Positions 1 through 64,000 of a stretch of DNA of 64,000 nt are shown in pieces. The position numbers and the translations under genes were made by a program. The first letter of the stretch is position 1, and each line of letters begins with the position of its first letter. The DNA lies in contig CM052820.1 of the NCBI GenBank assembly GCA_028534125.1, positions 17,670,001 to 17,734,000 of the forward strand. The letters are read 5' to 3'. This DNA comes from Lama glama. Its lineage: Eukaryota. The notes beneath the pieces are model-generated. The model searched no databases, was not told where the DNA came from, and saw nothing but the letters and a program-made list of their open reading frames with translations.

Positions 1-167
1 CCACACTGAGCTGGGAAGCAGCATGTGAAGTGGAGGCTTGGGCTTCTGTTTTCTCGTGCTTGTTCAGAATTCACCCTTGGGTCCCTTAATCTCCTGCAGG
101 GACCGCACTGCGGGGCTGTCATTTCTTTGTGACTACTTTACATGAAGGTTCAATTTCTTTACCTTAG

Positions 168-331
168 GTTTTCAAAGGGAAGCAGATTCTTTGTTGTCGG
201 TGACGAAACTCAGCACCATCAGTGATTCTAAAAACACAAGGAAGGCTCGGGAGATGTTGTTGAGACTGGCCGAAGAGACCAATATTTTCCCAACCAGCTG
301 GGAGCTCTCAGAGAGATACCTCTTTGTTGTG
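168..331 (+). CDS. Penultimate coding exon of an unrecognised plus-strand gene or isoform (MFSD6 side of the locus by synteny): (G)FQREADSLLSVTKLSTISDSKNTRKAREMLLRLAEETNIFPTSWELSERYLFVV
   Basis: Acceptor tttctttaccttag at 154-167, perfect donor GTG|gtaagt at 332, open frame of 2 nt plus 54 codons. Joins in phase 0 to the exon at 871. Confidence 0.8.
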
Positions 332-477
332 GTAAGTGAATACCTTTGTCCGTCTGCCCTGATTTTGCCTTAAATTTTTGCTTTCCTGTTGGTCCATATA
401 CTCATCATTCTGACACCACTAGCTCTGCCACAGTGTGAGGTGTGGCAGGTGAGGCTGGCATCTTCTGCATTAGTTCC

Positions 478-630
478 CAGTGGCCGGCACATCGTAATCC
501 CTTGGAGGGCTTTAAAAATTCAGGTTTTTGTATTGCACTCAGACCAGCTGAGACTTGGGTTGTGGCTCAAGAGTCTATCTGTATTTTTCAGCCAATTTTG
601 CTGTGTAGCCAGCCTTCTGAACCACTTTTT
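478..630. mobile_element. MER5-like hAT-Charlie MITE remnant
   Basis: Degenerate similarity to the recalled MER5B pattern (..aatcccttggagggctttaaaaat..cagaccagctgagac..). Confidence 0.45.
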
Positions 631-870
631 GTTCAAAGAGATGTAGGAAAGATTGTGTCTATAACCAAAGGTTGAAAAATGATTTGAAAAGACTCTTAGA
701 CAGCATAAGTGAGGGATTAAGGAGTGTCTCTAAATTTGTTAAGAAAAATGTAATAAATGTTTTACTTACTCATCATTTCTAGGGTGGATACTGAGGTTTT
801 AGATTGGTTTTCTCACTGACAGGGCTTGGTTTCTATCTTGAGAACATTTTTATCTTTAACTTTTTGGCAG

Positions 871-1005
871 GACCGTCTCATTGCACTCGATGCTGCGGAA
901 GAGTTCTTTAAAATTGCCAGTCGAACTTACCCCAAGAAGCCTGGGGTCCCATGCCTGGCAGATGGCGAGAAAGAATTGCACTGCCTTCCGTTTCCAAGTC
1001 CCTAA
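871..1005 (+). CDS. Terminal coding exon of the same gene or isoform: DRLIALDAAEEFFKIASRTYPKKPGVPCLADGEKELHCLPFPSP*
   Basis: Acceptor tttaactttttggcag ending at 870, 44 codons plus TAA at 1003-1005, in frame with exon 168-331. Candidate AATAAA at 1351-1356. Confidence 0.8.
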   Translation, partial: DRLIALDAAEEFFKIASRTYPKKPGVPCLADGEKELHCLPFPSP

Positions 1006-1024
1006 AGGAGAGGCTGCGAGGCAA

Positions 1025-1060
1025 CACTGGAATTCTTCCACTGGAATTCTTCCACTGGAA
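1025..1060. repeat. 14-bp tandem repeat (cactggaattcttc x2.6)
   Basis: Units at 1025-1038 and 1039-1052, plus a partial unit at 1053-1060. Confidence 0.95.
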
Positions 1061-3174
1061 CTCAACAGCCAACCAAAGTTGGACAAGTGCTAGAGGGCTA
1101 GCTAAGGGAAGAAGGATTCTGGCTCCTACAGAAATCTAAGGGTTTGAATGTCTGGTCATCATGAGGACGTGACTCTGTGAAATGTTCAGGTTACATTGAA
1201 ACACCCTAGGGACCTTGCATCAGCAAGTTGGTCAGCGGGATATTTCATCATGGGTGATTAGCTTCCAAGAACTCGTTGCCCCTGTTTTGGTTTTGGTTGT
1301 ACAATAAGCTCTAAACACTGGTCCTGCTGGGAGAATGGGAAATTCTAGTTAATAAAACAGTAAGATTAATAGAACTACCATTGAACCCATATATGGATTA
1401 CCAATGTTTAAGTAATTGTTACACAATACAGGCTAACACCAAAATAATACCAGGCATCACATGACCTTTCCTTGACTTGGAAGCACCTACAGAGCCTTGG
1501 AGGTGTTTGAGGCCTCATTCTGAGTATCTGTTATGATGACTCAGAAGTTTAGATGTACCCAGTAATAGAAACACCTAGGAGTGCTGCTCAGAAGTGAGTC
1601 CCAAATAGAATGATCCCAAGGAGTACTTCTGCAGCTACATGTAAAAAGCTCTGTCTTCAGTTGTGGCACAAGCATCTTAATGTCCCAACATTATTGAGAT
1701 CTGGTTACCTCATTTTTGCATATTGCCCAGCCCTGATCCACAAGCCCTTGATATTTTATCTGGGATGGCACCTGTTTGACCTCCACTTTCTTCTCTTCTG
1801 TTTAGTCTGTCCCCAACTTATCAGCCGAGAGTGGCACCTGTCCAGGGACCCCCAAGCAGACTTGCAGCTCTATAGGCAGTGTTGCACTGAAGGTCCTTGC
1901 TGGACTTTCTCCCTTTCTGAAGATGATTTTTCAAACTGGAGCAGTTCTGTCAACACAGCTTGTTTCTATGCACAGATTGAGCCGTCCAGCTTCCAAAGTG
2001 ACTTGCCACGTAGGCAAGGAGCTTGCCATGAAATCATGGTTCATTTTATTGAAAAGACTTTCAGAGCCTGTAGGATTTCTCCATAGATTGCTGAGAACAA
2101 TGGCAATATTTTTACTTTTACAGATTTTGCTCTTCTGACTTCAAGTTAAAAAGTAACTTGTATTTAGTCTGCACAGGGGATTGTGACTTGAAAATTTTCC
2201 TATCCTGACTGGCCCTTTTGGCAGTGAAGACAATGTTTAAGATGTTTGTTAGAGGAGATGCGTGTTCTCCATTTACGAATGCATTGCAGACCAATTTAAC
2301 TGACATGTTTCAGGTAAATTCTTCCTAGTTTAGTAAGTAAACTGAAAGTTTTATTTTTTAAAATAAAAAATATATTTTTATTTTGTTTTATGTAGTACTT
2401 AATCCCTCTCTCATGTTGTTGAAAATTAGCCTGAAGGTATTTTTCCTCACGTCTGTGGGCTCTTGCAAGATAAACATACAAACAGTGAAACAAACAATAA
2501 ATTAAACCAAAAAAAAAAAAACTTGGAAAATCATATTATTTTCATCTTTGTCCTTGGAATTTGTATTTTGTCTTTCTGCCTTCTTTTGATGTCAAAATAG
2601 ATGGGATTGTTTGCATCTATGGAGAATAAATTGTAACCATAGTCTTTATTTTTGGTAATGAATAAGTAAGGATAAACTTGTCTCTCTGATTATAAAAACA
2701 TGTGGAATTATCCAGGAAATCTTCCTTGCAAGGAATTAAAAGTTTTCTGTTTACTTTTCAGTTGAATGTGTGTTTTATTTCTGAGAATTAAGAAGGAACA
2801 GATATTCTTTCCATAATCCCTTTAAATTAAAGGGTTAAGAAGCTGAAAGACTGAAAGGGCTTAAGGCCCTCCCATCATTCTAAAGCCATTCGAGGGGCGG
2901 ATCTGTGCCCAAGTCCATTGAGTGGTACGTGAGAGAGGCTTAAGGAAGCCTGAAGTGACCACTTCAGAAGTCACAAGTTACTCGGCAAGACCAGGATACA
3001 AAGGTTCATGCATGTATGCGGGGCGATTTCAGGTGGTAGATGGAAATTTTTATGTTAATAAGTTACTCATTTTAATATGCAGCATGGGGAAAACCTGTAA
3101 TTAGCAGATCAAACTCCTGATTTCCTATTCCACGGATATTATTGCAGTGAACAATAAAGTATAAATGTTTTCTT

Positions 3175-5110
3175 AAAGGGGGTTCCAGGAGACCCAGTGG
3201 ACTCATGGACCAAAGTGATAAAGAATGCATTGGTGAGAGGTCCCCTGCATCACTGAAAGCTCGGTAGTATCCATGCAGGCCAGGGGCTATTCCAGAACTG
3301 GGCTCATGGAAGCAATGGGGATGGAAGAATAGGGGCCCAGTGGCAGTGCTTCACTGCCAGAAGAAAAGTGGGCACAATTATAATGAGTGGCCAGGTCTGA
3401 GGGTTACCTGCAGAGAGATTTGGAGATGGTTGATGGAAACTGGCATCCCTAGGGGCAAACTAGATGGGTAGCCAATAAGAGTATTGTTCAAACTAGACCA
3501 TGAAAAGATCTCAAGGATGGACGATCAGGAGATATACAGGGCATAGCCATAGCCATCTTAATAAAAAGCCATGATCTCCTGCCAAGTTTCCGGACCTTGG
3601 CTGTTTCCTAGACCCAGAAACTACTGACTGAAGGGAAGGCTGGATTCCCCAAGGAGGACTTTGAAACATCACTGCAAGTGTATATGGCAATGCTTCCCCT
3701 ATTCCTTCTGCAAAAGGACCTATAGTTGTTTACCGGGAGACCATACACTGGGAAAAGGAGTGTACACAAACACCCTGAGGACATGGGACACAAGGTCCAA
3801 GTTGACATTGATACTCAGGGACAAGAATATCATTGGAGTGTGCCATTTAGAGTCAGGGCAAATGGAGTTCAGATCATAAATGGAGTCCTCCCCCAGGTCT
3901 AATTCACCGGAGGTCCACTGAGTCCATGGATCTACCCAGTGGTCATCTCTCCACTTCCAGAATAAATTATTGGACTCAATATACTTGGAACTTAGCAGAA
4001 CCACCATTTGTTTTTTTGGCCTGTGGGTTAAAAAACATCTTAATGAGAAAGCTAAGTGGAAACCTCTCAAAATACTTCACTCCCCTGGCCAAGATAGTAG
4101 ACCAAAGTCAATATTGTATTCCAGAAAAACAATAGTGATTAGTATCCTTAAAGACCCAAAGGATGCAGGAGGGTTGGTCTTGATTAAAATTCTATTTAAT
4201 TCACTACTCTGGACCTGAAACTAGGTGGATCCTGGAGAACGAAAGTGAATTATTGAAAATTCAACTAAATAGTAGCCCTAATTGCAGCTACTGAGCTAGA
4301 TGTGGGATCTTTGTGAGAATAAATTAACACAGTCTCAGCCGCATGGTATGTGGCAAATGATCTGGCAAATGTGTTCTCTCCATACCCATCAAAAAGGTAG
4401 GTCAGAAAGTGTTAGTATTCACCTAAGATGGACAGCAGTGCATATTTATGGTATTGCTCCAGAGCTATCTAAACTCTCCTCCCTCTGTTTTAATATAGCC
4501 CAAAATGATCTGGACCATCTAGACATTCTACAGAATATCACATTGGTTACTGTGTCAGTGACATTAGCGATGAGTATAAATTGGCAAACGCATTAGAGGC
4601 CCTGACAAATGACATGAGCTTCAGAGGTTGGGAGATAAATCCTACAGAGTCTCAGGGACCTGCCACTTCAGTGAGGTTTTCAGGGGTCTGGGTCTGGGGC
4701 ACACTAAAACATCCCTTCCAAAGGAAAGGTCAAATTATTTCATCCTACATCTCCCACCTCTAAACGGGTGAGCCAGCAGAATGCTTGGTAGGCAGTCATC
4801 TTCATGCTGTCACCCGGAAATACTGCTCCATCCCATTTAACTGGGTGACATGAAAACCTGCCAGCCACGAGTGAGATCCAGGCAGGAAAGGGCTCCAAAG
4901 CAGGCCCAAGCTACGGCCAAGCAACTTGACACCTGTATCACAGGACCCTGCAGAATGTTTGGTATTAAAAGTCATGGTGATAAGAAGAAATGCCACGTGA
5001 AATGGGTGAAAAACTCAACAGGAGAATGACAACACAGACCCCAGGGTTCTGGAGCAAGGCCATGCCATTTGCAAGGGATAAATACACATTACTTGAAAAA
5101 CTGTTCATCA
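3175..5110 (+). mobile_element. Decayed ERVL (class III) internal gag-pro-RT remnant
   Basis: RT motif WYVANDLANVF at 4344-4376 (ERVL consensus WYAAIDLANAFF) and recognisable ERVL protease/RT nucleotide tracts, with many stops and frameshifts. Confidence 0.85.
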
Positions 5111-5164
5111 TGAGTTGGGTTTTTGTCAGATTCAGGAACGTGTAAGATCAAATTCTCGCATCAA

Positions 5165-5510
5165 TATAATTTTTCCTGTTATTTTTCAATATAAACTATT
5201 AATTTTAGAACAGCTTTAGATTTGCGGAAAAGTTGCAGAGATAGTACAGAGTTACAGTTTCCCCTGTTATTAATATCTTACCTTATGGTACGTTTGTCAC
5301 ATCTAATGAACCAATATTGAGACCTTATTATTAACTAAAGTCCAGAGATTATTCAGATACCTTAGGTTGTAACCTAGGGTCTTTTTCTGTTGCAGGATCC
5401 CATGCAGGACATCTAGTCATCAAGTTCTCTTAGGTTCCTCTTGACTATGGTAACTTCTCAGACTTTCTTTGCTTTTGATGACCTTGACAGTTGTGAGGAG
5501 CACTGTTCGG
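5165..5510 (-). mobile_element. Old L1M (L1MB/L1MC-type) 3' UTR fragment inserted in the ERVL remnant
   Basis: Typical L1M 3' end text (..ttttagaacagctttagatttgcggaaaagttgcagagatagtacagag..). Confidence 0.8.
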
Positions 5511-6093
5511 GAATAGAGAAGAGAGAGAGGATAAGTACTAGTGTGGCCTTGAGGCCAGCTGCAGCAGTGGGGCTCTAAGTTGTCCAGTTAGCCTTCTTCG
5601 TGTAGTTTTCCTCAAGGAAAGAAATGCACCAGGCTGCAGGAGGAGACTTTCCCGGGACTTGCCATAAAAAGCAAGTGGATTGGACCATCACATGGGTGGA
5701 CTGTTGCTGATGATGTGGGCCACTGCTCCGGTCTGCCCCTTTTGGGTCTGAAATATACATTCCCTCCACTGTTGGCAGTATTGGTGTCTGAGATCTTAGT
5801 CAAGACTGTGTAGGAATTGCCATCAACAGATGAGAGTTGTCAATGTCCACTGTCACCACCCCCCGTTGGCATCCTGCATCTACTGACTAGTCAGTTGGTA
5901 CAAGGGTAGGAGGTGCTATCCCAGCTCTAAAGCTCCCCACTAGATTGGCTGAGGCCTTTGTTATGACTACATCATAGAAAAAATATTCCCAATCCTGCCT
6001 TTCCTCTCTCCTCCGTAGGTATTTGCTAATGAACTTGTTGCTCGCCAATCTCCATTCCAGAATCTTTTCCCCCGGGGGAACCCAATCGTGACA
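5511..6093 (+). mobile_element. ERVL LTR (LTR16/LTR33-like)
   Basis: 3' end ..ccaatctccattccagaatcttttcccccgggggaacccaatcgtgaca matches the LTR16-type terminus ending in CA, and it lies downstream of the ERVL internal remnant. Confidence 0.7.
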
Positions 6094-7675
6094 GTACCTG
6101 AGTCAACAATACAGTACCCCCAAGACTGCATTTGTAGCTGACACGTTCACAGTGCCCCTACACTAGTTTTAGTGTAACTAGGCCAGAGCATTTATCTATT
6201 GAAATACATATGATTTCATTATGAGCCATTAAGTAACAACTTTATCTTTGGTATTAGAGCATTATTTTTAAAATGTTATCTTAAGTAGGTGTTATTTGTA
6301 AATTCATTTAACATAAATGGTTAAATCATTTTAAAAGACCATCATACAAGTGACTTTTCTTTAGCTAAGACATTAGAGTCAGTAACTTTGGGAAGAGGAC
6401 CTCACTGACAGCCGTAGAAACTAGTTTATGTGACTACTCTCCAATGATCAGAGACGGATCATGGCACGAAACTTGGATTCTTTCCCATTGGATTAATGAA
6501 TTTATCCATTCCCTCAGATCATGTTCTAATACTAATATCAAAAGAAGTCTGTTTAAATTTGATTAAGTTGCATTGAAAGGAGTATACTCATAATTTCTAA
6601 ATCACTACCACGTATAGAGTGAACACGGCCAGCTGCTTTGAATTTTCTTTTACAATAAGTGTTACTATTAGCTTCCAGAGTATTAGTCCACACTCTTGTT
6701 TTGACAAACTACAAATGGATATATGGCATTCTAAATTTTAACTCAACATATGGATTTAGAACACTGGGCTGCAGAGAACTGAGTTAGGGAACTAAGTCTT
6801 AACCTGATTCTCATCCTTTGATCATTTAGTAACTAAATGGGATTTACCTGATTTTGCTATTCATCCATATTCTAAGTATTTAGTGAGACTAAATTTAGAA
6901 AGAATAATTTTTTGCATATATGTGTATGTATGTGTATTTCTATATTACATATTATAAAGAACAAAAATAAAATCATGAGATTCATAATAGTTAAATAAAG
7001 CACCGGCCTATAGATCATTACTTTTTCAAAAGCCAACAGCTGTAGTTTTTAGGTAACAATTTACTTAAAAAATTCTTCAGCATTAGTAGCATGAAAGGTG
7101 TAAGCTAATTTTATCATATGTCCTAGAGAAGTGTAGTTAGCATTCGAAGTATCCTAATCAGGAATCCACTTTCCAAGATGATTAAACAACAATCTTTATC
7201 AAAATTTACACCGGTAAGTTCATTAAGTTGCATAAAGGGGGGTAGGAATGAGTTTCCATTAGCGAAATGAGTGGTAGTCAAGATAAATGCTTGGCTAGAA
7301 CAACTGGCCGCCATCAACTTTGCAAGAAGGTGTTAAGAATCTCTTATACCCAGCAGTGTTGAAGGATTAGAGCATCCTTTGTCCTTTGTCTACCTTCTTC
7401 ACAGACCTGAGGCCAAGTTGTCTGATTTGGTTATCAGAATATTGTTGTGTCTACATAAGAATAACACTTTCAATCAAGTTTCTTTCAAACTTTTATTTCA
7501 ATAGTAGGTCCCGAGAAACGAAAGTGGAGGCTTCTCTGGGATTACAGGAAGCAAATGAGTAATTCCTGGTTAATAAGTGTTGTATGAAGAATTTGGGATA
7601 AGATTTGCTTCCATTGTAACATTAGGTTGCAAGAGGATGAGGGAGGCTATACATGGCTTTCCCTTTCCATTCTTG

Positions 7676-7945
7676 AGGCCAGCCTCAAGCAGTGGGATCT
7701 AATCGCTTGGAGAGGTATCCCATAGGCTGTTGGGTAGGACCCAGCCATTGGGTGAGGACCTCCAGGGCTATTCCTCCTCTCTCGTGAACATAGAACTGGA
7801 AGGGCCTTGTGGGACCTGTAAGCCCGAAGGCCGGGGATCTTACTAGGAGATTTTCTCATTCTTCCATTGCTTCCTGTTGGGAAGGATCCCACTGGAGACG
7901 TCTTCCCAATCATCTACCCCTAAAGCCCCTTCTGGGAAGCTGGTC
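7676..7945 (-). pseudogene. Inverted ERV1 pol fragment (RT thumb/connection, RT_RNaseH_2 region)
   Basis: Minus-strand 7897-7676 translates to LQWDPSQQEAMEE*ENLLVRSPAFGLTGPTRPFQFYVHERGGIALEVLTQWLGPTQQPMGYLSKRLDPTA*GWP, matching the gammaretroviral motif KPFxLYVxExxGxAxGVLTQ..YLSKxLD..GWP, with two stops. Confidence 0.85.
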
Positions 7946-7948
7946 CCC

Positions 7949-8810
7949 ATGGATCTGGCGTTTAAAGTATTGAACAACAGAGAGAGGGCTAAAGAGGCAA
8001 AAAGGATTCAGGGACAACAGCAAAAGGTGCAATCCTTAGCAGCAGCCTTTATCTCTGCACCACCTCAGAGCTACCCTCCACCAAGACCCATGGTGAGGAC
8101 AGGATCCAGGATGCCTGCATCAGAGCCACTGTCTTGCCAAAAAGGGACCTGTTTTAAGTACAGCCAGGAGGGCCACTGGAAAAACAAATGCCCCAATTTT
8201 GGGAAAAGTCCACCAGGACCCTGCCCTATGTGCAAACAGAAAGGCCACTGGGAGCGGGACTGCCCCCAGTCCCGAAGTGGGCTTGGGGCTCCCAAACCAA
8301 TGATGGCTGAGATGACTAAAGGCTGCGGGGGCCTGGGACCCTCCCTGGCTCCCACAGGACACTGGGTCATTTCTCCGGCAGAGCCTTGGCGACTCCTTGT
8401 GGCAGGTAGAAAAGTTGTCTTCTTATTAGACAAGGGAGCCACCTACGTGTGCTGACTGATTTCCTTGGACCCTTGTCCTCCCAATCCAGTGTACTAACGG
8501 GGGTCAACAGAAGGCCCCCAACAAGGTGCTTACTAAAAATTTACTTTTACACATGAGTTTTGGCTAGTGGCTGAGTGCCCCATCCCCTCACTGGGAAGGG
8601 ACCTACTTGCTCAGTAAATCCCAATAATTAAAATAATCCAATTCAAAGACCCTTACGTGAAAGACATGCACCCCAAAAAATGTCTACTCTTGGCTTTGGG
8701 AGCCTGCCTCAATCCCAAGCCAGAAGAGGTCTCCCTTCCACTCCATATTGATTCTCAAGTCAACCCTGCTGTCTGGGAACCTGAGGTCCCTGGCAGAGCT
8801 ACTATTGTCA
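7949..8810 (+). pseudogene. ERV1 gag (CA end, NC) - protease - start of RT remnant
   Basis: ORF 7877-8455 contains MDLAFKVLNNR, a degenerate knuckle CFKYSQEGHWKNKC, an intact CCHC CPMCKQKGHWERDC, and protease FLLDKGAT (catalytic DTG changed to DKG). Further PLLGRDLL-type and VNPAVWEPEVPGRA RT-start tracts follow after frameshifts. Confidence 0.92.
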
Positions 8811-10870
8811 GGTTATCATCAAAATGGGACCACGTGAGGCCACAGGCAGGCCTCTTCAGATCAGAGGCCAAACCAAGAGCTTTAATTAAAAAAAACTTCT
8901 CAAACCCAGGAAGGCTCCTCAAAAGTGTTCATAAATAGATGGCCAAACGGGAGGCCATTGGTTGGACTAAACTGACCATAGCTGATATTTGGAGCCTAAT
9001 AAAATTTTTTTAGAAAAGTCTCCCCTAAGCTAAATGAGAAAAAACAAAACTGTCTTTGTTTTACAAATCTAGTCTTTACAGGACCAGAGGTGTGTCTCCA
9101 GAAAGGATACAAAGCCCACCAATCCTTTGACCACTCCCAAAACCTCCCCTACGTATTTATCTTAATAGACAAGTATTAAAAAAAGACACTTTTTTCTGGC
9201 CTTTGAAAAACAAAATCTCTCTATGAGACTCTAGGGCTTCCTATGCCTTTGAGATACAAATATTCTACCTTGTCTTCTCTGGGAATTCTGATCTCACCAT
9301 CTTTCTAAAATGCAAATTTTAAAAAAAAAAGGTGGGGAAAGAAGTAATTTGGAACTTAATTTGCTAAGGAGAAGTAAAAATTTTATCTCTTTTTCATAAA
9401 TATTAGCAAAAAGCCTTAGCCATGTAAGTGGGCAACTTTGATTTGTTCTATCTGCCAAAAACCCCAGTTTAAATCCAACTTCTTTGGTAGCCAATGGGCT
9501 TTACTTTGTTCTATCTGATTTATGACTAAAATTTTAAAATGAAAACTATAAGGTGTTGTATGCCACAGATGTATGGTATTGGCACAATTAAATGGTAAAA
9601 GAGCTCTTTAATTGGCTGAAAGGAAATTAAGTACTTCTATAAATACTCAAAACATAGAGAAAACTGGCCAAAATAAATTTCAGGTTCACGTTATCTAAAA
9701 AGGATTCAGTACTGGTACTGGTATTGAAGCTAGCTTAAGCTTGCTAGTTTAATTAATTCAAACATGTCTTTAGAGGCATAAGTGTTAAGTATAATAGTTC
9801 GGCTGTGCCCAGGCTTAGTAGAGGGCAAGCAAAACTTTATTATATCTGTTACAAAGCTGTCAACAAAAAAAGTAACTCAGTGTAAAAAAAACTTTCAAAA
9901 AGTAAACAAAACATGGGATTTGGGGTAAACTCTATAGGAGTTTTCTTTTGAAAGTATCCACCTAAAATTCTCTCTCCAAATTTTGGTACTTAAAAGTTAA
10001 AAAGTTCACTGACTATCTGTGTCATTTATAAAATATTAAAACATTAATTGCTGGGCAGGCAGATCTAAGTTTATCTACCTTTGCCTTAGAAAAAAAACAA
10101 AACAAAACATAAGTTTCTAGTCAGGAAATGGTGATATGACAACCAATTCACAGTTGCTTGCTTCTTGGTTTTTGCCAGAGATTTAAGGTTTTGGAGGGTT
10201 AAAATGATAATACATGTAATTACAGCTCCTAAAATAAGTATTTCAGTAAACAGTGGGAAAGTAAGATGTATGCTTTTAGTAAGTATTTGGTAAACAAACA
10301 AACAAACAAACAAACAAAAGCTAAAAAAAAAAGGTTTCATACATAATCAGAATTTTAAATATCTAACAAATTCTGAAAGTTCTTTGTGGCCCCAGCTAAC
10401 TTTAAGATGCTTTAAAAAAAAACCTGAGACATCTCACATATTAAATTAACTAGGATTATTTAATATGTAAAGTTAAATATAATCAGTCATAATTCTCATA
10501 ATTACAAACAAATCTATCAGTTACAGATGTTTAGCCATGCCTTTTAAGTCTTTTTGTTGTTACAGACTGTCGAGTTGTTACAAAGGTGCTTCATCTTTAA
10601 AAACATTCATCAGAAGTCAATGGAAACAGTGGATTTCAACAGTCCCAGTCAAATGATGGCTATTGGAAGATTCCAGCTCATACCCTCAGCCCTCTGGACA
10701 CAAAAACAAAAGGCTTCCCTGCTCTTGGGGCCCCTAGATTAGGCATTCAGAGATTTCTTACTCCCTGCTAGGGCCCTGCTCAAGCCTGGCCTGTTAGCAA
10801 CTTCAGAAGAAGGACCATCGCCCCTCTACAATTCCATAAGATTATGGGAGTAAAATCTCTGAGGGGGCGA
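8811..10870 (+). mobile_element. AT-rich non-coding ERV1 internal sequence (MER4/MER41-group non-autonomous type) ending in a polypurine tract
   Basis: Lies between the RT remnant and the LTR, ends with PPT gagggggcga at 10861-10870, and has no long ORF. Confidence 0.65.
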
Positions 10871-11331
10871 TGAGACAGGAAGGGGGCAGGGCACAGCCAT
10901 TCAGGGGATTACACGGCAATTAACGCTAGAATGGCTAAAAATTCAACCCCCAGGAGGACTTGAGGCTCAAAATGGTGGGAGATTTGACTTCTAGGAGACC
11001 GTGAGCTTCATTATACGCCCACTGTAACACATTAGCATGGTGAATAACATGCCCACAGGCACCCATGGCAGTCCCAAGGCTAGCCACAAAAGGTCAAAGA
11101 GCGGGAAAAGGCTAATTTCCTGGGAATCCCAGCCCCTTCTTCAGCCTAGACTGGTCCTTCGACTTATTAAGATATAAAGCTACCGAGCCCATAAAAATTG
11201 GCCTTTGGAGACGGCCTGCACTCTATTGGAATGTGTGCCCACTTTTATTCTAAACTGAGCTTCCAAACCCCACATCTTGTGGCCTTTCTCTTGCCTCCTG
11301 ATGTATCTCTAAATAAATCTACCTTGACTCA
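10871..11331 (+). mobile_element. MER41-like ERV1 3' LTR truncated at the polyA site (U3-R only), followed by an A-rich tail at 11332-11360
   Basis: Starts with TG after the PPT. TATA-like gatataaagc near 11171, cccataaaaattggcc and cttttattc blocks as in recalled MER41, AATAAA at 11312-11317, then CA at 11330-11331 followed directly by aacaaaaaaaaccccaaaaaacaaaaaaa. Confidence 0.8.
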
Positions 11332-11417
11332 AACAAAAAAAACCCCAAAAAACAAAAAAAGATGATTTGTCCCTCATATGAGCAGAAGACTAAGTTAGAC
11401 AAGCCTGGGGGTGGATA

Positions 11418-11578
11418 NNNNNNNNNNNNNNNNNNNNNNNNNNNNNNNNNNNNNNNNNNNNNNNNNNNNNNNNNNNNNNNNNNNNNNNNNNNNNNNNNNN
11501 NNNNNNNNNNNNNNNNNNNNNNNNNNNNNNNNNNNNNNNNNNNNNNNNNNNNNNNNNNNNNNNNNNNNNNNNNNNNNN
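11418..11578. other. Assembly gap (161 N) flanked on the right by (TA)n-like low-complexity sequence to about 11670
   Basis: N run followed by atatataatatacatgttatatatg.. Confidence 1.
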
Positions 11579-12470
11579 ATATATAATATACATGTTATAT
11601 ATGTACATATATTATATATGCATAAATATACAGATATATAATAAACATTACATATATACATATCCATACAGAGACTTGTGTATTTACATGCACCCATAAA
11701 ATAGGCACATGATACGGCTGTACATCCCTAGCTAGACCTGTGTATGGATGAGCACCCCTTTAATAGCCACATGATATGGATGCACTTCACCTCCACCCAC
11801 AGGCCTGTGTTTGGAGGGGTACCCGTTCTCACAGACACATGATAAGGGTGCACTTCATCTCCATCCCATCTTGTAAACACATGACATGGGGTGCGTCTCC
11901 ACCCTCAGGCCTGGGGATGGAGGGGCACCTCGTCTTGGCATTATTAAAGGTTCTGAGAAGGCCTGCAGTACATTCATTTACTCTTGTATCAATCTTAGTT
12001 GACCTTAGTATCCCTTTATCCACTAACACTGATTAGCTTCCTGTGGACTATTTTGGGAAAGACTGGTCCAGCATATCTCAGGTCTCTCCCAGCACTTACG
12101 CTGATAACACGTAGGAAGAGCAACGTAGTCTTTTGACACGGCTCTGGAGATCAAGGGAGCAAATTTTAATGTCCCGGAGTTGACAAGGCACCTGTTTATA
12201 TTAATTGGCCCCTTGAAGATCAATATGATTCCCTTGTTCCTATAAAAGCCTTCACTCAGGGAAAGTGGTAATGACCATCACAGAATCTTGGTGGCCACCT
12301 ACAGTACAATTAGAACTGGTCAAGAAGGGCCAGCTACCCTCAACATAGTTTAGTTTTCCTTTCCAGTGTAACGTGCTTTTCTCCACAGCAAATGCTTTTG
12401 CCACTGTTCCCTAGAACAGTTCTGCTGCCTTTAACAGGGTCGCTTCCCCACTTCCTTGTCCAGAATGAAG

Positions 12471-12612
12471 TCAGTGTGCAGGCAGGCTGTCAGGAGTCCT
12501 CGGGTTAAAGAGCTGCTCTTCCAGGAAGGCACCTCCGAAGCCATACTGTTCTTCATGCAGACTGATTTCTTCCGGTGACAAGTGGCTTCCTCCAAGAACA
12601 AAGTCTGCAAAC
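12471..12612 (-). CDS. NEMP2: NEMP2 last coding exon (exon 9 equivalent): (K)[46 protein letters not shown]
   Basis: Acceptor aaaaaacctag|G at 12613/12612 and stop TGA at 12473-12471. The peptide matches the conserved NEMP C-terminal region. Confidence 0.96.
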
Positions 12613-13324
12613 CTAGGTTTTTTTGTTTTAAATAGTTAACGTTATCACAGAAAGGTTTATTTTGAAGATAACATGTTCCCTTGATACTTATCCCCTTAAA
12701 TTAAACGTGACTTTGCATCAGTGGAGGATGGCATTTACACAGCGGGCGTGAAAACAGGAATGGCTTATGTATCCTCCTCGAGATGCTCAGGGAAAGGCAG
12801 ACTCAGAAGCATCGGTGCTGCCAAAAAGACCGCTCCTGTTTTCTAATCCCGTCTCTCTCCCTTTCTTAATAAACACATTATTTATTCATTATTTGGTGTC
12901 AACACTTCCCCTTCAGCCTCCAATCTGAGGGCACTGTCGTTGGGAGAAAGCTATGAAGAAGGGAAAGCGCTAAGGAAAAGATGTCGGGGCGGAGATGTCT
13001 TTCTCGGTCAACTTTACAAATGACTGTCCGCACCCTCAGAATGAGAAACAAGTGACACATCCCATTCCACCTCTTCCCTTCTCCTATGAGCTGTCTGGAT
13101 GGCCTGCCCTATAAAACACATCGGGTCAACACCGATTCTGACACCGGTAGGTTGTACAGTGCAAGTCGGAGCACGGAGGGAAAAGAACATCCGACAGCTT
13201 CCACATCGTCTGTCATGCAGGGAAGTCGGCTGTTTCTAGCCTGAGGCATCTGAACCAAAGCGCTGCATTATTTTCACAATAAATCCAACCCAAGCTGTAG
13301 TCTGGGCAGCTGAGTGGGGCTTAC

Positions 13325-13501
13325 TTTTTGGGCGCCTGGAGCCTGGAGACGGCCAGCCAGGACGGAAAGCCGGGGCTGCGGCAGGCCTGGCGCAGCTCCT
13401 CCAGGGCGCGGGTGGTCGCAGCATCCGCTTGTTCCCTGTATTCGTCTTCAGTGAGGTACTTAACCACCGGCTTTTTCGATGTAAACCATGTCTTCACTTT
13501 C
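13325..13501 (-). CDS. NEMP2: NEMP2 exon 8: (R)KVKTWFTSKKPVVKYLTEDEYREQADAATTRALEELRQACRSPGFPSWLAVSRLQAPK
   Basis: 177 nt, tag|G acceptor and AA|gtaag donor. LTEDEYREQA..ALEELR is the NEMP nucleoplasmic motif. Confidence 0.97.
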
Positions 13502-13949
13502 CTAAAACACGCAGCATTTAATTGCTAGATTCCATATTTGGTTACTCAATTCAATCCTTAAGATTTATAAAAGTATATTTCTTAGTGACAGTAATAACTC
13601 TTAACTTCCTCTACATCATACTATGCTGCATTATTGCTATCATGACTGGGGTTTATAGAACTTGCTGTTTGGGCCTAATAATACCTTTCTCCTCCTCCTG
13701 GACCATCCTAAATAATGTTCTAAGGCATCTGAGGATCAATTTCTGATAAAGATATTAATTGTATTTTTCTTCCTCGGTGATTTCAAATCACACAAACAGA
13801 CAATTAAAGGTCTGGCTTCTTTATGCTTGCCTGGATTTCCTTGGGCACTAATAGAAGCAAGCCTTTGAGATGTCCTTTTACGGAGACCCAGAAGCATCAT
13901 TTGCCACTTAGTCTCAACACAGAAGACAGAAACATTTGTGGGACAGTGC

Positions 13950-13962
13950 CTCCACCTAGTGG
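13950..13962 (-). promoter_or_regulatory. Candidate CTCF core motif (CCACTAGGTGGAG) in NEMP2 intron 7
   Basis: 11/13 match to the CTCF core CCACTAGGTGGCA. Motif match only. Confidence 0.3.
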
Positions 13963-14031
13963 TGGTGATTCTCACTAATCCTAGAGAGGGAGCCAACACT
14001 GGACAAAAAGTTGTGTATTAAAAACAATTCT

Positions 14032-14187
14032 CGTTGGGAGGGTACAGCTAAGTGGTAGAATGTCTGCTTAGCATGCACAAGGTCCTGGGTTCAATCCCCA
14101 GTACCTCCATCAGATAAATCAAACAAACTTAATTACCTCCCCCACCAAAAAATAAATAAATAAAATTTTAAAAAAGAAAAAAACCCC
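14032..14187 (+). mobile_element. Camelid tRNA-derived SINE (Vic-1-type) with A-rich tail and 9-bp TSD
   Basis: A box tacagctaagtggtagaat, B box ggttcaatccc, (taaa)n/A tail. TSD aacaattct at 14023-14031 and 14188-14196. Confidence 0.9.
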
Positions 14188-14574
14188 AACAATTCTTTGC
14201 TACATGGTGAGGGGCTCATGACTGGAATTTTTTTCCAACCAGGAAAGTCCTAAAGGAGAGAATCTCATAAAAATGGTAATGGTGATAAAATTTTTAACAT
14301 ATATGTTATATTTATCAATGAGCTTTTAAAAATGTTTTTGAGTGGCTTAAAATTTAATTTAACCAAAGATTCTCAAATATAAATAAATGAGCATCAGAAT
14401 TACCAAAAGGTGTTTTAACATATTATTTCCTTGAGGTTTGGGACCTGAAAAATCTTTCAATTTTTAGTAACTCTGTGATGGTTGATGAGCTGGATTAGGG
14501 GCCCACTGACATTATTTCCTTCTCCTTTTCCGAAAACCTAGCCTGGGCCCCCCAGAGGAAAACCCCTGGGCTCT

Positions 14575-14790
14575 GAGCAGAAGACTGGGACACAGTCTGG
14601 CTCTGAGGTTTACCCACTGTGTGAACTGGGGCAATTCCTTCACAGTTCTGAGCCTCACTCTGCACACAGGGGAAAAAAATGAAAGTAATAATATCCATCT
14701 CAGGAGGTCACTGTACAGATGAAATATCATGTTTTGTGTAAAGTGCTCAGCACAGTGAGTGGCCTATAGTAAGTATGCAGTAAAGCTAAT
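14575..14790 (+). mobile_element. MIR SINE
   Basis: Core-like tgtgaactggggcaattccttcacagttctgagcctca and tail gtaaagtgctcagcacagtgagtggcctatagtaag. Confidence 0.75.
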
Positions 14791-15289
14791 CACAAGAGTA
14801 GCTACCAAATATTATTAAAATACAAACAGCTCTTTGCAAACTAGAACGTACTATAGAAATCAAAGTATTATTTCTCTGGTTTATTATTTAACCTGTAAGT
14901 TCCTCTTTTATCCCTCAATTCTTCACATAATTATTCACTAGCAAAATGAAAAGTTGAAGTTACAATAATATTTTGATTATTCATGTTAACAATACATAGT
15001 AAGCGCATAAGGGGATCGTCATGCAGGTGACAGAACACACTCTGCTCCTGGCAGGGCAGTGATGTTTGAAGAGAAAGTGGAAGGCATTCTCTCTTGGGTT
15101 CCTTAGGGCACAAACCTGGCAAAGGACCAGAGGCCTGGAGGATGTGGAGTGGCCAGCCTCCTCCTGGCAGAGGGACCTCTTGACACAGGGCAGAGAGAAG
15201 CAGTCAGCATCAGTGCCTCTGACCCTGCTGCCTTTCAGCCTTGCCACCAGCCTCTGCGTAGGAGCCCTGGTCTCATGCTGGTGCATGTT

Positions 15290-16120
15290 TACCCCTGTGA
15301 CATCACCACATATGCAGCCACCAATTACCAGTCACCGAAGTCTCCTTCTTCACAGCCAAGTCTACCACGTAAATACTTATTAACTCCTTCTTCTGGCCTT
15401 GAATCTCACTCCTCCAGGCCCCCATCACCTCCTGCCTGGACCACTGTGATGTCTGATGCCTGGCCTCCTGCCCCAGAACCTCCCCTTACATCTTCCCTCT
15501 GTGCCAGAAGACAGATGGGCCCCATCCCACTGCCCGAAGAGTGTTCATGGTCTCTGCTTTGATTTTTGCTTGTTGGATGTATTTTTATCTTCAGATTAGT
15601 TGCCAACATTAAAAAATCATAAAAATTTACATTCTAACCCATATTCTTAGCTTTTTTAGAAAACCAGAAGGTGTGCAAGGCTGGCCCATATTCCCACATG
15701 GCAACAATCGGCTCAAGTTGAACGGTAACTGACCCCCTTTCGACAGGGCTACATCGTACAACTTCCCACATCCTCACGCTCGCCCCACCACCTCACCTCT
15801 GCTCAGAATCACTCACTCAGTACATGTGAGGGCCCTGAGCATTTGAATTTGTAACCACTGTGCAGGCAGCAGTCAGAGAGCACTGACTAATGTGCATTAA
15901 CTGTCAGCTGCCTCCACTGTGCCTAGGATCAGGTCAGATTCCTCAGCACAGCCTGCAATACCTCCACGACCTGGCCGACGCCCCCTTGCTCACCTGCCTC
16001 CTGATGGTACCAGGCTGGGCTCTCTCCCTGTCAGGAAAGCCCCTCCTATATTTATTCATCTGGCTGTTTTGATTCATTAAGATTTAGCCCAGTATTATCT
16101 CCTCCAGGAACTTTCCTGAA
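15290..16120 (+). mobile_element. L2 LINE fragments
   Basis: L2-like tracts (catcacctcctgcctggaccactg; ..tctcctccaggaactttcctga). Confidence 0.5.
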
Positions 16121-16795
16121 CTTTTTCAATGTCACAGTTCCTGGGTGGGCCTACTGAAAACTTCAAGGCTATAGAAGTGTACACCTACGTCCAAGGACCC
16201 CTCACAGGTGGGGACCACCTCTGTCATCTGCGCACCTGACACAAACGCAGGTGCTGAGACTCCGTGACTGAGGACGTGATGAAGCCGTGAGAAGAAAAGT
16301 TCCCTCATCTTTTTTTCTGTACTTTTAAAAGACTGAAACCTTTTCTTAAAACCTAAGAGAAAGAAAGTCCTCAACATAAATAATACCTTTTAACCATTTG
16401 TAATCGATTTCTGTTCCCTAACTCTTATCTCAGAAGCACAACAAATACCTCTAAAGCAGTTGTGGGCTCCAAAGAAAGAAAATGTAGAAAGAAAGCAGAA
16501 GTTTTAGGCAACCGAGAGCCCAAGTGATTTTGCCACTGATTTTTGTGAATTCTAGGTGAGCTGTAATTACCCAGCAATTGGTGGTGCACCTCTGGGAGAT
16601 TAATGAAGACGAGCACTGGAGGTGGGGTCAGATGCTTAAATTCTCTACCCTCCTCCTCTCTGAGGGAGCATTCCAGATGAAATGGAGTCAACTCTGAGAT
16701 TAAATGTGACACGTCCAAAAGATTCCCCCAAAGAATGAATAAAACCAGAGCCCAAAATGTCACATTTACGAGGGGTAAAAAAAGATATGCAGTAC

Positions 16796-17018
16796 CTCAT
16801 GTAGCCGAACGCTTTCAGTGGGTAGCGCAGGTTCCCGGACGACAGGAGAAGGACCATGACCGTACAGGCGAAGCGAGGTGCGGTGACACCAGCATAGACC
16901 AGGAGCAGGGCCAGGAGCCGCAGAGTCCACATCAGGAGATTTCTGCTCCTCTTCTCAACCAAGGGCCCGTGCTTGTAACAAACAGTAAAGCTGAGACACC
17001 CAACTATCAAGATATAGC
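16796..17018 (-). CDS. NEMP2: NEMP2 exon 7: (G)YILIVGCLSFTVCYKHGPLVEKRSRNLLMWTLRLLALLLVYAGVTAPRFACTVMVLLLSSGNLRYPLKAFGYM(R)
   Basis: 223 nt, cttgcag|GC acceptor and AG|gtact donor. Transmembrane segments and the CYKHGPL motif of NEMP. Confidence 0.97.
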
Positions 17019-17529
17019 CTGCAAGAGAAGAATGTAAAAGAATATAAATCTGAACTTGAGAAGTTATGTGAAAAACCTGGCAGAGCCTTGACTTAGAGCT
17101 AAGAACATATCAGAAAACCTTCCTTTTTGCTTTCTCTTTCCAATGAAGCAAAGTTGAAAAAATGCATTTAGGGCTAGTTATTCCTTCCATGTGAGATGCT
17201 AGGCTGACTTTTGTAATAATTAAGGATGTATAATAATAAATTAATATAATACATTATGTATAAATATACCTGTTTTCTAGCCCCGAGTCCTACAGGGCAA
17301 ATATTATCACGGTAGCTCTGGTCAGGAAGAAGCCTCGGTGTATGTCACAGTCTGCTATAAAACCTATTTTTAATTTTTACTTTCTACTCACAAAAGGAAA
17401 ATCTAATTTTACAATGAGGGATCAGGCTGTCACTCTTGTAATCCACTGCTCAGTCACAGCATTACTAACAGAGGGACAATGAGATATTCTGTGGCGCCTC
17501 ATGTTGTGATCCAAGGTGAAGTGCAAATC

Positions 17530-18060
17530 GCCTCTTACACATTCCATCAAAAGTGTTTCATTTGTATCTAATGCTAGCCTCAAGATCTAATTTCCAGCTT
17601 ATAGGAAATGGGGTGGGGGGGAGGGGAGGAAACAAGTTTCATCATATCACAAAGGTGTAATCAGAAAAATCCGGAAAGTAGAACATTGTATAGGACAACT
17701 ACCTTGGTCTCTGTGATGGGGGAAAAAAAAAAAAGAACTGTTACAGATTAAAAGATTTATAGGACACAACAGGCATAAAATGTGATTCTGGACTATATGC
17801 TACCTTGTACAAACCAACAATTAAGGATGTTTAGGAAATTTAATGGCCTGGATAAGACACGATTTTATGTAATTATTAATTTTTTAAGATTTAATAGTTA
17901 TTTAACTATAGAGGAAATGCTTTTGCTTTTTAGAGATGCTTAGTGAAGTACTGAGGGAAACATACCATGAGATCAATAATTTACTTGGAAAATACCTTGG
18001 CATAAAAAGAATAATGGACTAAAAGCATAAAACCTTCAAGTGAAAAAAAAATCGATTGCT
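17530..18060 (+). mobile_element. Old L1ME-type 3' UTR fragment
   Basis: Degenerate L1ME 3' end text (..gaactgttacagattaaaagatttataggacac..). Confidence 0.55.
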
Positions 18061-18645
18061 TTTGAGTGGGTGGATTTATGTGAAAGATTTGGCACTAAAA
18101 GGTTAGGACAAAACTGATTCCCCCATTGTCCATTATTCCACAATTAAAACAAACACTTTCAAAAAGTTTTTTTTTAACAACATGAAACAAGAACAACAAG
18201 TGGTTTCTTAACAGCCTCTCTGTTTCTGAAAAGTCAAGTTTTCATTAGTCATTTATATTTAGGATTTCCACCTTTCATACTAAATACACTAAGAAAAAGA
18301 AGAGCCACATTTTAGAGAAATTTTTTCATTATAATTTCGGTGTGGTTAGAGCTTAACCACAATTTCAAAGCATATATAGTCAAAAGGGCAAATAGCAAAT
18401 TTTTTTGCCCTTTTGATCATTAGTATAGAAAACTAAGAAGTATGTCATGGAGAAATAGTCTAACACGAGATCTAATGAACTGAAATCACCAACCACGGAA
18501 ATAAGATAAAATACTATTTTTAGCACTTTTTTCCTTAGTTCAAAATGAAAATTTGGATGGAGAGAAACGTATGTCGAAAGAAGGCCTCTAGCTGTACTTT
18601 TCAGCTGTATTGACAGTAAACTGTATTTTTTTAAACTTTACCTAC

Positions 18646-18760
18646 CTAATATATATATTCTGTTTTCATACCACAGCCACTTCAGATCTTCCATCAGTTG
18701 ACACAAAACATAAACTGAAGCAAACCAACAACCAACCATTAGAGCCCAAAAGGTGCTATA
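18646..18760 (-). CDS. NEMP2: NEMP2 exon 6: YSTFWALMVGCWFASVYVLCQLMEDLKWLWYENRIYIL(G)
   Basis: 115 nt, cacacag|TAT acceptor and G|gtagg donor. Confidence 0.97.
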
Positions 18761-18905
18761 CTGTGTGTGGAAGAAAATAAATGACACAGTTTTTGGTTCA
18801 TTCACTCTCATAAACATAGAAGTAAACAAATAAACCCTCTGAATCAGAAACTTCTGTATGAAACTGCACTGAAGTCAATTCAAGACACTCGTCTAGGTCT
18901 GATTA

Positions 18906-19055
18906 AAGGCGTGGTCCACACACCAGCAGCTTCGATGCCACCTGCGAGCTGGCTGGAATGCAGATTCTCAGGCCCACTGCAGACTCCTGACTCAGAACCT
19001 GCGTTTCAACAGGACCCCCAGGTGACTTGCATATACATTAGTTGGAGAAGCACTG
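18906..19055. mobile_element. MER5A hAT-Charlie MITE
   Basis: gaatgcagattctcaggcccactgcagactcctgactcagaacctgcgtttcaacagg..gagaagcactg. Confidence 0.8.
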
Positions 19056-19574
19056 ATCTAAAGAACAAATTTATCTCAAAATAATGCTGGTGTTGCAAGC
19101 TTTCATCAGAGTAACTACAATGTTCATATCATGAATTAACATGTATTTATCTTTGACTACATGCAGGGCAGTCTTATATTGAAGGTGTTTTGGGGAACTG
19201 ATGATAATGAAGAAATCCCCGGATGTAGCAACGCCATTATTCAAGGCCCCAGTGGTTCAGCAGCATGACATTCCTCAGCTAATGCCATGATGAGAGAATT
19301 GTTTACTCAGTATAGAATTAGCTGCCATTGCTCATAAGAAAAATGCATTACCTAGAAAATAAGAGGTTCTCAAAAAAGTATCACCAAAACTTAATACTTA
19401 AGCCTACACATAGTAACAAATGAAAATTAAAATCTTTAGAAAAAGATACATTTTACAGCAAGTTTATAAAATGTAGAAACTGGAACTGTCATACATGAAT
19501 TTAGTCTGATCAGTTTTTCATGGTTATGAGATCATGATTTCCATTTTTTATTCATTTGTACCTAGTATACCTAC

Positions 19575-19668
19575 CTTAGGAATGAATCTTTTCACCAGTA
19601 GCAGGACAAAGACTAATGTCATTAGAATACCTAGCACAGTCCCCGAAGAGTAATAGAAAATAGGGCTT
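19575..19668 (-). CDS. NEMP2: NEMP2 exon 5: (Q)SPIFYYSSGTVLGILMTLVFVLLLVKRFIPK
   Basis: 94 nt, cttgacag|A acceptor and AAG|gtagg donor. Confidence 0.97.
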
Positions 19669-19909
19669 CTGTCAAGACAAGCAGATAAAAGAAATTTAAA
19701 TGCCAAGTTGCACTCTCAGTATGAAAAACATGTTTAACGTGGTGACAGTAGCCATAAAGAATACTAAGAAGAAAAACTCAGATGGCAACTTTAATTATAT
19801 CCTATACTCTTAAAAAAAAAAAAGAAATCTCTACTTTAAATTTATAGTAAATAGCTTGCCACTAATTCAAAACAGTGTCTGAGTTATCTTCTATGCTTAG
19901 AATCTGATC

Positions 19910-20110
19910 CAATAATACTTACTGGAGCACCTACCACTTGTCTGAGAGCTTTACATGCACTCAAACAGCCCTGTGAATCAGTTATCCACGTCTACATTTT
20001 ACACGGGAGGAAACTAAGGCACCAAGAAGTTAAAGACCTTCTCCAAGTCAGTATCTGCTGCCTGGAGGATTCAGGCTTGCAGCCTAGCTCCTCTAAGTCC
20101 AAGCTTTACT
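19910..20110 (-). mobile_element. MIR SINE
   Basis: cattttacacgggaggaaactaaggcaccaagaagttaaagacc core. Confidence 0.7.
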
Positions 20111-20768
20111 CTTCACACTATGTAGACAACAACCAATTTATTAAGACCATGGAGGATATTAAACACCCTTGATTACACTACAAGAAAAAGCTCAAAAACG
20201 AACAATGTCCAGAATAGCAAGCTAAGATGTAAAATATTACTGGAAAGAAATTCCTTTTTCATGAGAGAAGTTGTAAGACACACAGTATCAGGATAACATG
20301 TGTATCCAGAGTCGGACAGTGGTTAAAGTCAACTTTCTGTATCAGAGCCACAAACCGAGGAGGCAGCTCAAATGTAAGAGAGGAAGGCATCTGGTATCAG
20401 AAAACCTGAGTATAAACTTCAGCCCTGGCCAGAACTAGTCATGTGATGACGGATTGGTTTTCTCACCTATGAAATGAGAACAGTCACACAGAGCTCACAT
20501 AATCATTAAGAGAATCAATTCAAATAATATAACACATATTAATAAATAATACAAAATAATGCATGTGAAAGCACCCTGAACCATTACAGATTATACTATA
20601 CAAACAACAGTTACTGGGTTTAAAACCTTTCAAACACTATCTTCAGACTTACTGTTTGGAAAACCTAAAGCAAGAACTACAAACTAATGTGGAAATATTG
20701 AGCAGAGGGTCAAAAATGTCCTACTGTTTTCGATTCACAAAAATAAGAAAGTAAAAATGAATACTTAC

Positions 20769-20841
20769 TGACTCAAGGTCTTCGCATAAAAGAAGAGGAA
20801 CATGCCTGCCACAAACACAAGGAAGAGTTTGAAATCCACAA
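20769..20841 (-). CDS. NEMP2: NEMP2 exon 4: (I)VDFKLFLVFVAGMFLFFYAKTLS(Q)
   Basis: 73 nt, cactccag|TT acceptor and CA|gtaag donor. Confidence 0.97.
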
Positions 20842-20965
20842 CTGGAGTGAAAAAGACACGGGCACATAAGAAAGATTTTGTGTCAATGTAGCATTAATGA
20901 AAGAAAAGTCGATTTACTGAAATGTCACTGCAGAAAAACTGAATCCAGAAAATCAATGGACTTAC

Positions 20966-21197
20966 TGTTTCGAGTCACGCTCATTGTATAGGTAAATATC
21001 TTCCTGGCAGGAGTCACAGAGAAGCACACGGTCTCCCCATATGGATTGATGACTATGGTTATATCATTAGACTCTTTTGGTGTCCAAAACTTATGAATCA
21101 TACATTTGATAATAGACAGAATGGTTTCTGGATACTGGCAATTATGTCTTTCTGTGATATAGACAATACTGAGCAGGCCTGAACTAGTAATTTTCAC
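20966..21197 (-). CDS. NEMP2: NEMP2 exon 3: VKITSSGLLSIVYITERHNCQYPETILSIIKCMIHKFWTPKESNDITIVINPYGETVCFSVTPARKIFTYTMSVTRN
   Basis: 232 nt, ttttgtag|GTG acceptor and A|gtaag donor. Coincides with ORF 20925-21197. Confidence 0.96.
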
Positions 21198-21899
21198 CTA
21201 CAAAACAAGAACAAATTCACAAACACGCAACTCAAAACTTCTTACAAGCTTCTTAAAATCATGAGCAGAGGAGTAAAGAGAGCCTAAGGCTGGTGGAGTA
21301 AAGAACACGCAGATGTACATGGGAAAGTTCTGATCCCGGGGATGGACCTAGAGGTCTGTATTTAGTCAACACACACTAGAACATGGACCCTTTTGAAAGT
21401 GGGTATTTCTTCCCCTGAGTTGTGGCTGATTGAACTCCTTCTAGCAGGTTATTGTGGCCAAAGGACATGTAAAAAAGGATGGCACAGAAAATAACAGGTG
21501 GCAAACTATTTGGTTACAGACATAATGAGAATAGGGTTTACTACCTCTATCATTTCTACTGTGATTGAGAAAAAGCACTTCTATCCATCCTATGGATCAG
21601 CTGAGCATAAATGATTCAGGCTTCTTTCACCATGCCTCCTGAAGGACCGGAACCCAAGCTCAAGGTCCTACCCAAGCCTCACAGCAAAGGATCAGCCACA
21701 ATGCCAAGCAGATGGCGACAGCCCAGAGATCATTAAAGGACAGCTCCGTGGCTGCTTTTGTCTCTATTTCTTTTCTTTGTCCAAGGTTAGGGCAAGCCTG
21801 AAAAGGGGAGTGAGAGCGCCAGCCCTGAGCCTCAGGCATCAGGCGACACCACTATCTGCCCACTGTGCCTCATTTCTCTTGGACATCAGCCCCTGGCTC

Positions 21900-22960
21900 A
21901 GTGTGGCTCTCTCTCCAATACTACTTCCTGCCCTACGTCTCTGGGACTAAATAGACACAATATACATACCAAACTCCTTCCAATACGCTGTCCTCTTGGT
22001 TCCTTGAACTCCCTTCTTATGCTCCTGTCCGCCACCCCATCTCAGCTAATCACTCTCACAGCCACACCCTGATTCTTGTTAGTCCCAAACTCCGGCCCCA
22101 GATACTAGCTGCATTTCATGGACCCCACTGATTGAGCACCACCTCTTATCAGTGTGCCCCCTCTTGGCACCCCAATCCCAGCAAGCATTGACCCTACCAT
22201 GGATCAGGCATCTTGCCCCTGCTCCTTACCCTTGACGTCCTCAGCCACTTGTCTTCCAGCCAAGTGCCCTGATCAGCCATTGTAGCCATCCCCCTATATA
22301 TACCCTTAACTGGTCTGTGCCCTTCTTGCTTTATCACATGTAGTTACAAGATCCAACCCTCCACCTATTCCACTTTTGCATCTGCCCCACCAGCTGTGCT
22401 GGAGAAACTCACGGTGGTCTCACTTCAAACCCATGGCTGTGCACCTCAAGTGGGACCTGAGAGCTGCTGGCAATCACACCATCGCTCCCATCCAGTCACT
22501 CTCCCACTCCCTTCGACAATGACCTCACAGCTTCTTCTTCCCCGCAACCCCAACAGCTCCTGCCCTCCTCACGCCTGGTCGATGATCTCTCCTACTTCAC
22601 TGAGAATGGAAGAATTAGAAGAGAAAGTTGACCAGCTCCTATGCCCCCCTCCACCCTCCTGTCAGGATCTGCGGGCACATGCTGTTCCAGCCTGCAGGGA
22701 AGAAATTCCTGCCACATGCTCCGTTCTGAAGGCAAGCCCCCAGCCTGTGCACTGGATCTGATCCACCTTCGCTACTCAAGGACATTAAACCGGTACTTCT
22801 TCCCGCTCTAGCAGACCAACCTACCAGCATACAAACATGCTGGGGTTTTCCCATTTAAAGCAAAAAGCAAAAAAAAAAAAAAAAAAAAAAAAAGAACTTC
22901 TATAGACCCCAATTTCCCCTCCAGCTACCAACCCGTTTCCTTGCTTCTCGTTGCATTAAA
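21900..22960 (+). mobile_element. L2 LINE ORF2 remnant, interrupted by a poly(A) run at about 22860-22893
   Basis: C-rich L2 body text (ctcctacttcactgagaa.., cagcctgtgcactggatc.., accagcatacaaacatgctg). Confidence 0.7.
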
Positions 22961-22974
22961 ATTATTTTTAGGAT

Positions 22975-23490
22975 AGTCCTAGGAATGTATTGTTTGCCAG
23001 CAGGTAAAGAAGTGCTCCTACAATGACAGACACCCGTTAAAGGATACAGGAGCTAGTCTGAAGGGGCTCCGACTGGCCACATCTAGGACAATTTGAATAA
23101 CAAAATAAGTAGTAATGAATTGTAGTCCAGTGAATGAACTGGCAATCCATGAGACCATGTGGCTATAAATAAACTGGGGAGGTAAAACTCTTCCTTACAG
23201 AAAATGCCAATGAATACAGAAGGAATAATGGAACTAGAAAATCAGCGCTTGATCAACATCGTGCTGTTAACCAATTCAGGCAAGCGTTATCAATGGATAC
23301 AACTAGGGGGTAGAAGTTTGATGAGGAACAGAATATATATCACATTATCCCCTCAAAATATTCATTCATTATAGAGGCTGGAACAGCCATTTTATAGTGG
23401 CAGAACTGTCAATTGACAGATACCACCTCAACCAGTGATCAAAATGGTGTGTATTATCCGTAACAGTACAAATCAACACCATGAGCCCTC
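22975..23490 (+). mobile_element. L1MC/L1MD-type 3' UTR fragment
   Basis: gctagtctgaaggggctccgactggccacatctaggacaatttgaat.. is typical of L1MC/D. Confidence 0.7.
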
Positions 23491-23499
23491 TGATAATTA

Positions 23500-23868
23500 T
23501 GCTGTCCCAGCTCTTCCCTCAGCCGAGAACACTCTCCCCAGACACCCTGCTGGGTAACTCACTTCACTGAAATCTTACTCAAATGGCACCTTTTCAATGA
23601 GAACTGCCCTGACCACTCTCTTTAACACCGCAGCTTGCCCTTACTCCCCTCATTCACCTGTCTTACTTCACATTCTCCTTTTTCATAGCACTCACTAGTT
23701 TTATAATTTCCTTCTCTTTTACATTTATGGCTTAACTCTAGCCCTCATTCCCAAGAGTACAAACATCACAGGAGCAGGGATTTGCTTTGTTCCCTGATGT
23801 ATCCTAAGAGCCTAGAAGAGTTCCTGGCCCTTAGTAGGTGTTCAATAAATATTTGTTAAATGTTGAAT
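23500..23868 (+). mobile_element. L2a 3' end
   Basis: Terminal ..tagtaggtgttcaataaatatttgttaaatgttgaatgaa. Confidence 0.85.
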
Positions 23869-24254
23869 GAAGGAAAGTGCTAGGCTATGGAGAATGACTA
23901 CTATCTTGGCCATACCTGGGATCAGAAGTAACCAGAATTTCTATATGGAAGGGTTTGAGATAGCAATTATTTTGGAAAGCAGGAGAGAACATGTTGTCTT
24001 GAGCTGTGTCTAAACAGCAAGCATACTGCACTCAGTGCATTTATTTGGAAAGGTTGGAGAAGGGCTTATGAAGTGTGTGGAGAGTTAATGTCCCTCCCAC
24101 CCAGCCCTCCCCCTGAACCGCTGTGTGTGATCGCCCGGTCAGCCTCCACACTGATGCATAGCTCTTATCAAACAAAAGCTGCTTTCTGCTCTTGAAATAG
24201 TACATCTTAACTCTCTGTTCTCAAGACATAATTTAAACATAGGCTCTTTCTTAC

Positions 24255-24370
24255 CTGCACAGTTGACCATATATACTTCCATTTCATTTGGGAATTTTGA
24301 TTGTAGCAGTAACAGTTTGACTCAAAAGTTTTAATTAAATCCATTTCCTTCAAAGCTTTACACCTTGGAA
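24255..24370 (-). CDS. NEMP2: NEMP2 exon 2: (V)PRCKALKEMDLIKTFESNCYCYNQNSQMKWKYIWSTVQ
   Basis: 116 nt, catttttcag|TT acceptor and CAG|gtaag donor. Needs a phase-1 upstream exon, which is not visible. Confidence 0.96.
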
Positions 24371-24950
24371 CTGAAAAATGAAAAAGGGAATATATTTCCT
24401 AATATGTAATTGCTCAGAATCTTATCTTCTTTCTCCTTTGTTCACGGGGATAATGATAGCTGTTCTTACATGCTATGACCAGTAAAATTCTTCTGCATGG
24501 TAATTATAGCTCTTCAGTCTTTCCAACCTAGCAGGAGACAAGACAAAAAAACTACAGCCCAGTATCAATACTCTTAGGATGTATGGAGGAGCTGTAGGAG
24601 CACAGAGCACAGGCACTTCAGTCCTGGAGCAGAGGCAAGAACTGAGGGCAGCTCCCAGGAAACAGGAAACACAAGTGATGCACTGAAGGACAGTCAGGGG
24701 CACTGAGACAGAGTCAGGGGGTAGGGGTGGCAAGTGCGTACAGAACTTGGGAGATGAGGGAACTCGTGGAAGTGGATCAGCCATTTATGAGGATGGAGTG
24801 TAGGGAATACACGAGGACACTGCAACACGTGCAGCTAGAGAGGTTACTACTACGCTAAGGAACGTGAAGAACTTCATGCTGAAAGCAGAGCGCTGAAGGA
24901 TTACAGGTAAGTCTAAAGGCTCAGAAGGAAACTGCTGACACCCAAAGGGG

Positions 24951-25390
24951 TTTATTTTTCATTTTCATTTTTTTTAACTTTTTTTTAATTTAGTTATAGT
25001 CATTTTACAATGTTGTGTCAAATTCCAGTGTAGAGAACAATTTTTCAGTTATACATGAACATATATATATTTATTGTCATTTTTTTTCTCTGTGAGCTAC
25101 CACAAGATCTTGTATATATTTCCCTGTGCTATACAGTATAATCTTGTTTTTGAAATCCCCGTCTGTCCTTCCCACCCCCCGCCCCCTTGGCAACCACAAG
25201 TTTGTATTCTATGTCTGTGAGTCTGTTTCTGTTTTGCATTTAGTTTTGTTTTTTTAGATTCCACATATGAGTGATCTCATATGGTATTTTTCTTTCTCTT
25301 TCTGGCTTACTTCACTTAGAATGACATTCTCCAGGAGCATCCATGTTGCTGCAAATGGCGTTATGTTGTCGGTTTTTATGGCTGAATAGT
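24951..25390 (-). mobile_element. Young lineage-specific L1 3' end (camelid-type), running into a gap
   Basis: T-rich tail then ..ttacaatgttgtgtcaaattccagtgtagag.. and ..ctggcttacttcacttagaatgacattctccaggagcatccatgttgctgcaaatggc. Confidence 0.9.
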
Positions 25391-25890
25391 NNNNNNNNNN
25401 NNNNNNNNNNNNNNNNNNNNNNNNNNNNNNNNNNNNNNNNNNNNNNNNNNNNNNNNNNNNNNNNNNNNNNNNNNNNNNNNNNNNNNNNNNNNNNNNNNNN
25501 NNNNNNNNNNNNNNNNNNNNNNNNNNNNNNNNNNNNNNNNNNNNNNNNNNNNNNNNNNNNNNNNNNNNNNNNNNNNNNNNNNNNNNNNNNNNNNNNNNNN
25601 NNNNNNNNNNNNNNNNNNNNNNNNNNNNNNNNNNNNNNNNNNNNNNNNNNNNNNNNNNNNNNNNNNNNNNNNNNNNNNNNNNNNNNNNNNNNNNNNNNNN
25701 NNNNNNNNNNNNNNNNNNNNNNNNNNNNNNNNNNNNNNNNNNNNNNNNNNNNNNNNNNNNNNNNNNNNNNNNNNNNNNNNNNNNNNNNNNNNNNNNNNNN
25801 NNNNNNNNNNNNNNNNNNNNNNNNNNNNNNNNNNNNNNNNNNNNNNNNNNNNNNNNNNNNNNNNNNNNNNNNNNNNNNNNNNNNNNNNNN
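25391..25890. other. Assembly gap (500 N)
   Basis: N run. Confidence 1.
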
Positions 25891-25904
25891 TTTTTTTTTT
25901 TTCA

Positions 25905-26620
25905 TTTCCAACAGGCTTTCACTACAAGAAATATTAAGGAGTTCTTCAGCATTTGGATCTACACAAAGAAATAAATAGCTCTATAAATTATAAAAATGAA
26001 AGTAAATATAAAAGTTTTATTATTTTAATCACTCTAAAAGATAATTCATCTAAAGGAAAAATGTTGCAGTGCACTGTGGGGCTTATCTGTAGAATTAAAA
26101 TGAAAGACAACAGTACCACAAATAATGAAAAGAAAGAAATGGAAGCATACTCTCAAAAAGTTCTTTCACTATACATAAAGTGACATAATGGTACTTGAAG
26201 TTAGACTGTTATAAATTACAGATGTATATGTAAACATTACAGCAATCACTAAAATCTTTTAATAAGAGGTATAACTAATAAGCCAATAGTGGAGATAGAA
26301 GGGAATAATAAAATAATCCAAAAGAAGTCAAGAATACAGGGGAAAAAAGGATGAAGAACAAATTGGCAAATAGAAAACAACTTAAAAAATGTCAAATCTA
26401 AATCCAACCACATGAACAATTATATTAAATACAAATGGTCTCAATGTCCAAATTAAAAGGCAGATATTGTCAGATTGAATAAATAAGCAAAAGTTTATTT
26501 ACTAGGAATACACCTTAAGTATAAAGATAAATCAGTTCGAAAGAAAAGGATGGGAAAAGATAATGCCATACAAACACCAATCAGAAGGAAGTTGAATGGC
26601 TAAATTAATATCAGACAATT
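25905..26620 (+). mobile_element. Old L1M ORF1-end/ORF2-endonuclease-start remnant
   Basis: ..tatattaaatacaaatggtctcaatgtccaaattaaaaggcagatattgtcagattgaat.. is the decayed start of L1 ORF2. Confidence 0.75.
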
Positions 26621-29600
26621 ACCAGTAATTCAGTGGGTGTGGGGTCGGCCATGAGATTCTGCATTTCTAACAAACTCCCTGGTAGTGCGAGGACCACACC
26701 TTCAGCAGCAAGTCCTTAGAACAATAGGCCCAGAGAAAAATTGGCAGATGGAAGGATTTCAAGATCAAATAGTTTGGAAAATACAGCTTACTATATTATC
26801 TCCCTTAGATGTTCATTATTTATGAATAGCTCATTAAATATTTTAAAATTCCTGTAGTAAAGAAATTTGTGGTAGGCAGCCTTTGACATCATGGAATATT
26901 GCTTCCTTCTCATGAGAAGCAAACGGGAATACAATCTGTAATTAGTGCAGTCTTTTGTTCTTAAATTCACCAGCATTTGTGTGCCTCTTTCTAGGAGATG
27001 AACTATATTCATTAAACAAACCTAATGAAAATCAAATCCCATATAAACAGGACACCTGAGGAATTTTCTATTCAAAAACCTCCTGCAGTATTATGTAGAC
27101 TAGCTTTCTATCTTTCTGTTAGAAAATAGAGAAAGCATTTGCCCATCAATGGATCAGTGAAGTGAGAAAGCTGTAGTTGGGGTCACCATTAAACTTGCCC
27201 AGGTGATGTAAGACAATTAATTGAAACTGGATTTTAACACCAGCCCATACATTTCTAGACCAAATGAGATGTTTGAAAAAGGACAAAGTTCATTGCCTCT
27301 TTAAGAAGTTGCCCAATTGTATTGCCTACAGATTTTTAGCTGTGGATTTCTGGTAAGCACCACATGTCTTTCTCTAAGACGGAATGAAGCACTGCTGACT
27401 GGGGGATCTGAGTCCCACAGATATGGAAGAAGCCGGCACTCCTGCCAGAATGGTAGCGATGTTGGTAATTTGGAAATGTTTAGCACTGTGAATGCAGATT
27501 CCCAGGACATTCCCTCCAGAGACTGATTCAGTCCATCTGGGGTAGAGCCCAAAATACGTCTTCTCAGTATGTACCTAAAGTGACTCAAAAGTATTAGGAC
27601 TAATCTTTGAGTTTTACAAGTTTCATGCTTGACAGTAAGTAGCATTTCGGGCAAGTTTGTAATCACAGCTACAATATTGTGTGCATTACATGTAATTTCA
27701 TACTGCTAGAATGTGATATATACTTATTTTAATAAACCAATGGTATAGTCAAGTGCTTCTTTAATATTATTTTAGTGACCCGAGTTCTTTAATTTCACTT
27801 GACTAGTTCTACATGGTGTGAAAAAAATTACAATTCAATTTTCAGCCTCTGCATTTTTATTTCTAGAGTTCTTGCTCTTCATAACTAATTAATTTTCTGT
27901 AACTGTCATAGGATTATAATCTGTCATTATGAATCAGAAGTAAAATTTAGCTCATGTCAGAAATTATTTAGGAGCTTACACTTGGCTTCTAGGTAGGTAG
28001 AACATTTAATTAAATGAATTAGAAGAAAATAGGCAAAGTTCTACTTTGGGTTCTTTTCTAAAGAAAGATTTAGAAAGGCTGCAATGATACCCACCAATGC
28101 CATAAAGATTACAGAGGCTAAATGTCATCATTTCTTCCTTTAAAAAATTCCCATTTTTAGAATGTTTCATATCAAGAGGGAAAAAAAAAAAACCAGGCTG
28201 TTCAAGACTTCTCCATAAAGGCAAAGAATAAAAATAGACGTTGACTTGTTAGATCATGTTTTTCTTAACATATTTCATTCAGGAAATACTTCAAAATTGA
28301 CTTGCCAAATACTGCTTCAGTAATTTTAATAATACCTGTCAAAACTAAAAGATAGCCTTTCAGTATGAATAAGTGAGATTGGGAGGGATTAGAATAAATA
28401 CAATTTATTAAGAAATAAATCATATGTTCTCTAATCTAAATTGCTAAAGACCTTGATAAAAGATAATTGGTCAAATTCAATCCGTATCTTTCCATTCAAA
28501 TTGAAAGATGTGGAATCCTTCAAAGCAGTGGTTCTCAAATTCTGCTGTGGATAGGCGTCCCATCTCCAAAGATTCTTATTCAGTAGGTCCACTGTATGAC
28601 CTGGGAAACTACAGTTATGATTCTGAGGCAAATAGTCTTGTGACCATACTGCAAAAGTGGTGGGAAAAAATATTTAAAAATGACTGACAATTAGTTGATG
28701 ATGGCTGGAAAATAGTATCCATGGGAAAAGATGGATGTTCTCGGCTAATCTGAGAAAAAGAAGGCTGAAATGTTGCAGCTTTCTAAGGGTTGATTTAAGG
28801 AACTAGGATACAGAAAACTAGTCACCAGTTATTTGTTATGTTTTCATAGAAAAAAACAAAAAGGAAATGGGTTTGAACTGCAGTAAGCTTAAGATTGTAT
28901 ATAAATGTATTTTCCCAGCATTGGGATCCTAGTTCATCTCTTCCCTGGACACCCTCCAATCCCGCCACTCCACTTGACTTGATTCCTAAAGAATCTTTGC
29001 CAAAGTTTTGTTTTCTGCCAACTCACCCTCAGGAAGCACCTTTCTTAACGGGCCATTCTCTACAATCTAGGTTCCCCCACCACCAGCACCCTGCCCTACT
29101 GGAGTAATTTCTATGAAAACAGTTTATAGTGAGGTAATTATATTTGAAAGCATTTTTTTCTTTCAGGGAAAGCTATAAACGGCAGGTATCCTTTCAGTTA
29201 AGTTCTTTAATTGCCTTGATTAGTCATTTATTGACAATGTGAAAGATTTGTGTGTAATTTGGGAGCCTTTCAATTCAGTTAAAACAGAGATTTTCTCCTC
29301 TTGCTTTCAGTTTCCAATCAGGTACTTCAAAATGTTCCCAAGATCATAGTCTACCCAGAAAAATTCTTCAGTCTATAGTCTTTCATGTGTTTTTGGAAAG
29401 AACTCAAAATTCTTTTAAAAAGGGGCACATAGGGGCTGGGAGATGGAGATAAATATAACACAGCGTGAGATTTTGTTGTTCTGCTCGTATGTTTTTCTCT
29501 TCCTCGCCGCGCTCTAAGTCAGGTCTCAACAGCCTCTGTTTCCAGTATAGCTGAATCACAAAATCTCTTTGTATCCGACACCTGGCTAGACCCAAGTGTA

Positions 29601-30159
29601 TTATGGAATGGTTATACAGATTTTTTGACTCTCTTATTTTTCCAGGATGTTCTTGTAATCATGGGAGTGAAAAGAAAATTTGTAAGCAGCTAACTGTTGG
29701 GTAGAAATTTATAATGTTTTCTTTTTTAAAAATAATACCTTATTTTTTTTAAGAAAATTGACACAAGAGAGTCTATCTGTTCTGAGCTGTTTCTAATAAC
29801 AAAATCATAATTTCTAGATTAGTCATGTTTCAATAGAGGTTATGGAAAGTGGAAAATATAAATAATTCAATAATATCCTTCTAAGGTTTGCTAATGTTAA
29901 CCATATCTTGCCTATAAAGTCTATCTGCTTGAAATTAGGTGTAATTTTTGCTTGCATTAAGCAAAGTCTGCAAAACTCAATGAAAAAGAATAATAATTAT
30001 TTTGGACATTTCAGTAATTTCCCCCCAACTCAATTACATTTGTTTGCTTTGATTTATACCCTGTCCTTACTGACTGGATCCAGACATCTACCTATATTAT
30101 CAGAGTATGCATTTGTTAGGATATTTCCAACTACAAGTAATAGAATTTCCAACTAACAG

Positions 30160-30600
30160 TGTCTTAAACAATGAAGACACTTATTATGTCACATGGAAAT
30201 AAGTCCCAGGGCAGGTTGCTTCAGGAGCTTCAGCGTGCTACCAAGGTCTCAGGCTGTTTTCAGCTTTCTATTCCACTGCTCTCAGCTTGGTGGACTTTGT
30301 CCTCAAGCTTTTCTCCTCATAATTGAAAAAGGCTGCCAGGGCTGCTGATACTGGTCCTCACACAACGGTAACCAAAGGCAGAATTACCTCGCCTTTCATC
30401 TCTTGAAGAAGGAAGTAAAGCCTTTCTTAGAAGCTCTCACCTTCACCCTTTGAGCTGGCTCCCTTGTCAGTCCCATCAGCAAGTGACTAGCCCATGCCCT
30501 TATTAAACCGGGTGGAGTGAATGTCTGGCATTTTCAGCCTCAATGGCGGGAGGTGGTTTCATAGAAGACAAAAACTGGAAGAGCAATAGACAGGGAAAAA
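30160..30600 (-). mobile_element. Old MaLR LTR (MLT1K/L/N-like)
   Basis: aacagtgtcttaaacaatgaagacacttattatgtcacatggaaataagtcccagg.. pattern. Confidence 0.55.
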
Positions 30601-30784
30601 AATCATTATGGTGATATTTTTGACAGTTTCCAAAAGCCCTCATGAGTGTCTAAAAATGGTAATCTGAAATTTTATGCTGACTTAATAAATGAGTTTTATT
30701 CATCATTCTCAACTTTGATAAAAATGTGTTTTCTTTTTGAAATTTACACATTGACTCAAAATGGGAGTATGCTTCTATACCAAC

Positions 30785-31289
30785 TGTGACTGAAAAATAT
30801 TGCCAGTCATATCAGTAAACAAAGGATGCTGTGGCCATCAAGTCATCAGCCACTACTGCCGCCCCAACAGTGAGCAGAGGAACTCAGGATGCAGACAGGC
30901 AGGCAGCTCAGCCTTTGTTGCCACCCGCAACAGGGCCACCTGAGGGAACTCAGGATGTCGAAGAACAGGATACTGGCCAAAGACAGCTAGGTGCGTCTCA
31001 AGGGAATGATTTCAATGAGCCCAGACTTTTGCACCTTTCCATACATAGAAAAGCATTAAATTCCTTAACTTGAAATATCTGGTTTTCTTTCATTAACAGT
31101 AATCTTTTGATGTTCCAACTACCTGGTCTTTGTGGCAAAACTCCTATATATCCTGGCTCCTCCCCTGCCTCTTGGAAGTAGTCCCTTAGGGCCATCTGAG
31201 AGGCTGCCTCCGGGTTCGAGTCCTCAGAAAGCCCACCGAATGAAACATAACTCTCAACTTTCAGGTTGTGCTTGTTTTTTCAGTGGACA
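30785..31289 (+). mobile_element. Solo ERV1 LTR (cetartiodactyl MER41-like type)
   Basis: TG...CA ends, duplicated U3 motif ggaactcaggatg (30879-30891, 30945-30957), TATA cctatatatcc near 31143, terminus aactctcaactttcaggttgtgcttgttttttcagtggaca. No clean TSD found. Confidence 0.75.
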
Positions 31290-32149
31290 GAGTCATATGT
31301 TTTTCCTTTTATTGATCTTGTTTAGTAGACTTACATAACATCCTTATTCTAAAGCATCCAATTTCCAAAATAGCAAATCTTTTCTATTAGGATAATGAAA
31401 GAGAATAAATTAAACAAAGGAGTATGAGTTATAATGGGGAAAATAAGAAGATAATAGGAATGGTAAATAATGAAGAAAGCAGGGGGAAAAAAAGGAGAGA
31501 CGGGGTAGAATGAGCAATTACTAATCTGTATGGTCTAATGTGAGACAGTTCAGTTAACTGGGTCACTTGCCACTTGAAATGATGGGCGGGATAAGCCATT
31601 AAGACACTGGAGCAAATAGAAGGAAAGGGGGAGGAAGCACTCCTTTTTCAGGCATGCGTTCTGCAGGTTAGAATTTGTCGGTCCTCACTACACTGCAGGT
31701 GTGTCCTGGGAAATGCGTGTTCATGTGTCTTGGCAGTAGTATTCTGATGGCACTCCTTTTTTTGTTGTTGTTCATTTAAAGATAATTTGCCTAACAACCA
31801 TGCTTAAAATAATCCATCTAAATATTTAAGGCTCTTACCTTCTCTCTGCAATAATTAAAACAAGGCTAAAACAGGCCAAGGAAATTTTTAGGCTCTAAGT
31901 TTCAAAGGGCCAGACCTTCCAAGTGATTGGGGCTTTATAAAGATTTATTCCTCTGTGTAAATTCTAAACCCACTTTAGAGAAATCAGCTCACCTAAACCC
32001 ACTAGTATTGCTTGGATTTGTTTTAGGATTAAGAGGTTACTCTTCCTGCCTTTCATTTCACCATCATACCTGGTCCTTTATCGCCTTTTCCTCATTTTCT
32101 CTCTTTCTGTTCTTTGCCAGATGTAATAATCACTGGAAATGTTATACAT

Positions 32150-33720
32150 TCTTTTTAATACTTTTATACATTCTTTTTAATACTTTGTCAATCTTGAACA
32201 ATAGACACATGAGAATCTTGAAATTCTTTCTTTGTTGTAAATAGGTATCCTTTATGTTAAATAGGTTTTTATTACTTTTCATCCTTACAGTTATCATAAA
32301 ATAAAAGGTTTAGAAAGCAATACAAAATAAATCTATACCTTGCATCTCTTAAGTGTGTTATGCCATTTTCTTCTGGCATAAAGTATAGCTGTCAAAGAAC
32401 CCCCAATGGTAATCTGATTTTTTTCCCCTGTAAGTCACTTGCTGGTGTTGACTGGGTTCTCAGTGGAATATTTTTTTTCTCTCAAGTTCATTCATTTTAC
32501 TATAAATATGTCTTGGTGTTGATTAATTCTGCGCCAACATTCTCAGCTACATAGCGTGCTTTTTCAATATGAAGTTTCATATTGTCTTTCATTTAAGAAA
32601 ATTTCTCTTTAAGTATAATTTTTAGTTATTTGTTTTAGCCCCTTGTTTTGCACTTCTTCAGATTCCAATTATTTGAGGTTGAATCTTCTTTGTCCATCTT
32701 TAATATTTGTCACTTTCTGTCAAATATTTATCTCCTTTATTTTTTATTTAAAAAACTTTCTCCTTTTAAAATTTTATTTTTTCCTACAAGTTTAGTGTCA
32801 TTTCTGAATTTTTTTTCTAACTGTCTCCTAGGTTTAGCCACCTCAGTGGTAGAGTTTTAATAATGTTTTATTTCATGTCTTGTATCACTTTCTTAATGTA
32901 TTTTAGCTTCTTTTGAGATAGAAAGTTACAGTTTTGATTTGTTTTGTGAGCATATCTTTCTGGTTCAGGGAGATTATTTTGCTCATTGTTTTTCTTAGAA
33001 ACAGCTTTGCAAGGCGTTTGACCTCAATACTCTTCTGCTTCTCACTTTATGTGAAAATGGCTTTCCAGGACGTTTAGTAGGAGACGTGGCTTCGAGTAGC
33101 TTTTCTAGCTTGACAAACTCCCTCTTCTGTTGTGTTTAAGTAGTGTCAAGAAGGGTCAGCTGGCTTTCTGAGATGTCCTGGTTCTGTTTGCTCCTCCCCA
33201 TGTTTATCTGGGCCTCCCCTGTCTGCGGTTCTGCTGTCTCTGTCCCGCTCAGTTTTGATTCCGTTCTCAGCATCTCTCTTCAGTGTGATGCTCCATCCCA
33301 GAAGGAAGCTCTGGCAGGTCAGTCTCTAGAGAGAGTTCACAGGGCCTTCCGTCTCTGTGCAGAGCCCTTGCACTCACTGCCTCCTGGATTGGGCAAAACC
33401 TGCCCACATGCTTTCCAGTAAACAGTCCTTGCTCTTTGTGGCTTCTCCTTTTCCCAAGTCTGTCCAAGTCTGTCAGGCTTCACCCCTTCTCTCTGCTTTT
33501 CCTGCTCAGATGCTAATACAGTTCAGGCTGCTGGTGGGTTGTCCTCACGGACACGTATTTTGAAGTTTGTGTGGATGCCTTGTAGCCTAGTGTCAGTGTA
33601 AATGTTGTCCATGCAATTTTGATTCTGCTAAGTTTTTCTGTATGTTTTTGTATTAAGATTTGGATTCAAAATTATATTGCCGCTATAGTCATCTTCTCAG
33701 AACCCACCAAGTGGATTTAA
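32150..33720 (-). mobile_element. Ancient L1M/HAL1 5'-ORF1 remnant
   Basis: T-rich antisense ORF1-like text (..tctgattttttttcccctgtaagtcacttg..ttttactataaatatgtcttggtgttg). Confidence 0.55.
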
Positions 33721-33959
33721 AATACTCTCTTATTTAGGTAGAATGCACATTTTCACAAAAATTAGAAACGGTACATTGATAATAACTTCCTAACCATTGA
33801 CAACTTATGATAACTTTAGCAGGGTTTAGGAAATATATTCTCAATGCTATAAAATCCTCTGAGAGCTTCAGAGCAGCATATATTTTGGTCTACTTCTGGT
33901 ATAATTAAAGAGAGAAAATTTCTGTGTCCCTGAACCAGTTTAAAAAAATAGGTGCTCCG

Positions 33960-34748
33960 TTTCACATCTACCATGAAGCAGAACTACTTATGTCCCGCAT
34001 CTTGCAGATACAGCGATGCCACATGGAGCCACTCCAAGTGCTGCAGGTCACACAAAGCCCACCGCTGAAGCTGACCTTCACTGGCAGGAACAAGCAAACC
34101 ACAGGAGCAAAAGTCCAAAAACCAAAAGTCCAAAAAGCTTTATAAAACCTTTGGCACAAGACAGGTTACAAGCTATTATAAAAATGATAGTTCTCGTTGT
34201 ATAAGAGGTGTGTTGACACAGTGTTTTCACATATGTTATCTCATTTCATTCTCAAAATAACCATCTAAAAGAGGTACGGTTATTTTGAGTTGATGAAGTT
34301 GAGCTTAGAACACTTAAATGACTTTAAGACATTAGCAGAGAGGGCTCTTACCACCTCTGTGTGTAAAGGGTTTGCTCTTCCACCGAGGGCTCAGCTTTGG
34401 AGAGATCCCTGCCCAGCACGTGGGAGGAGGTGAAACCTGCCTGGCCAGCTCTATCAGTCATCATCCATATATCTCCAGAGGACCCAGGGGGTGACAGGTG
34501 CTGCAGGTAGATCTCCCTCACAGTCTGGTCTGGCTTTGTCTAGCACCGGAGAGCCTGTAAGAGACAGAGGAGCATTTGAACCTGGGGTTTTGGACTTTTG
34601 CTCCTGTGGTTTGCTTGTTCCTGCCAGTGAAGGTCAGCTTCAGCGGTGGGCTTTGTGTGACCTGCAGCACTTGGAGTGGCTCCATGTGGCATCGCTGTAT
34701 CTGCAAGATGCTGGACATGAGTTGTTCCTCTTCATGGTAGATGTGAAA
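33960..34748. repeat. 161-bp inverted repeat of unique sequence (arms 33960-34120 and 34588-34748, 467-bp spacer)
   Basis: Direct comparison shows 156/161 identity. All 5 mismatches lie in the outer ~40 bp and the inner ~120 bp are identical. Confidence 0.97.
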
Positions 34749-34896
34749 GGACAGTGTCAGCATTTCTGGTGCTTGTGGCACTGCTTCTCCAGTGTTCACT
34801 CTCCAGTACTCTGAGCAGCAGAGAGGAGACTCCTGCCTCACCTCCAGGGAACCTCTCATTGCATTCTAATATTTTACCTTCAAATTCATGCAACTT

Positions 34897-34993
34897 TTAA
34901 ACAATTCCACCCCCACCTCCTTAACGGAGGCACTGGGGATTAAATCCAGGACCTTGAGCATGTGCTCTACCACTGAGCTATACCCCCACTCCC
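34897..34993 (-). mobile_element. Camelid Vic-1-type SINE (short form)
   Basis: Reverse complement reads gggggtatagctcagtggtagagcacatgctcaaggtcctggatttaatccccagtgcctcc. Confidence 0.85.
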
Positions 34994-35941
34994 AACCCAT
35001 GTAACTTTTAAATTCTACTTTGCAACATATATGTGCCATTTGAATACAAGAAGAGTATTTTCCATACGTGCCAGTAAGTGAAATTGCTGTTATAGGGAGA
35101 CCTAGACTCTTCCTCCAGTGGCTTTTGGTACCTCCTGGCATATTGCTATGTCCTCCTAAAGTGCTCCTCAGTTTGAAAGTATAAGAAGTGTAGAGAAGTA
35201 GGCTGTGGCTCTATCTAGGGAGTTTGAAGGTTTTGCTAAATTTTTGAATTTTATTCTGTAGACACTGAGGAGCCAATGAAGCATTTCAAGAAAGAAAGTG
35301 ACCTGATCAGTTTTGTGGCTTAGAGGAGTGCCTCTGAACTTCTTTGATTGTCATCTGTAGTAAGAAATACATTTTACATGGCAATTCGTATGCAGCTTAT
35401 GCATTATCTACGTGTATTATATATATGTGATTGTATATACATATATAAGAAATAAAAATTTGATGAAACTTTACCTACCCTTATATTTTCCATTCCATTT
35501 CCAATCTATTTCATCTAGAAAAAGTTAATGCAATTCACTGAATTGGTTGCACAATCTCTAATGGATTGCACCTCAGGTAACAACAGAATTTATGTGCTTC
35601 ATTCATATTTCAAATGGAACAGAGCTGTACTCATTAAGAAACATTTTAATGCTTCTTCCTGGAGGGTTAGGAGATATTACTGAGAAGGAAAAGGAGAGGA
35701 GTTTCTCAGACCCCATTACCACCATTTCACTGGGTCCAGATTCTCTCTGCTCCCCTCAGTACCATCCATTCTCTTGCAGCCTGCCCACTTCACTCTTGGG
35801 ATAATTTATTTCAAACAGAACCTTCTCCAATCATCATCCTTGACTCAGGAAGTGGGAGAGGGTAATCTCTGTCTTGAACCTTAACCCTGCCTCAGATAGG
35901 AAACACTTGAGGGCAAAATGTAGCATATAACGCAGACCATG

Positions 35942-36304
35942 TGTATGAGTTCGTGAAGGCCGCCATAACAAAGCATCGGACAGGAGGCTCAAACAACAGA
36001 AACGGATTTTCTCACAGTTCTGGAGGCTGCAAATGTAAGATCAGGACGTCAACAGGATTGGTTTCTTCTGAGGCCTCTCTCCTTGGCTTGTAGATGGCCA
36101 ATTTCACATGAGCTTCCTTCGGTTTGTGTCTGTGTCCTAATCTCTTCTTCTAGGGAGGCCAGTCAGATTGAATTAGGGCCGACCCGTAAGAACTCATTTT
36201 CACTTAGTCACCTCTTCAAAGGCCCTACCTCCAAATACAGTCACATTTTGAGGGTTTAGAACTTCAACATATACATTTGGGGGAAAGAGATGAAAATTCA
36301 GCCC
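35942..36304 (-). mobile_element. MaLR LTR (MLT1B/C-like)
   Basis: ggccgccataacaaag..ctcacagttctggaggctg..aaaggccctacctccaaatacagtcacatt..attcagccc. Confidence 0.85.
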
Positions 36305-36675
36305 TGTAAAAAAATTAATAAACAGAAACCTCAATTAAATAGTCAGGAGACCAGAAGGGGGAGCTCTGATGCCCTATGATGACAGCAGAGTCCAACAGAA
36401 GAAGGACTCCCTCTTCTTTCCTGGTAAGAGCCCAGCCAGTGAGAGACGGTCACAACTCAGCCAATGAAATGCCACGGACTCTTTGTTTACTATAGTGCCC
36501 CCCAACTTCTTTCCCCTCTGTAAAAGAGCTCTCCTCTCCATTTTTGTGGGGCACTTGGACATGGCTCACTGTGGTTGCAGACTCTGAATTGCAATTCTTT
36601 GTTCATCTCAAATAAATCTATTTTTCCTAGAGAAATAGTATTTCTCTAGTTAGCAGTCTGTGTTTTAGGTTAACA
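36305..36675 (+). mobile_element. Solo ERV1 LTR inserted into the extreme end of the MLT1 element
   Basis: TGTAA...TTAACA ends, CCAAT (cagccaatgaaa), AATAAA at 36611-36616, and an imperfect 4-bp TSD gccc/gtcc. Confidence 0.75.
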
Positions 36676-38208
36676 GTCCATATCACCATATTTTTTTTTC
36701 TTAAATCAAATACAGCCATTTGTATATTCTACAAAATAAATGCCAAAATACTAGCATTACAAATCATATCACTCCTATTCACATAATATAATGAGTTCAG
36801 TTACTTAGTTGTTTTGTGGATAGATAGAGTGTTCATTTTAGTAGCCCCCTAGGAGAGAGTCTTGAAGACTAACTAAATTTTTTTTTAAATAAGAGGGTCT
36901 TAGTTTTTATTTTACTGTGAACTTACTGCTGCCCAGCTGTTTCATCTTGCTCTTGACTAGAAAACTTTTGCATGAGAAGCTGATTTTAAAATGGTAATGA
37001 AAGGATTTTCAGTAAAAGAGAAGAGAAAGACAAGAAATCTTTGGTTTGGGATTCTCTGAGCTGACTGAAAAGAGAAAATCCAAACAGCCCTTTCTCTCTT
37101 TGGGAAGTTTAAGAAACAAGCCTAGCAGATCTGAATTAGCTCAAAGGAAAACCACAGGCTAAGACCAGTATAAGTGGGACACGGACTCCTCAGCTAAGCT
37201 CTGGCCTGATAAGGCCACTTGCCAGCCAGGAAGCTCATCTGGTTACAGAATGGACTGGGTGTTTCCCGTCCCCTCCAGCTGCCCAGAGATGTACACTGAA
37301 GCACCACCGTGGGGCTCTCTCTGGTCTGCATCCAGCCCTGCCAGTCCACGCACCTCACCTCTTGCCTCTTATCTCTCCGTGGAGCCTCGAACATTCCCCA
37401 GCTTCTGCCTCTGAGTTTCCCACTTTACATTTATTCCAGGAGGCTGCTGTGGGCGGGGGCCAGTGTCCTAGTACCCAATCCGAATTTGCTGATTGACTGA
37501 TTGATTGATTCATCAAACTTTATAGACCCCTCTCCACCCTCCCTATTCCTTGGCCAAGTCCTTTTCAGCTCTCTGAGTCTGTAATCCATTCTATAAAAGT
37601 GGTTGTTCATCAAGATGATCTCTATGACTCCTCTTCACCCTAATGTTATGAGCCTAAGCTTCAGTTTCAGACTTTAGTGTATATTTTTAAAATAATCCCA
37701 TGTATATTTACAAAAGAACCTTAATATAGAAAGTGCCTTTGCCTAACAGCTAGGGAAAGAAAAGTACCCCTTTCTTCCTAGGGTTTTAAGCTCATTTTGG
37801 ATGGAAAATTCAAGCTCACCTCCACCATGAGTCTTACTCTTGTTCCTCTGTTCTGCTTGGGCCACTCTTGTTTATGGAAGCAACTCTGAGGTCACTGCTA
37901 ACACTACAAATAAGCTGAAACATTCTCCTTCAATGACATTGGCAGGTTTACCACCAATGATCAGGCTAAATAACCCATATATAATTCTGAACAACATAAA
38001 CTTAAAAATTCCAAATGACCATCTGTAAGATGGCATTGTCAGCACTGCTTTGCTTTTTAAAATCAGAATTGCTAATGAATTGTTTTCTAATGCTCTTTTG
38101 GACCAGCGTACGGATATTTTCCTAAGACATTCACAATTGCAAAATGGCTTTGTACTGTTTTCTCTGCTCACCCACTCATCACCCACACATACCTGACCTC
38201 CTACTCCT

Positions 38209-38219
38209 TGCTGACTCAT
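38209..38219 (-). promoter_or_regulatory. Perfect NF-E2/NRF2/BACH1-sMAF (ARE/AP-1) motif ATGAGTCAGCA
   Basis: Plus strand tgctgactcat. Motif match only. Confidence 0.35.
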
Positions 38220-40402
38220 GGGACCGGCCTCCTCCCACACACTCACTCAGTGACCGGCCCCTACTATCTCCCCTCTCCTTTGTTCTCTCCCAAATCCACC
38301 CACTCAGCTGCTTCACGCACGCAGGTGGGCATGTTTATATACCCACTGCTCAGCAGCCAAAGCACAAAGCATACTGGCTTAAGAGGGGAAGAGAATAATT
38401 TTTCCAATGACCATTATGGTTTTTTTTTTATTTTGTTTTGTTTTGATTAACAAGCTCTATCCACACATGAGTAGTTGATAGACAGATCTTTTATACTTAA
38501 ATCATTTTTTCAAAACTCCCTCATACATAATTGGATTTTCTATTTTGAAAAACTACCAAAATATATGTGCACTTTGAGTGCTGTAATTTTTTTTCAGTGA
38601 CAACAGATGCCCTTATCTTTTGCTCAGATTGAAACGCTTTACTCATATTTTGAAGTGAATGGGTGTACCAATGAGACAATGGCTCATTGGGATGGTTATT
38701 CGAAATGACAGTATCTGAGCTACAGCTGGAGTCAACAGGCAGCCCCAACAAGATTAATTAGCTGTAAATTATGCCAGAGCAATTCCAGAGCCAACACCAG
38801 AAACAAGGGTCTGCCCACTCATCAAAGTCCTGCCAAGACTTCTCCTTGGGGAGGCAGGCCCCAGGGAGGCAGGGAGGCCAGTCTTTGCTTCTTGTGGGTA
38901 TTTCTAAGGCCGCCAGAAAGGCCTTCCCCAAATCACCCTCACTCCAATGTTGCTATGCCTAAAATTCCAGCATTAGAGAGTCATTCCTTCTCAGTATTCA
39001 ACATATGAAGAATGAGAAAGATATTGCTGGAGTTCCTTCCCATTTGTGATAACTATTTTTATCTTTTCAAGGAGTACAGATTATATGCCACATGGCTTGA
39101 ACAGAATCTATCCTGCAGTATTATGAATCGACTCTTTAACAGGAAATATGGGCATAACGGTGGCTTTAGGAGTGCACGATTGAATTTGTGCTGGTATTTT
39201 TTTGTTTTTCTTTGTTGTTTGACTTTCTCAATATTATAATTGATGTGCACTCCTCAAAGGAAGGCTGGGGCCATTTCTCCATCTCATTTCTCTCTCTGAG
39301 GTATAGCACCACGTCTAACATGTAGTGGCACTCAGTCCAAGACTGGAAAATTGCTACCCATCCCTGGTAATTTCTCTTGTCAGCACTACACCTTAGAGCC
39401 AGTTTTATTCTACTTTTTATCCACCAGTATTTTACTCTTTATTTTGACTATAACTACTCTTTCCTTTAAATTTTCACAATGCTGGCTCCACTTGCTGATG
39501 CATTTATCACTTTCTCTCTTGTATCACATTTAATCTTAGAGTTCTTCGTGGCTTGTAAGAACTTTTTAAGTTAGATCTCTATATGATTTAACTTTATATC
39601 CTCACACAAAGCAAAGAGCCTTACACACACACACACAAAAATCCTCACATAGAATGATGCAAGCAAAGTATCAAAAGTAAGAAACAAATGCCTTCGCGCC
39701 CATTCCACAGCTACCGTGGTGACATGACTGCCACCAAGTCTCTAGTTGTGAGCTTCCAGCTAACGACAGTTGAATGAATGTAGGCATATATCTCCTCTCA
39801 GTAGAGACCAGAAGAGGGGTTATGAATGGATGTGATATTTCAATCAATGTTTGGTGGGAAGAGAATAGAGGAAAGTTAACTGGCCCAATGGGAGGGGAAT
39901 TCCCAATCTAAAGTGTGTGCAGTGGGGGATACTGAAGATAAGCAAGGTATTTCACCTTGAAGAACCTGAAGGAGGCCCAGGACTCAGGGTCCCCAGATTT
40001 GGCAGAAGGTGATGGTAAGGAGTAGGGTGTAAAGCAAAAGTTGAAAGCTTATATACGGAACAGTCAACTATTTTTATACCCCTAGGCACAGAAAATCAGC
40101 AGCCAAGCTACTCCTCCTTGGAGGAGGAGGAAAAGGGAAATTTATTTCCTGGAGACTCTGTAGGAAAGGCCTGGGTATAAGAGGAGTCAGGTCTGTAGAA
40201 GACATGGATAAGGCATGGGGATGTAAACAGCAAAATGAATTGGAAGTCTGCACTGGGAGTGGCTGGGTCATTTGTGCCCTCTCTACTGCCACACAAGTTG
40301 ATCAGGAAACTAACCCTAGGCCAGGCTTTTTCAAGCTGTGGGTTATGATATCAGTTATGATTAGTGGATTATGAAATCAGTTGAAAGGGTCATAATGAAC
40401 AT

Positions 40403-41140
40403 TGTCATGGGTTGGGTTCCTCAGGAAGCAGATTCTGAGAGAGAGCTGAGGGTTCAGAATGTTCATTAGGGCATGCCTTTGGGATCAAAACCTGGAGAAG
40501 GAAACAGAACTGGACACAGGAGGAAGCAGAACTGTGGTTCAAGGCTGAAGGATGCTTTAGCCAAGCCCATGGGGAATTACTGAAGCTAGAAAGGCTCTTC
40601 AGAGTTATCCCAAGTCAGGCCAAGGTGGCCAGGCCTATATCCCCTTTATCCTTTATTTGGAGATGAGGTCTTTTAAGAGGGGATTAAGTTAAAAGGGTAA
40701 TGTCCTTATCTGATGTGACTGGCGTCCTTAGAAGAAGAGGAAGAACCACCAGGGGCGTGCATGCACAGAGAAGAGGCCATGGGAGGACACAGCGAGAAGG
40801 TGGCCATCTGCAAGCCAGGGAAAGAGGCCTCCGGAGAGAACAAACTGCTGACATCTTACTTGGCCTTCTTGCCCCTAGAGCTGCAAGGAAATAAATTTCT
40901 GTTGTTTAAGTCACCCAGTCTGCAGTATTTTGTTATGGCAGCCCTGAAAAATTTATCCATCCCCCTTCACTGGATGTGACCATCCCAGGAAGTGTGACCT
41001 TGGGCATGTCCCCTCCTGAGGGGAGGCAATCCCGGGAGGGGCTGCCGGCTGGAGACTGCCCACCAGTGGCACTCAGCAACGAGGCCACCAGGCTTTCTCT
41101 GCAGAGGATGTGACTGGTACATCACAAGGTCTGTTGCAAA
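40403..41140. mobile_element. ERVL LTR (LTR33/LTR16-like, minus) split by a nested MLT1A/B LTR (plus, about 40640-40952)
   Basis: tgtcatgggttgggttcctcaggaagcagattctgaga start; nested ..gaaggtggccatctgcaagcc..aataaatttctgttgtttaagtcacccagtc..ttatggcagccctg; the outer element resumes at cccccttcactggatgtgacc. Confidence 0.75.
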
Positions 41141-41224
41141 CATTAAAGAAAATAGAATCAATAGATTAAAGTATCAGAGAGACTTACATGTAAAAAAATT
41201 ACTGTTTCATGAAACTTTTTTGCA

Positions 41225-41263
41225 TATATATACATATGCATATATATATATGTGTGTGTGTGT
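41225..41263. repeat. Compound (TA)n(TG)n microsatellite; other STRs are (AAAC)n at ~10293-10317, (GATT)n at ~37491-37510, (CA)n at ~39621-39636, (TTTG)n at ~49972-49990, (TA)n at ~57563-57580 and (TG)n at ~62517-62560
   Basis: Read directly from the sequence. Confidence 0.9.
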
Positions 41264-41459
41264 GGACTGGACATGATGAAAAATAATTTCTTCCTGACTT
41301 TTAAATATTTAAAAGTCACTTCCCTAGGCAAGATATTAGAGAAATGTTTTCTGAGAAAAGCTAAACAGACCCAGAGAAGAAACAGTGTTTTCTCCATCAT
41401 CCAAAAGTGAACCCATGATCTGATAAACCCCATCCATACACACAGAGTTCCTCATCGGC

Positions 41460-43100
41460 TTTTTAGCACCCTGTTCTTAAATATAAACTGACAAAAAACA
41501 GACCGTCAGGTATATAGGAAACTCTAACCTAAAATAGAGGACTCAATATGATAAACAGAATATAGAATACAAAGGAAACTATAGAGAAGAGGAAAAATAC
41601 TGTTTCTATGCTAATTTATAGCCTCAAAAATTATAAGAAGATTTGAATATATAAAAAAAGGCAGGATGCTATGATAAAAAGAATGTTAAGGAAAAACAAG
41701 AGTGGGCTCCTGAAAATTAAGAATACAATGATAATAATAATAAAAAAAAAACTTCAGTAGAAGGATTGGAAGATAAAACCAAGGAAATCTGCAGAAAATA
41801 GAACCAAAAGATGAGTCAATGAACAATAAGAAAGAAAACATATGAGATTTAGAGGCCCAATCCAGTAGGCATAATATCCGACCAGAAGAAATTCTAAAAA
41901 GAAAAGAAATGGAGGAAAAATTATCCAAGAAAAGTTACCAGAACAGGATGGCATAAGTCACAAAATTGAAAATGTCCATCAAGTACTCAGCACACCAAAT
42001 ATAAAAGGGTACGTCTTTGAAAAACAAGTGTCAGACCAACCACTGGGAATAATGAAAGAATCTCAAAAACTTCCAGAGAAAGAAAAACAAATGATTCTCA
42101 TACTAAAAAGTAGGAATCAGAATGCATCAGACTTTGCAACCACAATATTGGACTAAAAAAAAAATGGAGCAATACCTTAAGAATTATGAAAGATAATTTT
42201 TTTAAGCCTCAAATACCAGACACAGCCAAACTATCAATAAAATGTGAGGACAGAATAAAAATATTTCAGACATAGAAGAATTCAGAATGTTTACCTCTTA
42301 TGTGTCTTTTTTAGGAAGCTACTGCAGGATATGATCTAGAAAAACAAGGGGGGAAACAGGAAAGAGAAAGACATCAGATCCAAGAAATAGGAGTTCCATC
42401 ACATTTGGATAGAAAGGGAATCCATGTGATCACTGCAAAGGGGATTTGAGCGCAGCAGCTCTGCAAGAAGCCTAGAGAATACAAGTTCAAACTGATGCAA
42501 CAGGACACAGGGCTCCAGGAAGGTCTGCAAGAGAATTAAGAAATTTATAGAATGCTTCATGAATTTGAATGTACTGAGAGAGTTGAATTTCTGGAAGAGA
42601 ATAGGGAATTAATTTTTTGATGGGTATATAGAAAAGCAAGCACATAAATAAGATGAGATGATCATCAATTCCAGAAAAAACAAATTTGTACCAAGAAAGA
42701 TAATATAATCATAGTACATTACATGTCTCAGCCTTAAATAATACTTACGTTATCTTAGTTATGTAAAAACTGAACAGTGACCTGAGAAAAACATCATGGT
42801 ATAACTATATTGGGAGAATAAGAGGAGGGTATAAGAGAATAAATCCATATCTTCCATAGAAGAGAGTCATAGATATTATTATCTAAAACTTTGAAAAGTC
42901 AAGAATAGCATTAGAAATGTGAAGATAAGTACCAGAAAAAACAGCTGAAAGTTGAGTGTGGTTGATTCTGGGAATGAAATTAGAACCAAAACTTGCAGGT
43001 TGTGCAGGAAAAGGGGATGCTCTTTTTCTTTCTGACTTTGAAGAGAGATTTGGCTTTTAAAACTCTGTGCATTTATAACTTAGGTGAAACAGTTTTAAAG
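41460..43100 (+). mobile_element. Ancient HAL1/L1M ORF1-like remnant
   Basis: A-rich decayed ORF1 text (..gatttagaggcccaatccagtaggcataatatcc..aggaatcagaatgcatcagactttgcaacc..). Confidence 0.65.
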
Positions 43101-43114
43101 AGAAAAATAATAAT

Positions 43115-43337
43115 ATGGGCATATTATTTTTGAGATATGGAGGCAACCATCTTAAATGCTGTAGGGAGTCCTGGGGATGTAATGAACACACAGGGAATAC
43201 AGTCAATAAAATTTTAGCAACTTTGGGGAAGGATGGTAACCAGACTTATTGTGGTGATTACTTCACAATGTGTAAAAATACCAAATCACTAACAGAATAG
43301 TGTATGTTAAGTACAACTTAATATAAAAAAAAAAAAG
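43115..43337 (+). mobile_element. L1MA/L1MB 3' end with poly(A)
   Basis: gatggtaaccagacttattgtggtgattacttcacaatgtgtaaaaatacc..aatataaaaaaaaaaaa. Confidence 0.8.
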
Positions 43338-44158
43338 CTAAAGGGAGATGACTGGGGGAGGGGCAGGCAGAACAGGAGTCCATCTTCACTGGAAGCACTA
43401 TTAAACCTTTTGATTTTGTAGGCTTATGATGACATTACACTGAAGAATATTCTTAAATAAAAAATTAAAACAATTAATTTTCAGGAATGGATGCAGGCAT
43501 GTAGACACTTAGGATGGGTTCTGAATTTTAGCTCTGCTGCTTGCGGGTTCCTAGCATTTAAAATCTTAACATCTTTCTTATAAAGGGCAAGGAGTTCATG
43601 AGGAAACACATTTGGAAGCTTCTGGTGGATTGAAAATAATCAATAAAAGTTTCCTTCTTTCCTCTTACAAATAAAACAGGTTGGGAAGCATTGCCTTAAA
43701 CAGGTGGCATAAAATTCCATTATAAGGACGGGTAGCCATTTAGATAAAGTCTTTTTCAGTGCTTCCTTATTAAATTTATAAGAGTAGCTAAATTTTCACG
43801 CCTCTAAGTGATCTTTTGATGTCTCCCAAATCTGAATGGAAATTGTTACATTAGATTTACGTATGACTTTGGATTGTTAAGTTCAGCTACAAGGAACTTA
43901 ATAGGGACCCCAAGATAGCTGTTTAAACAATGAGATTACTCATTCCCATAAAAAGAATTCCAGAGAAACTAGCCTAAAGCTAACAAGGTGGCTTCGTAAT
44001 CATCAAAATCCTGTTGCTTTATTGCTAAGGTGTGAATCTCAGCTCAGGGAGTGCAAGCCAGCACGTCCACCCAACAAGAGCAGGATGGAGGAGAAGGGTG
44101 TGCCCTTTCCCTTTCAGGAAGACTTCCCAGAAGTCACTATCCTGTCTCCATTTAGGTC

Positions 44159-44658
44159 NNNNNNNNNNNNNNNNNNNNNNNNNNNNNNNNNNNNNNNNNN
44201 NNNNNNNNNNNNNNNNNNNNNNNNNNNNNNNNNNNNNNNNNNNNNNNNNNNNNNNNNNNNNNNNNNNNNNNNNNNNNNNNNNNNNNNNNNNNNNNNNNNN
44301 NNNNNNNNNNNNNNNNNNNNNNNNNNNNNNNNNNNNNNNNNNNNNNNNNNNNNNNNNNNNNNNNNNNNNNNNNNNNNNNNNNNNNNNNNNNNNNNNNNNN
44401 NNNNNNNNNNNNNNNNNNNNNNNNNNNNNNNNNNNNNNNNNNNNNNNNNNNNNNNNNNNNNNNNNNNNNNNNNNNNNNNNNNNNNNNNNNNNNNNNNNNN
44501 NNNNNNNNNNNNNNNNNNNNNNNNNNNNNNNNNNNNNNNNNNNNNNNNNNNNNNNNNNNNNNNNNNNNNNNNNNNNNNNNNNNNNNNNNNNNNNNNNNNN
44601 NNNNNNNNNNNNNNNNNNNNNNNNNNNNNNNNNNNNNNNNNNNNNNNNNNNNNNNNNN
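44159..44658. other. Assembly gap (500 N)
   Basis: N run. Confidence 1.
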
Positions 44659-44765
44659 ATACTGCTAGAAAAGCTGGCATAAGCATTAATGAAGACCAAT
44701 TAGCAAACTTATTATTTGAAGTCTTGATTATATATTTGCATTGGACTTAATAATTCGTGATTAAG

Positions 44766-45010
44766 GCAGTGTAGTCAGGGGATAAAAACCCAGATTCCGA
44801 AGCAGACTGCTTGCCTTCCATTTATTATTCGTGTGACCTTAAGAAAACTGCTTAAGGGCTCTGTGCCTTAGTTTTCTTTTTCGTAAGGTGGAGATAAAAA
44901 TAATGGGACCTATCTAATAGGATTTTGGAGGATCAAATGAGTTAATACATGTAATGTACTTAGAATATTGTCTGGCATATAGTAAGTGCTCAATAAATGT
45001 TAGCTATTAA
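44766..45010 (+). mobile_element. Near full-length MIR SINE
   Basis: gtgtgaccttaagaaaactgcttaagggctctgtgccttagtttt..ggcatatagtaagtgctcaataaatgttagcta. Confidence 0.9.
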
Positions 45011-45799
45011 TATGTCTTTTACTTGAATTAAAAGCTTTTCCTTTAAAATCATAGGTATCTGTGACAATCTGATTCTCGCTTAAGAATTTCCAGATATGCA
45101 GTATTTTCCTGGTGTTGCATTTGTAGATAACTTAACAATACTAATCCCCAGAGTCAAACCCTAGGGCTTTACTTGAGCTAATAAATGTGATAGCCCACGG
45201 TAGCATTATGAGAGGAATGGAGTTGGGCACTGGGAAAACTGAACAGTAACTGGCGTGTCTCTTTTTCTCTCCCTTTCTCCCACCTCCTGTTTTAATAGAC
45301 TTACTGATGATGTCATTGCCTCTCCTCTCCCTGCCACAGACAGTCTCCTGTTGCCCCAGGGCTGTTCAGATTGTTGGTACCTCCACCCCCACTCGGCAGC
45401 AAGCCTTGCTCATCTGTAGTCCTTCCCAGTCATGTTCTCTAATAACTTCTGATGGTTCAAAATTATAAATTGCCTAGATCGGGGCAAAAACGTCATTTAT
45501 ATGTGTTTCTCTATCATTTTTGGGGGGGGTTTCCTCAAACATCTCTACAAATAGGAGAGGATTTATTTTTCTTTTAAAAAGCAATATTTAAGTAAAAGTT
45601 TGAGTATTAATTGCAGTAAAACTATAGCTAAGACACTTTCCTCACCTTTTAGAAATAATTAAAAAATTATATTTAAGGAAGTTTTAGAAAAGATAAGGAA
45701 TTCATATTTCCATTAACGTGTGGTTTCATCTTTGGACCTAAAGCAACTGCTTGGGTTGCCTCCATTTCCTTTTAGAGGGAGAGGGTAAATAAAGGTGGA

Positions 45800-46030
45800 G
45801 AACATGTGCCTTATCACACTTCCGGGCAAAACTGGGACACACATTCCTTCTGTTCATATTCTGTTGGTAAGAACCTAGTCACAAGGCAATACCTAGATTC
45901 AAGGGAGGCTGGGAAATGAGCTCCATAGCTGGGCATCCCTGTGACCAGCTAAAGCTGAGGTGGGGTTTCTGTTACCAAAAGGAGGAAGGAGGGAACAAAT
46001 GTGGAGTGTGTTAGCAGTCTTTGCCACACA
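45800..46030 (-). mobile_element. MLT1J-like MaLR LTR fragment (a related fragment lies at about 43870-44158)
   Basis: catattctgttggtaagaacctagtcacaaggcaatacctagattcaagggaggctgggaaatg. Confidence 0.7.
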
Positions 46031-46694
46031 AACATGTCACATAGTTGCAATACAGTAAAAGCAAGTTTATTTGCTTTTTACTTAACATTTATCAAAAGCT
46101 TTTTTTTAATGTTACTACCTGGTCTTCATAATTATAAAGCAATAGCTTTATAATAATCAACGTGTGTATAATCAACAAATTCTTTGACTCTTTCTATTGT
46201 TGAAAATGGACATCCTTTTCAGTTCTTCACAATGTCACAAGAGATCTTTCCGTGAGTACAATGTTTTAAATCTTCTTGGGATGATTCCCTTAGAATAAAT
46301 TCCCAGAAATAGGATTACTAGGTCAAAGGGTGTGTGAGTAGTTTGTGATTCTTAATGTTTTTGTTCTAAATTGGTTTCTGAGAAGGTAGTACCAATTTGT
46401 TCCCAAAGGAAATATGTCCATTTTTTTAATGAATGTGGGGAGGAAGACATATTCACATATCCTTGTCAGTAGAATATTTTCAGTTTTCAGGGTCTGGCTG
46501 GAATGATCAGGAAACATAAGACTTGGGGTTGAATCTCTTATTCTGACACTTCCTATATATATATTCCTGTAAGGAAGAAGTTACTCTCCTTGTGTAAGAT
46601 CCCTTACTTTAAAACTGAGGATAAACATAGTTCCCTCATAAGGCTGTGTGGTCATTTTAAAGCTGTTGACAAATATGCTGTTTTATCATCTTCT

Positions 46695-47045
46695 ATGCAC
46701 AAGTTAAAAATACAATTTCCTGCTCTTTTGAAGCTAGATATGGCCAAGTGACTTGCGTTAGTCAGTGAACTAGAAGCAAAAGTGACATGTATCATCTCCA
46801 GGCATACATTTTAAGAATCTGTGTGTTGTTTGCCACATTCTTTTCCTCCTTTGCCATGTGATCAGAAGTCTTTCAGATCATTCCAGCTCTTTAAATGAGT
46901 CCTCGAGTGAGGATGGCACAGAGCGAAGCCCCAAGCCAACCTGTGATGGATATGTGAATTGAGGAAGAAATAAATCTTTTTCTTTTTAGGACACTGAGAC
47001 TTTGAAATTGTCTATTATTGCAGCATAATCTAGCCTATCCTGCCA
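46695..47045 (+). mobile_element. MLT1I/J/K-like MaLR LTR
   Basis: gaagctagatatggccaagtgacttg..gagaagaaataaatc-like tail..gcagcataatctagcctatcctg. Confidence 0.75.
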
Positions 47046-47714
47046 GTTTTCTCAGGATTAATCAAACAATATGCATAAGATGTTGAACTAATGCTAGAGC
47101 CTCAATATACATCCTTTATGATAATGATTACTACCATTCATTCAATGCCCACTATATGCCAGGCATTTTTATACATTATCCGTAATTTTCAGAACCTTGC
47201 ATACTATAAAAGTCTTCATTTATAAAGGAGAAAACAAAGCCAGAATGGTTAGTATTCTGCCTAATACCATCCAGCTAGGAAGCTGCAGAGCAGGGATTCA
47301 AACCTGGTGTATTTCTTTCCATCTTTATCTTTTTTCATTGTCTTTGGAAGTTTATGGCATTTACTTTCATTATTTACATCACTGTGTGAATCTTTTTACA
47401 TTTGTTTTGTGAACTTCCTGCAAAACCCCCCTCTATTTTCTTAAACTTGTTGCAAGATAAACAGATTTGAATCAAAGGTACAGCCGCTTGCTATTCAAGC
47501 CTCTGCTTGTTCTCCTGAAGAAACCACATGAACTCAAGTACCTGTTACATTTTTCTTGGCTTGAAAATATCTGAGAGCAATTAAGATTTATATGCGTTTG
47601 AAAGGGAGAAAAAAAAGATTTCAAAACTGGAGTGGAATGAGTCAGATTAGAATGAGTTAGATTAGATTAAGTAAATTCTCAAACCAAACACTTACTGACA
47701 CTGTGTGTCTCTCT

Positions 47715-47930
47715 GTCTTTTAACAACTTTAGTAAGATACAATTCAACCATCTAAAATTACAATTCAATGGCTTTTAGTATCATCACAGAGTTGTGTATC
47801 CATTGCCCCAATCAACTTTAGAATATCTTCGTTACCTCAAAAAGAGATACCACACCCCTCAGCCATCATGAGAACCTCACCCCCTAGCCCCAGGCAAAAC
47901 TGCTAATTTACTTTCTGGATTCTGTCTCTT
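47715..47930 (-). mobile_element. L1MB-type 3' end fragment
   Basis: ctaaaattacaattcaatggcttttagtatcatcacagagttgtgtatccattgccccaatcaactttagaat. Confidence 0.8.
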
Positions 47931-48422
47931 TCCTGTGTCTCCCAGAATGTCAGTTTCCCTCCATCCCCAACAAATTATTCTCCACCCTCCCTCCACTTCT
48001 GCCCCAATCCCAATTCTGCAAAGCTTCATTCAGTTATTTTTAATTCAAAGCCTAAATTCTACAGTATCTAGTGTAAGAAACAAGTTTCTTTTCTTCAAAA
48101 AATTTTTTTTACTTTACTAAAAATTTAGAATTTCCTTGCTATGTATTACTAAAGGTTTAAAAATACACATGATTTTTTTTTTAAAGCTCTCATCTGTTCA
48201 TGAGCTGATTATCCAGTTTGTAGGGCTTTCAAAACTTTTTCTTCTCTTTTATTGTTCTCTTATAAGCCATTTCACAAGTTGTTAGTACCTCTAACTCATT
48301 GTAAAAATGAGTTTAATATAACTTCAAATAGATGAGATAATTAAAATTGCTCTCTTATGAATCTGTTATTTTTAAAGTGTTGGTTAGGAGAAGACAGAAA
48401 TTGAAAGTAATGGTTAAAAAGA

Positions 48423-49146
48423 ATACCCTTCGCCACGGTTTTGCTTTCTGTGGTTACCTGCAGTCAAGCATGGTCCAAAAATATTAAATGGCAAATTCCA
48501 GAAATATACAATTCACAAATTTTAAATTGCATGCATTCTGAGTAGGATGACAAAATTTTTCATCGTCTAGCTCCATCCTGCCCGGGACGTGAATCATCCC
48601 TTTGTTCAGCATATCCCTCCCGTTAATCACTTAGTAGCTGTCTGGGTTATCAGATCAACAGCCGTGATATCACAGTGCTATTGTTCCAGTCACCCTTATT
48701 TTACTTAATAATGGCCCCAAAGTGCAAGAGTAGTGACGCTGGTAATTCCAATATGCCAAAGAGAAGCTTTGAAGTGCTTGTTTTAAGTGAAAAGGTGAGA
48801 ATTCTCTACTCAATAAGAAAAGAAAAAAAATCGTATGTTGAGGGTGCTAAGATCTATGGTAAGAATGAATCTTCTATCTGTGAAATTATGAAGGAAAAAG
48901 AACTTTATGCTAGTTTTTGTGGTCACATCTTAAAGTGCAAAAATTATGGCCACAGTGTGTAATGAGTGCTTAGTTAAGATGGAAAAAGCAATAGATTTGA
49001 TATTTTAAATAAGATATTTTGAAAGAGAGAGACCACATTCACACAACTTTCACTACAGCATATTGTTACAAGTTTTCTATTTTATTATTAGTTATTGTTA
49101 ATCTCTTACTGTGCCTAGTTTATAAATTAAACTCTATCATAGGTAT
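48423..49146 (+). mobile_element. Tigger7/MER44-type Tc1-mariner (pogo/Tigger) deletion derivative retaining the transposase N-terminus
   Basis: ATG at 48711: MAPKCKSSDAGNSNMPKRSFEVLVLSEKVRILYSIRKEKKSYVEGAKIYGKNESSICEIMKEKE, a CENP-B-type HTH start, with MER44 flanking text. Confidence 0.85.
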
Positions 49147-52100
49147 TGATATTAAATAAAACAGGAAGCAACAAAATGCACAAAAGCATTAAGAGGATGG
49201 GAGACAGGGGAAAAGAGGAACAGTTCACTAGGAAGGAAGAGACAGATGAAACTTGTGAATGCTCACATACCCCTGAAACAGCATTTCCACAATGTGCTGA
49301 ATTGACGATGAATTAACTAGTTTATGGGGGTCTGGTTCTAGTCTCTACTTGTGCTGTGCTGACTTGTTTTCTCTGTGTTTTGGATACAGTTTGCAGTAAC
49401 AGCAACCTGTTAGTCTCTGGTAAAACCCAGTTCAAAGATATGTGAAGCCTGGACATGTGAGGTTGAATAAGCACATCCTAAAGCCATGAAATGTATTAAC
49501 ATTGTTGGGCAGTTATGGCAACGGAAAAACAGTGCTGATGAACGAGAATGCTTAAAGGGTGATGGCTTAATATAAGGAAAAAGCAGGCACTATGTAGGCT
49601 AAGAGGGCATACATTCCTTTATTCGATGAGCTTTGCAAATTCTAATTCTGCTCTGTTTACAACTGTCCTGTTCTCATGAAGCTTACCTTCAACAAATGTT
49701 TATTCAGCAACTATAAAATTATGCATAACTCAGTGCCTAGGAACTGTGAGAATAAAACAGAGAAATGACAGGACACCTGGCCTCGAGACTGCCTGGAAAG
49801 CACAGATTATGTCTGCAAATCAGCAAGTCCAGCGTGTAGACGACTACATTTGTGGGGAAAATGGAAGAAAGAGTTGGAGGAAAATAGGACTCAAATCAGT
49901 AGGTTCTTAAATGCCAAACATGTTAGAATTTGATTCTTTGAAAAGCAGGGACACACTGTTTTTGTTGTTGTTGTTTGTTTGTTTGTTTGTTTTTCTCTTT
50001 TTACTTTTAACTTGAAAAGAAAGCAATCAAAAGTGTTTCTGGCTATTTATTCACATATTTTTTGTCCTGTTGATATGATCTTTTTTTAGATAGTAGATGT
50101 TCAGTGAACAAAAACAATATCTATTTTAGTTGCCTGTTTAATGTCCAATGCAATGTGGTAGGCTATGCTTAATATTTAGTTAGTGTAAACACCAGATGTT
50201 ATTAGAAATTTATGAGTTCTTAGTATGGAAGGAATGAAGGACCCCCACCCCCATTGTTTTTAACATTTATTTAGCTAAATTACCAACTGCCTCACCAAGG
50301 AAAAATAAGAAACCTAGGCAACGGTGGCAAACAATTTGCCCAAGAAGACCACTTTTAAATCCCACTGACGTTATCAGGTACTAGGGAGTGTAGACAGTCT
50401 ATAAGTGGTATGTTCTGTATTTCGTTGATTCAGCATTTTTTTAATGTTATGTCTCTAAGTAGACTCCAGGAAACTAACATACATTTAAATTATCTAAGGT
50501 TCTGGCTAAACATGATCAATCTTATTCCCCTCTTTCATTGTCCTTTATATCCTCTGTGGGGTCTCCTAGCCCTGAGTGACTGGTTATAATGGACAGGATG
50601 AGGGCTGCCACCCCAGGCACCGTGTTGTATGGGCATCTGAAGAAAGGACGGGGAAACCTGCCACAGAGTTAAAGGGATGGAGGGATGATGGTGACTACGG
50701 TAAAGCCTGCCTTTGCTCCTCCAGCAATTTCAAGAGAGAAAACAAGAGTTTTTGTAGTTTCCAGAAATAGGACCGACTGCCAGCTTCTTTGCATCCCCCG
50801 TCTTAGCCAAGCGGTGGGAGAACAGGCAGGCACACGCAGGCGGACTACTTTCCTGCTTGTGACAGCTCCAGATTACAAACGTGCAGAACAAGATTACAGC
50901 GCAGCGTGCCCAGGCCCCGGGAGCCGAGTAGGGAGAGCTGGGGTGAGGTGAAGGAAAATCACAAAATCGAGTAAAACAGAGGAGATGATGGGAAGAGGAA
51001 GTGGGTGGTAGCTATGGCAGGAAGGTGGTATGAGGAGGCTGAGTGGGAGAAAGGATGAGGGCATGAGACGGAAAGCCTTGCGCTGCCTGGGGTGTGCCTG
51101 AGAGAGGTGTGGGTGTGTTTGCAGAGGAAGTTGTGGGGGCTGTGTGTGCACAGAATGTATGTTGGGGAGCGGTTTTATGATGTAGGAGTGGGAGGGTGTG
51201 TGCAGTAGGGCGTGGAGAGCGGGGGTGGAGAGAAAAAAAGAGTGTGGAGGGAGGGAAGACTTTCATGGAGCGGCAGGAACACCCATTTCACATAGGAAAA
51301 TTGCCAGCTGCCAGAGGGTCAAATTGCCTTTGTGGGAACGGATCAGCTCCCCCACAGTGGATTCTGGCCACAGATCCTCCCCCAGGATATTTGCCAGATT
51401 TTTGACCCAAAAAGGGAGGGACACAGTTTCAGGATTTTAACCACACCCTGATCCATGATCTTTCCCAGGGACTGATGTTTTTGCTTACGTATTATCATAC
51501 TGTTGGTCACAGGGCAGCATTTCCTGGCAGACAGTCCAGTGAATAGAACTGTAAATTGGAAAGAAATGCTCGTTTCTAGTCTTGGTTTCTTCATGCGCTT
51601 TTTGATAGCCTTTGGAATCCTGCTAAAATATTTGTGTCTTGGTTCCCAATTTTCCTAGTCACAAGAATATATCAACCAGCTAAGGGAAATATGATATAAA
51701 CTTAAAAAGTGCAATGAATAAATAATTATAAAGACAACTGGATAACAAATTTGAATCCAGTATGAGAAAGAACGTCTACTAATTAGAATTGTTCAAAACT
51801 AGAAGGAGGTATGGGTCATGTCATTAGAAATGTCCAAATGAGGAAGATGATCTGTTGCTGGGCATTTAGGTGGAATTCCAGCAGCAATGGAGAGGTGTAC
51901 TCAAGACACCCTGAAGAGTTATGCAAAAACTCTTGAGATGTTATGATTCTAGAACCATATAGTGCTTTAAGCAATACAGAATTATTTCAAAAATATTAAA
52001 GTGTCTTAGATATGAAATGATCAAGATATGAAATGATCAACTAACAGAGAATGTCTCTGTGTGATCAGCACTATTATTGGATAGGCTGTATGTACAGGAT

Positions 52101-52573
52101 ATAAATGTAGACAGAAGTGGAGCCCAAGACCTCCACAGTGGTCCGAAAACAAGCTGAATGTAGAGAAGAAGGCTATGCTATGTATCAGGGAGAAATATTC
52201 AATAAAAATAAGCTTATCAGTCACTCTTGAAGAGCCTCCATTTCTACGAGCCATCCAGTCTACTTTTGTGTAGAACTGAAAGAACACTAGAAGTTTTCTT
52301 TTCAATGATAAAAACTTTCAGATGTTTTTACAAGGTTTGTTTGAGAGATGGTCCAGAAGTCCTTAGAGCTTCCTTCACTTTTCAAGTACTGTTGATAAGT
52401 CACTCACCTATCAAAATGCAGATTCTGATTTAGCAGGTCTGGATTGGGCCTAAGAGTCTATATTTCAAAGAGATGCTGATGATGCTTGCCCACAGACCAC
52501 TCCAAGAAGCAAGGCTGGAGGTGAAAGCATTTAGGGGAATGCTAGGTACTCACCTATTTTCCTAGGCAAGAGC

Positions 52574-52673
52574 NNNNNNNNNNNNNNNNNNNNNNNNNNN
52601 NNNNNNNNNNNNNNNNNNNNNNNNNNNNNNNNNNNNNNNNNNNNNNNNNNNNNNNNNNNNNNNNNNNNNNNNN
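52574..52673. other. Assembly gap (100 N)
   Basis: N run. Confidence 1.
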
Positions 52674-55600
52674 TCCCCACTTACCTGCTTGTCTTTTCCC
52701 TTCTTAGAACATGCCTTTCCCTGAGAGGCTACTTTGGCCTCAACTAATTATCTTAATCTCCTCTAAGGAAACAGATGGTAAAGAATTTAAGATGTGACCT
52801 TTCCCAGGGAACTCTTTAAGACTCCAGATTTTCAAGACACAAAAGGATGAAGCTCTTTTAGAAAAAGGTCAGACCCTGTGACAAACAGAAGAGAATATCT
52901 TAATAGGTGGGCTTGTTTAAATGGCCTTTTCATTCCTCCACAGACTGACCTTACCCGGAATAAAAGGACTGGGGAGAAGTAGCTGTGCTGGGAAGAGTCT
53001 CAAGAAGGGTCTCAGTCTTCCTTTGACTCATCAGGATTGACAAGGTCATAGAGTGAAAGGCTTGGTCCAAAGGACAGACATTTGAGCACAAGAATTAGCT
53101 AAGATTGTTAGCCTTTCTCTGAATGCTTACTTATTTATTTTGCATCAATGAATCAGACATAATTAGATTCCACCCTGTTTCTCACCTCGAATAGACAGTA
53201 ACTAATGTGGTACCATGTATTTTTAACTGTATTAGAAATGTAGCAATTCTTTGTTTCAGCCATCCACAACTTAGCTTCCCAGCAGTACTGTCCATCTGGA
53301 ACACAACTACAAACCAAGAATTATGCAAAAATTTCCCTGAGCAGGCAAAATAGATGTTATTAAATCATATGCTCAAACTCATATTAGTTAAAGGTCTTAC
53401 AAGTTATATACTTGACGTCTCCCACTTCATGTCAGTAACCCCTTACTGCAAATCAGATGTTCTACCTGAAAAAAGCTGACTGGATACCTGTTTCCCATTA
53501 TTTCAAGTGGGAAAAATTATGTGTCACACATCAGCCCTAAACCACCAACACATTTCTGAAAAGGTAACAAAACCATAATAAAATGTGTATATGTAAGTAA
53601 CAAACAACATACTATGATGTAAAATGACTGAAAAAGGCTTACTGGTCATGAAAGGACTGACAGGGAAGTTAATTCTGCCCTGAGTGCTTCGATGTCTCTC
53701 TTAGTACCAGCGACACGGAAATTTACCTTTATTGATGACGTGCGCTTTTTAAAGTATGTGCACATGATTCTGCCTTTCTATCGGTTACTTTCCCCACATG
53801 CTGCTTTTTAAAAATGTCCTATTGAGTTTTGACTATGTAAATATGTATTTTCCCCATAAAAATATCAGCCCCAAATGATATATTGAGAGAGATATCTGTT
53901 CCATGAAGTTGGGTGTCAAAAACCAAGAGTTGTCCTATGAGAAGAATGGAAAGTGGGAAGATGTTTGTGGCCTGTGTCTGGTGGAGTGCTGGAGCCCACT
54001 TACATTAGTTCACAAGAGCCACGGGTTAAATTTTCAGGAATTTAGCAAGCTGGTTGGTGTCACATTGATAACTTGAAATCAGCCATGGTGGAATGTGGCT
54101 GGAAAGTGACTTGTGCTGTTTCTCAATCCAAGCATAGAAGAACTAGTCACTCTATTTTCAGCAAGCTTATTTTTTAATGGACTCTTTTTTTCACGGATGT
54201 AGGCAACGATGTCATGAATGATGCTCGGCCAAGTGTGATTGTCATAGAGTGTGTGTCCTGATTTAAGAAATGTTGAAATAAAAAAATTAAAATGAATAAA
54301 ATAAGTGTGCTTTAGAATCTATTAAATATCACATTTACCTAAGGGTGAGATTGCACTGAAACTCAGCCTTAAAGATTTTTGAAAACTTGATGGACAGGAG
54401 GGAGAAAATCCTCATGATTTAAAAGCTATAGACAGTTTTTCCCTCCCTAGAGATGGCAGTTAGAATTCACTTTCAGGGCAGATTGTTCTCTTATTTTGGG
54501 GAAATCATCAGAATAAGTCATTTAGATGTCCAAACCTAAGCAAAGGCCTTGTTCAGAGTTGGTGATTTTCAATCAGGGTGACTCTGAGCTGCTAAACACC
54601 TTTGTAATATAACTCAACAGCAAATGCCCATAATCTGCAGAACGGCATCTCTGCACATTGTATTTCCCTTAGATAAATATTTATTATCTTCAAAGAGTGA
54701 ATTTAGACTATATTGTGCCTGAAAAGTATCACTTGTTCATTGGGAGATTTGCACGCACTCTTGTTCAGAAGTAAAATCTGGAAAGATTGCATAAAGGATG
54801 AGCAGGCAAGATCTGTGTCTCACACCAGTGGACAGAGCACCCAGGGGAACAGAACAGCACTAGGTAGGGCTCAGCTGGGCCGAGACTACCAGTGTCTGTG
54901 AGCTACGTAAGGTCAACGAATCTAGAATGTATCGATGTTGCACTGTTGGGTTTTGATGCATTATCCTATTAGCAACTGTGGGACAGGCTCATGATTCTGT
55001 TGGTCTACCATCTTAGGAAAAGCAGTAAGATGCTGGCACCAATGAAAGATGATTGGGGAAGTGGGCCTTGAACTGGAGGGAGGGAGCATCTCTTTCCCAT
55101 CTCTGGAGCCTGGCAGCAGGCTTGTGCTTGAAGTTGTGGATACCTTTGACCTGCCTCTGGGGCTGGACTGAGCGGGACAGGGGTGGGAATTAAAGAGTCA
55201 TATATTTGTGCAGGACTCAGAATGGGTCTGAGCCTCACAGGGTTCAGGCGTAAGCTCATCCGGTACAAATCCAGCAGTGGTACTACCGTGTACTTCTCTT
55301 CTGTTATTCCCCAGCTTTCAGCTAAGCTTGTTTAAAGCACAGCCTGGTCTCTGAGGGCTGGAGTTTCACAGCTGAGACGACATGACACAGAGGAGTAGGG
55401 CGCTTTCCTCTGAAGTCAAAGAGGTGGGAGCAGCCTATTAGGAGTGAACGGTCTTTCCTGCAAACCCACTCACAGTAGTGAAAACAGAAGCCTGAAGAAC
55501 AGGACGGAAGATCAAAATTCTTATTTAAAGCAAGCACAAGTAATGAAAGAAACAAAAGGAACACACCACAGAAACCCCGTGGGACCAGGTGACGGTCAAA

Positions 55601-56033
55601 TAGTGCCACACAGCTCCAGCTGATGCCCTGGGGCCTGAGATGCCACTCTCTCACAGCCTAGTACAAAGATGCATGTTTGTCATGACAATTGCAGGTCTCA
55701 AGAAGAGGCTGTTTGGCAAACTCAGTTTAAGATCACGTAACAGTTCAACCCTCCACTGAGGAAGATTTTTACACAATTTGTTGATGTAAAAAAAATCCTT
55801 ATGGTATAGAAGTGTAGCCATCAGTTATTTGGAGAACTTGGGTTCTGTGGATGTTGACTTCCGTGGGAAACCTAGATAGCCAGAGATTTGCCTGTTCAAT
55901 TCATGGCACTGGCACTACAGGACTTCTGAAGACAAACATGGTGTTTTCCCTGAAAGCACTTGGAGACGTTCCCTGTGTGTTGCTAACAATGCTCTTGCAG
56001 CTCATATGAATCTAACAAGCATGAATTTATCTA

Positions 56034-56165
56034 NNNNNNNNNNNNNNNNNNNNNNNNNNNNNNNNNNNNNNNNNNNNNNNNNNNNNNNNNNNNNNNNNNN
56101 NNNNNNNNNNNNNNNNNNNNNNNNNNNNNNNNNNNNNNNNNNNNNNNNNNNNNNNNNNNNNNNNN
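56034..56165. other. Assembly gap (132 N)
   Basis: N run. Confidence 1.
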
Positions 56166-57814
56166 AATGGGTGCCCTTCAGTTTTAGCATTCCAGGATTT
56201 GGGTAGCTAGCACAGACAGGGCTTTACGGAGATAAGAAAAAAGCACTCCCTCTGGGCACTCAGTTTAGGAACGGGTGCCCCCTCTTTGGGGCAGGTGCAG
56301 CCTTGGGCCAGGTGCACGGCTCAGCGAGCAGCACGGCTAGGTTTCAGTCCCAGCTCGGTCCCCTCCCAGGTCCCTCCCCCTCACCATGCCCCTGCCCCAT
56401 GCCCTTGCTGGGTACCACTGGTATAATGCTATACAGCACCCCTGGGCTTCACCACGCATGTCCTTTGGAGATTTTACATATTTTGATAACATCTTTTCTC
56501 AACTATCATCTTTCTAAAGGATCTTAGTCTTCCTGTTAATTTTTAATTTAGAGTCTATTGATCCTTCTCTGCCTTTGTTGGAATGTGGGGATGGGGCAGC
56601 TATAAAACAGAGGGCAGAGGAACAAGTCAATGACAGATTCTATTTCCAGGGTTTCTAATGATTCAGGTAATTCAGAGATGACAGTCTTATAATCACAGTT
56701 TAGGTTAATTTGCCCCAGACTCACTGTCTGCTTGTTGCCCATGCAGAGAGTTATTGGATACTTTTCTATCCATTTTCTAAGCCTGACGAGCTCTCTTTTC
56801 ATTTTATCTTCATCAGCTCAGAACTGTATCGCCTGTACCTGCCCCTGTCCAGACTTCACTATTTCCTTTCTCAAAATATGTTCAAATCCTAGATAATACA
56901 AGAATTATCATCATACAACTTTAAGAAAAATACTGAAGATCATGAGTTTATTCCCCCTTAAAAAAATCTTTTTAAACCTCTTTCCTTTCTAGATACACTC
57001 ACCTAGCTCAGCGCCTGACACTTGGTTGCTACTCAGTGAAAGTTTCCCCTGACAGTCAGTTTTGTTTTGGTTCCGCTTACTATAGAGAAGCAGCCTCTGC
57101 TGTAACCATCTGCAAGGCCCTCATTCTCCTTGTTCTGCTCAGTGAACACTGGAATTTTAGTGATGTTTGGGTTATGTTAGATCCTTCTAGCAGTTAGTCA
57201 TCCAGTGAAATTCAATTGTTCAACTTTCTTTCATCCCAGATCTTTGTCTCCACATTTAAAATATATGAAGTATTTCTGAAGCTAAAATTTCAATTTCAAT
57301 AATATCTATAGATGAAATACTTACATATTTTTCTTCTTTCTACTATAGTAGAGATTTTCTGGGGGAGAAATGTTCTATACCAACGTGAACCATTAGAGAT
57401 TTTTATCCTAAGCATGTTCTCTTCAATGAAGACTTCTGCTATTTTCAAACTGTTGAGTTAAAAATTTTTATAAAACTTTAAACACATAAAAATAGAGTGA
57501 ATAGTTTAAAAATACCAGATATCCACCATCCTGCTTCAACAATTTTTAATAGTTCTTAAAAAATATATATATATATATATGCCTTGACTTCTGTTGTCAC
57601 TTCTATGCCTGAAATTCTCAGATTCTTCCTCCTCTTGTGGGCATTTTTATTTTAACCTCTTGCGGAAAGTTGAAAATTTATTTATGTAATCATAAGCGCC
57701 CCATACCTCCAGGTGTATTACCCACAGAATGACATGAGCTGTAGACTCAATTCCCAGTCACTGGGTGTTTGAGTGTCACTCCCATATTGTTGTTGCTGGT
57801 TATTCCCCTTTGCT

Positions 57815-58255
57815 AATGGAGACAATTCTCCAAGGGTTTCTTATATTTCTGTACACCTGTGAGCAAAGCACTGACTTGCCCTTTGTTCCTTTCAAAGGAT
57901 GTTTGTATAGCGAAGAGCCTTGAAAGTGAGAGGTGGTGTCTCTCACTGGAACAAAGAGCAGACATACTTATCGGCCATTATAAAAAGATTCCGGTTCCCT
58001 GAGCTTGGGGTTCTTCTGTAACACAACCTGCTGCGTGCGCAGATGTCACCTGATCCTTTTCTCTTCACCCCGTGGGAATTGGGACTTAGGGAACTGATGC
58101 AAAAATGCTGCTGCTTTGGGTGTTGCTAGTGCTGTAATAAACCTCATCTCTGACCTATGAATCTCGGGCTTTCTACTAGCACCTACGACACTAAAGCAGG
58201 CTAACTTTTTGGTTTGCAAGTAGAGTAAACATCAGACCCTTCACAGTTCTTGACA
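57815..58255 (+). mobile_element. 5' LTR of an ERVL provirus (MER76/MER74-like)
   Basis: gagacaattctcc start, TATA ccattataaaaagattccggttccctgagc, AATAAA at 58136-58141, end cagacccttcacagttcttgaca. Confidence 0.8.
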
Positions 58256-61200
58256 GTTTTGCCAGTGACAGTGGGATGCTGACAAAGACTTGGCTTTCTA
58301 GAAGAGGAAGGAATGCTTCCCAGGCCAATTAACAGGATTTGAGGAAAGGCTATGAAAATCGGTAGTGAATTGACCCAATGTTATGGGCAATTGGGAAATA
58401 AAATTGTGTTTGTCTGTTTGTTTTTAACTTTATTGCCTGCTAAAGAGATGGAATTGGGAGGGTGGCTGCAGGCTGAGTTACCAGGAAGTAGTTTCAGAGT
58501 TAGCTGCCTGACCAGTGCCCTGCTTGTTGCTAGCTCTCCTCTGGGTGGGGGAACTTCCTCATCAACTGAAGGGTCAACTCTGCCCCACTGTAACAGCCGG
58601 TAGGTACTGAAATTCATCCCAGGTGGGAAGAAGGTTCCACCTTCATTCAGACAAGTTATAGAGACCCACGTCCACACTGAGCATGAAAGGAAGGAAAATT
58701 TGCCCATTATAGGCACAAGCCAGACAGATCATTAGCACTTTGGCTGGTTTGCTCGGGAGATGAAGGCGTGAGGTGTGTAATGCGCCTCAAAGAAGAATGG
58801 CAACAGCTGGGCTTTCTTATAGCTCAGCTCCTCCTGCTAACTTTAGATCCATTTGGAGATGACAGTAAAAGGTCTCAGACTTTTTTTGCAGTGGATCCTG
58901 GCTTCCAAAAGGGAGCATTGGCCTTCAAGGGGAGATTTTTCTGAGACAGAAAAGCTCCTGTGGGAAACCACAGATGCAGTGTTGACTAGGATCCAGGCTC
59001 CTACTCCCCTGGATTGGATTTACAATGTTGATGAATGAGGATGAGAAAATGATGCCCCTCTACCCTCTCTGACTGGCCTCAGCCACATTAAGGAGAAATG
59101 ACTAGAGGTGGGGGTCGATATTTCCCTGTCTCTAAGGAGGATCAATCCCATACACAGCCACCTGTAAGCCGGGGAATCGCAGAGTGAATCAAACTTTTAT
59201 AGCTCTGTTGGATACAGGAGCCCAAGACATTGTCTTCCTGGACATGTGCAAGAAAAAGGCATGCAGACTCAGCTAACGGGGTTTGGGCAGGGTCCACAGA
59301 AGCTAGCCTGACTTTGAGTGGGGCCCTTTGAGCCAATTCAATGTACAGCTGTTGCTGCTTCTACATCTTAAAGTCAATTAAGAATTGGTGCTTGTACTTT
59401 TTATAAATGCCAGAGAAGATTATCTTCAACTGAGAAGAGCTGCGTGGAGAGAATGCTAATGGGACACAGACATTTTCAGTGGTGCCTAGGGAATTCTGGT
59501 ACCCCTGGAGGAGCACTGAACACACATGGAGGCCTTGCCATGCAAATGAGACTGATCTTGATCTTCAAGTGCTAGTAGTATGGTGTCATTAGCCTGTAAA
59601 GTGCCATCAATCTGTAACATGGATTCAGTTACAGTTACAACATCTGGCACAGCTGATGCTATGGGTGCAACAACCGAATTCGGTTGCCAGTATGTGTTTC
59701 AGCATTTAGTGAGTGCCTCTACCCTCTGATGTCCAAAGCTTGCATCATATAGATGATGTCTTGTCAACTGGCAAGTCAGAAGCCTCAGTTCAGCTACTCT
59801 TAATGCAGTACATCATACCTCTGTTAACAGAGGTGGCTGGTAAACCTTGACAAAATTCAGGAGTCTGCCGACCAAGTGAAATTTCCTGGTACTATGTGGG
59901 TAGACCCACAACACAATTTCTCCCGCAGTGAAGGAAAAATTGCTGTCCCTTTGCCCTTCTACCATCAAAAAAGAGGCCCACGGTAGACAGTTTGAGTATT
60001 GAAGGCAGTCTGTGCCTCACTTGGGGATTCTATTTGCTTCTTTCTATGGGCTAACTTGCAAATCATCATCCTTTGAATGGGACCCAAACCAACAGGCTGT
60101 CTGGAAGGTTATACCACACTCTCTAATTTGGGGACCCAAAACTCTCATGACCACTCTGAATTACAAATCTCTGTGACTGAGGATTTTGTTGATTGGAGCC
60201 TCGAGCAAAGGGAGGCAGTCTGCACTCAGGGATGCTCCCTTGGGGTTTTGGATTCATCACTTCCCTGATGCAACTACCAGAAACACTCTTTTTGAAAAGT
60301 AGCTATGAGCTTGCTACTGTGCTCTTATCAAAACTGAATGCCTGACCTATGGAAACCTTGTGACTCTCTGACGTAATATTCCTATTTTTGGGTGAGTCAA
60401 CTCAGATTCAATGGCTAACAAAGGGGGACAGTCCCAAGATGCTTCACTTGTCAAACGAAAATGGCATATTCAAGAACACAATCAGTTTGGCCTCAGCAGC
60501 ACCTAGGCTCTACGTGTAAACGTGGTACCTACTCCTTTAGGGGAAACTCTATGCCCCATTATGTCAACTGAAACAAACTCACTGGCTCTACCGGGCCCTC
60601 AGTTTGCAGCTGTTTCTCTAACTGCCTGGGCCTGATTATTCCATTAAGCTGAAACCTGGTGCTATTCACTGGGCTGCTATGGCTGTTCAACTTCAGTGCC
60701 AGTGATGAAAAAACAAAAATGAATGAAGTTTGTCCACTCAGTGGGCAGAATCCAAGGCTGTCCTCATAGCTCTGGACAACACTGTCCTTGAAGAACCTTG
60801 TTACATTTTTTACTGACTCTTGGGCTGTTGCCAGTGGTCTAGTATTTGATCTTTTTCTTAGAACTAAAGATTGCCAGATTGGAGACACTCTCTTGGGGGC
60901 TGTAAACGGTGGCAATAAATTGTGGCTGCTGACAGAACTGTCCGGATCAAGCCCAGGCTAAGAATTTGTTCTCTGATGAGACTGACTTGACTTAAGCTGC
61001 TGATTAAGCTATTACCACCCAGGTCTCCACCATCCCTGCCTGGATCGTGGCAGTACTGGATGTGGAAACACATACTATGGGAACATCACAGTCCAGACAC
61101 AAAGTCAAGGCCTCTATGTTTCTGATGCAGAGGCTACTGCTTCATGCCAGACTTAGAACTCCTGCCAAAAGTTGACCCATCTGTCTCATATAAGGGAGGG

Positions 61201-61700
61201 CACATCGGGTGGGGCATCGACCCCATCCATCCCGGCAGAAGAACTGCATTTGACCTTTGATACCCTCTCAGGGCTGTCCATGGGCCTCAGTGCCATTGAT
61301 ACTTTTTCAGGTTAGAGGATTTCTCTTCCAGTCTGATCAGCCAACTCTGGCAACACTATTGTGGCCCCTGAAACTAATGCAGGTCAAGTTCTTGGCAGTG
61401 TGGGCCATCTGCAGTCAGACAGCAGTGCGCCTTTTATGACAAACCACTCAATGGGCTGACGGTCAAGGGGTTTGCTGAAACTCCTGTGCTCCCTGCCGCC
61501 CATGGGCACCTGGAATTGCCGAGCACTGGAACGGCCTCCTTAATAACTGACTCAATAATATTTCTGACTCTGCCTTCCTCACCTCCTCCGGGTCCACACC
61601 CCTTAGTAAGATAATTAGATCGTTGAATGCAAATCTCCCCAGAAGGGGGTCCTTTTCTCTCAGCTGCTGCCTGGGTAATGATTAGGAAGAAAGGGGTAGG
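58256..61700 (+). pseudogene. Decayed ERVL internal region (gag-RT-RNaseH-integrase remnants)
   Basis: RT motif HIDDVL (YxDD equivalent) at 59746-59763, RNase H tract QWAESKAVLIALDN.. from 60739 followed by a frameshifted TDSWAVASGL, integrase-core tracts at 61280-61550, and purine tract aggaagaaaggggtagg at 61684-61700. Confidence 0.85.
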
Positions 61701-61949
61701 AAGTTTTACAGCCCTGATTATAAAATTTAGGACTCAACGCTGACCGTTCCCAGGTGAGATGCTTTTACTTTTCTCCTAATCGCAACCCCAGGCCAGCCTG
61801 GTGTGGTTCACCTACTATTGCTGTGAATAATAAACTGTCTTTTGTCTCTGGTTTCTTCTTATTTTCTTATTTCCCCTACCAGAATACATGAAGCGATGGC
61901 AGGGTAACTTGTCAGCTTGCACCTAGGAGTACAACATCAGACTCTTGAC
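61701..61949 (+). mobile_element. Internally deleted 3' LTR of the same ERVL family
   Basis: aataaactgtcttttgtctctg and gcagggtaacttgtcagcttgcacctaggagtacaacatcagactcttgac parallel the 3' part of the LTR at 57815-58255. Confidence 0.6.
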
Positions 61950-63351
61950 GGGTCGGGACGCTATCCCCACACTGAACAGCTGTCTGGACTGCAACACAGC
62001 GATCACCACACAGAGCTCCGCAGACTGATGCTGGCTTTTTACCTTTCTGCCCGCCGTTGTCAGACTGATAGTGATAACTCTTTTACATGCTCTCATGGAC
62101 TCAGCAAGATTATACTAAGAACATTTTGACAAAAAGTGGAAATGAGTAGGATTCAGGCACTATTGGTTCCTTTTGTGTTACCACGCAGGGAAGGAAACCG
62201 TGTATTTTCTTTGCCAGTTGCTGTCATGCTTATAGGGTGCAGGGTGTGATTACCTATAGGAGAGTGTGCTCCTTAGTGACCTTTTCTTGGTGGTGACACA
62301 ATGTTTCCAACAAAGAAACTAATTACAGTAGAGACTGTATGCAGCATGGATTAGGGTTGCCTAATTAAATTTTATCTCATGGCTGACAGCTATGAATATG
62401 TTTAAAGAATTTGTTGTGAAAGCTCCTCTTATGTTTACTACTGTGATTCAGCCTCCGTGTGGTGAGATTATAGTTCAGGAGGTGCCTGACACCGTAGGGA
62501 TAATGCTAGCTCATGCTGTGTGTGCAGATGTGTGTATAGATGTGTGTGTGTGTATGTGCACGTGCACATAGGCTGCCCTTTGGAATCTTTTAATGCATCA
62601 AACCCAGGCAGGGTGAAAGAGCTGTTTTCTCACTCACTAAGAAAGGTTTCTGCAGTTACCATAAAGCACAACCTCAGAAGGTCCTTCTTTACGTTAGTCA
62701 GTGTGTGACGGTTCTGACACGCAGTGCTTCACATTTTCACATGTGTGACAGCTGCTGCTCATGGAAACCTCATGAGGCTTGGGGCCTGGACTGAAAATAA
62801 CTCAAAGATAGACCTGGTGATAGTCATGGGCAACTGGATTAAGACATCACTGCTGTTTGGGAATCTGTGGATGATTCAGTAAACATTGACTAGGTGCCTG
62901 CTCTCTGCAGGTATTGTACTAGACTCTAAGAACACATAGATGCCCAAATGTTCATCAAAATGTTTGATGAAAAGCTGTCCATCTATTGGAGGTGACCATG
63001 AATAGGACTATAAACCAATAATTACATGTGGACATGTATACAAGATGTTAAATGGGAATACCGAGGAGGAAATGATTAATTCTACCTCAGATTAAAAAAG
63101 AAAATTGAGAGTGTAGAGTGGTTCAGGGGTCCACTACTGTGTTCAGGACTGTTGCATACAACCCTGCACTCTGTGCATGTTGGGCTTGGACCTCTCCAGA
63201 GGTGCCACCAGAAAGGTAAGCTTTGGAGTCACACAGCTCTGGGTGTGAATTTCAGTTCAACCATGAACAATCACTTGTTGTTATGTGACTGAGTAAGGAG
63301 TTTAACCTCTGTCAAACCTGGTTTCTTCCATTAAAATAGGAATACTGTTTA

Positions 63352-64000
63352 ACATTTTCTGATATAAATTATAGCAATATTTTCTTACATCAGTTTCCCT
63401 AGGTGAAAGATATAAAAGCAAAAATTAACAAATGCAACCTAATCAAACTTAAAAGCCTTTACACAGCAAAGGAAACTGTCAACAGAATGAAAAGACAACC
63501 TGTGGAATGGGAGAAAATATTTGCAAATGATGTGACCAACAAGGGGTTAATCCAAAATACACAAACATTTCACACAACNNNNNNNNNNNNNNNNNNNNNN
63601 NNNNNNNNNNNNNNNNNNNNNNNNNNNNNNNNNNNNNNNNNNNNNNNNNNNNNNNNNNNNNNNNNNNNNNNNNNNNNNNNNNNNNNNNNNNNNNNNNNNN
63701 NNNNNNNNNNNGCAAAGGAAAACCACAGTGAGGTATCACCTCATACCAGTCAGAAAGGCCGTCATCAAGAAGTCCTGCAAATAGTAACTGCCGGAAAGGG
63801 TGTGGGGAAAAGACAACCCTCCTACACTGTTGGTGGGAATGCAGTTTGGTCCAGCCACTACGGAAAACAGTACGGAGATTTCTTTAAGAATTAAAAACAG
63901 ACTTAACATATGCTCCAGCAATCCCACTCCTGGGCATATATGCAGAGGAAACTCTAATTTGAAAAGATACATGCACCCCAATGTTCATAGTAGCACTATT
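63352..64000 (+). mobile_element. 5'-truncated L1 (ORF2 C-terminal region), containing a gap at 63579-63711 and running off the window
   Basis: [38 protein letters not shown] is the L1 ORF2p C-terminus; also gatccagcaatcccactcctgggcatat-type text. Confidence 0.95.

What the first reader, a model, noticed from the sequence alone, without database searches (positions are those of the whole stretch)
168..1005. Two spliced plus-strand coding exons encoding an unrecognised 98-aa C-terminal module, tail-to-tail with NEMP2
Seen in sequence: strong AG/GT sites define a 164-nt exon and a 135-nt terminal exon that join in frame to give GFQREADSLLSVTKLSTISDSKNTRKAREMLLRLAEETNIFPTSWELSERYLFVVDRLIALDAAEEFFKIASRTYPKKPGVPCLADGEKELHCLPFPSP*. 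The provided ORF track misses this joined frame. The peptide is protein-like and predicted helical, with no repeat origin evident. Established knowledge: in mammals MFSD6 lies on this side of NEMP2 in convergent orientation, but as I recall its canonical C-terminus is a low-complexity tail ending ..AAGGH, unlike this peptide. Inference: this is either an alternative C-terminal module spliced onto the MFSD6 transporter or the end of a separate small, poorly annotated gene. The exon is entered in phase 1, so a specific upstream partner exon is required outside the window.
Basis: partly seen in the sequence, partly recalled or inferred. Interest (0 to 1): 0.72.

Follow-up and report, generated by a model that had tools for sequence, protein, structure and literature searches.

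The report
Last two exons of melanoregulin (MREG)
The two exons are real, but they are the ordinary last two coding exons of the well-known gene melanoregulin (MREG), not a new module or an MFSD6 isoform; the only unusual point is that here MREG, not MFSD6, lies tail-to-tail with NEMP2.

Summary
Exons 168-331 and 871-1005 (+) have canonical splice sites, join in frame and end at TAA. The "unrecognised" reading does not hold. Both exons hit Pfam PF15812 (Melanoregulin) collinearly across the junction. They also match the solved melanoregulin chain 6CMY_A at residues 85-138 and 139-182, the end of the chain, at about 88% identity. So these are the penultimate and terminal coding exons of MREG (dilute suppressor), a characterised protein of about 214 aa. 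It is palmitoylated, sits on melanosomes and lysosomes, and recruits dynein through RILP. Exons 1-3 lie upstream of the window.

MFSD6 is indeed the convergent neighbour of NEMP2 in a primate and in banteng. In this camelid-like genome, homology to that arrangement stops about 0.5 kb past the NEMP2 stop, at about 11.94-11.99 kb, and MREG follows. This points to a lineage-specific rearrangement.

The finding is already known and of low interest.

The parts
1..167 (+). 3' end of the MREG intron that precedes the penultimate coding exon; ends in acceptor AG at 166-167
   Evidence: the exon is entered in phase 1, so the partner exon lies upstream of the window
168..331 (+). MREG penultimate coding exon, 164 nt, phase 1 in and phase 0 out
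   Evidence: Pfam PF15812 MREG 68.1 bits (cut-off 27), profile 74-127/149; PDB 6CMY_A residues 85-138, E 5.7e-26, 49 of 54 identical
332..870 (+). MREG last intron, 539 nt, GTAAGT...CAG
   Evidence: RNA runs hold only 0.10-0.15 of its sampled words, against 0.28-0.35 for 100-1400 as a whole
871..1005 (+). Coding part of the MREG terminal exon, 44 codons plus TAA at 1003-1005
   Evidence: Pfam PF15812 profile 128-149/149; PDB 6CMY_A residues 139-182, the end of the chain, E 4.8e-22, 37 of 44 identical
1006..1375 (+). Probable MREG 3' UTR up to the first AATAAA (1351-1356); the true 3' end was not determined
   Evidence: positions of poly(A) signals; inference only, no reads could be laid
7184..11360 (.).
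   Evidence: note s1-270876; ORF 7877-8452(+) gives weak Gag zinc-knuckle hits below the Pfam cut-offs; also present in dromedary (collinear alignment)
11418..11578 (.). Run of 161 N; two dromedary assemblies run across this place without a gap (about 165 nt there; letters not read)
11938..11988 (.). Point where homology to the NEMP2-downstream DNA of primate and banteng ends; the inferred synteny breakpoint
12471..24377 (-). NEMP2 coding exons 2 to last: 24377-24249, 21197-20949, 20842-20768, 19700-19575, 18772-18644, 17018-16796, 13503-13324, 12614-12474, then the stop. Exon 1 is not mapped and probably lies in or beyond the 500-N gap at 25391-25890
   Evidence: Pfam PF10225 NEMP 2e-20; splice sites of exon 17018-16796; tblastn of NEMP2 orthologues; source names 'nuclear envelope integral membrane protein 2'

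Best explanation
Window 168-331 and 871-1005 (+) are the penultimate and terminal coding exons of melanoregulin (MREG, the mouse dilute suppressor dsu gene). They encode about residues 117-214 of a protein of about 214 aa. The window begins inside the preceding intron, so exons 1-3, including the Cys-rich palmitoylated N-terminus, lie upstream. From the literature, MREG is a small, highly charged, palmitoylated protein on melanosomes and late endosomes/lysosomes. It recruits the dynein-dynactin motor through RILP and p150Glued for retrograde, microtubule-based transport, and it also works with LC3 in phagosome and lysosome maturation. The piece encoded here makes up the C-terminal helices of the solved fold. 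It carries a sequence that fits the cholesterol-recognition (CRAC) pattern, L-x3-Y-x5-R, straddling the exon junction. Whether this is the CRAC motif tested by mutation in the structure paper is my inference. The gene lies tail-to-tail with NEMP2, with about 11.5 kb between the two stop codons. In this camelid-like genome MREG has taken the place that MFSD6 holds in other mammals, most likely through a lineage-specific rearrangement.
For: Shown: canonical splice sites, an open frame and the stop. Pfam PF15812 Melanoregulin is the only family hit for either exon, at 68.1 bits (cut-off 27) and 24.2 bits, with consecutive profile positions 74-127 and 128-149/149. PDB 6CMY_A 'Melanoregulin' matches at residues 85-138 and 139-182 of 182, with E 5.7e-26 and 4.8e-22; 86 of 98 residues are identical and the match runs to the last residue of the chain. 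RNA-seq runs from several studies hold 0.25-0.35 of the sampled words of 100-1400 but only 0.06-0.15 of the intron words, while DNA runs hold 0.89-1.00 of both. From papers: MREG is a vertebrate-specific protein of 214 aa with a Cys-rich N-terminus (PMC3439427); it forms the Mreg-RILP-p150Glued machinery and is palmitoylated (PMC9586991); its structure is solved and its CRAC motif is needed for retrograde transport (PMC7308992); it partners with LC3 (PMC12724551).
Against: Only the last two exons are in the window, so an intact full-length gene is not shown. The exon-versus-intron word shares are indirect and cannot be placed on the sequence. The neighbourhood, with NEMP2 rather than the FN1-side DNA I recall from human 2q35, is not the usual one for MREG, which leaves a small chance that this is a displaced partial copy.
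Confidence: 0.96

Rival explanations
1. The two exons are an alternative C-terminal module spliced onto the MFSD6 transporter.
For: MFSD6 is the convergent neighbour of NEMP2 in a primate and in banteng: proteins of 793 and 857 aa with PF12832 MFS_1_like lie 9-10 kb 3' of NEMP2.
Against: The peptide matches only melanoregulin, with no MFS family hit, and is collinear with the MREG chain to its last residue. The primate and bovine NEMP2-MFSD6 intergenic DNA and MFSD6 3' end are absent from window 1006-11938.
Confidence: 0.01
2. This is a displaced partial duplicate or pseudogene fragment of the MREG 3' end, carried next to NEMP2 by a rearrangement, while the functional MREG sits elsewhere.
For: The neighbourhood is unusual for MREG. 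Only two exons are visible. A retroviral remnant and a synteny break lie within 11 kb.
Against: The frame is intact over 98 codons. All four splice signals are canonical. The stop falls at the exact orthologous position. The differences from the solved chain are few and mostly conservative. RNA runs hold exon-rich word sets from this exact sequence.
Confidence: 0.03
3. The MREG-NEMP2 adjacency is an assembly artefact (a chimeric join) and not a real rearrangement. This concerns the context only, not the identity of the exons.
For: A run of 161 N lies between the two genes. No reads were laid. The dromedary loci fetched stop at window 2407/2447, about 1.4 kb short of the MREG stop.
Against: Window 1-11417 has no N. 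Two dromedary assemblies are collinear with window 25390 to 2407 at about 97% and have no gap at the N-run. The two gap-free stretches overlap by 9 kb.
Confidence: 0.1

Closest known systems
Melanoregulin (MREG, dsu; Pfam PF15812; PDB 6CMY)
   Same: The 98 residues align without a gap to residues 85-182 of the solved chain, 86 of 98 identical, and end at the same C-terminal residues. The Pfam profile is covered from position 74 to its end at 149. The exon boundary falls between consecutive residues.
   Different: There are twelve substitutions against the solved chain, as expected for an orthologue from another mammalian order. The genomic neighbour on the 3' side is NEMP2.
MFSD6 (major facilitator superfamily domain-containing 6)
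   Same: Only the expected position: in a primate and a bovid MFSD6 ends 9-10 kb from the 3' end of NEMP2, in convergent orientation.
   Different: There is no sequence similarity and no MFS Pfam hit. The MFSD6-side intergenic DNA is missing from the window.
NEMP2 (TMEM194B; Pfam PF10225), the neighbour
   Same: Eight coding exons on the minus strand match NEMP2 orthologues: 93-100% per exon to the alpaca protein and 83-98% to the dromedary protein, with lower values where the local alignment runs into intron.
   Different: It is not part of the finding itself. Its downstream DNA diverges from the ancestral arrangement about 0.5 kb after the stop codon.

Membership tests
Melanoregulin (Pfam PF15812 MREG) | Match to the family profile above the curated cut-off | tested here: met
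   Exon 168-331 scores 68.1 bits against a cut-off of 27, E 1.4e-18. Exon 871-1002 alone scores 24.2 bits, just under the cut-off for a 22-residue stretch, but continues the same profile at 128-149/149.
Melanoregulin (Pfam PF15812 MREG) | Collinearity with an experimentally characterised melanoregulin through to the C-terminus | tested here: met
   6CMY_A residues 85-138 and 139-182 of 182; E 5.7e-26 and 4.8e-22.
Melanoregulin (Pfam PF15812 MREG) | Cys-rich, palmitoylated N-terminus and the first three coding exons | not testable with these tools
   They lie upstream of the window; the window starts in the preceding intron.
Melanoregulin (Pfam PF15812 MREG) | Transcribed and spliced 331/871 | tested here: inconclusive
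MFSD6 (MFS_1_like, PF12832) | MFS transporter domain, or sequence continuity with an MFSD6 product | tested here: not met
   Neither exon gives an MFS hit, even at E up to 10. The MFSD6-side DNA seen 3' of NEMP2 in primate and banteng is absent.
NEMP family (PF10225), for the minus-strand neighbour | Profile match above the cut-off and a multi-exon gene with orthologues named NEMP2 | tested here: met
   74 bits against a cut-off of 28.7; exon map; names. NEMP1 proteins match the test exon at only about 50%.

The most novel reading that the evidence does not exclude
The exons themselves are not new. The most novel reading still open concerns their setting. In the camelid lineage a chromosomal rearrangement cut about 0.5 kb 3' of the NEMP2 stop codon (window about 11.94-11.99 kb) and joined it to the 3' side of MREG. 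This replaced MFSD6 as the convergent neighbour, and a retroviral remnant lies at the junction. It may have given NEMP2 a new 3' UTR or new convergent-transcription partners.
Probability: 0.75. Interest if true: 0.2.

Novelty: already known. Interest (0 to 1): 0.08.

Why it matters
It matters little for biology: this is a correct exon call for a gene that has a Pfam family, a solved structure and a twenty-year literature. It matters more for the scan. The case shows that a synteny expectation (MFSD6 next to NEMP2) can mislead a reader where the genome has been rearranged, and that one profile search settles such a case. The side observation, a lineage-specific synteny break between NEMP2 and MFSD6 now joined to MREG, is a routine comparative-genomics item. 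It could help anchor camelid-versus-ruminant breakpoint maps.

Tried and rejected
The later run search used 340-860 only. Local alignments from then on used a copy of the window with 200-249 masked. The local tblastn used the whole window file as the subject on the closed machine.

2. MFSD6 reading: rejected.

3. My own first assumption that the NEMP2 neighbour was a mistake, because I recall MREG at human 2q35 and NEMP2 at 2q32.2: rejected after the Pfam scan of ORFs.

4. NEMP retrocopy: rejected, because the exons are separated by introns with canonical sites.

5. Papers PMC534743 (dsu cloning) and PMC6170685 (structure) are not held. The exon numbering and the exact CRAC residues therefore rest on my memory or on inference.

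6. Look-ups of ferret and macaque NEMP2 isoforms found nothing on record.

7. A 600-nt match between window 63360-64000 and the banteng NEMP2-downstream DNA was tested as possible displaced orthologous DNA. It is unique within the window and absent from both dromedary loci, and a 110-nt part recurs in the opposite orientation upstream of primate NEMP2. I take it for an old dispersed repeat; this is unresolved.

8. I did not try to reach the dromedary MREG exons through the 68-aa spliced gene model in L001.

9. No tandem repeats scored 100 or more.

Full report
**Observation.**
- The acceptor AG is at 166-167. The first exon is 168-331 (164 nt). Its first two bases complete a split codon (phase 1), and 54 full codons follow.
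- The donor GTAAGT is at 332-337. A pyrimidine tract and the acceptor AG sit at 869-870.
- The second exon is 871-1005: 44 codons and TAA at 1003-1005.
- The join is in frame and the translations are as quoted. The first residue (G) is inferred, because its first base lies outside the window.

**Identity.**
- A Pfam scan of the two translations, with E allowed up to 10, returned one family for each: PF15812, Melanoregulin.
- The first exon scores 68.1 bits against a curated cut-off of 27 and covers profile positions 74-127 of 149. The second covers 128-149, the end of the profile.
- A search of solved structures gave the same answer. PDB 6CMY chain A, named Melanoregulin, matches the first exon at residues 85-138 (E 5.7e-26, 49 of 54 identical). 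It matches the second at residues 139-182, the last residue of the chain (E 4.8e-22, 37 of 44 identical).
- The proposed junction 331/871 therefore falls between consecutive residues of a known protein, and the stop codon sits at its C-terminus.
- These are the penultimate and terminal coding exons of MREG.

**What MREG does (from papers, not tested here).**
[quoted passage not shown] It is a vertebrate-specific, highly charged protein of 214 aa with a Cys-rich N-terminus (PMC3439427).
- It is anchored on mature melanosomes by palmitoylation. It recruits the dynein-dynactin complex through RILP and p150Glued for retrograde transport (PMC9586991).
- It also partners with LC3 (PMC12724551).
- The window's peptide contains a stretch fitting the CRAC pattern L-x3-Y-x5-R that straddles the exon junction. 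That this is the motif tested by mutation is my inference, because the structure paper is not held.

**Expression.**
- RNA-seq runs from several studies hold 0.25-0.35 of the sampled words of window 100-1400, where DNA runs hold 0.91-0.95.
- For the intron alone (340-860) the RNA runs that hold any of it (some seen, one new) hold 0.06-0.15, and DNA runs hold 0.89-1.00.
- This fits a spliced mRNA with some pre-mRNA, but it is indirect.
From then on nothing from those places was sent to any search tool.

**Surroundings.**
- I expected the NEMP2 neighbour to be a mistake, because from memory human MREG is at 2q35 and NEMP2 at 2q32.2. It is not a mistake.
- A Pfam scan of 34 of the 36 ORFs of 90 aa or more found one hit to PF10225, the NEMP family, at 2e-20. 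The ORF is minus-strand 16648-17010. It contains an exon at 17018-16796 with canonical splice signals.
- A search of 1.84 billion representative proteins with that exon returned NEMP proteins. The best are named nuclear envelope integral membrane protein 2 in dromedary (99% identical in that exon), macaque, ferret and horse. NEMP1 proteins reach only about 50%.
- Local tblastn maps eight NEMP2 coding exons on the minus strand from 24377 to 12474.
- MREG and NEMP2 are therefore convergent, with about 11.5 kb between their stop codons.

- In a primate (douc langur, L002), the gene 9 kb 3' of NEMP2 on the opposite strand encodes a 793-aa protein with PF12832 MFS_1_like, that is, MFSD6. In banteng (L005) the corresponding gene, 9.8 kb 3' of NEMP2, encodes 857 aa.
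- The 10 kb downstream of NEMP2 in these two species align with each other over about 6.1 kb in collinear order. They align with the window only for the first 480-550 nt past the NEMP2 stop (window 12470 down to 11938-11988) and with nothing in 1006-11938.
- NEMP2 introns align at 70-80% across the same species pairs, so the loss of homology is a break in synteny and not simple divergence.
- Two dromedary assemblies (L001, L004) are about 97% identical to the window and collinear from 25390 to 2407/2447. They have no gap where the window has 161 N at 11418-11578.
- The window itself has no N in 1-11417. The two gap-free stretches overlap by 9 kb, so the adjacency is probably real and shared by camelids.
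- The window's species is a close relative of Camelus, but I did not establish which one.
- The fetched dromedary loci end 1.4 kb short of the MREG stop. MREG next to NEMP2 is therefore shown directly only in the window's own assembly.
- A retroviral remnant lies right beside the break.

**Verdict.**
- The exon call is right, and the gene is MREG. The finding is already known.
- The only item with any novelty is the changed gene order. It is an ordinary lineage-specific rearrangement and was only partly characterised here.

Noticed in passing
window 11938-11988 (and 1006-12470 as a whole): There is a synteny break relative to primate and banteng. Homology to their NEMP2-downstream DNA ends about 0.5 kb after the NEMP2 stop, and MREG rather than MFSD6 follows. 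The arrangement is shared with two dromedary assemblies as far as they were fetched.
   Followed up: partly
window 25391-25890: This 500-N gap corresponds to about 10.9 kb in a dromedary assembly (L004 7118-18000). NEMP2 exon 1 was not mapped in the window and probably lies in this gap.
   Followed up: partly
window 12437-16272 (-), L001 10001-16269: The dromedary GenBank model KAB1278497.1 (P0001, 459 aa, named NEMP2) starts within NEMP2 exon 18772-18644. It strings together many pieces that fall in NEMP2 introns in the window (for example 16272-16135 and 15307-15032). None of these is supported by other NEMP2 orthologues, so it looks like an ab initio over-prediction.
   Followed up: partly
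window 63360-64000: A roughly 600-nt stretch flanking an N-run matches banteng DNA 3 kb downstream of NEMP2 (72-74%, same relative orientation as NEMP2). It lies on the wrong side of the gene. It is unique in the window and absent from the dromedary loci, and a 110-nt part recurs upstream of primate NEMP2 in the opposite orientation. It is probably an old dispersed repeat; this is unresolved.
   Followed up: partly
window 7877-8452 (+): A 192-aa ORF gives weak Gag-type zinc-knuckle hits (E 0.003-0.009, below the Pfam cut-offs). It lies inside the retroviral remnant that another note of this scan describes. The remnant is also present at the orthologous place in dromedary.
   Followed up: partly
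window 44159-44658, 52574-52673, 56034-56165, 63579-63711: Further N-runs of 500, 100, 132 and 133 nt. The long ORFs listed in several frames at 44.0-44.8 kb and 25.3-26.0 kb are artefacts of reading through N.
   Followed up: yes
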